A stretch of 64,000 nt of DNA. It comes from Okamejei kenojei. Lineage: Eukaryota. The position numbers and the translations under genes were made by a program. Numbering within the stretch: position 1 is the stretch's first letter; every line of letters starts with the position of its first letter. Positions 1 through 64,000 of the stretch are shown here, piece after piece. The notes under the pieces are model-generated. The model made no database searches. It saw nothing but the letters and a program-made list of their open reading frames with translations, and had not been told where the DNA came from. The DNA is taken from contig CM069140.1 in NCBI GenBank assembly GCA_035221665.1, forward strand, positions 16,926,001 through 16,990,000. The letters are read 5' to 3'.

Positions 1-569
1 CTGGTTTTGTTCAATCATAAACTGTTGCACCTCTCCTATTCGCACCAAAGGAGCATCGAAAGGGATAAAACGTTTATTAAAAATAAAGATAATGGTATAA
101 TAGATACTCGTAACGAGTGACTTGAATTTAGTAGTACCCTGAGCTTACTACCTCTCCTCATGTTAATTTTTCACCCGAAGCACATGCTCTGCGTTGCATG
201 CGCCTCTGATCATGTGAGGAAGGAGAAGGGGGTGGGGGGTTAAACATTGATTTAAAACCTAGTAATTACATTCTGGATTTGTACAGATCGACAGTTAACT
301 CTGCACGAACCTAACATCCTTTCAATGACTGAGTGGTATGGTGGGAGGTGGGGAGCGGTAGAGTTTGTTAAAGCAAAAATGTTTCATTATCAGACGAGTA
401 ATAGAAACAAACGCTATTTAACACAGGGACACCAATCAGAAAAAAAAATCCAGAAAGTTTACCGAGTGAATGCGACAGAAACTAAGAGTCAAACAATGGA
501 TTTTTTTCTTCTCTCTCTCTATTTGGACTTTAAAGCGAGTGCTGTACTCTGTGCCAGGTTTTTGCAGCA

Positions 570-847
570 GCCGCCGAGCGGGGGGATGCTGTGCCAACCC
601 GGAATAGTGTGGGGGGGTTTAGAAACTGCTGGCGGCGCCGTTTCAAGGCTGCCCGCTGTGGATGTATCGGTTCAGCCGACCAATGGGTGCAGCGGGTGTG
701 TGTAGCCAACTGGCCAGGTCCCGCCCCCTGCCCGGACTTGATTGGCTGAGGGGGAGCCGACCGCTGGGGAGACGTCACTGGCGGCGGCTGATTGGGCGAG
801 GGTGGTGTCGCTCAGGTGCGGGGGGCGGGGCTTTGCGCAGCGCGGAC
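570..847 (+). promoter_or_regulatory. SSBP3: CpG-island, TATA-less promoter of SSBP3 (CCAAT boxes, GC boxes, CRE-like site)
   Basis: GC/CpG-rich region. CCAAT at 680-684, reverse CCAAT (ATTGG) at 741-745 and 791-795, CRE-like AGACGTCA at 770-777, GC boxes CCGCCCC at about 721 and GGGGGCGGGG at 821-830. Lies upstream of the start codon at 1397. The TSS cannot be determined. Confidence 0.75.
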
Positions 848-1293
848 GCGGTGCCTCCTGCTGCCGGAGCTGGGCTGGGCTGGGCTGGGCGGCGCTTGCT
901 ATTGCTATTGCCGGAGCTGGGCGGTGCTTTCTATTGCTGGAGCTGGGCTGGGCGGTGCTTTCTATTGCTGGAGCTGGGCTGGGCGGTGCTTTCTATTGCT
1001 GGAGCTGGGCTGAGCGGAGCTGGGCTGGGCGGTGCTTGCTATTGCCGGAGCTGGGCTGAGCTGAGCTGCGCGGTGCTTTCTATTGCCGGAGCTGGGCGGT
1101 GCTTTTTGCTGTCGGGGGTTGAGTTGAGCTGAGCTGAGCTGCGCTGCGCTGGGCGGCGCTTTCTATTGCCGGAGCTGCTCTGGGCGGTGCTTTCTGCTTG
1201 TGGAGCTGAGCTGAACTGAGCTGCGCAGCGCTGGGCCGGGAGAGGCTAGGCTAAGCTGGGCTGGGCTGGGCTAGACTAGACTAGGTTGGGCTG
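848..1293 (+). repeat. Minisatellite of ~31 bp units (GGAGCTGGGCTGGGCGGTGCTTTCTATTGCT) built on GAGCT/GGGCT pentamers, probably in the 5' UTR
   Basis: Tandem units are directly visible and degrade 3' into (GAGCT)n, (GGGCT)n and (AGACT)n pentamer runs. Confidence 0.9.
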
Positions 1294-1313
1294 CGTGCGG
1301 ACGGGACGCGGCG

Positions 1314-1342
1314 ATGGGGTCGCCCCGGGTTTGATGCTTTGA
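1314..1342 (+). other. Two overlapping short uORFs (MGSPRV*, ML*)
   Basis: ATG at 1314 to TGA at 1332-1334. ATG at 1334 to TGA at 1340-1342, with a TGATG overlap. They lie just upstream of the main ATG at 1397. Confidence 0.5.
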
Positions 1343-1396
1343 CAGGTGCCCGACGCCAGGCATCTCCTCCCCCCCCCCCTCCCCCAGAAAGAAAGC

Positions 1397-1452
1397 ATGT
1401 TCGCCAAAAGCAAAGGCTCGGCGGTGCCCTCGGACGGACAGGCACGAGAAAA
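1397..1452 (+). CDS. SSBP3: Single-stranded DNA-binding protein 3, coding exon 1
   Basis: Translates MFAKSKGSAVPSDGQARE(K), which matches the SSBP3 N-terminus (MFAKGKGSAVPSDGQAREK) rather than SSBP2 (MYGKGK...). 56 nt, followed by a GTAAGT donor. Confidence 0.95.
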
Positions 1453-1796
1453 GTAAGTTTATTTCATCTTTGTTGCTGGGAAAAATAGGGAATTTCTCAG
1501 CGTTTGCAGGCTCCCCGAGGCTGGGCAGCGACCGCTGCAATTCCCGGGGATTCAATTGTTTTTCGCTCTTATTATTATTATTTGCTTTGACTCGCACGCT
1601 GTGCGTTTCCGCTTCTTTGCAGAAACTGGGTTAAAGATTGTGTCCGGCGGGTTTAGCTGGGTGCAACGCCGCTCGATGACAACCCCCCCCCCCCCCTTTC
1701 CATCCTCTCACTTGCTCTCTCTCTCTCGCTCCGCATTCCCGCTGTAATAAATAGATAGCCTTGTAACCGGCTTCTTTGTGTCTCCTTCGCCTGCAG

Positions 1797-1869
1797 GTTG
1801 GCTCTGTACGTGTACGAATATCTGCTTCATGTCGGGGCACAGAAATCTGCACAGACCTTCCTCTCAGAG
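1797..1869 (+). CDS. SSBP3: SSBP3 coding exon 2 (LisH motif)
   Basis: Polypyrimidine tract plus CTGCAG acceptor. Translates (K)[30 protein letters not shown] donor. 73 nt, in phase with exon 1. Confidence 0.97.
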
Positions 1870-2097
1870 GTAACTGCATGTCTCCATCACTCCGCTTTAG
1901 CCTTTGTTTCTCAGGCGGACAATCTCGCCTCCATTTTGAATTGTGTTAACCTTTTGCCATTTATTGTGGCTACAAAACAAAAAAAAAATCTATTCAACTG
2001 ACTAGTTTTTAATACTGACTTCCCCCGCCAATAACCCCTCCTCTCCCTGTTTTTCACCTGGGCTTATTGTGAGTTTAAAAAAAAATTTGGTTTACAG

Positions 2098-2159
2098 ATA
2101 CGATGGGAGAAAAATATTACATTAGGAGAACCTCCTGGGTTTCTACACTCCTGGTGGTG
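2098..2159 (+). CDS. SSBP3: SSBP3 coding exon 3
   Basis: TTTACAG acceptor. Translates [20 protein letters not shown](C). GTGAGT donor. 62 nt. Confidence 0.97.
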
Positions 2160-3559
2160 GTGAGTAGACAATTTTAAGTGTCCCACATTGGGTTTGTGCA
2201 GAGTTCCCATCATTGCACCCAGTGTTAAATATATTCCACGATACCCTGATTCTATGTAACTTTTAGGCAACATTAAAACATGATAAAGAGGGATCAATGC
2301 AAAAGGCTACAGTAGCAACAGGCATCCCTTGATAAAATTAAAGTTTTGGAGATGATTCAATGTCATATAATAAATAGTTTTTTAAATCAACATACTGGAT
2401 TGTTTACAATCTGTGCCACGCAATATGCTAGGATTTGAAATGTGCAAAATTGTCAATTACAGTGTTAAAAACATTTCTTTATAGTGTAATGTTTATGAAT
2501 GAAAGTTGTGTTGTTGGTTTTAAGACTTTGGGTGCGTAGGTTTAATTTTATCTTACAATTATTCTTTGATCTTGTTACTGTGTGAAAAGCGCCTGGGTTT
2601 AAGATGGTTATTAGAACTGGCAGGTAATAACATTGTTACAGTTGTTATCTGGACCTTGGAAATTGCATCAGGCATGGGGAGCAGGTCAGAAGGAAGCATC
2701 TTACAATTTTTTCACCTTGATGAAGAATGTTTGGCCTTTTTGTTAAGGTGGAATTAATTCCACAGTGGTTCTCAAAGATCTTTTCCCAGCAGCCATTCTT
2801 GAAGTCCAGTCATGTTAGCTGACAGAGGTGTCCATCAATATTAAATATGTCAGCATTACTTTTTGCTTTGGTTATTGCCCAGCATTGATTCAAATATCAG
2901 TTAACTTGAATGGAGGCAATACTTATTAACTACCTTTGTTCCACTGTCCTCCCCAATTCAGCTCGGTACAGGCTGGTGTATCAGATGTGTTTTCTACGAA
3001 TTGTGTCCTCACCAGGATGACTTTATTGCAGTTAATTTTGCTTGTTGGTGTTTAGATGGATAGGGCATTATGGTGGAGTCCCTCAATTTGTGATCTATGG
3101 CATCTTAATTGGCCGAAACCATAATTGGCTGAATGGTATCTTAATTGACTGAAACCTGAATTGGAAATTACACAGCAATTGCAAGAGAGATACCTGTAAA
3201 CAGGAATATTTAATTGTCTTTTGAATAAATGATATTTTGATGTGGAGTTGTGTTGCATGCGCTTGTCTAGAGCAGACCATGTAAATTGCTGTTGGGTTAG
3301 TGTCAATAAACATTTACTGATTCATTTACGTTTACATGTAAAATACAGATTTTGGGTGGGCTTAATCAGTTCATGAGTCAGTTTGCTTGTACCTCCATAA
3401 TTTGCTGTGGGCACATCTTCCTTTCTCACTGGGAAACGTATTATTTTGCTGGGTAACTCCATGCAATGCCAATCCTCATGGCTACACTGGAAGTTATGTT
3501 TGGGATCCATTGTGATTGTGGAATTGTTGAATAATTGTGAAATTATTGGGTAAATAAAG

Positions 3560-3690
3560 TTTTGGTTTGGAACCCTTCTTCAAAGTATGAAGAAAGGTCC
3601 CAACCCAAAACATCCCCAATCCATTCCCTCCACAGATGCTGCCTGACCTTCTGAGTTACTCCAGCACCGTTTCGCTCAAAATTCCAGCAT
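3560..3690 (+). mobile_element. Penelope-derived terminal repeat with a short inverted arm
   Basis: TTTTGGTTTGGAACCCTTCTTCA..TGAAGAAAGGTCCCAACCCAAAA followed by GATGCTGCCTGACC..GAGTTACTCCAGCA. Confidence 0.7.
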
Positions 3691-3813
3691 TAGGCAGCAT
3701 GTCCTTGGAGCATTGATACAGTTATTACTATAGAAAACTACACCATTTTATTTATAGCTGTATTATTGTAATATTTGATCAACTATTTTGCTTAATTCTT
3801 TGGTAGTTTGTGG

Positions 3814-4068
3814 AGCCTGGCCAGGACTCACCCCACAGAGCCCAGTCCCTCCACGCACTAGTGTCTCCCAACCCCTGCAGAGAAGTTATTAAGATGGCTG
3901 ATCAGTTGGTGGGCGGTTGCTGCTGGGACGCAGGTCGGGGCCTGATCATCCCCGGCTGGGTCGCCTGGGCGAGGGTGTTTGATGTTGTGAGACCCGAAAC
4001 ACCCGATGACCCCAGATCACATCACTGAGGATGCATCCCAGCGCAACTAGAAGATGTATATTTTTCAC
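3814..4068 (+). mobile_element. 3' end of a Hero-like (R2 group) non-LTR retrotransposon flanked by 49-bp direct repeats
   Basis: GC-rich insert between direct repeats at 3765-3813 and 4069-4117 (4 mismatches). The peptide remnants AQSLH and AEKLLRWL and the 3' UTR GACCCGAAACACCCGATGACCCCAG resemble Hero elements. The family is assigned from recall. Confidence 0.55.
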
Positions 4069-4511
4069 ATTGCAACATTTGATCAACTATTTTGTTTAAT
4101 TCTTTGGTAGTCTGTGGTACAAATATTTGAATGTTTTCCTACCAGTTGTAGATGCTCAGCGGTATACTCCTTGTTTATGTGAATACATCAGTTCACCAGT
4201 GGGACAAAGTTTGTGAGTCATGGATACTGTAATCTGATTGTTAAATACATTCCAATTCCAATTCATTTCTAGTGGCAGCACGAAAGTGTACTTATTGTAC
4301 TTTCTAACTTTCCTGTTGATCTATTGTTTCAGATGTTATTGACTTGTGGTTTTTTAGGCACCGAGTGTTTGGAACTCCTTGTGTTTCTCGGTTGAACTTT
4401 TGGAAAAACTCTTTGGACTTCACCTGGTCTGGAAATATCATCTTTGTAACCAAGAATAGGAATTATTTAACATATTTTGTTTATATCCCTAATGTTCTGG
4501 TGACAAGACTA

Positions 4512-4590
4512 CCGGAGATGCTGCCTGTTCCGCCGAGTTACTCAGCATTTTGTGTTTACCTTCGGAGTATCTGCAGTTCCTTTCTACACA
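4512..4590 (+). mobile_element. Penelope-derived terminal repeat fragment
   Basis: GAGATGCTGCCTGTTCCGCCGAGTTACTC...ATCTGCAGTTCCTTTCTACAC. Confidence 0.75.
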
Positions 4591-4591
4591 C

Positions 4592-5225
4592 TTCAAGAGT
4601 CAAGTCAAGAGTTTTATTGTCATGTGTCCCAGATAGGACAATGAAATTCTTACTTGCTGCAGCACAACAGAATATGTAAACATAGCACAGAATGAGAGAT
4701 AAAGTTCAGTGTGTCTATAGACCACAGACCATATATACACAATAATAAACAGATAAAGTTCAATGATAGACTGTTATTGTTCAGAGTTTATTTGGTGTTG
4801 TGTTTAATAGCCTGATGGCTGTGGGGAAGAAGCTGTTCCTGAACCTGGATGTTACAGATTTCAGGCTCCTGTATCTTCTTCCCGATGGCAACGGAGAGAT
4901 GAGTGTGTGACCAGGATGGTGTGGGTCTTTGATGATGTTGGCAGCATTTTTGAGACAGCGACTGCGATAGATCCTTTTGATGGTGGGGAGGTCAGAGCCG
5001 GTGATGGACAGGGCAGTGGTCACAACTTTCTGCATGCTTTTCCGCTCCTGGACATTCAAGTTGCTTTACCATGCCACAATGCAGCCAGTCAGTATGCTCT
5101 CTACTGTGTTTCTGTAGAAGTTCGAGAGAGTCCTCCTTGACATACCGACTCTCCGTAATCTTCTCAGAAAGTAGAGATCTTTGGAAATATGCATGCCCAG
5201 GAATTTGTGGTTTTTAACCCTTTCG
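4592..5225 (-). mobile_element. Rex1/Babar-type LINE, 3' fragment
   Basis: Peptides KFLGMHIS, LYFLRRLRR, NFYRNTVESILTGCIVAW and IIKDPHHPGHTLISPLPSGRRYRSLKSVTSRFRNSFFPTAIRLLN. Short-repeat tail (CTTGA). Confidence 0.85.
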
Positions 5226-6645
5226 TGTTTTTGATTACTGTTCAGTCTATTGCCAGCCTTAGTACTAATGCAAATGTGACAGTGGTGCAAGGCATTGCAT
5301 GTTCATTCTCAGATAGCTCCTCCACTTTCCCCTACTGTGATTGTGATGTTGCCTGTGTTGTTAATTGGCATTGGCTGGAAGCAAATTGTCTCAAAACCCA
5401 GTGTTTAATACGATTTAAGTTTGATTCTTACTGTTCACAATAACCACGTTCAGCCTGCAACTTGGGTAATGCATGTGTGGGTACTGGGGTAAATGTCCAT
5501 GGAGACACATGAGATAGGGAGATGAACAACTGGGTAGAGATGCTGATTGTTGACTTTCAACTTGTGTTCGAAGGGCGTGTTGTGTTTGTGTGTGTTTTTA
5601 AATGTCTGCTTCATGTAATTATCTGGAATATGTTCATGTGCACTACTTTGTTACCTTTTGTGTCTGTGAAGTGTCCAGATATATTTTGTAATTTTAATCA
5701 TGCAACGTGGTAATGGTAAATGAGGGGGATTATTGTCAAAACATCAGCTGAAATAGTTGTCGCCCTGCGATTTGAGGATTGAGATATGAATTATAAGGTG
5801 GTAAAAACATGTTTTGGTTAAACATGAAGGGGTGACTCATTAAAAACTAATTGATACTTGGACTGGTTTACCGACTTTTATCCAAAAGATGGTGTTATCT
5901 ATCCATTTAATGGATTAAACTGCGGCAAACAGGTGTCCTCTGTTTATTTGGGAGTTGGTTTGCTAATTTGGTGAAGAGATAAGGGACCTGGTGGAAGAGC
6001 TGGAAGCTATGGTTTAGATTTTTTGCTTGCAGCTACTGCTGCTTGTTGCAACATACCTTGATAAAATTGTTGCATCGGGAGAGTGATTTGGTTTGAATTT
6101 GAGTTGATGGTGACATGTGGTGGGGGAGTAACTTGGGTGTTTAACGTTATGACAGTTCAAGCGGTTTACTTAAAATGAGGCAGGATTTCATTTTGAGGGC
6201 TGTGGAGAGGGTAGAGTACAAGTTGAAGAGATATCGGGGGAACATTAATTATATGAAGTTATGACAAACTAGCTGGCAAATTAATGGGTTCTGCCAAGTA
6301 AATGTTTTGGTAAAGCACGTGCAGGTACAAGCAGATCTTGGTTGAAACCGGAGATCTGTTAATGTGCAGCACACAGCATGGATGGATGCCTTAAAGTAGA
6401 GTGCGAAGCTGCTGCATTAGTATTTCAGTTAAAGGCCATGAGCCTTCATTTATTATTACTCAGCGTAAACAATCCAAGCATTTTTACTCTTATTTTTTAA
6501 AATGTTATTTCATTAAGTTATAAATTGTAACTGATCTTGGAAGATTCAATACTTATAAGCTTGTTTTTTTCATCAAGTATTATGATTTGCCTGAGTCAGC
6601 ATTTTATAATATGTGAAATTAATTGTCTTTTCTTTTCCCCTTCAG

Positions 6646-6730
6646 TGTATTTTGGGATCTTTACTGTGCAGCTCCTGAAAGGCGAGATACATGTGAACAT
6701 TCAAGTGAAGCAAAAGCCTTTCATGATTAC
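6646..6730 (+). CDS. SSBP3: SSBP3 coding exon 4
   Basis: Polypyrimidine tract plus TTCAG acceptor. Translates (C)[28 protein letters not shown], where RRDTC is the SSBP3-type residue string. GTGAGT donor. 85 nt. Confidence 0.97.
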
Positions 6731-8621
6731 GTGAGTTAATTAAAAGTTCTTCATTTTGTTTCAAAACATGTTGTCGTTTGTGTGATCACTTCCTGGCCGG
6801 ACCATGTTAATGTGTGACACAGAATCTAAACTTTTGGGGAGGACAAGTTTCATTAAGAGAAAACTGTGCGAATTGCAGATTCTGTTGTAAAACCCTTTGG
6901 CGGAAAGAATGTACAATCGATTGTGATTTTCTGGTTTCAATATCCTCAAGTTGACTTGCAAGTGAATTAGTTTTAATGTATTTGTTACAAGACTTATTGA
7001 CCATGCTTTTTAAAAAAAAAAGTTGCAAGTGGAAATCATTATTTTAAAGTGGCATTAAATCTGTCATAGTTTCTGGTGGATGTATTAATGTCAAAGCATC
7101 TTGTTTTAAGAATATTTGAGATTGTAGTCGTATGTTGAAATTTTGAAATGTGGTTGCAGTATGAACATGATGGTTCGTTTTTGGTTACTGTCCTGATTGC
7201 ATACTGGTACATGTAATGATTTTCCGCAGGTGCCTGGAGGACTTTAATGCAATGACTCCAAGATCACTCTGCTTTGAATTCGAGCTCTGTTATCGAAGCC
7301 TTCAGGATTGTATATTGGAGATTGCAAATGCAAATCATTTTATGCAGATGGAAAATAAAACTTTTTTAATGGGTTTGATGAAAAAGAAACTTGTGTAGTT
7401 TGATACACATTTTAACCGTGAAAATGTTGTTTTGAAGCATTGAGAAATTATGTGCTAGTGAGAAAGAGCTGTATTGGGGGAAATTGTGTGTGGGGGGGGG
7501 GGGGGGGGGAGGAGGTTGCCTGGTGAATGGCATTTTTTATGTCTGGATCTATGTTGGTGATATGTGCTCTGCACAGTTAATACTTGGACACTGGGAGCCA
7601 TGATTGAATATGCTGGTGATGGTAAATTATATTATAAAAGATTTCAACATAAAGCTTATTCTTGAAGAACAAACAGCCTTTTTGTGGGTGTATTCTATTT
7701 TAGAAAAATATGGTTGTTGGTGTATCTAAAGCTGTTTCAAGAATTAGTTTACATAAGTGCTTTTATTTCAAATTAAATAATTGGATCTTGTCTCCGCTCG
7801 TATGCAGACTAGCTTGGGTTTAAAATATGGTAAAACCTATGTGGTTCTAAATGTATGGGATGCCTGCCAACAGATGTTATACGATGCTCTTTTAATCCTG
7901 CTGTTGCTCGTTGGCATAGTCAGTAGTGTAACCATGACTGGTGATATGTCACTGGTTCAGCTGAGTTGAGGTCTGTCATTTGCTTGCTAATGGAACACGA
8001 GACAGAATCTGTGCCTGTGGAAGAGTACCTTCCCAGCATGACTGCTAGAGACTAGAAAATGTATAACCCTGGCAGAAGATTTTGTGCGTTGGCCAGGTGA
8101 CAGCAACCTGTTTATGATTAACTGCACTGCAGGTGGAACTCAGCGGTTGAAACCTGGCTAAAATGACCAGTTGAGTAACAGTTTACCAGGCTTGCAGGAT
8201 AAGGTGTTAAAGCGCATATGCTCTTTGATTTTTGCGTTACCGCCCTGTTCTGCAAAGTATTAAGGCAATACATTAGTGACGGTGCAAATTATGCACATTC
8301 TATAATCTATTCAACCACTATATTTAGTGGAACAAAATAGCTGAATTTCTTGTCCTTTAAAATTACTTTACATGGAAAACGATTGTCAGTATATTCAGAT
8401 CCTTCTTTGTTAAAGTCACATCTGTATATCAATATGTTTATTAGATCAGCAGGTTCCACATTTATTTTGCTGTAATTAATAATAATGGAAGTAACAAACT
8501 CCTGATTTTAATTGCTCACCACAAATGTGTAGGTAGCACAGGATACTACAAGAATGAAAACCTACGCAACTGTTTACTGTTATACGGTTGGGGTGAAGTG
8601 TGCAAACTGAGGATAGTCAAT

Positions 8622-8848
8622 GTGTAAGAAGGAACTGCTGATGGTGGTTTAAACTGAAGATAGACACAAAAAGCTGGAGTGACTCAGTGGGACAGGCAGC
8701 ATCTCTGGAGGGAAGGAATGGGTGATGTTTCAGGTCGAGACCCTTCTGACTCCAGCCTGAAGAAGGGTCTCGACCTGAAACATCATCGATTCCGTCTCTC
8801 CAGACATGCTGCTTGTCCCACTGAGTCACTCCAGCTTGTTGTGCCTAT
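8622..8848. mobile_element. Palindromic non-autonomous Penelope-derived element with a degenerate 15-bp TSD
   Basis: Two inverted arms. Flanked by CTGAGGATAGTCAAT (8607-8621) and CTGAGGATATTTAAT (8849-8863). Hammerhead-like core at 8757-8784. Confidence 0.85.
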
Positions 8849-9044
8849 CTGAGGATATTTAATATTCTACAGGTTGATTTCAACTCTAAGTTGGACCTCT
8901 CTACAGGTAAAACAAAGATGTGTAGTGGTAAATTGAAGATGCTCAATTTGGACTTTTACTGATCCTTAAGTTAATACAATCAAGGATTTTGTGGTGATGC
9001 ACAAAATTATGTCGGGCTTATTTGTGATGTGCCTCTTTGATGAC

Positions 9045-9212
9045 CCTTGGACTATCCCCTTGATTGGACTTTGCTGGCATTATCTGCACTAATCATTATT
9101 CCCTTATGTATCTATACACTGTAAATGGATTGATTGTAATCATGTATTGTCTTTCTGATGACTGGTTAGCACGCAAATAAGCTTTTCACTGTACCTGTTA
9201 CAAACTAAACTG
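9045..9212 (+). mobile_element. LINE 3' UTR (Rex/L2-like family)
   Basis: GACTGGTTAGCACGCAA..AAGCTTTTCACTGTACCT..AAACTAAACT. The same family occurs on the minus strand at 36925 and 46513. Confidence 0.7.
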
Positions 9213-9341
9213 ATCTTGACAAGCAGGCTATTTTGGATTGGGGTGGCTGTTAATTGTTGCAAGCTGGCTATATTGATTTTTCCTTTTGGAAGTGAACAAA
9301 ATCAGTTCTTGATCCTGTGATTCCTGCAGGAGTTTGAGATT

Positions 9342-9768
9342 ATAGAGTCATACTGCAGGGAAATAGGCCCTTTGGCCCAACTCATCAACACTGACCAAGC
9401 TGGCCTATCTAAACTAGTCTCATTTGCGCGCATTTGATCCTTATCCCTCTCAACCTTTCCTATCCATGTCCCTATCCAAGCGTGTTTTAAATGCTATATA
9501 ATACCTGCCTCAACTATCTCCTCTGGCAGCTCGTTTCATATCCCACCACCCTCTAAGTAGCAAATTTAACCCCTTGGGTTTGTATTAAATCTTGCCCCTC
9601 TCACCTTAAGCATGTCCTCTTGTTTTTGGATCCCCCGCCCTGGCTAAAAGCATGTGCATTCTCCCTATGTATTCCTTCATGATTGCATTTATCACTACGG
9701 TCACCCTTCAGCCTCCTGTACCCTAGGAAATAAAGTCCTCCCCATGCCCAACCTCTCCCTGTAAGCAT
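9342..9768 (-). mobile_element. CR1/HER1-type LINE, 3' fragment
   Basis: Reverse strand gives GLYFLGYRRLKGD (CR1 C-terminus). Tail GGGCCAAAGGGCCTATTTCC..TATGACTCTAT. Confidence 0.8.
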
Positions 9769-11134
9769 GGCTAAGGTAGAGGGCTCACTGATTGAGAATG
9801 CCATCAACTTTGGATATCAACTTGGTGTCCATGATTGGACTGGTTGTTCAGTCTTTTTTGTATGAATGTCAGATGCTCTCCTTGCCCATGTAGATTTTTC
9901 TGAGAATTTCAATTCCATAGCCACTGAAATTCTCTTTTGAATGAAACAATTGAAGGGTGAATTACATGCCCAAGAAAATGCTGCCCAAGAAATTACATGC
10001 CCAAGAAAATGGATGTGTTGATGGATTATAGCAAGGCTGCAATTAAAAGAAGCACTGTGCCTCTGGATGTGTCGGTGTATGAATGATTAAAGGATCTAAA
10101 AATTTGCTTTCTGTATACCCATTTGGATAAATTGCTCTGTGGAATACCAACTTCTACAGTGAATCGTTCAAAATCAATGATTGCCATAAATGTGTACTCT
10201 GTGAATTACAGTTTTCATAGTTAAAATTGGGTTGCAGGAGTAAATGTCGCAACTGGAACCAACTCAGATCATTGCCAATTTCCAATGGGTTGTGCACAGT
10301 TATGCTTTGAAAACATACATTCCTTCAGTATGTCGCAAATTGTTTCCCATTCTTCTTCTCCAGCTCTCAATAGGATTCAAGCCCAAATTCAGCTTTAACA
10401 GAGTACAACAGTATGGCCACTAGTTTTGTGTCAATGGATTGTTTGGCTGCAGGAACAGCAGCAAAGCCTTGTTTTAGCCTTCTCACAATGTTGTCCAGAA
10501 GGGATCATTAGCGAAAGGTTGGGCACAAGTGTAGGCCGTGGAACGTGACGTTAATTATGCTAATTGCTGCTGAGATAAGCAGAGTGGGACTTGAATTTGA
10601 GACCACCTAGTACCAGACTTTACCTGATGATGTGCTTTACCTCCTAAGAATCGGAGGATGTGTGTTGTTTATGCTTTGTAATATCAGCTGCAGTTGTATG
10701 CACTTGTTCAGTGGTTTAGAAAGAGACAGCCATTTGTGATGGACATGTCACTTTCTCGAATAACTGCGACGGACAACTAGCAGTTAGGGTGGGGTTTATT
10801 GAAACCTCTTATTTAGTCCAAGTACATGTCATTCTTCTTGCCAGCCCAGGAGCCAACGACTTTAGTTGGGATGAAACGGCAAGCGTCAGCAGTATATGTG
10901 ACGGGTTCTGGCTTGACAGTTGGCTGAGCGCAATCTTTCTGCACGAAATTGAGGTGAACATCGGGGTTTTGTTCATCACCAACTCGTGAGACGGTGCCGC
11001 CAATAGATACGTTGCTTATGTCCCTACTGAGGTTGCCTACGTCGAGTGAAATTCTCTTGCTCTCCAGGTATGAGTCTCTCCAGTCCAATATGGTACATTG
11101 CTATGTACCATTGTGTACTGGTTCATTGTCGCGC

Positions 11135-11422
11135 TTTCTGTGCGACTCCAGATTGTCAAAGCTGCCACAGCCGGACATAAAAACAGTTTTTATCTACGAG
11201 TAGTTGCTCTACTCAACAGCCAAAAATCTGTAGCCTCTCTTTGATCTGGTATTTTGTTGGTTCACATGCTTGATCAATGGTGTTTTATCATTAGTGTCTT
11301 ATTATTATGAATGTTTAATGTTTTTTGAGTCATTCGTAACTATCACTATGTCACGTTGTTACTTGTGGGCGGAGCACCAAGGCAAATTCCTTGTATGTGA
11401 ATACTTGGCCAATTTACTTATT
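11135..11422 (+). mobile_element. Rex1/Babar-type LINE, 3' end
   Basis: Translates RLQIVKAATAGHKNSFYLRVVALLNS. The 3' UTR has AAATTCCTTGTATGTGAATACTTGGCCAAT. Confidence 0.7.
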
Positions 11423-12589
11423 TAAAAAAAAACTCTCATTGTGAATGCAGCTTGGTGTAATACATCGTGTAACTTTGGCCAACCGAACCATTACTTTTGT
11501 ATAATTGAGAGTTTCACTTTCTGAGGTTTGAGCTTTTGTGGAAGATTTTTTTTTACTTTGACTAGCAATGAACCAGTTAGTTGCTGTGGCTTATAATTGC
11601 AATTGGCTGGACCGTGACATTCAGATGTAATGGGTGACTGCCAAGTTGGCTTGGCTTCGTTTTGAATGATGGTGCATAGTTCACAAAAAATTGGTTTGCA
11701 AACTAGTGAAAATAGAAAATAGAAAAATGTAAGTGGAATAAAATGAAAATAGTTGTCTGGATATAACCTTCCATTGTGTAGTAATGTGCAGTTACCAATG
11801 TTTTCCAATTTGCTGCTATGTTTGGTTTTAGTTAAAAAATATATTGTGCAGAATGTTCACGAGGAAATTTTGTGCAGATAATAGAAAATGGTGATGGATG
11901 ACAGAATGATCAACAAGAATCAATACAAGCTGAAGTTTTCACAGGGTTTGAACCTGGGCCCTTTCAGGTCATTAATCTGTTCTTCACAGGATAGTAGCTT
12001 TTAAATATCTTGGATAAGTGGACTTATCTTTTTTGTAGCCTTAACAGATGCTGTTGGGAGCTTGCGGAAGATATCTCAGCAAATCTGATTCGATGTCATC
12101 ATCTATTCAGAGAAAGCCACTGAATGAATGTCCTTTATCCTTGATTTTATTTTTGTTGAGGGCCTTTTTTGTGATCCTATTACTCTGGCTGGGTTCAGCA
12201 AACTCTGCCTGCCCCACATGAAAATTGTACTTGGGCTGTTCTATTCAGCACTTCACCGACAGTGAAGTACACTAGCAAATCTTAATGTCTCAGCCGGTGC
12301 TGTACAAATGCAGAACGTTATGGCGCAATACAATGTAACTTGCTGATTTATTGTCTCCGGCACTGGAGGAGCTTGTGAATTGCCTTTCAGCCAGCCACTT
12401 TTCTGGCAGTTTAAAAAATGTGTAAATCTGGGGAACAGATTGGATAAGTGCAGAATTTACTGAAGCTGTATAGCAAGGGAAATGCACTTTATTAGAGCCT
12501 TGAGTTGTGGGGCCAACTGGGAGCGATTCCTGTTCTCCGTATTCTAACGTAGTCTTCAGTCAAGGCTCAGCGATGTTTGTTAAACATCC

Positions 12590-13410
12590 AGGTTGATCTG
12601 ACAAATATTTCCAGCTTCAAATTCCTGGGCTTTAACATCTCTGATGACCTGTCCCAGGCCCAGCATGTGGAATAATCACAAAGAAAGCATGCCAGCCCCT
12701 CCACTTTCCTAGACCTTTAAAGTGATTTAGCATGTCACTGAATATTATTACAAACCTATACAGATTTGCTGTAGAAAGTCTCCTGATTGGCCTGGTACAG
12801 TAATTCCAATGCACTGGGACTGCAGTGTGTGGTGAAGGCAGCATCCATCATGCACGATCCTCACTTCTTGCTGTTATCCCAGGGCAGGAGGTAGAAAAAC
12901 CTGAATTACCACCCCACCAGCCTCTGAGGCAGCCAGCATCATCAGAGACCCACACCTCCCTGGCTGCACACTCATTTCACCCATGCCATCGGGGGAAGAA
13001 AAGTATAGGAGCCTGAAAACTTAGTCCAGGTTCAAGAACAGCTTCTTCCCTACTGTCATTAGGCTATTAAACACTGCAGCCTCAAAGAAGCTGAACTACA
13101 TAGACTATTATTGTTATTATTGCACTATTATTTATTTTTTATATCTACATATGCATGTGTGTGTACACACACTGAACTTTATTTTTCTCATTTAATAATT
13201 TGTGTACTATGTTTACGTATTCTGTCGTGCTGCTGCAAGTAAGAATTTCATTATTCTATCTGGGACATATGACATTAAACGCTCTTGCTCCTACCTCAAC
13301 AACACAACACAGTCGACCACGTCTTGCACTATATCATGCACTTGTTTTCTATGTGTTTTGCACTATAGCAATTTTCTTGTCGCTGTCTTGTAGAATTTAT
13401 AAATGACTTT
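12590..13410 (+). mobile_element. Rex1/Babar LINE fragments (a younger copy at ~12925-13287 nested in an older one)
   Basis: FKFLG motif. The C-terminal segment (IIRDPH..PSGR..RFKNSFFP..RLLN) occurs twice. The tail GCTGCAAGTAAGAATTTCATT..GGGACATATGAC matches the 4592 copy. Confidence 0.75.
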
Positions 13411-13567
13411 CTTTCATGTGGCCTGCTCCCAGGCAGCATCTTGTGCATAGGATAATAAGTGTGACTGTTTTTGATACAAAAGTGAAGTTGTCAATTCAAC
13501 GCAGTAGCCTGTGGAAATGTAAGTGGGTTACGTTTGGGGGAAAATGGGGAGAATGCTTTATCCTTTT

Positions 13568-13828
13568 AGAAACATAGAAACATAGAAATTAGGTGCAGGA
13601 GTAGGCCATTCAGCCCTTCGAGCCTGCACCGCCATTCAATATGATCATGGCTGATCATCCAACTCAGTATCCCGTACCTGCCTTCTCTCCATACCCTCTG
13701 ATCCCCTTAGCCACAAGGGCCACATCCAACTCACTCTTAAATATAGCCAATGAACTGGCCTCAACTACCCTCTGTGGCAGAGAGTTCCAGAGACTCACCA
13801 CTCTCTGTGTGAAGAAAGTCTTTCTCAG
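13568..13828 (-). mobile_element. Young CR1/HER1 LINE, 3' end
   Basis: (CATAGAAA)n terminal octamer repeat. Identical over ~175 bp to the copy at 28767. Confidence 0.9.
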
Positions 13829-14161
13829 TCTTTAGGATGGAGAAATGTTCCTGCAGGCTTGTTCATCTGGATTTGAAAACTAAGTCTAGGTTAGAGTAGA
13901 ATGTCAGAGTTAGATTGTGTGATGCAAATGAGACTGTCATCTGTGGTCTGTGTTAGTTGTACGTGTTTGAAAGACTGGTTAAATTGTTTCAATCACTTGC
14001 TGTGTTACACTTGTGGAATCTTAGAAGTAGTATCAATGATGCAAGTAACCAGGTAAATCAAATTGCAAATCCCATATTTGATCATAGATCTGATTGATGA
14101 ATTTGACGAAGATGTTGTGCGAAATGTCAATAACATGAGATACAGGCAAGTGAACTAGATA

Positions 14162-14256
14162 CAAGATGCTGGAGGAGCTCAGCGGGACAGGCAGCATCTC
14201 TGCAGAGAAGGAATGGGTGATGTTTCGGGTCGACACCCTTGTTCAGACTGATGATG
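14162..14256 (-). mobile_element. Single-arm Penelope-derived element with a 12-bp TSD
   Basis: Flanked by GTGAACTAGATA at 14150-14161 and 14257-14268. Confidence 0.8.
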
Positions 14257-14799
14257 GTGAACTAGATATTCTGCTTCGCATGGGTGCATGTGAAGATCTT
14301 ATGCAATGTCTCAGCGACCTAATACAATAGGAGTAGACTATTTGGCTGACAATTCATTATGATAATGGGGGTGCCTCTATCTCAATACTGTATTCCAGCT
14401 TTCTTCCTTTACCTTTATGCAGTTGGATATATTTTTGTCTGCCGTGCCCATTTGCTCGGTCTTCACCTGTGCACTTCTTCATGTTCACTACGCTGAGTAA
14501 AGAAATGTCTCAATTTTTGTCATAAGTATCTTAACACTACATCCCGAAAATGGGACTCCTAATGTCAAACTCTTCAACCCAGTGAAATAAATTTCCTCTC
14601 ATAATGTTGTCTATTACAAATAAATTGGTCTTTCCTAGCATGACACTGCTACTAAACTTTACTGTTATCATGTACACTGTGAATAGCTTGATTTAGCCTG
14701 CCAAAGTGCACGACTGCTTATTTTTCATGTTATGCCCGTGCACTTATTGTGTTGAAATTGCCTTGAAACTTCTTTTCAACTTTCTCAAGACCCAATGCC

Positions 14800-15025
14800 A
14801 TTGAATTTCACTTGGGCAGTTTGTACCCCAGCGGGTATGAACATTAACCTCTAATTTCAGATAGTCCTCGCTGTCCCCTCCCCTTCTCAGCTCTCCCTCA
14901 GCCCTCTGGCGGCTCCTCTTCCCTTCTTCTTTCTCCCCCCCCCCCCACCCACACACTTTGCCTATTTCCTTCACTCCATAGATGCTGCTGCCCCCGCTGA
15001 GTTTCTCCAGCATTTTTGTCTACCT
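14800..15025 (+). mobile_element. Penelope-like element 3' end (subfamily B)
   Basis: FHLGSLYPSG(M)NI remnant of the GIY-YIG C-terminus, then a pyrimidine-rich tract, then TTGCCTATTTCCTTCACTCCATAGATGCTGC...GAGTTTCTCCAGC. Confidence 0.75.
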
Positions 15026-15639
15026 GCCATTGAATTTAATGTCATTGACAAGTTTAAAAAGATTATAATCAATTATCTTCTCCAAATCATTGCTACGTAT
15101 TGTGAATGGATTTGGCCCCAGCACTGGTGTCATCTAACATCCCAATTAGGACCCCTTTATTCCTTTTTGTTTACTGTTTGTCACCCAGTTTCCAATCCAT
15201 GCCAGCGTATTCCCATGTGCTTTAATTTTCCACTTTAACTCATGGTGGTTAATCAAAGCCGCCTTGTGATACAGCCGTTCGGGTTACAGATGTTCGCTCT
15301 CAGGGAATTTGCACATTATTGCCCAAAAGTCTTCAATGCACAATAAATTTCACTCTTACAGAATTGTAAATAAATACAAAATGTGCAAATAAAAGTATTT
15401 TGTTCAATTGTTGCTTTTAGTCACTCAGAATCATTGAACAAAAAGATTTGGATACGGCGTTGGGTTGGCAGTTAGAGCTGAGTACCTCCTTTAGGACCTT
15501 GCCCTCTGCAGTGATGTGAGCGGATACACTATTCATCTTTGTGGCAATTTCACCGATGAAGTGTAGTAGCCATGTTGAACTCTGACATTGGTTCCTTAAA
15601 GTAATCCCTCTGCCTTTTCCATGCTTCCACAAGTCATTG

Positions 15640-15860
15640 TGCAGGAAGGAACTGCAGATGCTGGTTATACACCGAAGATCGATACAAAATGTCAGAGTAA
15701 CTCAGAGGGTCAGGCAACATCTCTGGAGAGAAGGAATAGGTGATGTTTCAGGACAAGGTCCTTCTTCTGACTGTGTCTGAAGAAGGGGCTCGACCTGAAC
15801 AGTCATCTATTTTTTCTACTGAAATAATGCTGGGTTACTCCAACATTTTGTTTCTATCTT
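15640..15860. mobile_element. Palindromic Penelope-derived element
   Basis: AGGAACTGCAGATGCTGG...CCTTCTTCTGACTGTGTCTGAAGAAGGGGCTCGACCTGAA...GTTACTCCAACATTTTG. GTCATTG occurs on both flanks. Confidence 0.8.
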
Positions 15861-17314
15861 CCATGTCATTGCACTATCGCCCATTACCTCCTGAACTCAT
15901 TCTACAGCACCGATCAGTAGTTTTTAGTTTTCTCACTCCCTCCACTTTTAAATTGTGCCAATCTGAGCTGTAGGAACTGTTCCATAATTTATACCATTTC
16001 AGAAAATGGCAACCAATGCATCCACTGTTTCCTTATCTTTCTATTTTTAATGTCTAAATTCAGATTATCAGGTCCACAAATTTCCCCAGCACTTTTTTTC
16101 TTACAAATAGCAATTTCCTTTAATTGCTTTCAATTAGGCTCGTAGTTCTCCTGCATGTCTTGGAAGTTGTGTCCTCATCTGTGAAGGCAACTAATGAATT
16201 TGCTTAATTTTTCTTCCATTTCTTCCTTGATATAAATTATCCTGTTTGTGATAATTGACGCATTAATATTTTTTCTTTTTAATAAAAGCTTTTACGGTCC
16301 ACTTTTATGCTCTGAGTTTACTTTTTTTTTGCTCCCTTAACTAGCCTTTGTCCATTGTTGTTGAATTCTCATCTGTTCCTAATCCTTGTGTTTGCTGCTT
16401 CCTCTGGAAACATTGACTCCTTTTTGGATCAAAGTAGCCATTGCCAATGCAGTCATGCTTTTCCGTGAAGCTTGCTGAGGTGCTGTGGGCAGTTCACCCA
16501 TATATTTGTGGTTATCTATAACATTTAAGATGCTGGTTTTGCATTGTACTACTTCACTTTCCACCTTAATGAAAAACCCTATCATGTTGTAGTCACTCTT
16601 CCCTAAATTATTTGACAGGACACAATTACTAACTAATCATTTATCTGCACCATACCCAAACTGGAATAGCCCGTGGTCTACTTCACTGCTTAAACTACTG
16701 CTCTAAATTAAAATCTAAAATCTACTGTACACTCTGCAAATTTATTATCCATGGTGGTGTTATTGCTCATTTGGTTTGACCTGTCTATATGTATGGCTTC
16801 CCTTTTTATACGATTCTCCTGTTTTTTGTTGAATGTTCTGTGCATTATCACTACTATTTGCTGGCGAAAGGACAACTTGCATCAATATCTACTACCAAAT
16901 TGACTCTCTGAATTTGGAGTGAACATCCTGTCTCGTTATTTATGGTATACATACATTGCCACACCACCCTCCTTTTCCTTGTGATCAGTTTTGGCGTCCA
17001 TTGAAATCGTTGTTGGCCAGGCTGATCCACGACTGATGCCTTCTCGAGTTGGGCACCTGAGTGTTTTGTGTCCCAGTAAAGAATGGATGTCTTCAGAGCA
17101 GCTTGTGCAGATGGCAACTGATAAGAAAATGAGGGAGTTAAAGGCTTTAGCATGAAACCAAATGGCAAGTACTGGTTCAAAACTTGTGGGTAAAAGTAAA
17201 TAGCACATTTTTGACACCAAGATTTTTAATTGTTCTACCTTCGTAATTGGCGATGAATGGACTCGGTGGCCAATTGTATGAAGTGAATAAAAAGGTCACA
17301 AGATTAAGTGGGAG

Positions 17315-17418
17315 TGTGTAGGAAGGAATTGCAGATGCTGGTTTAAACTGAATTTAGACACGAAGCTGGAGTAATCTCTGGAGAAAAGGCACAGGTGATG
17401 TTTCGGTTTGAGACTCAA
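17315..17418 (-). mobile_element. Penelope-derived terminal repeat fragment
   Basis: GTGTAGGAAGGAATTGCAGATGCTGGTTTAAAC...GGTGATGTTTCGG. Confidence 0.75.
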
Positions 17419-18164
17419 GTGGAAGTATCAGATTTTTTTGGTTGGGAAGAAACTTATCTTGAATTTTTCTGGAAGTAACCTTTATTGAACCTCCGTGTCA
17501 TTCTGCACAGATTCTTGATAGATTGTATCAATTCTGTGAAGTACATGCAATTTTTAGTATGTTGTGAAGAAAATTGACTCGTGGTTTATTGACAGTACAC
17601 TGGTCAACTTGGTGTAACTCTCTGCCTGACATTGTAATGCAGTTAATGTAGAAAATGCTTGTTCTAAATCTGGGGATATATTAAAATTTACAGAATAATA
17701 ATCCAATGCTATCTATTTCCCAGTTCCATTTGCCACTTGGCCTTGCTGGCACTAACGTGTTGCTGGAAGTGACTAGCATAAGATTCAGTTGTTGTGGCTT
17801 TCGTTTGATACCAAGGATCAATGGTGTATCTCCTCACAATGGGAAGCAATGTCAGGTTAATTGTCCATGATAATTGTCTTGTTGTGTAGATGACTTTGGG
17901 GGGAACTACTGGAACAGTTTTAATTGAAAATGCCATCTGAAGAATACCCCTGGAAATGCAGTACAGTTTTCTGCCAGGCCTTTTCTGTAGAAAGAGAAGC
18001 AATTAATGTTTGTCCAGGCTAACCTGAGCTTGTCCAACATTTTCTGTTTGAATCAAGTTGATGCCCAGTTACCAGAATGGCACATGGGAAATTGTGAGTG
18101 CATTGCAATTGACGTTATGTAACTGCAGATCTTATACTAGAATCCGTTACAGTACTTGCCTCGA

Positions 18165-18800
18165 ATAACTCTTCTGAAGATCGTTCTATAAACCCACCAC
18201 CATCTGAGTGAAAATGAAACCCCTCGGGTTCCTTGCCCCTCTCATTTTAAATATCTTCTGGTTCTTGATTCCCCTATCTTGGGCAACGTACTCTGTGTAT
18301 TCACCCTATTTATTCCCCTCATGATTTTATACATCTCTAAGATCACCCCTCAGCCTCCTGCACTTTAAATAATTAAATCCCTTTTGATAGGAGTAGAATT
18401 AGGCCATTAGGCCCATCAAGTCTACTCTGCCATTCAATCATGGCTGATCTATCCCTCCTAACCCGATTTTCCCATCTTCTCCCCATAACCCCTGACGTCC
18501 GTGGTAATCAAGCATCTATCTCTGCCTCAAATATATCCACTGACTTGGCCTCCAGCCTTCTGTGGCAAAGAATGCCACCGATTCACCACTTTCCGACTAA
18601 AGAAATTCCTCCTCGTCCCCTTCCTAAAAGAAAGTCCTACAATTCTGAGGCTATGAGCTCTAGTCCTGGACTCTCCAACTAGTGGAAACATCCTCTCCAC
18701 ATCCACTCCAACCAAGCCTTTCACTCGTCTATTGATAAAGTATCTGCCTGGCTAAACTTTCCATGTAGCTCAGGGCCTCGAGTCCCAGCAACATCCTTGT
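18165..18800 (-). mobile_element. Nested CR1 3' fragments (younger copy at ~18386-18728)
   Basis: Reverse-strand MKGLVGVDVERMFPLVGESRTRAHSLRI...RNFFSRKVVNRW (CR1 ORF2 C-terminus). Confidence 0.85.
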
Positions 18801-21169
18801 TCTACGTAATATATTGCCTCTTTTTCTCTCTGCTCTCTCAGAAGGGGTATTGGAATCTTTTGCATGACCATCTCCTGGTGCATCATCGAGATGGTTATAC
18901 TTTGCATCTGTCATTCCAAGTGTGTGTGTGTGTTTTGGGGGGGTGGGGGGGGGAGAACAGCAGGCTTAGTGTTTTATGGGAGCCAAATCCTGGCCTCGGC
19001 TGATATGCTCGTGCATGTTACCATGCTGATGGTTTCCAGTTTCGAAGGGCTGAGGCCCCAGTTATGGTCCAACATCAAACCGATTTGAATCATACTGATT
19101 AAAAGGTTCTTGAGACCTTGCTTGTTTTGAAACCTGAGTGTGAGATAAATATACAGGGCAAAAATGTACCTGTTTTACTAAAATTAAGGCAAATAGGTGG
19201 ATATTGTTTTTTGTTGTGTTTTTAATGACAAAATTATGAAAGATTACTTTGGATCTGTCAATGTGATTTTTTTTGGTTTGCATGCAAATTTCAATCTCAT
19301 CCTCACCTTTCTCTATATCAAGCAACTAGATCTATGTTTCTTAAATCTTTACACACCCAGTGAAGGATCATCAAAAATCCCTGATGAGGCAGAAAGATGT
19401 AAAAACAGGTCACGTAAAGGATAATGGATTGAAAAATATATATTCTTAAAAGTGCAGTCCCAAAGCTGTCTCTTAGTCGCCAAGTGCAACATAATTGAAT
19501 CTCAATAGTTCACAAACGGATGGAGCATTTGACAGAAGTGAGTAAAATTTAAAGAGCAGTGTGCAGTTCCATTCTGTTATCTCAGTTTAAAAAAGACTGG
19601 TGAAAAAGCTTAATTTGAGGGTTTTTATGGTGCCTATAAATCTACTTTGTCTTCCCTTCACCATAAAATTACATAAATTAAACTACTGGCATTGAGTACT
19701 TCAATTGTGCCCATTTGTTTTTGTACTGGGTGCCCTATGTATCTTTTTGTATACATGTATATAAGCCAGTACCTGCAGTTTGTTGAGTCCCCTATATAAA
19801 TAGCCTCACGGTCAGGTTAAAATGTTCATGTCCTGTAAAGATTGCTGGGTAATTCTTGAATGAATCCATTTGGTCTTGATGTACAGTAGCAGAGCCGGAG
19901 TTTCAGCAACCTATGGTTTCTTCTCAGTCCTCCATAAATGTGGATTTGCTGTGTGCAAGTGTTTAGCGACAAGCCTGGTGATAGATACTTGTGTTTACCA
20001 GTTCATGTTCTCCTGCTTTACTCGAGTATTAGATGACATTTTGGAGTATATACATTTATCAAACATTTCCTGGCTGTGGAAGATGCAGTAAAGTAAATGT
20101 TTGCTTCATTTAAATTTGAATCCTTTTCAATCTATTGTCAAAAAATTGCAAAAATGAATTTAAATGGCACGTGTCAGATTTTTTTAAACCTGAAGTGGTA
20201 CGTGTAGATAATTGAGTGGTGTTCTGAGTTCATCAGCAACAGCATGACGCTTGATTTTTTTTTTAAATGTTTCTGTTCACTACCCCAGCAGCATAAGATA
20301 TGCTAATGGCTCAGGGATAACACCCAGTTCTCCATATGAACAACCTTCACCACTGCTGCCACTATCCTGAGTTTGAAACGAGTGTTTGTTTTGAGCAGCA
20401 GCAGCAGAGCTGTTGCAAGGAGCGAGCTGCCTTTTGTGTGGAGAATGTTGCTCATTGTGATGTGGCCACGTGTAATAGGGGCCAACATTCAGATCTGCCT
20501 TTGTGTTGGTGTAGAGACGGCTAGTGCTGGCTAAGTTGCACTTTCAGGCATCTGACCCTCACTGGGGAATGGGTGGGTTTTGGAGGGTGGGATCAGGAGC
20601 CTTTTTTTTTTAATGGGTAAAAAGCCGAGTTGCAAATTTGTAGCTTTTGGTGGTGTTTGGGCCTCTGTCCAGATTCTTTCCACAGTCTCTAAAGGACAAA
20701 AGGAAGACAAAAGAGGGAGATTTGCAATTCGTATCGGAGGCTGCAGTATGACTTGCTTTATGAACCACAAAATAAAAAGCTCTAGTTATTTGGGCTCTTC
20801 TATTCAAACGGGGCATCTGTCCCTTGTGTGCTCTTGACAGAACATCGTAAACTCTATCCGTGCTTTCTGAAGTGGTGTTGTATCTGGATTTATTTGCTTT
20901 TTTAGGTTAGAACGTTGGGGGAGGATCAGCATGCATAACCCTGTTAAAGATCGCTAGAATTCCAGCGTTATATTCACAGTGGGGTGATGGGGATGGGGGT
21001 GTCGGTAAAGGACAAGAGAGGGTCATTCCACTTTCCATGACCAGTTTCAGTATTTGTTGAAATTGTTTTTGTATTTGTAAAATACTCACTTGATGAGTGG
21101 AGAGGAGCGCAGCCTTTGCAAGAACCAGCTGCTGTTGTGCTTTTTGTTGCCGTGTGCTGAATAACCTAT

Positions 21170-21390
21170 AGAAACAAGGAACTGCAGATGCTGGTGTACA
21201 AAAAGGACAAGTGCTTAAGTAACACAGCGGGTCAGGTAGCATTTCTGGAGAACGTACATAGGTGATGTTTTGGGTCTGGACTCTTTTTCAGACTTGGGAC
21301 TGAAAAAGAACCTTGATCCAAAATGTCACCTATTTATGTTCTCCAGAGGTGCTGCTTGACCTGCTGAGTTATTCCAACACTTTTGATTTT
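21170..21390. mobile_element. Palindromic Penelope-derived element (older)
   Basis: Inverted arms around CTTTTTCAGACTTGGGACTGAAAAAG. Confidence 0.8.
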
Positions 21391-22320
21391 TTTGCTAAAT
21401 GACCTGTCTTAAGCTAGGGTCAGCTTAATATCGAAGTGCAGATTGGTTTACTGCTATATTTTCACAGTTGTGAGTGATATTAAGAATTTCTGTGCTGTGT
21501 TTGCTGCTGAAAACTAAATTGAGATAATCCAGGTGGCACCTAATCAAATGGCTGCTGTCGGGACTGTAGAAAGGATAGTGGCTGATTTCCAACTTGTCAA
21601 CTATACACTTTAAAGAGGTCAACAGATGATCAGGAGGTAGATTTAAAAAAAAAAAAAATTTAAGCTCCCCACCCTAAACCACAGGTTGGAAGGCACACCC
21701 CAAGTCTCCACAGCTAGGATCAGTTAATTTATTGGGTTGATCATGTAACTTTCTAATTTATATGCCCCCATTTCAAATGCCGAGTGGGATACAGAATCTG
21801 GGCTTTTAGAAAACTAACAAATAAATTAAACACCTCAATCTTCCCCAGTCCAGAGTAAGTTTAAAAATATTCTGACTTTTAAAATCTTAAGGAAGTGAAT
21901 TACAAATTAGCCTATGCAAACTGTAAAATTATGTAGATTCTTTGCTACTGGAGTTGTTAAACTGACTTGTTCAGGAAAGCTGGGACTGAACTTTAACCCT
22001 CATTTCTGCCCCAGCCTGCCTCAAAGAAAAGCTGTACCAGGTGGCAAGGATTTATCTTGCGTTGATACCTAACTTGTCTAGATACATTAATTTATCACTT
22101 CAAAAGCTCTTCCTGAGATCCTAACCAAACTTTTCTAAGTAGGTCTGTCTGTGCTGGCTGCACGTGTTATTTACATGGCTGTCGAATGTTTCTCCCTGGG
22201 TTTTTGCAGGTAACTTCCTCTTGTCCATTCATGTGGAGTTGATCCAAAGCCGCATTGTCAGATGGACAGAGTCTGGAGAGGTTATACTTCAACACAAACT
22301 CTCACCTCTCACCTCAGTTA

Positions 22321-22633
22321 GGGGCCTGTTCCACTTAGGCGACTAAATGTTCAAACCTTTTTGGCGACAGTTAGCTTGCCATAGGTTGTTGCCGGGATGA
22401 CGTAGGTTGTCGCCGGTGCTGACTTTGGTGAATTCCATTGGTGACTACCTACGTCAACCGGCAACGGGTACCGGTGACTGAATTGTCTTAGCTCATCGCG
22501 GGTTGTCGTAGGTGGACGTCCTAATGGGGCGCCGGTTGTCAGTAGCTGGACAATTGTCGTAGGGGTCAATTTTTCGGCGACCTGCTATGACTAAGACAGT
22601 CGCTGAAAAAATCATCTAAGTGGGACAGGTCCT
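22321..22633. mobile_element. MITE with terminal inverted repeats (PIF/Harbinger-like)
   Basis: 5' GGGGCCTGTTCCACTTAGGCG versus the reverse complement of the 3' end, AGGACCTGTCCCACTTAGATG. Flanks are TTA/TAA. CpG-rich interior with no ORF. Confidence 0.8.
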
Positions 22634-23327
22634 TAAAGCATAGAAAGAGTCCATTTGCTTTTCTTTTATACCAGAATTATAACCAGTCTCAAATTTGTAC
22701 TTTATATGAGCTTTATAACATCAGCTCATACAAAACTCTACAATGTACTGGCCAACTCATCCAATACTCATGACTTTACTGATCTACATCAGATGCTGAT
22801 TCCCAAACAACTTTTAAAATTAAATCCTTTCAGCCATCTCCATTTCTGTAAACTTCGCCCTCCCTGTCAGCTGCAGTTCCCTTTACTTTCGAGCATTAGC
22901 AGAAGTAGTCTCAGTTGACATATCCGTGCTTTGGAATATTCTTCCTGAAATCCTCAATCTTGCCATCTTTAAAAAAAATCTCCAAGCAACTAGGTCAAAG
23001 CTCCTTTCTATATCCCCTTTATTTAAACGGCCACCTCATATTAGTTAGTGTGTTGTAAAAATGCGGATTATTAACTTTTGTACCAAGAGTGAATATGTTA
23101 AGTAAATGTATGTACGTTTATGTAAATGACACATTTCAACATCTCTGCAATGTTTAGATGTTTTCATTGATGTTTACTGTGGGAAATTGGGCAAAGCTTG
23201 CAAGTCCATCACGCTTGTGCCATTCTGATACTGTTATGATCCTTAAAGCTCTGCCACCTCTTCCAAGTCATGCCATGTAGTGGCAAATTAGGCCAATCAA
23301 AAGGCGCTATGGAGGGGGGCTTTCTGT

Positions 23328-24565
23328 ATGCTGCTGCTGCTTGCGTATGCCGTGCACAGCCTAAAGTTGTAGATCAAGGGTAGACATCCAGGCCAGGACA
23401 GCATCAGTTGCTGGGTGGATGGCTTTGATGCCACCAGGGAACAGCCTCAGTGAGCAGTCATTCACGATGTGTGGGATGGTCTGGTCCGGATGTCCGCAGT
23501 CACAAGCAGGACTGTCTGTCATCCCCCACATGCAGGTGATGGGCTGTTCTTGCATGGAGGGTGTGGATTCTGTTCAGGGTTAGCCATTGCTTGTGATGTT
23601 GACCCTTGCTTTCAGTTTATCAGCCACCCTCTTCAGGTGTTGACGATAGGTGCGGGTGCAATCCAGGGTGACTCTGATGTACTTGGAATTCTTCATTCTT
23701 CACCGGCTTACCACAAAAGGACACTCGGAGTTTTGCATCGGCGAGCCGATTGCTGAGGTGAAAGGCAGTGACAGTTGTCTTAGATGGGTTAGGGCGAAGT
23801 TGCCAGAAGGCGGTGGTACTCCATCCCCTTCAAGTCTTGGGTTAGCACTCTGCTGATATCCTCAAGGGCAGCTCCCTGATAGGCAAGGGCAAGGTCATCT
23901 GCATATGCAAACTCCTGGACAAGGTAGTTGGCATGTCAGTCACATGAATGTTGAATAGTCGGGGAGCTAGGACAGAGCCCTGGGGGAGACGATCATTCAG
24001 GGTCCTGACAGAGCTGGTCTGGTTCCCAAGCGAGACCCTAAATCTATGGTTGCTGAGGGTAGATGAGAGGGCAAGCATGGTGGTTTGGCACTTCAAGATT
24101 CTGGAAGCTTTCAGCAACAGACCATGTCTCCCCACGGTGTCATAAGCTGGTGACAGATCGATGAGAGCAACACCAGTTTTCAGGGCACATTGGAAGCCAG
24201 CCTCTTTTATGGTAGTGAGGGCAAGACATCTCCGCAGCTTCTACCAGGTCTAAAGCCAGCTTGCTTTCTGGGCAGAACAGGTTCTACCAATGGAGAAATC
24301 CTGGCAAGCAGGGGGTGCTCAAACAACTTGTAGGGTGTGCACAAGAGGGAGATGGGTAGGTACCTAGCTGGATCATCAGCACATTTCCCAGGCTTGTGGA
24401 CGGTAATGACTTTAGACTCTCCAGGCCTTGGGGATAATTCCACTACAATGGTCATGGGTGAAAAAAACAGCCAGCCAGTTGCGTCCAAGGTTCTTCAGAA
24501 AATCCAGGTGGATCCCATCAACTCCTGCTGCTTTCCCAGCTTCGGGAGAGGGCAGGCCTTGCTCT
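23328..24565 (-). mobile_element. Degenerate Vingi/Ingi-like (I group) LINE: RT region plus C-terminal CCHC
   Basis: Peptides KPGK..DPARYLPISLLCTPYKLFE, QAGFRPGRSC, LPQGSVLAPRLFNI..TDMP and WGMTDSPACDCGHPDQTIPHIVNDC..LDLQL*. Very short 3' UTR ending CATACGCAAG(CAG)n. Confidence 0.75.
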
Positions 24566-25099
24566 ACATTACAGAAAAATAGTTTTGGATGGAATTATTA
24601 GGATACTATTGGTGAACCGTTAATTTCATAACATGACATGAATATCTAGTTTGGAAAATAATTCCTATTTCTTGACCAGAGTAAAAATGTGGAAAAACAA
24701 GGAAATGTGCACTTGCAATATCTGGTAATAAAAACTAGAAATGTGTATGTAGGATTAAATCTAGATCATGGAGTATAAATTGATTTATGTACTGAGGAAC
24801 TAAAGTGCAGAACTATTTTTGTTTATCAAACTCATATTTTCAACTGTTTTTTATGTCATGTTTATTTCAGAAATTTGCGATCTGTAAAGATTTTCCTGTA
24901 TGCTGGGACAAATCACGAATTAGTGGTTGGTTCCTTTTTGTATTAATAGTGATGACTGAATTGTGGACAGGAAGCTACTCTAACGATAAACAGATTGGTG
25001 CATCGGAAGTATTAAATGAAAACAAAATTGCGTCTATGTAGGAAAAGTAATGCTCCAAGGAAGAATGTTGTTAGAAAAGCAAAGTTCTGTAGTTTTGTA

Positions 25100-25562
25100 A
25101 GAAATGAGGAGCAGCACTTCATATTCTGCTCGGGTAACTTATCACCCAACAGCATGGACATTGAATTCTTCAACGGTAGTTAACTACAAAACCCTCCCCC
25201 TCCGCCGTGCACCATCTGGACTCGCACCTGTTTCTCCACGCCCTCCCCGTTCCACCTCATTCCTACCTCTAGCTTCACAATTTGTAACTTTTGTCTCACG
25301 CTTGACATCTTTTCATCTCTTTCTTTGTCCACCATCTGCCTGCTACCACCCCTCCCCCCCTCTCCATCACCTGTATCAACTTATTATCTGCCAGGCTTTG
25401 TCCTGCCTCTTCTCCCCCACACCCCCACAATCAGTCTGAAGAAGGGTCCTGACCCAAAACATCACCTATCCATGTTCTCCAGAGCAGCTGCCTGACCCAT
25501 TGAGTTACTCCAGCACTGTCTTTTTTAAAAAAATATAGACCAGCAACAGCAGTTCCATGTTT
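25100..25562 (+). mobile_element. Penelope-like element 3' end: GIY-YIG C-terminus, UTR and terminal repeat
   Basis: EEQHFIFCSGNLSPNSMDIEF starting at 25106, then a pyrimidine-rich UTR, then CAGTCTGAAGAAGGGTCCTGACCCAAAACATCACC...CAGCAGTTCC. Confidence 0.85.
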
Positions 25563-26264
25563 TTGATATTTTACAGAAAAGCTTTCCGGTTGCATTTGGT
25601 CTATTGTGTAATCTTTCCAAAGATAACGCAGAGAAATTGGCCTGGCTCCTGAATATGAATTGAGGTTGGCTTGTGCACTGCAAGTACATGTCTGCCAACA
25701 GTACTTGAAGCCAACAAAACGGAGGTGACCTTGTCCTTGGGACAAAAGAAACTGAAGGTGAATGTAGTTCCTTCAGGTGCCAAGGGGATCACTTTGTGTG
25801 GAAAAAATGGTAATTCATGATGTTGAGCTTGTCCGTAGTTTCTATAATTTGGTTGTGACTGTTTGCCTTTTTTTGATGGCTTTCTTCTTTTCCCTTTTGA
25901 TTCTTTTTGGCTTTTACGTCTAAGAAATAAATGGATGCAGATTAAGGTGCCCTGTTCAGATGTGCCTTCCTTGATAAGCAAGTTACTGATGCTGAATGTA
26001 CAGGGAATGATTGTAATGGATGTGTGGCAAATTATCCTCCTTTGTTACCATCCACACGTTTCTGAGCAAGAAAATTGGTCAACTTTGCAGAGTATGGACA
26101 TTTGGCAATTTCCGAGCTGTATTCCACATAACAGTACATCGTTGAGGGTGATGTTTTGCATACGAACATATTCAGCGCATTTAGGCACCCACCTCCCTGC
26201 CCTCATATCGCTTACGCTGAAATTTGGAGACATTGAAGCCATTTCAAATGAGGTGTTTAATTAA

Positions 26265-28495
26265 GAACACAGAACATTAAACATAGAGCAGTACAGCACA
26301 CAAGGGCAGGCCGTATATGCCCATAGTGACCACAATGCCAAACTGCACATCAACTTGCTTTCCTTGCCTGGTCATGTCTGTCTAAATGCTGCTAAAAACA
26401 TTGCTGTTGTTTTCTACCATTGCTCTTCCTGGCAGAGTTCTAGACACCAACCACTATGTAAAGAAAAACAACCTGTAAATCTCCTTTTAAACTTTCTCCC
26501 TTACACCTTAAAGCTGTACCCATTACTATTTGACATTTCCACCCTGGGATAAAGATTCTGGCTGTTTACCCTATTTATAATTTTTACATCATAATTTTAC
26601 ATAGAAACATAGGTGCAGGAGTAGGTCATTTGGCCCTTCGAGTCTGCACTGCCATTCAATATGATCATGGCTGATCATCCAACTCAGTATCCTGTACCTG
26701 CCTTCTCTCCATACCCCCTGATCCCTTTAACCACAAGGGCCACATCTAACTCCCTCTTAAATATAGCCAATGAAGTGGCCTCAACTACGTTCTGTGGCAG
26801 AGAGTTCCAGAGATTCACCACTCTCAGTGTGAAAAATATTTTTCTCATCTCGGTCCTAAAAGATTTCCCCTTTATCCTTAAACTGTGACCCCTTGTTCTG
26901 GACTTCCCCAACATCGGGAACAATCTTCCTGCATCTAGCCTGTCCAACCCCTTAATAATTTTGTAAGTTTCTATACGATGCCCCCTCAATCTTCTAAATT
27001 CTAGCGAGTACAAGCCGTGTCTATCCAGTCTTTGCATGTCTACATCATGTCTCCCCTTGACCTCTGACACTCCAGAGAAAAGAATCCAAGTTTGTCCAAC
27101 ACTTCCTTATAACTAATACTCTTTCTAGTAAAGGCAAAATCATGGTGAACCTCTTCTGTAACCTTTCCAAAGCTTATACATGCTTCCTACAAAGCGGCAG
27201 ACAAAATAACGCACAATATTCCAAGTTTTTGTGCAGCTACTAAACTTTCCAACTCTTGTACTCGATGGAGGTCAGCATGCTGTGGGCTGCTTTTGCCATC
27301 ATGCCTACTTGTGTTGTCACTTTCAGTGAGCTTGCACGCCAAGCTCCCTAACTACATCAGTGCTGCTAAGGGTCCTGCTGTTCACTTTCCTTTGATATTT
27401 GACCCCAAATTGCTACACTTCACACTTGTCTAGATGTACCCCCTTCTGCCATATCTCCAGCCATATTTCCAGCAGATCTATATCCTGCTGTTCCGTCTCT
27501 GTCCTCACTATCCGCATCTTTGCCAGTTTTGTTTCACTCCTGCAAACTTGTTAATCAGCATTTCCGTCCAATGTCACCAGTCCCAGAACTGGTCCTTATG
27601 GGATAGCTGGTCACAGACCTCCAGTCAGAATAAATGCCCTTCCCACTACCCTCTGTCTTCTAAGGCCAAGCCATTTTTTAATCCTATCTACCAATTCTCT
27701 GTGCCTTAATTTTGAAATTCACACCACCTTTACGGATCTTATCAAAAACATTACTGAAATCCATGTATGAAACATTCACCACCCTATCCTCAGCAATCAT
27801 CTTTGTCATCTAAATAAAAAATCATTCAAGTTGTTAGGACATTACCTCCGGTGCACAAAGCTATTTTGACTTGCCCTAATAAGTCTTGGCTCTTCCAGAT
27901 GTGAGTCAATCCTATTGCTCAGAAACGTCTCCAATAATTTACAATAAGCAGCTTATTTAATGCTCACTACCCTGTAACGTCTCGGTTTGTTCCTATTGCC
28001 CTTAAACAGAGGAACAACATTGCCTATTCTTCAGTCCTCTGGGATCTTGCCTGGGGCTAGAGAGATTACGAACATCCCTGTCGAGGCCCCAGCAATCTCC
28101 ACTTGTTTATCTCAATACCATTGGGATATATGCCATCAGGCTTTGAAGTTTTATCCATCCTAATGTTCTACAGGAGACCAAACGCATTTCCTTTATATCT
28201 CCCAGATCTGACTATACCCATGTCCTTCTCATTGATGTCAATACCGATGCAAATGTCAGTACTGCACCCACTCCTACCTCCAGGTATAAATACCCTCCTC
28301 CCTCCTACCATATCCCGAGCTACTTTAAAAAAAAAAGAATGAAATCCCTTTAGTAGTACTCAGCAAGGATATTTCATGGTCCCTTTTAGCCTCCCTGATT
28401 CCGTTCAAGTTCTCTCCTGCTTCAAATTTCCTGAACACCAATTTTTCATACTTTTTTGTTTAAATTTGCAATATTTCTTGCCATCGAAGGTTCAA
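26265..28495 (-). mobile_element. Old degenerate CR1 LINE (~2 kb) with a younger CR1 inserted
   Basis: The tail at ~26265-26310 and decayed ORF2 sequence continue to ~28490. Confidence 0.65.
26600..27033 (-). mobile_element. Young CR1/HER1 LINE, 3' end
   Basis: RLDRHGLYSLEFRRLRGHRIETYKIIKGLDRLDAGRLFPMLGKSRTRGHSLRI. CATAGAAA tail. Confidence 0.9.
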
Positions 28496-28544
28496 GAATA
28501 TGTTGGACTTGAATACTAACCACCTGGACTCCGACATGCCAGGT

Positions 28545-29082
28545 GTGAAGAAGGGTCTCGACCTGAAACGTCAATCTGAAGGGGGTACACAAAATGCTGG
28601 AGAAACACAGCGGGTGCAGCAGCATTTATGGAGCGAAGGAGATGGGCAGCGTTTCGGGCCGAAAGTCCCCTTCAGTCTGAAGAAGAGTTTTGGCCCGAAA
28701 CGTTGCCTATCTCCTTCGCTCCATAGATGCTGCTGCACTCGCTGAGTTTCTCCAGCATTTTGTGTAACATAGAAACATAGAAATTAGGTGCAGGAGTAGG
28801 CCATTCAGCCCTTCGAGCCTGCACCGCCATTCAATATGATCATGGCTGATCATCCAACTCAGTATCCCGTACCTGCCTTCTCTCCATACCCTCTGATCCC
28901 CTTAGCCACAAGGGCCACATCCAACTCACTCTTAAATATAGCCAATGTACCCTCGATTTTCCAGCATCTGCAGTTCCTTCTTTAACAATCTGAAGAAGGG
29001 TCTTGATTCAAAACGTCATCCATTCCTTCTCTCCAGTGATGCTAACTGGCCCGCTGAGTTACTCCAACTTTTTGTGTCTATG
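28545..29082. mobile_element. Nested cluster: Penelope-derived subfamily A, interrupted by palindromic subfamily B (28582-28985), itself interrupted by CR1 (28767-28945)
   Basis: CAATCTGAAG is duplicated at 28572-28581 and 28986-28995. TGTA lies on both sides of the CR1. Confidence 0.8.
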
Positions 29083-32000
29083 CCAGATGTGAACTTGGCC
29101 GATATCAGTTGCTCCAAATCTCCCTCCGCTTTACACCCTTCCCTGATTTAGTATTTTGCTTCCTCCCCTTTGTGCTCCCTTCCCCCATCCTCTCCCATTG
29201 CCCTCTCTCCACCTCTTTGTGCTTCCTCCCCGCGTTTCCCCTCCCCCCCCCCATCTGCTCGCATGAATGCCTACTCCACTGGTGAGAGGGCGGTGTCAAA
29301 TGTTTGCTAGCAGGAGTAGGGTTTCCTGTCATCTTCTCGGTCACACTCTTGCAGCCTATTTACTATCTTGCCCCACCGAAGCCCTGTACAAGATTCACTT
29401 GAGTGTTTGCTACTTCCATGACCTTTAGTTGAATGCTTACTCGATGAGTGGAAAAACTACAGTGTGTGTGATATCTGACACTGTCAATTATGTAAAACCT
29501 GCTGGCTCCAACATTGGTGGATAAATGTTCCAAACAGGTTACAATTGCAAGACGTTTGTTTTGAAGCACCTAATTGACGTTTTGCGTAGTTTGCTGCTGT
29601 CAGCCAAATTGAAATGGAGTTGTGTGTTCACAGAGGTTACCTCAAATGACAGAAAGGATTGTGCATCACTGGGGGTGTGGATCACGATGGGTTTAAATTA
29701 CAGGGTGGTGGTTCATACAAACACTGTATTGTTGAAACAATGTGCATCTTTCATGAGTGTAGTTCTTAATTGTAATATTAGTCTTTAGCATGCAGTAGTA
29801 AGCACATTTGCCCTCTGTGCCTCTGAGCTAGGGAGGGTCTCTGTTCTGAACCACAGACAGGTCATGCTTTGGTTTGCTGCGTATTCATTTCTTTCAGAAA
29901 TGGAGTTAATGTCTGCACGATTCGTGATGTATGACACTGCGACGGCCATGCACTGCATTACAAAAAGAACAACTGTGGATGCCAGTGTGTAAGATTGTAC
30001 ACATGCGTTGCTGCCAAACATCATCTACATGACCCCTGCATGCAACAGCATGGTTTTGAAAATGTCATTCTCTTTCCCCGTGTAAGAATCCTCTAAAGAG
30101 ATGGACCTCCCAGTGGCTACGAATTGGCATAATGTCTGGGAAGCCTGTACTCGGCCAAAACAATTCTAGTGCTGCTACTATCATGCTGATGAGAAGAATT
30201 AATTTGAAACAGATCAGAGTTTAATCCAGATCTTGTTTGCTAAATTCTTAAACTGACTGATCTATGATCTGAGGAAAGCAATTCGCTGTTCTTGATGCAA
30301 AGTTTTATTCGGGAGCATTGACAGATTAACCACCTTTGGAAACCTTCGCCTGTTAGTCTCGCAGGCATTTACTTTCAAGGTTGTTGATTGCAATCGGGAG
30401 AAATTAAAACTATAACCCACGGCTGTTCAGAATTATTACATTTCATCACACTGCTTGGCCATAGTTACTGGGATGAGCCATGGTCTCAGCAAGGTTCAGG
30501 GGAAAAATCTGAATTGCTGAAATAATTTGTAATAATCTGAGTTCAGGTTGCACAGTGCATTGAAAACTCCAGGGAGAAACCTGATTATTAACGGTTTACC
30601 AGTGAGCTCGAATCTATAGAGCTTAAAGATTACGTTACCAATAACCCATACCCATGGTATGTTGAGATTTAATAAATGAATCTAAATTAAAACATTAAGA
30701 TTTTGGAGTAGGAATATATTATGTGCAACTTGTATGTTGTAGCCTGGCATTGAGATCTTCTGTGCCTCATTGGTGTAGTGCCTATGAATGTATTTGAGCA
30801 TGCTGGTGGGGCAAAGAAAGGGAAGAGGGTGATTCTTAAAAATGAAACCATATCCAAGGAGGTGGTAAATTTGGATCCCAGGCCAGCTTCCTGTTGCGGT
30901 GAAGCAACACAGCCCACTTGGGTTGTTCATTCCATCCTGTTGACATATGCAGCTACTTGGTACTCGATCTGTCATCTGGTTCTGCTTTTGCTAAAAGGGC
31001 AGGAGTGGGGCCATAAGAGTTGCCAAGGGACTTGATCTGAACACCACTTCAGAATGTGTTTTATTTCAGCACCAGCTTTGTAGCCTTGAGTGTTGTCGTT
31101 TAATTTGAACAAATGCCACTGTATGTCTTTGGAAAAATAACTGGTTTCATTTTATTCAAGAGGTCCAAGAATTTAAACAGTATTTTGTTGTGAGAAACCA
31201 TTTTGAGGGCTAAAAATTGTTTGAAAATATTTATTTCACATTGTATTGTCCAATTTGATTTTTTCCCTCAATAAATGCACTTGTTTTTACAATGGAGAGA
31301 CTCCAAATTGTGATGCCAATTAGACTTTTTTTGTGTTTACTCCACTTGTGGCATGAAGAAGGCAACAAATTGGACCCTTAATTTACAGAACTAATTTCTC
31401 CTTTCTACGTGTCCGGCTTCACTACGCAATGAAACACTAGGACTTGTCTATCCTGTCCTTTTTGAGTTTACCTTCCTCTTGAAGTCTGTGCTGAACAGTG
31501 ATCAACTTACCATTTTATTTCATACTTTGCTTTCTTGCTGTTGTGACATTTGGATCCTTTTCACCTATAAGGTTGCTTTTAATGTCAAAGTCCATCATTG
31601 TTGCCATGGTAGGATCTGGATTTGCTCTGATAACACAGGTTGTTGATATGAAATATTAATGTTGATTTACCACAGATGCTGCCTAACCTGCTGAGTATTT
31701 CCCCCAAGTTTGGACATCTACAGTCTTGAGTTCTTGTCCTGGAAGGAAAGTGTTGGGCAAGGGAGACTTTACGGGCACCGCACAAGAACTCAATTGGCTA
31801 CTGTACATACTTTTCCCATCCTTCCCTTGATTAAGTTTATTCCCAAGGGAAAGAACATTGGGAAAAATTAATCTTCTGTGCCTTAAGATTTGTGAGAGAG
31901 TGCAATAGAAATCTTAGCATTTAAAAATTGCCAATTATAAATATTTAATGTATAAGATTAATAATAATATTTAATTTCACTTTGAAATAATATGAGTACA

Positions 32001-32397
32001 TTTTAACATCTTCATGAATTTTAGTAAAATTATTTTATGCTGCAGCTACTGGTGCTAACAATTTATTTTTATTTAAGTGGAAAATAATTAGCAGATGGAA
32101 TGAACAAAGGGAGATGTATATCATTTGGTTATTTTTCCCTTGTGAATTGTGTTTTGGAGAATTGTAAAACTTTGTCTGTGAAAGATAAAGCTTTGGTTGC
32201 AAATGCCACAATAACAGGTCTGCCCTGCAATAAGATGAAATTATGATCTTCCTCCTACTTCGGGAGTCTCGGGGCTCCAGATAAACAAATATACTTTATG
32301 GCCATTTCAAATTACAGTAAGTTACAGATTTTTTTTATTGTCTGGTCTGTGTAACTTAGAGGAAGGTGCTGGTAATGGGAGCGAGCAAATAAATGCC

Positions 32398-32495
32398 CAG
32401 TTGAAGAAGGGTCTCGACCCAAAACGTCACCCATTCCTTCTCCCCAGAGATGCTGCCTGCCCCGCTGTGTTACTCCAGCTTTTTGTGTCTATCTA
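32398..32495 (+). mobile_element. Penelope-derived terminal repeat
   Basis: TTGAAGAAGGGTCTCGACCCAAAACGTCACCCATTCC...TTTTTGTGTCTATCT. Confidence 0.85.
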
Positions 32496-34424
32496 GTGCA
32501 TATCAATCCTTAATTTTCTACAATTTGTTAGAATAGCCTCTGAAGAGTTAATCAATGTATGACTTTTTATTTCTACCAAAGTGCAAGTAGCTGGCAGGCT
32601 TAATTGTGGTGCACCACGTGTGTGGAAAAACACATTGATAGTTCTGATAATATTGCCGTGGCAACCAACAAGCAACTAGAGGAAAGGAGATTGTAGCTGT
32701 TGTGCATAGAATTTTCTTTTTTGACTGCACTTTAGTTTAGTTTTTGTGGCTTTTTTTTTCTTCCCCTTTTAATATACTTTGTTGTGGAACAAAACATTAC
32801 GCTTGGCTTAACCTGCAGTCAATCAGGGTGGATTTGCTCATTGGTTATCTGATGTATGTGATGTTGGATTTGCACCATTTATTCTCTGAAACAGCTGTCT
32901 TTATTGGTGGGTTCTAATGAATTTAAATCAACACGGGACATATGACAATAAAACGCTCTTGACTCTCTCGACTCTTGGCTAAACAAAATGGCGGATGGAA
33001 ATTTGAATGTTCTGGAATATGTGGAGAGACATTTTGTGATGCCAATTTCAGCTTTCTAAAGAGCCAATAATGTTGAGCAATACTGAGTTGGTTTAGTTGA
33101 TGATGTGAATCTGACATTTGCTTAGAATAGTTTCACTGAAAAGCAGCACAATTTGGGTTGGCGTCTCCAATATACACAATAGGTTTTTGCACCTTTGATA
33201 ATACGTTGAGCATTTTGTTTTACTCTAACCTTTTATCTGACTGTAAATAACGGTCCAGACCCATGGGAAGTGGGTGTGGTGGGAATAATTAAATAAATCA
33301 CACTCTGACCTGAGAATTTTAAATGTATTTTCCTTTTGCACTGAAATCTGCTTTTTCAGTCTCTGTACACAGCCTTTGTAAACATTAACTGATTAGAACT
33401 AGTCAAGTGAGTGATTTCATGAACTTATCAGTATTCCAGCTGCTACTGCTTGTACCTATCTGCTGAGGAGACATCTGAGCTATTTAAAAATTCAGTGCGG
33501 TTTCGCCAATGCAGATAAGAGTTTTACACTGGCTCCCAATTTCATGACCAGTTTTGGAAGGTGAGACGGAATGCCTTAAAATGAGACAAATTATGAAAGA
33601 TGGCCGTTGTAGCAATACAATTCCAACTGTTGCATCTTTGAACGGGTTTGAGTTTTATACTTTTTTTCCAGGAGAAGCATAGTCTTGTATCTTACTCCAT
33701 TTATGTTGTAATTTGGCCCAATGATCTGACTCTTGTTGCCTCCTCAGAACACACTGTTCATTGTTATTTTCTTTCTGTATTTTTGTAATTTCTCCAAATT
33801 TCCTGTCCTTGGGTTATTGAAAATATAAAATATAAAAGAGAAGCTTCTATTTGTGAGAAATTTATGCTTTTCACTGTGTCATAATGTGTCATAATGTGCA
33901 ATACGACAGGGAATATCTGTTTTCCTATTACCATGAATAATAGTTTTCCTATTAATTTCTCAGAATCTAACTTTTGAAGACCTGTTAAACTTCTGGTATA
34001 TTTGATTGTAGTCCTATCAAAATTAGTTATGCTTTAGAAGGAGCAGGATCCAGCGCGTTGCATTGTATTCCAGATGTGGTCCCATAGGTGCTGCAGCTAA
34101 ATGTATTCAGTTGCCATTCTCTTCTAGTTAGTCTTTTTGATTGCTGCTTGGGCTCCATCAAAATGTTGCCCTCAATCTCCATGTTGCTAGTAACTCCCAA
34201 ATATATTATTTTGCTTTGAATTCGATGACTTTGCTGATCTGTGTTCAATTCAATCTACCATAGTTTAATTCTCTCTTAATTAACGCCTCTTTTTGATTTT
34301 CTGCTCTTTCTGTGCTAGTTGTTACACCAACTAAATTTAGGGTCTCTGGTAAAAATTACGGATGGTTTCTGGTTATTTATATCATTAATATCTATAGTTA
34401 ATGGATGAGATCATTATGGGATAG

Positions 34425-34550
34425 TTAAGTTTAGAGATACAGCGCGGAAACAAGCCCTTTGGCCTTTGCGATCGCACACTAACACTATCCTACGTACACT
34501 AGGGACCATTTTTACCAAGACAATGAATCTATGAATCGGTATGTCTCTGG
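34425..34550 (-). mobile_element. HE1-like SINE, 3' fragment
   Basis: GTTTAGAGATACAGCGCGGAAACAAGCCCTT tail and CCTACGTACACTAGGGAC, as in the 55837 copy. Confidence 0.65.
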
Positions 34551-36921
34551 CCACTCCACTCATTTACATACTTCCACTCACATCCTTTCAGCTTAGTATC
34601 AAGTTACTATCCTTGTCTTTTGGCCATCTTGTTAATCATCTATCCAATGCAAGCATTTGCCATCAATTCTGTAATCTCAAATTTACCTAAGCTGCTTACA
34701 TGGTACCTTGTTCATCCTGCTGGCTTTGAATGGTTTGTGGAAGGCAATGTTTACACTGCCCGAACCTACCATGTCAACCTGACTTCCTACTGGTGAATGG
34801 GGAGAGTTGGTATAAAAGTTTGGATACGTCAGAGTTTAGAACATCTACTCATCAAATTGTGCACTTGTTTGCTGTGGGGGAAAATAATCATTGCACAGGT
34901 CAACCAAACATCTTGCTCATCTTATTTTCTTTGATCTAGCTGCTTTACGATATGCTTGGCAGGGTTGAGTGAGCACAGTTGGAAGTTGTGATGCTATCTA
35001 ATATAAACAGAATAATTTGTTACTCCTTATCCCAATCTTTTTCGCTCTTAATTTGCACTAATAAATTTGCTGAGCTTCAGGGAAGCGGAACTCTGTCTAG
35101 TTTTATTTTAGTCTTAGGTTCTGCTACCAGAATTGGGAGTTCAGGATCTGATGTAAATTCAGCTGAAGCAGGCTCAAGTGCCTGTCAAAATAGATTGTAA
35201 AATAAAACTCTGATTTCTCTCAAATTTAAAACAAAGCATTGTGGCAGAAACATTCTCATTGCGGCTTTCCACACATGCATACTGGGAGCTCCTTGATTCA
35301 ATTTTGGAGGCCTTTCAAATATTTGCAGATTTATTTCTCGGATGTACTACATTTAGGGAAGGTGAGGTGATGTGAGAATTTTATCCGTGATGTTTAGGTA
35401 GTCAAAAATGAAATGGGTGAATAAATCATGGCCCTAAGCTCATAATAATTTTAAAATTGTAGATGTGTCGGAAACATATTTTCTAACTTCAAAATCAGTA
35501 GCATATTATTGGACCAATATGTTAATTGCCTATTAATCACCAAAGAGCTTTCACAGAGACCAATTAGTGTGATGCAGGCAAGAATATGCAAGTCACAGAG
35601 CACAGAGTCCTTTTTTGTCTTGTGGTCATATTAGATATGACTAATTTTTTTGGACGTGCTTTTGGTTCCAGTGACTGTCCTAGAATGTTGGTGAGAGATG
35701 GAAGAAAACAATTGGCTGATTCTGTTGCTGAAAGCCAAGGCGAGATTACGATCAAAATATAAGATTATCAAATATAAGCGATGAGTAGACCTTGTATGAA
35801 ATTCTGTACAGGATAGCTACAGTGTTTGTTCCTTTTAATGTAGCAGTTTAGCTGTGCTTATTGATCATTTCATTATTAAGAATTATAATATTGAGTTTTT
35901 TTTGATTCTGGCGAAAATTGAATGTTTTTTTTCCCCTCAGAAATAGAAAATTGAATTTACTACTTTTCCTGATGTGTGATTGTTGTCTGTTCAGCAATGC
36001 GAAAGCCAGGAAGTTATTTTAAATTTATTTTGGGCTGCAGTGGCAATGGAGTTGGTAATTGAGCAGTCTGCTTGTTATTTCTGTTGTGTTTAATCTTTTA
36101 GTGTAAGTGTGAGGTTTTCAGAGTTCTGCTTAGAATTATGAATGTGATAATTCGGATGACGAGATAGCTTGTGCTCAACTTATTCCTGACAATCACACTT
36201 GCAGAGCCAAATGTTTTCGACTTATTTATTACTATCGGTATTGTACTTGAGACTTGTATATGATCTCCTTTTTATGCTTTAGAGAATATGGAGCGGTCCT
36301 AATTGTTAATGATCCAGTGAAATCCATATGCTAACTGTAAAACAGTATGTGAGAAGAATGCTGTGAGCTGTTCCTGTGTGTGTGTGTGTACTGAGGCCGA
36401 TGACCGCGCTGTTTTGAGAGTGGCTGGTTAGATGAGGATCTGCTACAAATAGCTGTTCAATGGAATAGTTTATATCGTAGGGGCATAGTAGAGATTTGGA
36501 TTTGGTTGCTCGGAAACTGCAAGTGCATGATCATACGCCTTCTGCGTTGAGGGTGTGGCTAGAGCACAGTGGACCTGAAACCCAACTCTTTAGGATAGCA
36601 GGCATAATTTGCTGCGTCATCTGACAAATGGAGCTGAACTTTGTGGTGAAAATCAACCTTTCTAATTATTACAAACTAAAGACTGGAAATCTATCGCAGC
36701 CAATAGAAGTGCCCTGTAATTTATTTCATTTCTGGCAGTCATTTACTTCAGATTCCTGGTTGTACAAAACAGCAGGAAGCTTTCACATGTTTAACTGCAC
36801 ACTGACTGATAACCTTTGCCCTGTTGATTTCTGCTAATTCATTTTCTAGCTCTAGTTTTCACTGGCAGATTGTCAAATTTGATCAGGATTGTTCATTGAA
36901 TTAAAATGTCCCTTTTAGATT

Positions 36922-37500
36922 GTTTCAGTTTAGTTGTATTGTTACATGTACTGAGGTACAGTAAAAAGTTTTTTGGTTGCGTGCTATCCACGATTCAGAT
37001 ACTGATACAGGATTCAGGGAATAGCGTTTACTGCAAGATGAAGTTCAGTAAAGTCTGGTTAAAGGTAGTCTGAAGGCCTCTAATGAGGCAGATGGTAGGT
37101 CAGAATCACTCTCTAATTGGTTCAGTGGCATGATAACAGCTGGAAAGAACTGCCCCAGGATCTGAAGATATGCTTTTCAAACTTTTGTACCTCTTGTTTG
37201 ATGGAAGAGGGAAGAAGGGAGAGTGACCGATGTGAGATTTGTCCTTGATTATGCTGATGGCTTTGACGGAGCAGTGTGAAGTAAAGATGAAGTCGATGGA
37301 AGGGAAGTTGGTTTGCCATCTGGGCTACGTTCGCAACTCTCTACGCTCTTGGGTGGAGCTGTTCCCAAGCCATGCTATGAGGCATCCTGATGAAATGCTT
37401 TCTAAGGCGCACCTGTAGAAGCTGGTGAGGGTTGTTGGGGACATTGACGAACTTCGAAGTCTTCTCAGGAAGTAGAGGCATTGATGTGCTTTCTAAGACA
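36922..37500 (-). mobile_element. Rex1/Babar LINE, 3' fragment
   Basis: The reverse strand carries AGCATAATCAAGGACAAATCTCAC (IIKD.SH) and CTCTACTTCCTGAGAAGACT (LYFLRRL). The tail is shared with the 9045 copy. Confidence 0.8.
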
Positions 37501-38719
37501 ATTCTTCGATGTGAGTGGTCCAGAACAAATTGGGAGATTTAATCCTATGAATGATAGAACAGAATATCAAAATAGAATTGTTAGAATATCAAATTATTCA
37601 AGGTATAAAAGCATTGATGAACATTTGTTCCAAACATCTTTTCCCAACCCTTCCACCTTGTCTTTCACATTACTTTCACCAAACCTCATGGCCCACAATC
37701 CCCACCTGGTATAGTTTCATGTAATGAAAATACTGGGAAACTCAGCTAATTCAGAGAGCACCTGTGGAAAGAAAAGTAGAATCAATATTTCAGGTAAAAA
37801 GCCCTCCAGCAGTGCATACTCATCATTTTTTGTATTTCCTTTTGATCTCAAATTCATGTATTCAACCACTAAGGCATTTGGGAAGCCTAATTTTTGATCA
37901 TGTCCATTCTTTAACAAAAATGTACTGGCTGTTGAGACTGGCTGCAGGTTTTCTTCAAAGTAAACCTTTTCTACTGTTTTCTACTTGCATACCATCAAGA
38001 GCTGCCCATAAGTAGATTTTGGTTTAGTAAACACTTATTTGGTGGCCTGGTCAAAATAGGGATTGGGTAAAACTGAGGTGAACCCCTGATCTACAGGGAT
38101 TGTTAGAAGTGCTAATGTTAATCAACACAAAATTGTGGAAATGATCCACAAGATAGTCTTGTTTCCATCCCCAGTTGCTATTCAGGGGAAGTGCGCACAC
38201 AGATGGTGAGAAAGGGGCTTGAATTTATGCATCAATGCGAAACATACCATTGAGCTTCTATAATAACTGCATCGCAGAAATGAAAATTTACAGGTCATGG
38301 CAACAGCAATCTTGTTGTAGTTAGCGACAGGCTCAGGGAATTGAGTATAAAAGGAATCATTTGGTCACATTAAGTATTGTGGAATTGGGTTGAGCTGACT
38401 CAAAAGATTTGGTGTTCTTGGGTCTAATAGCCTTTACCTGCTCATTAGAACACAATGTTTTGGAGATTAATCAAAAGATGAGTGTCACATACCAGAAGAA
38501 GCTCTTTGTGATGTGCTAGAAGTTGTGCCCTGTTTTGCTGTCACAGTTGGGACTTGTCAGATGTGCTGCCTATTTACCCCATGAATAAAGATTCAATTGG
38601 AAATTGAGGGGTAAAAATGAAGGCTATTGTTTCGTTGAACTGTACAGGTTGGCTGGCTGTAATGCTAAATATTTTCCCCAGTTGTCAGATGCAGAAACTC
38701 TAGACGACATAAGAAAAGT

Positions 38720-39632
38720 GAGTTTTTTGAAGTTGTGACCAAAAAGGTCGATGAGGGCAGGGCTGTAGATGTTGTATACATGGATTTCAGTAAGGCATTC
38801 GACAAGATTCTGCATGGTAGGCTTCTCAGGAAGGTTAGATCACATGGGATCCAAGGAGAGATAGCTGAATGGATAGCAAACTGGCTCCATGGAAGGAGCA
38901 GAGGGTAATGGTGGACAGTTGCTTCTCGGACTGGAGGCCTGTGACTAGTGGTGTGTCTCAGGGTTCGGTGCTGGGCCCGTTACTGTTGTCATCAACATCA
39001 ATGATTTGGATGAGAATATTCAGGGCAAGTTTGCAGATGATACAAAAGTGGGTGGTTTTGTAGATAGTGAAGATTACAACAGGATCTGGATCGATTGGCC
39101 AGGTGGGCTGGAAGGTGCATGGTTCTTTGAAGGTTGAGTCGCAGGTAGATAAGGTGGTCAAAAAGCTTTTGGCACATTGACCTTCATCAGTCAGAGCATT
39201 AAGTATAGATGTTGGGAGGTCATGTTGCAGTTGTATAAGATGTTGGTGAGTGCATTTAGAGTATTTTGTTCAGTTCTGGGCACCATGTTATAGGAAAGAT
39301 ATTGTCAAGCTTGAAAGGGTTCAGAGAAGATTTATGAGAATATTGCCAGGACGAGAGGGTCTGAGCTATAGTCAGAGGTTGAGTAGGCTGGGCCTTTATT
39401 CCTTGGAGTGCAGGAGGATGAAGGGTGATCTTATGGAGGTGTATAAGCTGCCAGAAGAGGTAGTTCAGGCTGGGACTATCCTAACGTTTAAACAGACAGG
39501 TACATGGATAGGACAAGTTTGGAGGGATATGGATCAAACACAGGCAGGTGGGACTTGTGTAGCTGGGACATGTTGGCCGGTGTGGGCATGTTGGGCCAAA
39601 GAGCCTGTTTCCACACTCTATCACTATGACTG
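38720..39632 (+). mobile_element. CR1 LINE RT fragment to 3' end, with internal deletions
   Basis: VDVVYMDFSKAFDK, WRPVTSGVSQGSVLGPLL, LEYFVQFWAPCYRKDIVKLERVQRRF and LGLYSLECRRMKGDL. Confidence 0.92.
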
Positions 39633-41651
39633 AGTAGAATTTCAATCCATACTTTCCCCATCCTTGATCCCTCGCACTCTCCAGGCTCTGTTATGTGCTG
39701 CTGTTATTTGTGAGCTCGTCATTTTTGTTATGTCTGGTTCTACTAAGCAGCAGATTGAACGTGCCATTTCCTTCCAGTTTGGAGAGCTGGACCATCCATA
39801 CCTTGAGTTAATTTCGGGATTGCCGTGTGACCGTTGAGAACATTCTTTTATATCGCTTCCATTCTGTTATCTCTTTAATTGCATCCTTAATTAAAAATTA
39901 ATTCTACGGCTTGATATTTTAAAAACCAAAACGTTGGGTAATGTTTCCCTGATGGGTTGTTCAGCATACATGCTTGGATTGAGAAGGACATGAATGATTA
40001 ACAAAATCCTATTCCTGTGCTATATCTGCACCCTTAGCTTTTCTGGAAAGGGCCACAGAAGTGGAAACTGCATGATGTGTTCTCTCTCTTCATTCCTCTT
40101 TACCGAAGCCCAATGTATGCAAGCTAGTTACATCACTTAATTACTAAACCCTGCTGTGTTGTCTCCTGGCAATTTAGAGGAAATACAATGGAAAACAGAG
40201 TGGGCAGCCTACGCATTGCACGCTATCTCCATCTAATTATGGCATGTGAATAATTTTGCGCCTTAATAATTGGTAGTTATGGGATAATATTGAAACTGGT
40301 CACAATTGCACAATATATCTACAGAAAATGTAGGTAAATAAATATTTGTAAAATGCATAAATACTGTATGAGGGTTATGAATCCATTTTTCAGCAACAAT
40401 CAGACCTTTTACAGGGCATATGGTGCCAATAGTGAGAGACTGCTCTAGGAGAGAGTGGCTGTTGCTAACTTCTCTGTGCAGACAAGTTATTTTCCCAGGT
40501 TGGTCTCTGTGGCTTGCAGTGAGCATATTGATGCTGTTACTGTTCCCCCATTTCAATGTAATTTTATTTATGGGACTCTAGTATTTTTCCTTTTGACATC
40601 CCAAAGAAGGAATTCTTATGAGGGAGCAAATAATTCATGGTAAAGAAGGCTTGTTGCATTAGAGGCTGGTGCGAATGTCTACCTGGGTTCTGGAGTGGAA
40701 CTGATGGCAAAACAATTGTGATGAGCAGCACCTTTGGGGAAAGATCTCTGCTCATGTGTAACAGCTGAATAAGCAAAAGTCAGTTATTGACCTAAATTTG
40801 GAGGGGAGATGGTGGGGGAAATAAATTGCAAACACTATTGTTGGAAATTAAGTTTTTGATAAGTGTGCTTATTTTAAATACACATCTTTAAAGCCAGTGG
40901 AATCTCTGAGTGTACTGTGGCATTTTATTTGCCTTAAATGGATGTATTGCCTTTAATTTAGTTGTATTAACATTACTCTAAGGTGGAGTTTTAATAAAAA
41001 ATGAAGTATTTTGTGGCCAAAACCAATTACCAATGAAAAATTCCTGTATATTAACTGAATATAAATTCTGCAGCTACCATATGGGATTTTACATTTGGGT
41101 CTGTCTCTGGGTTTGATCCAACTCACTCGGTTACCTGTTAAGATGACATTTAGAAGCCGTGTGTTCTTCATTTGTAAGCAAATAGGTGTAAATAATTATT
41201 GGATTTCCATACTTAGTGAAATCCAAACCGTAATCTAGACACATTTCTGTATCCTTAATTCCATATTAAATTTGATCTTTGGTATTAAACATTTTGAAGT
41301 TCTTCCAAATCCAGATTACTTTGGATTTTGGGCGGTTTAGAATTTGGATGAAGTTTTGAGCACACATTTTTATGTTGAAGACAACAAACGCGTATTTGGC
41401 ACCATTCACATATTTTCCAAAGTAATCCGTAAAGATTTTTTTTCCAGCTGCAGTCAAGGCTATGCAGGGAAATGTGGCAATCCATTTCTGTGTATCAAAT
41501 TTATACATAGCTAAGAGGTGAATAACTAATATGAATTTGGTTTTAATTGAGGGTGGATGTTGACCAGGATATTTTTTGGAAAATAGCACCCAAATTATAA
41601 GGCATTGCAGCTGATGTTCATTTAAACAATATACTGAACCTCAATTAGTGA

Positions 41652-42100
41652 CCAAAAAAAGACAAAGTGCTGGAGTAATTCAGTGAATTATGCAGCATCT
41701 CTGGAGAACATGATCAGGACCCTTCAGACATTGTAGTGGGGGCGGGGGAGGTGAAGAAAGCTGGAAAAGAGGAGGGGTGGTGCAAAGTTGGTCAAGTGAT
41801 AGGTGGATACAGATGAGCAGGGTTTTTGATCGGCAGATGGTTGGACAAAGGCCAGAGATGAAAATACAGTGTGTGTGTGATATGGAGATAACGATAGAAA
41901 AGGCTTGAAATGTGAAATCGGAGGAAGGCATATAGGTGACAGGACCACGGGAAAAGAGGAGAAATTGAAAGTTCTGGGACGGTGGCGAGCAGGGAAGTGA
42001 GGGAGGAAATCCGGTGTGAGGGGGGGAGGGAGAAAGAGGTGGAATGCAGTGAGGTTTGTCGGTACGTTACCTAAAATTGGAGAATTCAATGTTCATGCTG
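41652..42100 (-). mobile_element. Penelope-like element 3' end
   Basis: The reverse strand gives SMNIEFSNFR*, then a pyrimidine-rich UTR, then TCTGAAGGGTCCTGA..GTTCTCCAGAGATGCTGC. Confidence 0.8.
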
Positions 42101-42262
42101 TGTAGCAAGGAACTGCAGATGCTGGTTTATAATGAAGATAGACCCCAAATGCTGGAGTAAGTTTTGGGTTGAGACCCTTCTTCAGAAGATGGGTTGAGAC
42201 CTTCTATTTGTGAGATGCTGCCTGTCCCACTGAGTTACTCCAGCATTTTGTGTCTATCTTCA
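42100..42262. mobile_element. Palindromic Penelope-derived element (internally deleted)
   Basis: AAGGAACTGCAGATGCTGG...GAGACCCTTCTTCAG...GAGTTACTCCAGCATTTTG. TTCAATGTT occurs near both ends. Confidence 0.75.
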
Positions 42263-42351
42263 ATGTTTATATTGTTCATACAGGACAGAGGGGAGGGACA
42301 GTATCAATTTCCGGTGCAACATCAACCATCTTGACTTCTCCACTCCCAGAG

Positions 42352-42476
42352 CACGAGGAGAAAACCCACGGGTTCACAGGGAGAATGTGCAGACTCCCCA
42401 CAGACAGCACCTGAGATCAGCACTGAACCCAGGTGTCTTGGTCTAAGGCAGCAGATCTGCTAGCTGTACCACTGTC
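42352..42476 (-). mobile_element. HE1-like V-SINE fragment
   Basis: GAAAACCCACGGGTTCACAGGGAGAATGTGCAGACTCCCCACAGACAGC is the reverse V-domain. Confidence 0.75.
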
Positions 42477-42564
42477 CCCTTTATTGTGCACTGGTCTCCT
42501 TGATTAATGATAAATGCAAAAGCAGTTCAGTGAAAGTTTGTAGACTAGTACATGGAATCGTTTT

Positions 42565-42730
42565 AACAAGGAACAGCAGATGCTGGTTTACAAAAAAATG
42601 ACATTGCTGAAGTAACTCACTGTGTCAGGCATGATCTCTGGAGAACATGGATAAAACTGGACTCTTCTTAAGTCCTGAACTTCACCTACACATTCTTCAA
42701 AAAAGCTGCCTGGTTATGCCAGCACCTTTT
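42565..42730. mobile_element. Degenerate Penelope-derived element
   Basis: CAAGGAACAGCAGATGCTGGTTTAC...GTAACTCA...CTCTGGAGAACATGG. Confidence 0.65.
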
Positions 42731-42769
42731 TTTTTTTTTACCCTGGAATGGGTTGTTTGTCTTAAAGGT

Positions 42770-43100
42770 GGGAGAGACTAACCTTGTATCGGCTGGAATT
42801 CAGATAAGTGAATCTGATTATGATTGAAACGTAAGACTGAGGGATTTTGACAGGGTGGATGTGAAGAGAATGTTTCCTGCTATGGGCGAATTTAGGGGTC
42901 ATCCCTTTCTGGACAACTGAGTCACAAGCCTTTGGTATTCTGCTTCCATGGTCTTTTGAGGAGTAATTTTTAAAGATTTGCAACACAGATTCAGATATGT
43001 CCTTGATATGAGATAAAAGGTTATTAAAGTTAGGTAGGAATGTGGAATTTGCAATCAGATTAGTGAGTATTTTATTGAATGGTAGAGAAGGATTGTTTTG
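42770..43100 (+). mobile_element. Old CR1 3' fragment
   Basis: ATGATTGAAACGTAAGACTGAGGGATTTTGACAGGGTGGATGTGAAGAGAATGTTTCC, a decayed GFDRVD..MFP. Confidence 0.6.
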
Positions 43101-43619
43101 ATGAGGGGCCAATTCCTACACACAATTAGTATGTTCAGGTGAAATGGTGTTTTCAGTACAATGCATGGAATAGATGTATAATATAACACCTGATCTTAAT
43201 TTTATTTACCTTGATCTGAAGCTACCTATGGTGAGATTGGAAATTTGATGTTTCTCTGTGAAAATTCCTTTTGCTTAAAATTGATTGCAAAAAAATGGTT
43301 AAATTAGCTGTTTTCAAATTACAGATTTTTATCCTGAAATATTCCAGTATTCAGCTTGCTCATGGTGAGCTGTGATGTAAATATATGCGTCATATGCTTA
43401 TCCAGAAGTGTAGAACTCAGCAAGAGATCGATGAAGCTTATGTGATCAAGGTAGTTGCATAGTCACTTGGATGTGGAAGTGGGTGAAGAAACGTTTAGTC
43501 TTCTAACATTTCCAACATCAGCAGCATTTCAGCACTGTTGGAAGAAATTCTCAGACACCATAACGAATGCTTATGTGGGTAAATGTGTGTTCCACTGTGG
43601 TACTAGAGGTTGAAAAAAA

Positions 43620-44420
43620 AGGTTAAATCAAAGGGATGCAAGGGATGGCATCAGATCAGAAGATGTGGAATCCTTTTGGGTAAAGCTAAAACTGCAAGGA
43701 TGAAGAGTTAGTCGAGTAGCTATTACTAAGGAGAAGTGCTTGGGAAATTGAAATCTCAGAAGAGGGATAGGTAACCATGAACATATGGACTACACCCCAG
43801 GGTTCTGAAAGAGGTGGCTTTAGCGATTGGGGCGGCATTAATGGTGATCTTCCAAGAACCACTAGAGTCCGGAGTGATACCAGTGGTTTGGAAAATTGCA
43901 AATGTTATCTCGCTGCAGGGGGCGAGGCAAAAGAGGGAAGACTATAGTAGAAGCAAGGAGCTGCAACTGCTGGTTTATACCAAAGGTAGAAACAGTTCTG
44001 GGGTAAGAGTTCAGTGGGTGGGACAGCATCTCTAGAGAAATGCAATGGGTAACGTTCTGGGTCGGGACTCTTCTCCAGACAATGGGTCCCAACCCACAAT
44101 GTCGCCCATCCTTTTTCTCCAGAGGATCTGCCCGACACGCTGAGTTACTTGAGCCCTTTGTGTGCCTATCTGGGGAACATTCTAGGCTGGTTAGCCTGGT
44201 TTAAATGGTTGGCAAGATTTTAGTCCATGATTAAGGATGAGGCTTCTGGTGGCCAAATAAATGGCTATTTTTAAAGCACAGTTTGGCAGATTTGTGATTA
44301 GCACGGGCGTCGAAGGTTATGGGGAGAAGAATGGGGTTGAGAGGGAAAGAGAGATCAGCCATGATTGAATGGCGTAAACACAATGGGCTGAATGGCCTAA
44401 TTCTACTATGGCTTATGACT
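43620..44420 (+). mobile_element. Decayed CR1 with an inserted palindromic Penelope-derived element (43950-44170) and a CR1 tail (44300-44418)
   Basis: IFQEPLESGVIPVVWKIANV (CR1 ORF2). Inverted arms at 43950-44170. Tail GATCAGCCATGATTGAATGGCG. Confidence 0.75.
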
Positions 44421-46512
44421 AAAATTGAGCAATGGGGACAATGAAAATAATTGGTATCTCTGAAAATTGGCAGATGCATGATGAACAATGGCTACTTTAG
44501 ATAAACCTTCCTTGTGATCAGATTTCAGGCATGATTCTTGCGACAGTCCAACTCTTCTAGTTTTGTGAATATGTGTGGGTGCTGCTGTTGTGTAGATGCT
44601 GGTGTCTTTGTGCTGTATCTGTGCTGTCCCATTCCACAAATGTAGATCTCATGCAGACACTGCCTGGTAAGCCTACCAGATTGTGGACATTTTCATGGAG
44701 CCTTTTGGTTGAGTGGCAGACTGAATGAAGTGTTGACCTTGAAATCGGTTGGATTTATAGTGTGATTGCTTCCAGCTGAGAGATCCACAGAAGGGGAATG
44801 TATGAACTTAGTATTGTTGATGCAGGTTGTGGCAAACAATAATAGCCAGCACTTGTGTTTGATTTTAACATGGAGATGAGTGTGAGAGCAGAAGAAGGCA
44901 AGGCAGTGACACATGAATACTTGCCCATTTGTTCTTCAACCTAATGTTAATTGTGTCAGTCAGGGTATGTATGATAAAGCGTAACGCTGGTTGGCAGAAC
45001 ATTTCTTTACACGGTGGAGCTATACAATTACCATTGTTTAACCACAAAGAGGGTTGAATCGATAATCTCTGGTAAAACTTCTGAATTGCAAGCAGTTTAT
45101 CTTCTCCGTGTATCAAGGGAGTTCAATGCCCAAGGTGCCACCCCAAATTAACTTCCCACTTATCGCCACACAGTGGCTGTGCACCAATTTTTTTAGTAGT
45201 TTATATCAGAAAAGGTGAATCGCAGACCTGTCCCTTTAAAGGCAATTAAATGTTTCATAAAAAGCTGCATGAAAAATATTCTACTGTGAAAATATAGGAT
45301 CAGCAAAATAAATCAGTTTATATACAGCTGAAAAGAGCTTGCATGTACATTGACTGTGTAATTAAGTAATGCATCACATCCAGCTGTGTTGCAGCCGTAC
45401 CAACATCTCCAGATTAAGATAACTTGCTGATTGCACATTACATTGTTTTTCAAAATGGGAGCTATGGCCCTCTGATGGTGGACTATAAAAATGGGTCACT
45501 GACTTCGCTCATTTCGCTAAACACTGGTCCATAGATCAGAGGACTGTTATTGCACAGGATCCAAAAGCATGAAAGCATACACCACCAGATTCATGAATAG
45601 CTCCTTCGGTGCTTCTATTATTAGACATGTATATGAATGTCAATCCAGACAACAGATCTGATGAATAAAGATACGTGCTAACTTTTTTTTAATTAGGAGG
45701 GTAGCGGAAAAATATTGAAGCAGTGTGGTGTTTGCTTGAAAATAGTTGGTCCCCTATGTAGGTGAGAGGGAAGAGATGATACTTGAGCATCTTGTTGGTT
45801 ACAGTAGAAGTGGTCAATAATGATTGATCATGGGAAAGGACTTTTATTTTACTATATTCTGTTATTTAACGGAGGAATGGTGGCTACCGAACTTTGTGAA
45901 TAGTTTGGAAAGTAAAGGACCCGAATGATGCAGTGCAGTTTCCATGTGGGTATGTGGCAAATTTCTCATGGTGTAACTCTGAGCAGTTTTTTTTGTGATG
46001 CATTTTTAATTGCACTGGGCAAATTCTTGATCATATTGCGTGAGGGAATTGTTCACATAAGTGTGATTCTCTGTGCCGGGTTTTCTTGCTGGTATATTGT
46101 ATGGGTGACCTCGAATTGAATGTGCAGCTGCAGCAGCTCTGGTGCTCCAGGCGTATGTAAAGCACTCTTCACTGTTATTGCATCAGTCTTTCCCTGCGTT
46201 GCAAACTCTGTTCTGCTGTGGATGAACTCATCCAGATTTAGACCCCTGGTCTTCACAGCTTTTTACCGAGTTCAAAAGCTAGAGATGGGACTTTCCTCCA
46301 ACCCAAGGATTGGACAATTACAACTCTGATTTGATGCTCAATTTGAATTAATTCAAAGTGGTGTTAATATTTTTGAAGTTGTTGAATTGATTTAGATTGC
46401 TTAACCTCTGACTTGTCTTTTTCTGAAAATGCATGGTATTTGTAGCATTTGCAAACATATAATGTAATGCATGTAGTAATGTTACCATTAAACCACTCCA
46501 TTTGTTTACAAG

Positions 46513-46665
46513 ATTAGTTTAGTTTATTGTCACGTATACCGAGGTACAGTGAAAAGCGTTTGTTGCATGCTAACCAGTCAGCAGAAAGACAAATACATGA
46601 ATAAAATTGAGCCATTCACTGTGTACAGATACATAATAAGGGAATAACGTTTAGTGCAAGGTACA
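46513..46665 (-). mobile_element. LINE 3' UTR (same family as the 9045 copy)
   Basis: TTAGTTTAGTTTATTGTCACGTATACCGAGGTACAGTGAAAAGC..GCTAACCAGTC. Confidence 0.75.
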
Positions 46666-46730
46666 GTAGATTATTCTTTATCGTCACATCAACTTTTATT
46701 CCACAAACATGCCAGATTTTGTCACATGCC

Positions 46731-47263
46731 CCAGTACTGAGGAAGGACATTATTGCCATAGAGGGAGTGCAGAGAAGGTTCACCAGACTGATTCCTGGGA
46801 TGTCAGGACTGTCTTATGAAGAAAGACTGGATAGACTCGGTTTATACTCTCTGGAATTTAGGAGATTGAGAGGGGATCTTATAGAAACTTACAAAATTCT
46901 TAAGGGGTTGGACAGGCTAGATGCAGGAAGATTGTTCCCGATGTTGGGGAAATCCAGGACAAGGGGTCACAGCTTAAGGATAAGGGGGAAATCCTTTAAG
47001 ACCGAGATGAGAAAGACTTTTTTCACACAGAGTGGTGAGTCTCTGGAACTCTCTGCCACAGAGGGTAGTTGAGGCCAGTTCATTGGCTATATATAAGAGT
47101 GAGTTGGATGTGGCCCTTGTGGCTAAGGGGATCAGAGGGTATGGAGAGAAGGCAGGTACGGGATACTGAGTTGGATGATCAGCCATGATCATATTGAATG
47201 GCGGTGCAGGCTCGAAGGGCTGAATGGCCTATTCCTGCACCTAATTTCTATGTTTCTATGTTT
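46731..47263 (+). mobile_element. Young CR1/HER1 LINE, 3' ~530 bp
   Basis: PVLRKDIIAIEGVQRRFTRLIPGMSGLSYEERLDRLGLYSLEFRRLRGDLIETYKILKG. (TTTCTATG)n tail. Confidence 0.93.
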
Positions 47264-47432
47264 ACTCTGCAGAGCAGGTACAATGAAAAACTTGCCTGTT
47301 GCAGCATCACAAGCACATACTCGGACAATGCACTAAACATAAATTATACATAAATTGTGCAAGACAGTGAAAATTACTGCAAAACAATGAGACATTAGTG
47401 CAAAAAACACAGTTAGAAACACGTCTGAGACA

Positions 47433-47772
47433 GTAGACAATACGTGTAGGAGTGGGCCAATCGGCCCTTCGAGCCAGCACCGCCATTTATTGTGATCATG
47501 GCTGATCACCCACAATTGGGTGCCCCGGTCCTGCCTTCTCACCATATCCCCTGACTCCGTCCGCTATCTTTAAGATGCATGAGGTGGTCTGTAGAGTTCA
47601 GTTGCTGAGGTAAGCTTAAGGTTGAGCAGTTGGTTCAAGAAGTATGTCAGGGGTTATGTGGAGAAGGCAGGAGAATGGGGTTAGGAGGGAGAGCTAGGTC
47701 AACCATGATTGAATGGCAGAGTAGACTTGATGGGCCGAATGGCCTAATTCTGCTCCTATCACTTATGATATG
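47433..47772. mobile_element. Two short CR1 3' tails (minus 47433-47575, plus 47647-47772) inside a Rex-like UTR
   Basis: GATCATGGCTGATC hairpin motif. CCATGATTGAATGGC..GGGCCGAATGGCCTAATTCTGCTCCTAT. Confidence 0.7.
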
Positions 47773-48039
47773 AATGACAAGTTCAAGGAGCTTTTCAACT
47801 ACTTTCAGCCTTTTTGGTGCAAGGTTATGAGAGCTTTAAATGACCTTTCTCAAAAAGTGTGTTGCTTAGTATGTAACCGTAGACATTGAAATATGTGCCA
47901 CTTTGCAGCATTCATGAGTGAACACCTCTAGGGGGAAAAAGGAACAGGACATGGAGATAGCAAGATGGATATACAGTGTGTTGTACAATAACATGTCTGG
48001 CCATTTTGACATCTTCTTTAAGTGGTGGTTTGGGATCTC

Positions 48040-49960
48040 TTGAAGAGCATTGAGATTAGGGACTCCCAGAGCTTGATGCACTCTGCCCCAGAGGCCAGAA
48101 AGGAGATTGCTGTAGTCTTGGCAAAGATCTTTTTACCCTCTAGCCACAGGTGATGCCCTGAAGAACTGCAGAATAGTCTTTGTTGTTCCTTTATTTCAGA
48201 AGGGAAGTAGGAATGATCCAGGAAATTATAGGCTAGTAAGATTCATTTCAGTGATAAGTCCGCTACTGGAGAGGATTTTTAAGAATAGGATTTACCCACG
48301 TTTGTCGGAGAATGGGTTAATTAGGGCCGTCAGTATCGATGACAAAGGTAACTGATGAGGATTGAACAGTGGATGTTCTCTAATTAGACTATAGACTGTT
48401 TTAGACTAATTAGACTGTTTTACAAGGCCAACTCCTGGTAGCAGATCCAGAGGATTAAGATGTATGGGATTCATGCTGACTTGGATTCACAACTGTCTTA
48501 TGCTTTGAAGCCAAAGGGTGGTGGTGGAAGGGTGTTATTGTGGCGAGAGTTCAGTGATCAGTGATGCTCCACAGGCATCAGTGCTGCACCTCTGTGATAC
48601 ATATGTGGTGTCAATATAAATGATCTGTGTGAAAATGTAGATGAGCTATTAGGTTTGCAGGTGATAATAAGATGGGGAGAGTTTTGGACGGTGAAGAAAG
48701 GCTATCAAGGGGTGCAGCTTGATATAGATCAGTTACAGATATATGTGGACAGGGAAATGCCAGGTGGAGTTTAATCTGGCAAGTTTGCGATGTTGCACTT
48801 TTGGAAGCCAAATGCAAGAGGAAAGTGTGCCGTTAATGGCAGGACTCCTAACAGCATAAAAGCCCAGTCCCATGGTACAAGTTCATTCCAAGAGCTCTCC
48901 TGGGTTTGCCCTGATTCGAACTCTGAGATTTACGGTAATGGCCACTCGTCGGTACTCTAGGCTCTCGTGGACATTTTTCAACATGTTGAAAAATCTTCAC
49001 GACTCTTCCCGTGCTTATCTGCCATTAGCGAGTCTTCCTGAGTACCTGCCGTTAGCGTTACGAGCCGCTAAGAAACGTCCCCGAGCTCCGACGTACCCGC
49101 TACGTTCATTTTCCGTGCTTACCACGAGTTTGATTTTTTTTTAAACTCGGGAGAGCTCTTGGAATGAACTCGTACCGTGGGACAGGGCTATTAATGTACA
49201 GAGGGGTCTTGAGGTCAAAGTTCATACTGCCCTGAAATTGACAACACAACTAGATAATATTAAAGATGGCATATGGTTTGCTTGCCTTCATTGGTCGTAG
49301 CATTGAATATCAGAGTCAAGAGGTCACGTTGCAGCTTTGTAAAACAATGGTGGATCTGTATTTGTGTATTCTCTGGATGCTTTCAAGAGAGTTAGAGCTC
49401 TTAAAGACAGCAGAGTCATGGGATATGGGGAGAAGGCAAGAACGAGTTACTGATTGTGGATGATCAGCCATGATCACAGTGAATGGCGGTGCTGGCTTTG
49501 ACGGCCAAATGGCCTACTCCTGCACCTATTGTCTATTGTGTGCAGTTTGGGAGACCCCAATACAGGAAGGAAATGAATGCTTTGGAGAAATTGCAAAAGA
49601 GATTTTACCGGGATGCTGCCTGGATTAGAGGGTGTTAGCTTTCAGGAGAAGTGGGTCAAACTTGTATTGTTTTCTCTGGAGTCTCCGAGGTTGATAGAAG
49701 ACCTGCGAGAAGTATGTAAAATTAATAGAGACATCCATCGGGTAGACAGGCGGAGCCTTTTTCCCCAGTGTGGAAATATCTGTCAAATGTTAGATAAAGG
49801 GCATTGCTTTAAGTTGAGGCAGGGAAAGTTTAAAGGAGATTTGTAGGGTAAATTGGTAGGTACCTGGAATCCATTGCCAGGGGTTGTGGTCGCAGCAGAT
49901 ACATTAGTTGCATTTATGAGGCTTGTTAATAGGCACTTGGATATGCAGGGAATGTCGGGC
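48040..49960 (+). mobile_element. Long degenerate CR1 ORF2 with nested insertions
   Basis: PLFQKGSRNDPGNYRLV, AYGLLAFIGRSIEYQSQEVTLQLCKTMV and RDFTGMLPGLEG..LFSLE. Contains a MITE and a CR1 tail (49375-49537). Confidence 0.8.
48860..49190. mobile_element. MITE with ~45-bp terminal inverted repeats (PIF/Harbinger-like)
   Basis: AGCCCAGTCCCATGGTACAAGTTCATTCCAAGAGCTCTCC ... GGAGAGCTCTTGGAATGAACTCGTACCGTGGGACAGGGCT. TAA on both flanks. Confidence 0.88.
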
Positions 49961-50087
49961 AAGGCGTATCTATGCGGTGCTTGGACATGGGTCTGTAGGG
50001 GTTGGACCACAGGGGATTGGATGGTGTTATGTGGAAATTAATTTTTATATGAGTGATTTTAAGATGAGTGATCTTTGATCTTTAACC

Positions 50088-50195
50088 AGACTGAAGAAGG
50101 GTCTCGACCCGAAACTTCACCCATTCCTTCTATCCAGAGGGGCTGCCTGTCGTGCTGAGTTGCACCAGCGTTTCGTGTCTATCTTCAGTTTAAAT
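50088..50195 (+). mobile_element. Penelope-derived terminal repeat
   Basis: CTGAAGAAGGGTCTCGACCCGAAACTTCACCCATTCC. Confidence 0.85.
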
Positions 50196-51261
50196 AGGCA
50201 CCATGTTTGGCACAGACATTGTGGGCTGAAGGGCCTTTTCCTGTGCCGTACTGTTCTAAACTAAAATGCATCTTTGAACAAAGTGATAATCTTGGAGCAG
50301 CAGTTTAAATTTGCCTTTGTGAGTTTCCCAAGGAACAGTCCATGCAGTGCCGGGTCCTCTGAGTTCAGCTGCACAGGCTATAAACATGAATAAAACTGCT
50401 GTTTCCCCACACAGACATCATTGGCAGATGTGGATTCCATGGAGGGGATAGATGTCATTTTTTTCCTCACTAGTTTTGAAATGAGTCCTGATTGATGTCT
50501 CCCTGGGTGAATGTCTCCATGTGATTTGAGCTTGTCAGCCATGACATAACACAGTTTAACATTCTGAAACTATCACAGCATTTCTCTTGTTTACCATTGT
50601 TCAAAAAAATCTCTCAATGCACACTATCACATATTATTCTCCCGTTCTTAACTACTACTCCTTTGAGGCTGTTGATGTCTCCAAAATTGTACACTATATT
50701 GCATCCATTTGCGTGATTCCCTTGCTCTAATTTCCCACGGGAGTTTGCTATCAATTGACTTTTATGCCTATCGGTAGTGAGTTTAACCAAAGTTAGACCA
50801 AAGAATATGGAACACTGATCTAACTTGGGTTACTTTTGATCATTCATAGCCTTGATCTTGCTGCTAACTGAAGAGTGCCTGAGGGTGTGGTGCCTGTACC
50901 ATCAATATCAACAAATTATAGGTATACAAAATGGGGTCATTCAAAGGCTGCTCATGGGTAAATGCATATTGCAAAATAGATTCCGGAATTGGAGGGAAAT
51001 CAAGAGAAGGGGCTGCATGATAAATACAGGCCCTCCTCAACTTGGGTAGTAGGTGACTTGCATTAACTCATGCTTGCCTAAACAATTCATGATGGGTGAC
51101 GCCTTTTTGGGAATGACCTGTGTTTTTGCAACGAGAGAATGGCCAGGGCTTCCTGTCCGCTTCATGGATATAAGAGTCGCCCGGCCTCGCTGCTCTTCCA
51201 GTTTTGTTGGTGTGACATTGGGAAGGTGATCGAGAATGAGGGAGGGGGTTTAGATTAACAC

Positions 51262-51480
51262 CCGGTCAAGTCGCCAGCATCTTCCACAAGGAGCACCAGC
51301 GAGCCCTTCTTCACCGACTGCTGCAGCGACCGGTTGATGCGCCTGTTGTAGCCCCTGGCCGACAGCACTTTCTTCAGGTGCTGCCACCGACAGGATGTGC
51401 CCAGCCACTGGGGCTCCTTCCCCTCTCACCAGCTGGTGCTTCTTCCAAATGGCCGTCGGTTTGTCCTCTGCCCCCTCCAT
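51262..51480 (-). pseudogene. Degenerate histone H1-like sequence (copy 1)
   Basis: GCCATGG start. Translates MEGAEDKPT..PVAGHILSVAA, then after a frameshift HLKKVLSARGYNRRINRSLQQSVKKGSLV. This resembles the H1 globular domain LKKALAAAGY..NSRIKLGLKSLVSKGTLV. Confidence 0.7.
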
Positions 51481-51559
51481 GGCTGTTGCAGCCGCCTCGT
51501 CCGGTCACTTTGCGCACTCGACTGCTCCCCCCCTCCACCACCACTGCCGCTTCCTCTCC

Positions 51560-51812
51560 GGTAGAAGATGTTGGTGACTGCGGAGGCGATGACGGGGGGC
51601 GAGCGGTCAACAGCAAGACGTTGCAGCTGGTGAGAGGGGAGGAAGCCCTACGGTGACCGAGCACATCCTGTCGGTGACGGACACCTGAAGACAGTGCTGC
51701 AGCTACAACGTGAGCCGCAACTACTGCAGTGTCAACCTTGCGGTGCAACAGGCGGTGACGAAGGGCTCGTTGGTGCAGACTAGCGGCATCAGGGTCTAGT
51801 TTCAAGGTGAAA
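51560..51812 (+). pseudogene. Degenerate histone H1-like sequence (copy 2)
   Basis: TVTEHILSV, HLKTVL, YNVSRNYCSVNLAVQQAVTKGSLVQTSGI (51704-51790) and SFKV (51798-51809), with frameshifts. Matches H1 KGTLVQTKGTGASGSFKL. Confidence 0.75.
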
Positions 51813-51972
51813 TTACACAAAGTGCAGGGGTAACTCAGCAGGTTGACTGCATCAGTCTGAAGATGGGTCCTGAGCGAAACTTCACCTATCCATGGTCTCC
51901 AGACGTGACCTGCTGAGTTACTCCAACACTCATTTTGTGTGTTAACCAGCACCTGCAGTTCTTTGTATCTAC
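51813..51972. mobile_element. Penelope-derived element with a short inverted arm
   Basis: GTAACTCAGCAGG..CAGTCTGAAGATGGGTCCTGAGCGAAACTTCACC..CCAGCACCTGCAGTTC. Confidence 0.75.
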
Positions 51973-52897
51973 CTAGTTTTAACGTAATTCCCGCTTGCGT
52001 AAAATCTAGCTTACACGGTTGTTTACGGAACGTGACCCTGAAGTCGGGCAGAGTCTGTTTTAAGACACTTAGCTGTGTAGAGGAAAAGGATCTTGCACAG
52101 TGCACTTTCAAGATCCCTGAAGACAAAGATGGCCAAGTAAGGTGATTAGTAACGGCGTATGAAATGTCCCTTTATTGATAAGGGGCCATGTTAAGCTAGG
52201 CCACAGAATACTGTGTAAATTATCTTGTCACAAAACAGGAACAATACAATACGAGATGGGTGTGGAGGAAATCTTTGCTGGGGTTGGATAACTGCAATTA
52301 TGAGTATCGACTGGCCATGCTGGGCTTGGTCTCTTTTGAAACAAAGGAGGTAAAAAGGTATAATTCATGAGAGGCTTATCCAAGGTGAGTGGAGAGAGCC
52401 CACTTAACAATTAGGAGATGTAAATGTAAGGTATTTGGTAAAATGATGAGAGGATCTGTTTGAAAGAGGCAGTAATTCATAAAAAACACAATTAAATTAT
52501 ACCCGAATGAGCACTGGACAAGGCATAACATAAAATGCTCTTCTTTCAATTGGCTGGATACGATCCTCCTAGGCAGTAAATATCTTTGATTAAATATTGT
52601 AATGGTTACTCTCTCCTTTATAAACAGTTATTGTTGATGAAGAATTCAGATTAGTTTATTATCGTGTGCACCAGGGTGCAGTTGAAACTCCTCGTTCACA
52701 TGAAGCTCACAGTAATAATAAATGCAATGGCGTGCGGAAAACAGCCGAATCATTCAAAATTCTGTAATCTGAAATCGTGCAAAAAAAAAAAAATTAAAGT
52801 GCAATAAAGGAATAACTGACCGAGGTGGAGATGCAATGTTGAAAAGGATTGTCACGGGTTTAGTTTGTGTTGTAATGTGCTTCAACATGTTATGAGG

Positions 52898-53125
52898 AGG
52901 TAGACACAAGATGCTGGAGTAACTCAGTGGGACAGGCAGCATCTCTGGAGAGAGGGAATGGGTGACGTTTCAGGTCGAGACCCTTCTTCAGACTGATGTA
53001 ATTCAGGGTCTCGACCCTAAACGTCACCCATTCCTTCTCTCCAGAGATGCTGCCTGTCCCGCTGAGTTACTCCAGCATTTTGTGCCTACCTTCGATTTAA
53101 ACCAGCATCTGCAGTTCTTTCCCAC
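52898..53125. mobile_element. Palindromic non-autonomous Penelope-derived element with a perfect 13-bp TSD
   Basis: ACATGTTATGAGG at 52885-52897 and 53126-53138. Near-perfect inverted arms. Minus-strand core CTGAAGAAGGGTCTCGACCTGAAACGTC. Confidence 0.9.
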
Positions 53126-53539
53126 ACATGTTATGAGGTGATGTTATGCTTATTACAAATAAGAGTTCATCTTTAATTGTGTTTGTGCAAGTTATTCGAA
53201 GGACCAGAATTTTTTCAAAAATGAATTGACTTGTGTCACCAAAGCTCTCAATTGTGCAGAGAGCAGGGAAAGCTGGTGCTTGCTGAAGGGTTTGGGGGGG
53301 GTAAGTCTCTACAACAGACTGAAGTGGAGCAGCTGCAGCCGAGGCCATATTTGCATTTACCAGTATTTTTGTAGTGACGGTTAAAGGATTAAATCTTTGG
53401 TACTTTTCATATCAGATCAGAGTGACAAGAGGATCACAGAACAGTTTATATTTATGTAAGCTTGTATTGCAACAAAGAACTTAACGCTTTTTCAGCACAA
53501 GGTTGTTACCAATGAGCCAAGAATATGAACACAATGCTG

Positions 53540-53668
53540 AAATGTCTGAAGAAGGGTTCCAAGCTGAAACATTACCTATCCATGTTCTCCATAGATGCAG
53601 TCTGATCCGCTGAGTTACTCCAGCATTATCATTTTGTAAACCAGCGACTACAGTTCGTTGTTTCTGCA
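53540..53668 (+). mobile_element. Penelope-derived terminal repeat
   Basis: GTCTGAAGAAGGGTTCCAAGCTGAAACATTACCTATCCATGTTCTCC...GAGTTACTCCAGC. Confidence 0.8.
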
Positions 53669-54198
53669 GTTAACTGTGGTGGTTTTAGTACAATGTATTC
53701 GAAGGAATGTGAACGAACCATCAGGCTGTTGTCATTCTTGAATTCTATTTTCATTGGTGTGGGAAGGGATTTCCAGACACTTAAAATTCATGGGAGAAAT
53801 TTCTTATCATGAATGCTTACTGTAGCCGAAAAGCAGAATTGTAATGCTTGCTGTTGCCATCCCGGCCTCCTTTGGTGTATTGTGATTTGTCTTGTTGCAG
53901 ATGCAGTGCTATAAAAGATTGAAGCCTGATTTATTGATGCTGCCTGCAGTCTCTGACTTGACAATGACATCCCTCTGGGGCTTGTGGTCAGTGTTGTCGT
54001 GTGATTGATGCCTGTCAAGCTGCAGGTTTAGCAGATTGCAAGGGGTGGAGAACAACAGATGCTGGGCTGTGTGTTCCATATGACACAGAATCTGCGGCAG
54101 ATGGGAGCACACTCCCTGCATTGAGCAATGTCTTGCAAAGGTTTATTTGCCGGAACAGAACCGTGTTCGTAAAAGAAAACAAGTGATTTCTTTGTATT

Positions 54199-54219
54199 GT
54201 GTGTGTGTGTGTGTGTGTC
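54199..54219. repeat. (TG)n microsatellite
   Basis: Direct read. Confidence 0.85.
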
Positions 54220-54378
54220 TTTACATCATTCAAGGTGCCCAGAAAAATTGGGAAAGATGAACAAAAACAGTCAACATATTTTTTGACTTTGCAAGTATTT
54301 GAGTTACAATAATTTGAGTTGGAAGGGTTGAATTATGTTTCTAGGAAATGAGAGGCTCGGGTCAGCACAACACAATCT

Positions 54379-54410
<32 letters not shown>

Positions 54411-54530
54411 GGATGCAAGGGTTGTGGGGGGGGGGAAGGTGCAGGGGTTGTTGGAGGGGGGTGCAGGGGTTGTGGGGGATGCAAGGGTTGCGGGGGGGGG
54501 GGGGGGGGAATGCAGGGGTTTTGGGATGAA
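54379..54530 (+). repeat. Poly-G tract plus G-rich tandem repeat (GGGGG[A/G]TGCA[A/G]GGGTTG)
   Basis: A run of about 30 G followed by about five degenerate units. Confidence 0.85.
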
Positions 54531-54609
54531 GGGCAGAGAAAATGGCAGAAGTGATGTTTTGTGCTTGTGCCTCAAAACCACCGGTCATTTTGAAGATCAT
54601 ATGGATTTG

Positions 54610-54900
54610 CACAGCATAAACGAGGCCCTTCAGCTCACCAAATCCATGCCGATCATTGACCAACCATTTACAATGTCCCTACACTAATTCAATTTAATCC
54701 CGCCAAATCCCATGAACTTCACTTCCCCAGATTCTACCACCCACCCACACAATAATTTGACACCAGTGGCCAAATCATCAACTTAATGTTCCAGGGATGT
54801 GGGAGGAAAACTGAACAGTTGGAGGTCACCCATGTGGCCACAGGGAGAAATTGCAAACTCCTTAGAGACAGCACCAGAGGTCAGGACCAAACCTGGGTCA
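54610..54900 (-). mobile_element. Older V-SINE
   Basis: GGATGTGGGAGGAAAACTG..CACCCATGTGGCCACAGGGAGAAATTGCAAACTCC..GACAGCACC. Confidence 0.7.
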
Positions 54901-55254
54901 TATATTTTCAGTTCAAACAAATGCAGAGCTTGTAGTTTTAAACCATGTAAGTGGAAAATTCAATTTTTTTTTCCATGAAAAATAATGTGCTGGAGGAACT
55001 CGGTGGGTCAGATCTTCAGATGACATGCATGAGTATCGGTCAGCTTATTTGCTGCTGAAATAGTCATGGTGTCATACACTATGGAAATGAGCCATTTGGC
55101 CCATCTCGTCCATGCTGGCCAAGAAGTCCCATCTAAGCCAGTTAGATGCCCCCTTCTATATACCCACATGTGGCCCACATTGATCAAAAGCTTTCCTTTC
55201 CTTGTAGCTGTAAAAATGGCTGTTATTAATCTGCAAGGCAGTTTGAGATTAAGG

Positions 55255-56223
55255 AGATGGTGAGTCTCGTGAAGGTGGATAAATCCGTCAGGACCTGATG
55301 GGTTTCTTCAGAGAGGAGGATGGAGGAGCCTAGACGAAGATCTTTGCGTCTTCGTAGCCACAGATGAGGTTCCGGAGGTTTGGAGCGTAGCTAATGTTGC
55401 TTTTTAAATTAAGAAGTAGAGGTAGTCCAGGGAATAATAGCCTAGCGTTGATGGTACAAAAACTAATGGAGAACTATCTTTAGGATAAGATTTGCTCCCA
55501 TTTGGAAGAGAATGGGTTAATTCGGGACAGTCAGCATTGCTTTGTACATGGCAGGTCATGTCTTACTAACTTGATCGAGTTTATCGAGGAGGTTACAAAA
55601 GATGATTGAGGGTAGGGTGGGGGTGTTCAGTAGGAATCTGTGCTGGGACCTCTGCTGTTTGTGACATATAAATGACTTGGACGTGAATGTAGCCGGGTTG
55701 GTTGGTAAGTTTGCAGACGATACTGAGATTGCTGTTGTGGACCGTGAGGAAGGCCATCAAAGTAGAGCGGGACATAAATCAGCTACAGAACAAGGTGGAA
55801 AAATGTCAGGTGGCGTTTAATACGACCAAGTGTGAAGTTTAGTTTAGGAATAAAGTGTGGAAAATAGGCCCTTTGGCCCACTGAGTCCGTGCTGAACAAA
55901 ATCAACCGTACACCAGCTCTATCCTACGTACTAGGGGCAATTTATAGAAGCCAAATGAACTTACAAACTCGCACACCTTTGGAGTGTGGGAGCAAACCGG
56001 AGCACCCGGAGAAAATCCACGCGGACACAGGAAGAATGTCCAAACTCCATACGGACAGCACCTGAAGTCGGGATGGAATCTGGCTCTTTGGTGCTGTAAG
56101 GCAGCAACTCCACTGTGCTGCCAAATGGGTTGCACTTTGCGAGGTCAAGTGTGAGAGGAAAATATATGACCCGTGGCCTTTAACAGTATTGATCATGTGT
56201 ACCAGTTCGTAACTCCCTGGAAG
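55255..56223 (+). mobile_element. Degenerate CR1 RT region interrupted by a SINE
   Basis: HLEENGLIRDSQHCFVHGRSCLTNLIEF and SKFADDTEI remnants. Confidence 0.8.
55837..56122 (-). mobile_element. HE1-like tRNA-derived V-SINE, near full length
   Basis: The reverse strand has the head GGCAGCACAGTGGAGTTGCTGCCTTACAGC, a V-domain, and the CR1-type tail GGGCCAAAGGGCCTATTTTCC..AAACTAAAC. Confidence 0.85.
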
Positions 56224-56490
56224 TAGCACACAGTGGTAGAGCTGTTGCCTCGTTCGATCCCGACTAGGGAAGCTTGTCTGTGTGGAGTTTGTATGTTCCC
56301 CTTGTGACCGTGTGAGTTTTCTCCGGGTGCTCTGGTTTCCTCCCAGATTCTAAAGACCTGCAGATTTATAGACAAATTGCCCCTATGCGTGGGATCCGAA
56401 AGTGGGATAACCGTTTACAGGTAATCAATGGCCAGCATGGATTACAGGGGCTGAAGGGCCTGTTTCCATGCTGAATCTCTATCTCTAACT
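56224..56490 (+). mobile_element. HE1-like tRNA-derived V-SINE
   Basis: CAGTGGTAGAGCTGTTGCCT (A box-like), GTTCGATCC (B box), V-domain GTGTGGAGTTTG..CTCCGGGTGCTCTGGTTTCCTCCC and tail GGGCTGAAGGGCCTGTTTCC. Confidence 0.85.
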
Positions 56491-57769
56491 CCACATTCTG
56501 CACTCTGAACTAATGAGTGGGCCAGGTACCAAAATGGTAGCATTTCTGAACAATTTAGATGTCAGATTATTGGAGTTTTGGTGCACATTTTTTTACAGTG
56601 CCTATATTTGACAGTGCATAAATTGGTTCCTCGTATGAACTGAAGAATGAGCATCAATGAATGACCCTGCAGAAAACTTAATCGATTCATGAGACTGTTG
56701 ACTGACTGAAGAATATGTAAAGACGTTATCAGATGATATGAAGTTTTATCATCAGAACTGGTTTCTTAAATCCAAGCACCTTTCACAGATCCTAAAGATA
56801 CCTGTTCTGGTACTTACAAAGTATATATTTGTTCTAAGGGCAAACCTACTTGCCCATCTCAAATCTGGTTGTTTTCATCCTGATAAGGATTAGAAAGCAC
56901 CTTTTCTCAACTCTCTGAATAGGTAATCCTAATTTTCAGAGCATATGCAGCCTGGAATCTGATGGGCTCAAGAAAACTATCTTCAATTTTACTTGAATTT
57001 GAGGACAATCTTGGTTTCTTTGTCTAATACCATTTCATCGATTATACTTGCCTCAGCAGTTGATGTCATAGAGGCTGTTTGGTTAGTGAGGGGGCTGCAA
57101 TGGTCCTTCTAGGCTATGGATAGGAAGGGGGACAATATTCCCACTTTTGGTCACAGTTTGGTGTATTCTGCTATGAAATAATACATGCACATTTGGGTAA
57201 AAGTCATGTAATACAAGGTGAAATAGTTCACTATTTGGCCAATTAGTTGCCGGAGTGTTTTGTACAAGAATGACCAACTATAATCCCGAATCTCTACAAG
57301 ATGCAGAAAACGATATTCTGAATCTGAAATAAAATGCACATGATAACTCTCGGCAGGTTGGGCAATATCCAAGGAGACACCATGCTAGTGTTTTGGATTA
57401 AAAATAGTGTTGGAAATCAGTGGGTCAGGTATCCCTGGAGGGAGAAAAACAGATCAGTGATACTTCATCAGAACTGTAATAGTTGCCAGGGGTGGAGTGT
57501 AAATATCTGTGCTGGGATGGTGACCCAGGTTACCCAGGAAACATGCATACTATTTAGTGGCAGCTGTTAGTGAGTGGAGGAAACCAAGTAACATATTGGA
57601 ATTATGAAAACGACTGCAGCATTTGAAGTAAATCCGAAGCAAGTATATCCTGGAAATACCCAGCAGATGGGGCAGCATTAGTAGAAAGAGAAAAATTAAT
57701 GTTACATCTCTCATAAGGAAAATGTTTCATAACACCACCTTCCATGTCATGGCAGGGCACTTGAGAAGA

Positions 57770-58220
57770 AAATCAAGGGGCAAAGTCTATTTGGTTTTAT
57801 GAAAGCCAAATCACCGTTGCCTTATTTATTGGACAACTTTGAAGAAGGGGCATTCTGTGGATATATCCAGGTATACAATAGTTGTTGTATACCTGGATTT
57901 CTAGGAAGCCTTAGCTAAGGTATTGCGTCATGGTATTTTGGAAAATAAAGACTCAGTGTTGGTGGAAACCATATAAATAGTAGATTGGCTGGCTAATGGA
58001 TAACAGATAGTAGGTCAGTTCTCTCCATTCCTTCTCTCCAGAGATGCTGCCTGTCCCGGAGAGTTACTGCAGCATTTTTTGTAGAAGGTGTTGGTATTAG
58101 GGCCTCGACTATTTACAAATGGCTTAATTAAAGGTGACAATATGGATTTTTGATATTTTTGTTAAAGACAGAAATATGCCTCAAATTAAATTGTGAGAAG
58201 GAGATGAGGCTGCAAAGGGG
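57770..58220 (+). mobile_element. Old CR1 RT fragment with an inserted Penelope-derived piece (58020-58085)
   Basis: GTATACCTGGATTTCTAGGAAGCCTT (VYLDF.KA). CCATTCCTTCTCTCCAGAGATGCTGCCTGTCCC. Confidence 0.6.
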
Positions 58221-59554
58221 TTATTGTCACTTGTTACTGGCCAATGGAGCATTCTGTGGAAGGTGAGTTATCTAAAAGTCTCCATTCACTCATTAGTTTA
58301 TGGTTACCCCACGGTTTTACCTGATCAGAGACGTTTACAACCCGCGCCCACCTTTCTAACAATGTAAGGAGCTTCATTTGTCTCCTATGCAGTTCTGCTA
58401 AAGTGTCTGCAACCGAATCATTAACTCTTTTCTCTTCCCATGGATGCAGCCTAACTTGCTGAGTGTTTCTAGCACTTTCTATATTTTGTTTTGGATTTCT
58501 AACATTTGCATTTAGTTTACATTTTAATTTTCATGAGGGATGGAGTGTTTGAAGCTGAGTCGTCGAGGGTCATCGGCCTGTAACGTTGACTTAATTTTTC
58601 TCTCTGTGTTGCCTGATCAGCTGGGTATTTTCAGTCAACATTCGGGTCAACTTTCTGTCAGATTTGCAGCAACTCCCATGTTCTTTATTTCAGCAAAGTG
58701 CCAGCACAGAAACCAATTATGTTGCGTGGACAATCACTGCCTGTAACTTGTCATAAATCTTCTTCCACATTTCTTCCAATTTAATGCTTTACTTTTCCAT
58801 TTCTGATGGAGAGATAATAACCTAAACTGTTGGTATTATTTTTTTCCTTCACAGGTATTGTCTCATCTGCAGAATGATCTGTGATTTTTTTTTTTTTGCT
58901 TCAAATTCTCAGCATATGCAGGTTTTCTTTTTGCTTTGGTTGATGATTTTGCTCGATTGCCTTTCAAGAGAACTGGAGATAGCAACAAAAAAGTCAATTT
59001 ATTTCCTTGGGGAAAGAGACTGGAATATCTCTACATGATGGCATAGACTTGAAGCATTCAGGATCAGAATACACTGAAAGGTGCTACATCTATATAGGTT
59101 GTTGCAGATTTGAATTGAAATTCATTATTTTTCCCATCACTTTTTTTTTGTAAGACCATGGAGTGTATCAATGTGCCTGATGTGAGACTTGTACAAAAGA
59201 GGGTGTTATGATTTTTAAGAATATTTGGTTTACTATCTTTTACTTAGATTCTGCTTAGAATATAGTGGGAGGAAACATTTTGCAGCACTTCGTATTGTTG
59301 CAATCTGGTTACTGTTATGGGTTGGAACTTTTCAGATGTTTGATGGATCTATGAGGAATTTGGATTTGTTTACAATTAGGATATCTGTTCCTTAATTTGA
59401 ATGTAATTACTGCTGCATTGCAGAATCCTGCACACCTGGCCTCAATACTTTGAGCAGATACATGTTAGATTTTCTTTGCTATCTTCCAGTGTGGTGGGAG
59501 TTGCTACATGACATGATTTGAAATGTTCCTGCAAATGTTTTTCTGATATGAACT

Positions 59555-59805
59555 TAGAAACATAGAAACATAGAAATTAGGTGCAGGAGCAGGCCATTCG
59601 GCCCTTCGAGCCTGCACCGCCATTCAATATGATCATGGCTGATCATCCAACTCAATATCCTGTACATGTCTTCTCTCCATACCCCCTGATCCCTTCAGCC
59701 ACAAGGGCTACATCCAACTCCCTCTTAAATATGGCCAACGAACTGGCCTCAACTACCTTCTGTGGCAGAGAATTCCACAGATTCACCACTCTCTGTGTGA
59801 AAAAC
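59555..59805 (-). mobile_element. Young CR1/HER1 LINE, 3' end
   Basis: (CATAGAAA)n tail. Close to the 13568 copy. Confidence 0.9.
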
Positions 59806-59911
59806 TTAAATAGTGCTCATTGTGCAGAAGACACGGTAAGGAACAATTTTTAAAAAGAGGGTAATTTGGGGAGCTGTGATTGAAGAGGAGACTTTTTAAC
59901 TTAGTTGGATA

Positions 59912-60008
59912 AAATGGTCTGAAGAAGGGTCTCAACCTGAAACGTCGCCCATTCCTTCTCTCCAGAGAGGCTGCCTGTCCTGCAGTTACTCCAGCATTTT
60001 GTGTATTT
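59912..60008 (+). mobile_element. Penelope-derived terminal repeat with a well-preserved hammerhead-like core
   Basis: ATGGT-CTGAAGA-A-GGGT-CTCA-ACCT-GAAA-CGTC-GCCCAT, with the core at 59919-59946. Confidence 0.85.
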
Positions 60009-60469
60009 TTGGATAAGTTGAGGAAAGAAATGAGAATTTCAGAGGGAAGAGTTTCACAGTGATTTGGTGAATTGCTGTCTGTTGGATTTGGATAGACTTT
60101 GTGGGAAAAGATTGAGTACAATTCTAGAAGGTGAATGGATGGATAATGCTCAGAGTCTCACTTGGGGTGATAAAAAGGTGTTAGGAGATTGGAAAATGTT
60201 AGTCTGAAGTTGACAACTGTTGTACATTTTGGGGTGATATCAATAGAGGATTTGTCCCATGTGGGAACTGATGTATGTGGAATGTGCTGCTGCACTATGG
60301 CTGTGCATTTTGAGTAGACTGTCATGAATTGAGTTTGTGGCTAAAAGAATATGAATAGTTTGTGGCATTTTATCTTGGTAAAGTGATTTTATTTTTTGGT
60401 AATGCTTTATCATTACCGTGTGTGCTGAGATAGTGAAAAACTTTGCATGCAATCTAGTGTAAACATTCT

Positions 60470-60910
60470 AGATCCAAGTTCAATCAAGCCATACACATGT
60501 ATAACAGGTAGGTAGGCAAGGAGAAAAATGCCAAAATGCAGAATATAGCATTGCAGTTAGGGAAAGTGGTCGTTCTGGATTACACCCCCAGTTTATGAGG
60601 ACCATTCTGTAGTCCGATAACAGCGGGAAACAAACTGTTCCTGTATCTGGTGGTAAATGTTTTCAAGCTTTTGTTCCTTTTTCGGCCCGGCAGCAGGAGG
60701 GAGAAGTGAGAATGACCGAGGGGAAAAATAGTCCTTGATTATGTTGGCTGCTTTCTTCAGGCAGTCAGGTGTGGGTGGAGTTGATTGGGTGAGGAGGGAG
60801 ATAGGCTGGACTGTGCAATGGACAGGGCTGCATCCACAACTCTCATGCAATTTTTTGCAGAGCTTTTGCCAAGCTAAGTTGCGATGCATCCCGATAGGAT
60901 GCTCTCTATA
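60470..60910 (-). mobile_element. Rex1/Babar LINE, 3' fragment
   Basis: CLKKAANIIKDYF and ATTTACCACCAGATACAGGAACAGTTTG (TTRYRNS). Confidence 0.75.
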
Positions 60911-60999
60911 CTCTCTAATGCTTTTTGCATGCTTAATACATGTAGGGAAGGAATTTTATCCGAGTTGTGTTATTTTCCCAATATCTAAAGATGTAGTTG

Positions 61000-61175
61000 C
61001 CCAGTGACACCCGGGTTTGATCCTGACCCCGGGTGTTGTCTGTGTAGAGTTTGCATGTTCTTCCTGTGCCCGTGTGGGTTTCCTCTCACATCCCAAAGTC
61101 ATGTGGGTTTGTAGGTTAAGTTGCCTCCGTAACTTGCCCCTGTGTTGGCAGTGGATGTGTAGGTGGGATAACATC
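61000..61175 (+). mobile_element. V-SINE fragment
   Basis: CCGGGTTTGATCCTGACC and GTCTGTGTAGAGTTTGCATGTTCT..GTGGGTTTCCTC. Confidence 0.75.
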
Positions 61176-61299
61176 TAAATAGAGGCAGAAATCAGAGCTG
61201 CAAAGGGACTTGGGAATGCTGGTGCAGGACTCCTAAAAAGTTAATTTGCAAGTTGAATCAGTAGTAAGAAGCGCAAATTCCATGCTAGCGTTTATATCA

Positions 61300-61845
61300 A
61301 TTTCTATGTTTCTTACCTCGACGGAGATGCATTTTTTTTCCTTTTTTTTCTTCTTCCTGTATTGTATCTCTGTCCGCACTGCGGCCTAACATCTTGGAGT
61401 TGGCAGCCTTTCCTAGAGACCGACCTGGCGCGCCAAGCCGCGGGAGTCTGCGGGACTTTAACATCGCGGAGCTTGCGATCCCTTTGCGGAGGATTGAAGT
61501 TCCAACCGCAGGGCCTGTGGACCGTAACGTCGTGAAGCCCGCGGTCACGGGAACTCCATGCCGCGGGGAGAATTTCAACAGCCTCGACGCGGGAGCTTCG
61601 ATCACCCCGACGGGGGCTTCGGTCATCGGATGCTGGGGATTTGATCGCCCCCACTGCGGATGGTTTGACTGCCCCGACCGTGGGAGAACAAGAGGAAGAA
61701 GATTGAACTTTATTGCCTTCCATCACAGTGAGGAATGTGGAATCCACTGTGATGGATGTTTATGTGAAATTTTATGTGTTTGTGTCTTGTTGCTTTTCAC
61801 TCAATATGGCTGTATGGTAACTCAAATTTCACTGTACCTTAATTG
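61300..61845 (+). mobile_element. CpG-rich non-coding interspersed element with a LINE-type 3' tail, inserted in CR1
   Basis: High CpG, internal repeats TT(C/T)GAT(C/G)..CCCC, and it ends AAATTTCACTGTACCTTAATTG like the 9045 family. It is flanked by CR1 pieces at 61180-61297 and 61846-62165. Confidence 0.6.
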
Positions 61846-62165
61846 TGGAAAGGAATTTTCCACTGGTGGGAGAGTCTAGGTCCAGAGGTCAAAGCCTCAG
61901 AATTAAAGGGTGCTCTTTTAGAAAGTAGGTGAGGAACTTCTTTAGTCAGAGGGTAATGAATCTGTGGAACTCATTGCCACAGAGCGGTGTGGAGGCCAAG
62001 CCGGTGGATATTTTTAAGGCTGAGATAGACAAATTCTTGATTAGAACGGGTGTCTAGGGTTATGGGGAGAAGGCAGGAAAATGGGATTAGGAGGCAGAGA
62101 TCAGCCATGATTGAATGGCGGAGTGGACTCGATGGGCAAAATGGCCTAATTCTACTCCTATAACC
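61846..62165 (+). mobile_element. CR1 LINE, 3' end
   Basis: [33 protein letters not shown]. Tail GATCAGCCATGATTGAATGGCGG. Confidence 0.88.
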
Positions 62166-62734
62166 TTTGAACATAATATGTGTGTGAACAGGTGATCGAT
62201 AGTTGGTGTGGGCTCGGTAGGTCGAAGGGCCTGTTTCCATGCTTATATTTCTAAACTGAACTAAATTACTTTAAATATTCTTTCTGAAAGTGTTTAATAT
62301 GCACCGTCTGAGTCAAATTTAAACATGACATTTTATTTGTAGATTTGTAATAACTAAATTGTTGGACTGTGAACCACCAACAGTTCTTTGCACTTTTAAA
62401 GGTTGCCTGTTTACTTAAAATGCATGTCTCTAATTCTTGACAATTTTCAATAGCAGTTTCATTGGCAGATGGTCAGTTACATACCACTCTTAGTGGTTCA
62501 ATAGGCCAGCCCATTGCTTTTTGGTGTTAAATTAAGTAAGCTTAATTGTACTTAATATTTGATGAGAGCAGAACATTTATTTGCCTTTGGCCATCTATTG
62601 TAAATAAACACCGCTCACTGGAGGCTTATGAACTTGCAGCATTACACCATGGTTATGATAACTTTACCATGCAGTTAATTTCATCGTTGTATTTTAGTGA
62701 GAAGGGATGAAACATAACAACTATTTAACTGTCG

Positions 62735-62886
62735 ATAGGCGCAAAATGCTGACGTAACTCAGCGGGACGGACAACATCACTGGAGGCATTCCTTCTCTCC
62801 AGAGATGCTGCCTGTCCCACTGAGTTACTCCAGCATTTTGTGTCTATATTCGGTTTAAACCAGCATCTGCAGTTCCCTGCTACACA
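62735..62886. mobile_element. Palindromic Penelope-derived element lacking the central core
   Basis: CAAAATGCTGACGTAACTCAGCGGGACGG..CTGGAG / CTCCAGAGATGCTGCCTGTCCCACTGAGTTACTCCAGCATTTTG..CATCTGCAGTTCC. Confidence 0.8.
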
Positions 62887-63619
62887 ATTATGCAGCTGCT
62901 GTGTGCAAAGCTTATTTGAAGAGGGCCTGCTGCATGATCTTATTAGATGTTTAAAAATTGGTTTGTGTTTCTTCTAAATGTTTAAGTTATGCATCCTGAC
63001 CCAAATTTAAAGTTACATTTTATTTGTAGTGGTTACAATGACTTAATCATTGCTCTTGCATAGAAAAGACATTGCCTATTTTGGCAAATTTCGTTATTGC
63101 CATCGGGTCTCTCCACACTCTTTGTTCCTGTGATTTCGGAGTTGGTGTTCAGTCTTTGATTTTTGCATTTAAATATTTAAATAACAATCAATTCCACATG
63201 GTAAGTATGAATTTTATGACATTAATCCAGAAACACATCCAATCTCCCGTATCTCATCTCATTCAGTTTTCTCTTGCTCTGTTTAATTTTTAATGTTGTG
63301 TGTCTAATGTGTTTTTAATGCGAAAAACATTGCTTACCAGATATCACTTTTCCCAACCTTTCACGTTTACTTGGAAGTTATTGCATTGATAGTCAGAAGT
63401 AGACTGAATCAATTCTATGCCAGACCGTTGTGGACTACTGTAGTAAGTTCAATTTCTATTTCGCTCTATCTAAGCTCCATTAATCTTACCTGTCCGATTC
63501 CCTCTGGAAAATGCTGATCATGTCTTTTTTCATCACCTCAACAGATCATGAATTGCAGATTATAACTAATCAGAATTGTTTTTTTAAAAAGGCTTTTTCT
63601 TCCATTCTCTTTGTATCTT

Positions 63620-64000
63620 TGCTGAAAATCCAAGAAGGTTTCCTTAACGTATGTGGATAGTCTGACTCAAGGAGGGACCATATTGGACCTTGTATTGGGA
63701 AAAGAGCTGGCCAGGTAACTGGTGTTGTGCCGGAAGAATAATTTGGAGAAAGGAAGGATGGAGGTTGCAAACTTTGTCAGGAAGAAAAAGGAAGCGTATG
63801 TCAGTTTAAGAAGGTGGCATGAGACTGGGCTGATGAGGAGTATAGAACAGATAGGAAATCACTCAAGCAGCTAATTAGAAGGGCCAAAAGCAAAAGTAAT
63901 TAGAGAGGCAGATTAATGAAAATCTCAAGGCTTTTTACACGTACATTACAAATAAGAGGGTGACCAGCGAGAAGATTGGACCACACAAAGGAAAAGGAAG
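63620..64000 (+). mobile_element. CR1 ORF2 fragment (end of endonuclease and linker), runs off the window
   Basis: YVDSLTQGGTILDLVLGKE and INENLKAFYTYITNKRVTSEKIGP. Confidence 0.8.

Follow-up and report, generated by a model that had tools for sequence, protein, structure and literature searches.

A minimal hammerhead motif in an intron of Okamejei kenojei probably tips a terminal-repeat stub of a Neptune-type Penelope-like element

Minimal hammerhead ribozymes (min-HHRs) in the terminal repeats of Penelope-like elements (PLEs) have already been described (Cervera and De la Pena, 2014). A single min-HHR gave no cleavage and dimers gave low cleavage (PMC4209133). In the available part of a further study, a PLE hammerhead cleaved only with protein, and insertion in vitro did not depend on it (PMC11167929); there, and in the available part of PMC8557442, cutting by PLE hammerheads in vivo is stated as unclear. 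Head-to-head pairing of copies is a known PLE arrangement (PMC3846280 and PMC8557442, as far as their available text goes).

The stretch of DNA analyzed here as a whole (the window; 64,000 nt) begins with the 5′ part of a gene of the SSBP2/3/4 family, presumably SSBP3, judging by sequence and synteny. Intron 4 begins at 6731 and extends past the window end for ~132 kb in all, exon 5 lying ~138,900 nt from the window start. The GC-rich 5′ region of the gene (860-1290) is full of short GCTGG-type repeats. About 70 kb past the host gene, at contig positions 17172032-17177347, lies a gene with three single-exon CUB domains, presumably CDCP2-like and a neighbor of SSBP3. Other LINE-type RT ORF fragments, which we assume to be CR1/L2-like, occur in the window at 26684-27106(-), 39250-39633(-), 46611-47072(+) and 23842-24240(-), and a repeat related to such fragments adjoins the focal copy at about 59555-59805.

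The focal core spans 59919-59946, and its CTGAAGA box, extra A, stem II, GAAA and C-G-T-C all lie where the original prediction had placed them. CUGANGA, GAAA and UH boxes are present around a paired helix II, the palindromic 15.2-16.2 pair is C-G at 59943-59944 with no loop III, and the cleavage site is predicted after 59946. The focal copy deviates at two CpG sites: base 59938 turns the 10.1-11.1 pair from G-C into G-U, and base 59934 alters the loop; in the family, the G10.1-C11.1 pair is found in 80 of 113 A-type and 39 of 51 B-type copies. The proposed three-pair stem I (GGT/GCC) held in part: two pairs are family-wide, whereas the third belongs to the focal copy only, the commonest combination at that position being A-C (113/210). 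Bases 59917-59918 derive from the element, and the copy-specific base 59916 is possibly a non-templated G. The whole stub at 59913-60008 comprises the hammerhead motif and ~60 nt, its first bases (59913-59916) resembling filler. Missed at first was the larger unit around the motif, a retroelement terminal repeat that has the motif at its tip and shows a tail, target-site duplications and inverted pairs. We consider it likely that the motif at 59919-59946 is a minimal hammerhead tipping a pLTR stub of a Neptune-type PLE, and one that does not cleave the host pre-mRNA. The features of the window are compiled in Table 1.

Table 1. Coordinates of the host exons, the focal copy and the other family copies in the window (position 1 is the first base of the window)
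Feature	Position	Strand	Remarks
Host gene exons 1-4, SSBP2/3/4 family	1397-1452, 1797-1869, 2098-2159, 6646-6730	+	
Solo pLTR stub, whole insertion, 96 nt	59913..60008	+	probable Neptune-type PLE; short 3′ end class, without tail
8-nt target-site duplication, left copy	59905..59912	+	
8-nt target-site duplication, right copy	60009..60016	+	
CTGAAGA (59919..59925), then extra A (59926)	59919..59926	+	
Stem II, 4 bp and 4-nt loop	59927..59938	+	10.1-11.1 is G-U here
GAAA (59939-59942) and C-G-T-C (59943-59946)	59939..59946	+	palindromic ACGT as dimer stem III; GUC triplet; architecture per PMC4209133
Stem I, 5′ strand	59916..59918	+	pairs with 59947-59949
Head-to-head stub pair	8622..8872		hairpin -170 kcal/mol; both cores broken
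Head-to-head pair	15640..15867		both cores broken
Head-to-head pair	21172..21389		decayed
Core-only stub ending at cleavage triplet	28544..28573	+	C3 changed
Head-to-head pair, subfamily B	28581..28778		plus arm with intact boxes and one stem II mismatch; hairpin -161 kcal/mol
Inverted stub cluster, rearranged	42100..42266		
Head-to-head pair	43952..44168		decayed
Head-to-head pair	51787..51966		decayed
Head-to-head pair	52896..53125		minus arm core intact; hairpin -177 kcal/mol
Head-to-head pair without cores	62724..62885		
Other solo plus stubs	3584, 4512, 14955, 25431, 28986, 32402, 50086, 53544, 58025, 58401 (within 3584..58481)	+	none intact; four without readable core
Other solo minus stubs, starts	14251, 17416, 41722, 42652 (within 14131..42652)	-	

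The hammerhead motif is not a chance likeness, because a minimal-hammerhead descriptor gave 28 matches in 842.6 kb, all in this PLE family, against 0 in each of five dinucleotide shuffles; other hammerhead families were absent from the same 842.6-kb sample. Rfam scans of the window and the locus returned no hammerhead family at E<=10. This silence is expected, because the motif is without helix III. Subfamilies A, B and C are present, and the stem II reconstructed earlier for subfamily B was recovered, with a TTCG loop in 18 and a T-G closing pair in 17 of the 51 B-type copies. Differences between subfamilies in stems I and II are one-sided only (U-A to U-G), with pairing kept and weak covariation; no two-sided change was found among the four commonest pair types per position and subfamily.

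Folding predictions, which leave out protein and tertiary contacts, gave the hammerhead fold -5.4 kcal/mol vs. -23.5 kcal/mol for the best fold. Neither an extended helix I nor a distal helix was found in the consensus folding of 23 copies, where the core pairs with a downstream pyrimidine stretch instead, and the predicted stem I pairing was 0.02-0.04 in the focal copy and 0 in four body-linked copies. A lone copy would have no stem III, a 2-bp stem I and a core masked by the predicted downstream CCUUCU pairing, so that a second copy as partner, and probably the element protein as well, would be required for cleavage.

Of 29 independent loci with a GIY-YIG domain, 26 have the repeat in the same orientation 56-596 nt past that domain, and the repeat reappears joined to the 5′ end of the ORF in 8 of 30 loci, two of which are partial tandems headed by the endonuclease end (L179, L181). 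Since the repeat stands on both sides of the RT-GIY-YIG ORF, it is a pLTR, and this linkage upholds the earlier assignment to the minimal type I hammerheads of the PLE kind. RT motifs, a C-x4-C-xx-C linker and GIY-YIG follow one another in this order in copies broken by stops and frameshifts. The linker fits the CX2-5CxxC of Neptune or Nematis, a signature that marks both alike according to the available part of PMC8557442. The Pfam matches (RVT_1, E=0.004; GIY-YIG, E=0.015) were both below the cut-off, and homologues carry PF00078, some of them PF01541; the closest named proteins to the element RT are those of rays and sharks (65-78%). An ATG is inferred ~165 nt past the core, and a long Pro/Thr-rich stretch separates the N-terminal motif of the element from the RT (L149, L150, L151). 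Three ray/skate proteins named as host genes, kinases and a chitinase-domain protein (P0004, P0008 and P0009), contain the element RT segment, which may be an exonised or mis-annotated element. The literature search found no skate or ray paper on this PLE family, which may be recorded in Repbase, Dfam, subscription journals or supplements.

A genome-wide search with the GIY-YIG endonuclease gave 124,490 candidates. The copy density in 1.17 Mb of genic DNA was 0.43 per kb, which extrapolates, if the sample is typical, to ~1.2 million copies in the 2.76-Gb genome, ~190,000 of them with intact cores. A target-site duplication of at least 8 nt flanks 28 of 120 solo copies, compared with 1.8% in shuffled pairings. 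The repeat is ~95 or ~130 nt long, and its 3′ ends fall into two classes ~35 nt apart (profile positions 90-112 in 226 and at least 129 in 172 of 505 copies), a difference that corresponds to the PLE tail.

In the window itself, a profile search recovered 35 family copies, 21 on the plus and 14 on the minus strand, with nine head-to-head pairs among them; plus is sense and minus is antisense relative to the SSBP-family gene. The ten plus-strand cores and the minus-strand core (C3 at 52991) listed originally are all in place, but the 10:1 strand skew they implied was an undercount. By the criteria applied, intact cores occur only at 28672(+), 59917(+) and 52996(-), of which 28672(+) has a stem II mismatch besides its intact core boxes and is part of an inverted pair. 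Hence, instead of around ten usable sense cores in one pre-mRNA, there are two intact ones, lying 31 kb apart, one of them within a -161 kcal/mol hairpin. Near-perfect hairpins of 85-100 bp occur in the host intron at 8622-8872, 28581-28778 and 52896-53125; they might be acted on by A-to-I editing or small-RNA processing, and the intron hairpins yielded spurious miRNA matches in the Rfam scan.

The upstream body was absent in 238 of 302 readable copies (79%), and in the body-less copies agreement with the element declines from 75% at -1 to 58% at -3, reaching background by -6. Most stubs start 1-5 nt before the core; many match to -5, with C at -4 in 31 of 49, so that the start is not one base. 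Among the non-tandem ORF-linked copies, five of six start at profile positions 2-12, and the sixth (L188) exactly at the cleavage site. The 5′ ends do not accumulate where cleavage is predicted: of the 505 copies, only five start at or near this site, compared with 12.7 expected under uniform starts at 20-60, so that the templates were presumably for the most part uncut at the hammerhead.

Further evidence on the start of the copied RNA came from exact mini-tandem joins, in which a truncated core is joined to a new copy; 1,208 were counted genome-wide, whereas the control pattern gave 0. The join bases were tallied by hand in 100 listed joins of the 1,208. In this subset, 78 resume at A-3, the preceding base being C in 43 (templated), G in 24, A in 6 and T in 5; G thus accounts for 24 of 35 non-templated A-3 joins (p=2e-5 against 1/3). 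Within the same 100 of 1,208, joins resuming at -2 with another base at -3 had G in 10 of 16 (p=0.016 against one third). In ordinary genomic joins, the G excess was weak (8/18 at -4 and 13/31 at -3, both p=0.09), and an excess at -3 in search-derived loci (14/24) was discarded, as the search query itself begins with GG. An untemplated G is the mark of a copied cap in L1 and SVA (PMC4859970 and PMC9341517, in their available parts), and fixed stub starts together with the non-templated G suggest run-off copying to a capped RNA start. No paper on a cap-derived G in PLEs was found in the literature, although subscription journals and supplements may contain one. Three or four 31-35 nt core units stand in a row at a few loci (L106, about 5880-6000, reverse strand; L118, 65-100), an arrangement resembling the birth of a retrozyme-type array.

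For the stubs and the inverted pairs, we lean towards an explanation in which the RNA begins with a cap immediately in front of the core and the RT starts internally and runs off. The element RNA would start, capped, at the A (or G) before the core, in the initiator-like TCAGT, and would serve uncut at the hammerhead as the template for stubs. The element RT would prime from nicked DNA and start internally, ~65 or ~100 nt beyond the point of cleavage; with the 5′ repeat of the RNA as template, 95-135 nt of synthesis would bring it to the capped end, where run-off leaves a stub, and two run-off cDNAs would give inverted pairs. Fixed stub ends and the join G point to both the start of the element RNA and the start of copying, which makes a model of PLE replication testable.

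Some cleavage may nonetheless occur, as indicated by the start of L188 and by the commonest join gap. In the tandem joins listed (100 of 1,208), the most frequent gap length, seen in 12, is the one that joining at the predicted cut would give; only three of these read the exact join and two a near one, for which microhomology suffices too as an explanation. In a bolder reading, which we regard as tentative and rather doubtful, about a million stubs would record a strong-stop-like step (an RT start inside the 5′ repeat, run-off at the hammerhead, the cap copied as G, and a template jump). The hammerhead, at the extreme 5′ end of the element mRNA, would act as a protein-gated decapping switch that takes off a capped leader of 31 nt, and those tandem joins that fall on the cleavage site would be relics of in vivo cleavage.

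The fixed ends, the target-site duplications, the lack of a body in 79% of readable copies and the existence of subfamilies A, B and C would also suit a self-propagating SINE-like or retrozyme-like family, in which the solo copies would have retained an internal promoter, be transcribed independently and be copied again in trans by the Neptune protein; retrozymes have been proposed as non-autonomous PLE derivatives in the available part of bioRxiv 10.64898/2026.07.22.740005. Such a family appears unlikely. A and B types are both joined to the 5′ end of the ORF (L193, L194; L182, L185), so that no stub-only subfamily was seen, and the copies are dispersed and without long tandem arrays. As a second-round process, it is compatible with the run-off explanation.

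We give still less credence to splicing as the source of the joins, whereby the hammerhead module would be a 163-nt exon reaching from an acceptor-like, pyrimidine-rich YAG before stem I to a donor-like site, AAG|GTATG, where the ORF begins, and ORF skipping or back-splicing would unite two modules in the dimer required for cleavage. Most of the 3′ regions listed (21 in all) have an acceptor-like end and about half have a GT start, and an intron of Drosophila virilis Penelope ends at helix I (PMC4209133 and PMC2377424, as far as their available text shows). The exact donor-acceptor join occurs in four independent genomic copies (L211/L219, L212, L213, L223); however, at least six other joins are off by a few bases, and the shared AG explains the exact ones via template jumping. 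Moreover, the AG that splicing would remove is kept in 58-68% of stubs, and the join expected from removal of the upstream intron was one duplicated event, with 0 of 220 locally. An intron-like loss of the 3′ region from genomic copies was rejected, one duplicated event being explainable by microhomology. In the permuted copies L203, L204/L205, L213 and L223, the donor-like site at the ORF start is fused exactly to the base before the core, being either a splice product or a template jump.

Whether sense copies carry a cost for their host genes was assessed in seven gene regions with 1.17 Mb of genic DNA, the gene strand being taken from exon or domain hits, not from annotation; three of the seven are CUB/CSMD-like genes, which may be narrowly expressed. 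Sense copies numbered 263 and antisense copies 242 (p=0.37). Cores could be scored in 302 of 505 copies, the other 203 being too gapped or short. Intact cores were found in 50 sense vs. 31 antisense copies (p=0.045 in the 302 readable copies; 95% interval for the sense share 0.50-0.72), or 23 vs. 13 under strict criteria (p=0.13), a slight sense excess. Divergence in 137 A-like copies was nearly the same on both strands, at 8.2% (sense) and 8.4% (antisense) for non-CpG core sites and 6.6% and 6.7% for non-core sites. At CpG sites it was 19% in sense vs. 27% in antisense copies (p=0.006 when tested by site), whereas the test by copy gave 23.4% vs. 27.5% (p=0.07), a difference that may be due to chance. 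The core changes are mostly CpG transitions, as had been supposed (G12 G>A 29/35, C15.2 C>T 19/25, G16.2 G>A 37/45). The stubs decay at neutral-looking rates, without loss of sense copies in introns.

The original prediction had also offered selection against cleavage as a reason for the core mutations and had recommended the sense-antisense comparison, the outcome of which is opposite to that expected of such selection. Selection against cleavage is not supported, because neither sense copies nor intact sense cores are depleted. This also makes it very improbable that sense intronic cores are active ribozymes which cut the host pre-mRNA alone or as dimers, most of them having been inactivated by selection. 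The core boxes, the extra nucleotide and the ACGT palindrome of the focal copy are intact; elsewhere in the 1.17 Mb there are eight same-strand intact pairs less than 1 kb apart, and in vitro one out of nine PLE-related dimers from Xenopus showed good cleavage (available part of bioRxiv 10.64898/2026.07.22.740005). Against this, the intact sense cores of the host gene are spaced 20-43 kb apart, the hammerhead fold is far less stable than the best fold, the core changes are of the CpG kind, and a single min-HHR is without cleavage (PMC4209133). Intronic copies are likely harmless passengers, not working ribozymes. With intact cores numbering on the order of 100,000, the genome permits a strong sense-vs.-antisense test, and this first pass shows no cost to sense copies.

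The idea that the palindromic copies are MITEs (DNA transposons) which look like hammerheads by chance has next to no probability: a third of the copies do form long inverted repeats (163 of 505 lie in head-to-head pairs), but two thirds are single arms, the arms of the pairs meet at variable points, there is no fixed element bounded by terminal inverted repeats, and the direct linkage to RT and GIY-YIG and the 28 vs. 0 descriptor matches led to its rejection.

Compared with the known systems, the element family is neither a canonical hammerhead, a retrozyme array nor a MITE. With non-LTR retrozymes, known from vertebrates including one sampled cartilaginous fish, it shares non-coding PLE-derived units with type I hammerheads; these are by definition tandem repeats of complete units, whereas the copies here are dispersed stubs or inverted pairs (available part of bioRxiv 10.64898/2026.07.22.740005). 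A retrozyme-type tandem array of complete units was not found, the copies in the window being solo or inverted and the tandems genome-wide being short and truncated.

The EN+ PLEs of the Neptune clade are alike in having the RT followed by a C-terminal GIY-YIG, the Cys linker, partial tandems, an inverted 5′ copy, a 30-40 nt tail, 5′ truncation and target-site duplications, while body-less stubs with a common 5′ edge at the hammerhead dominate here only, as far as the available text of PMC8557442 and PMC3846280 goes. The solo pLTRs of A. vaga, by the partial account available, are without target-site duplications and are ascribed to recombination or deletion, unlike the stubs here. Poseidon of Anolis carolinensis (PAc), in the available part of PMC11167929, also has two 3′ ends matching two internal RT starts downstream of the hammerhead, and its uncut RNA serves as the template, as inferred here; its ATG overlaps stem II, whereas the corresponding position here reads AAG and the apparent ATG lies downstream.

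With the min-HHRs of metazoan PLEs, the motif shares the core boxes, the extra nucleotide after A9, G10.1-C11.1, the palindromic 15.2-16.2, the missing helix III, the pLTR location and the occurrence as mostly solo copies and opposite-strand pairs. Descriptor counts of ~4,000 in the coelacanth and ~9,000 in Xenopus stand against the copy and intact-core numbers extrapolated here, the methods of counting being different. Helices II and I have 4 and 2 bp here, compared with 7-8 and 4-5 bp in Schistosoma, whereas a variant min-HHR of D. virilis has a 2-bp helix I, as here. The ribozyme class is thus already known, and judged by its sequence the family would be a further example of a min-HHR in PLE pLTRs, with a shorter helix I.
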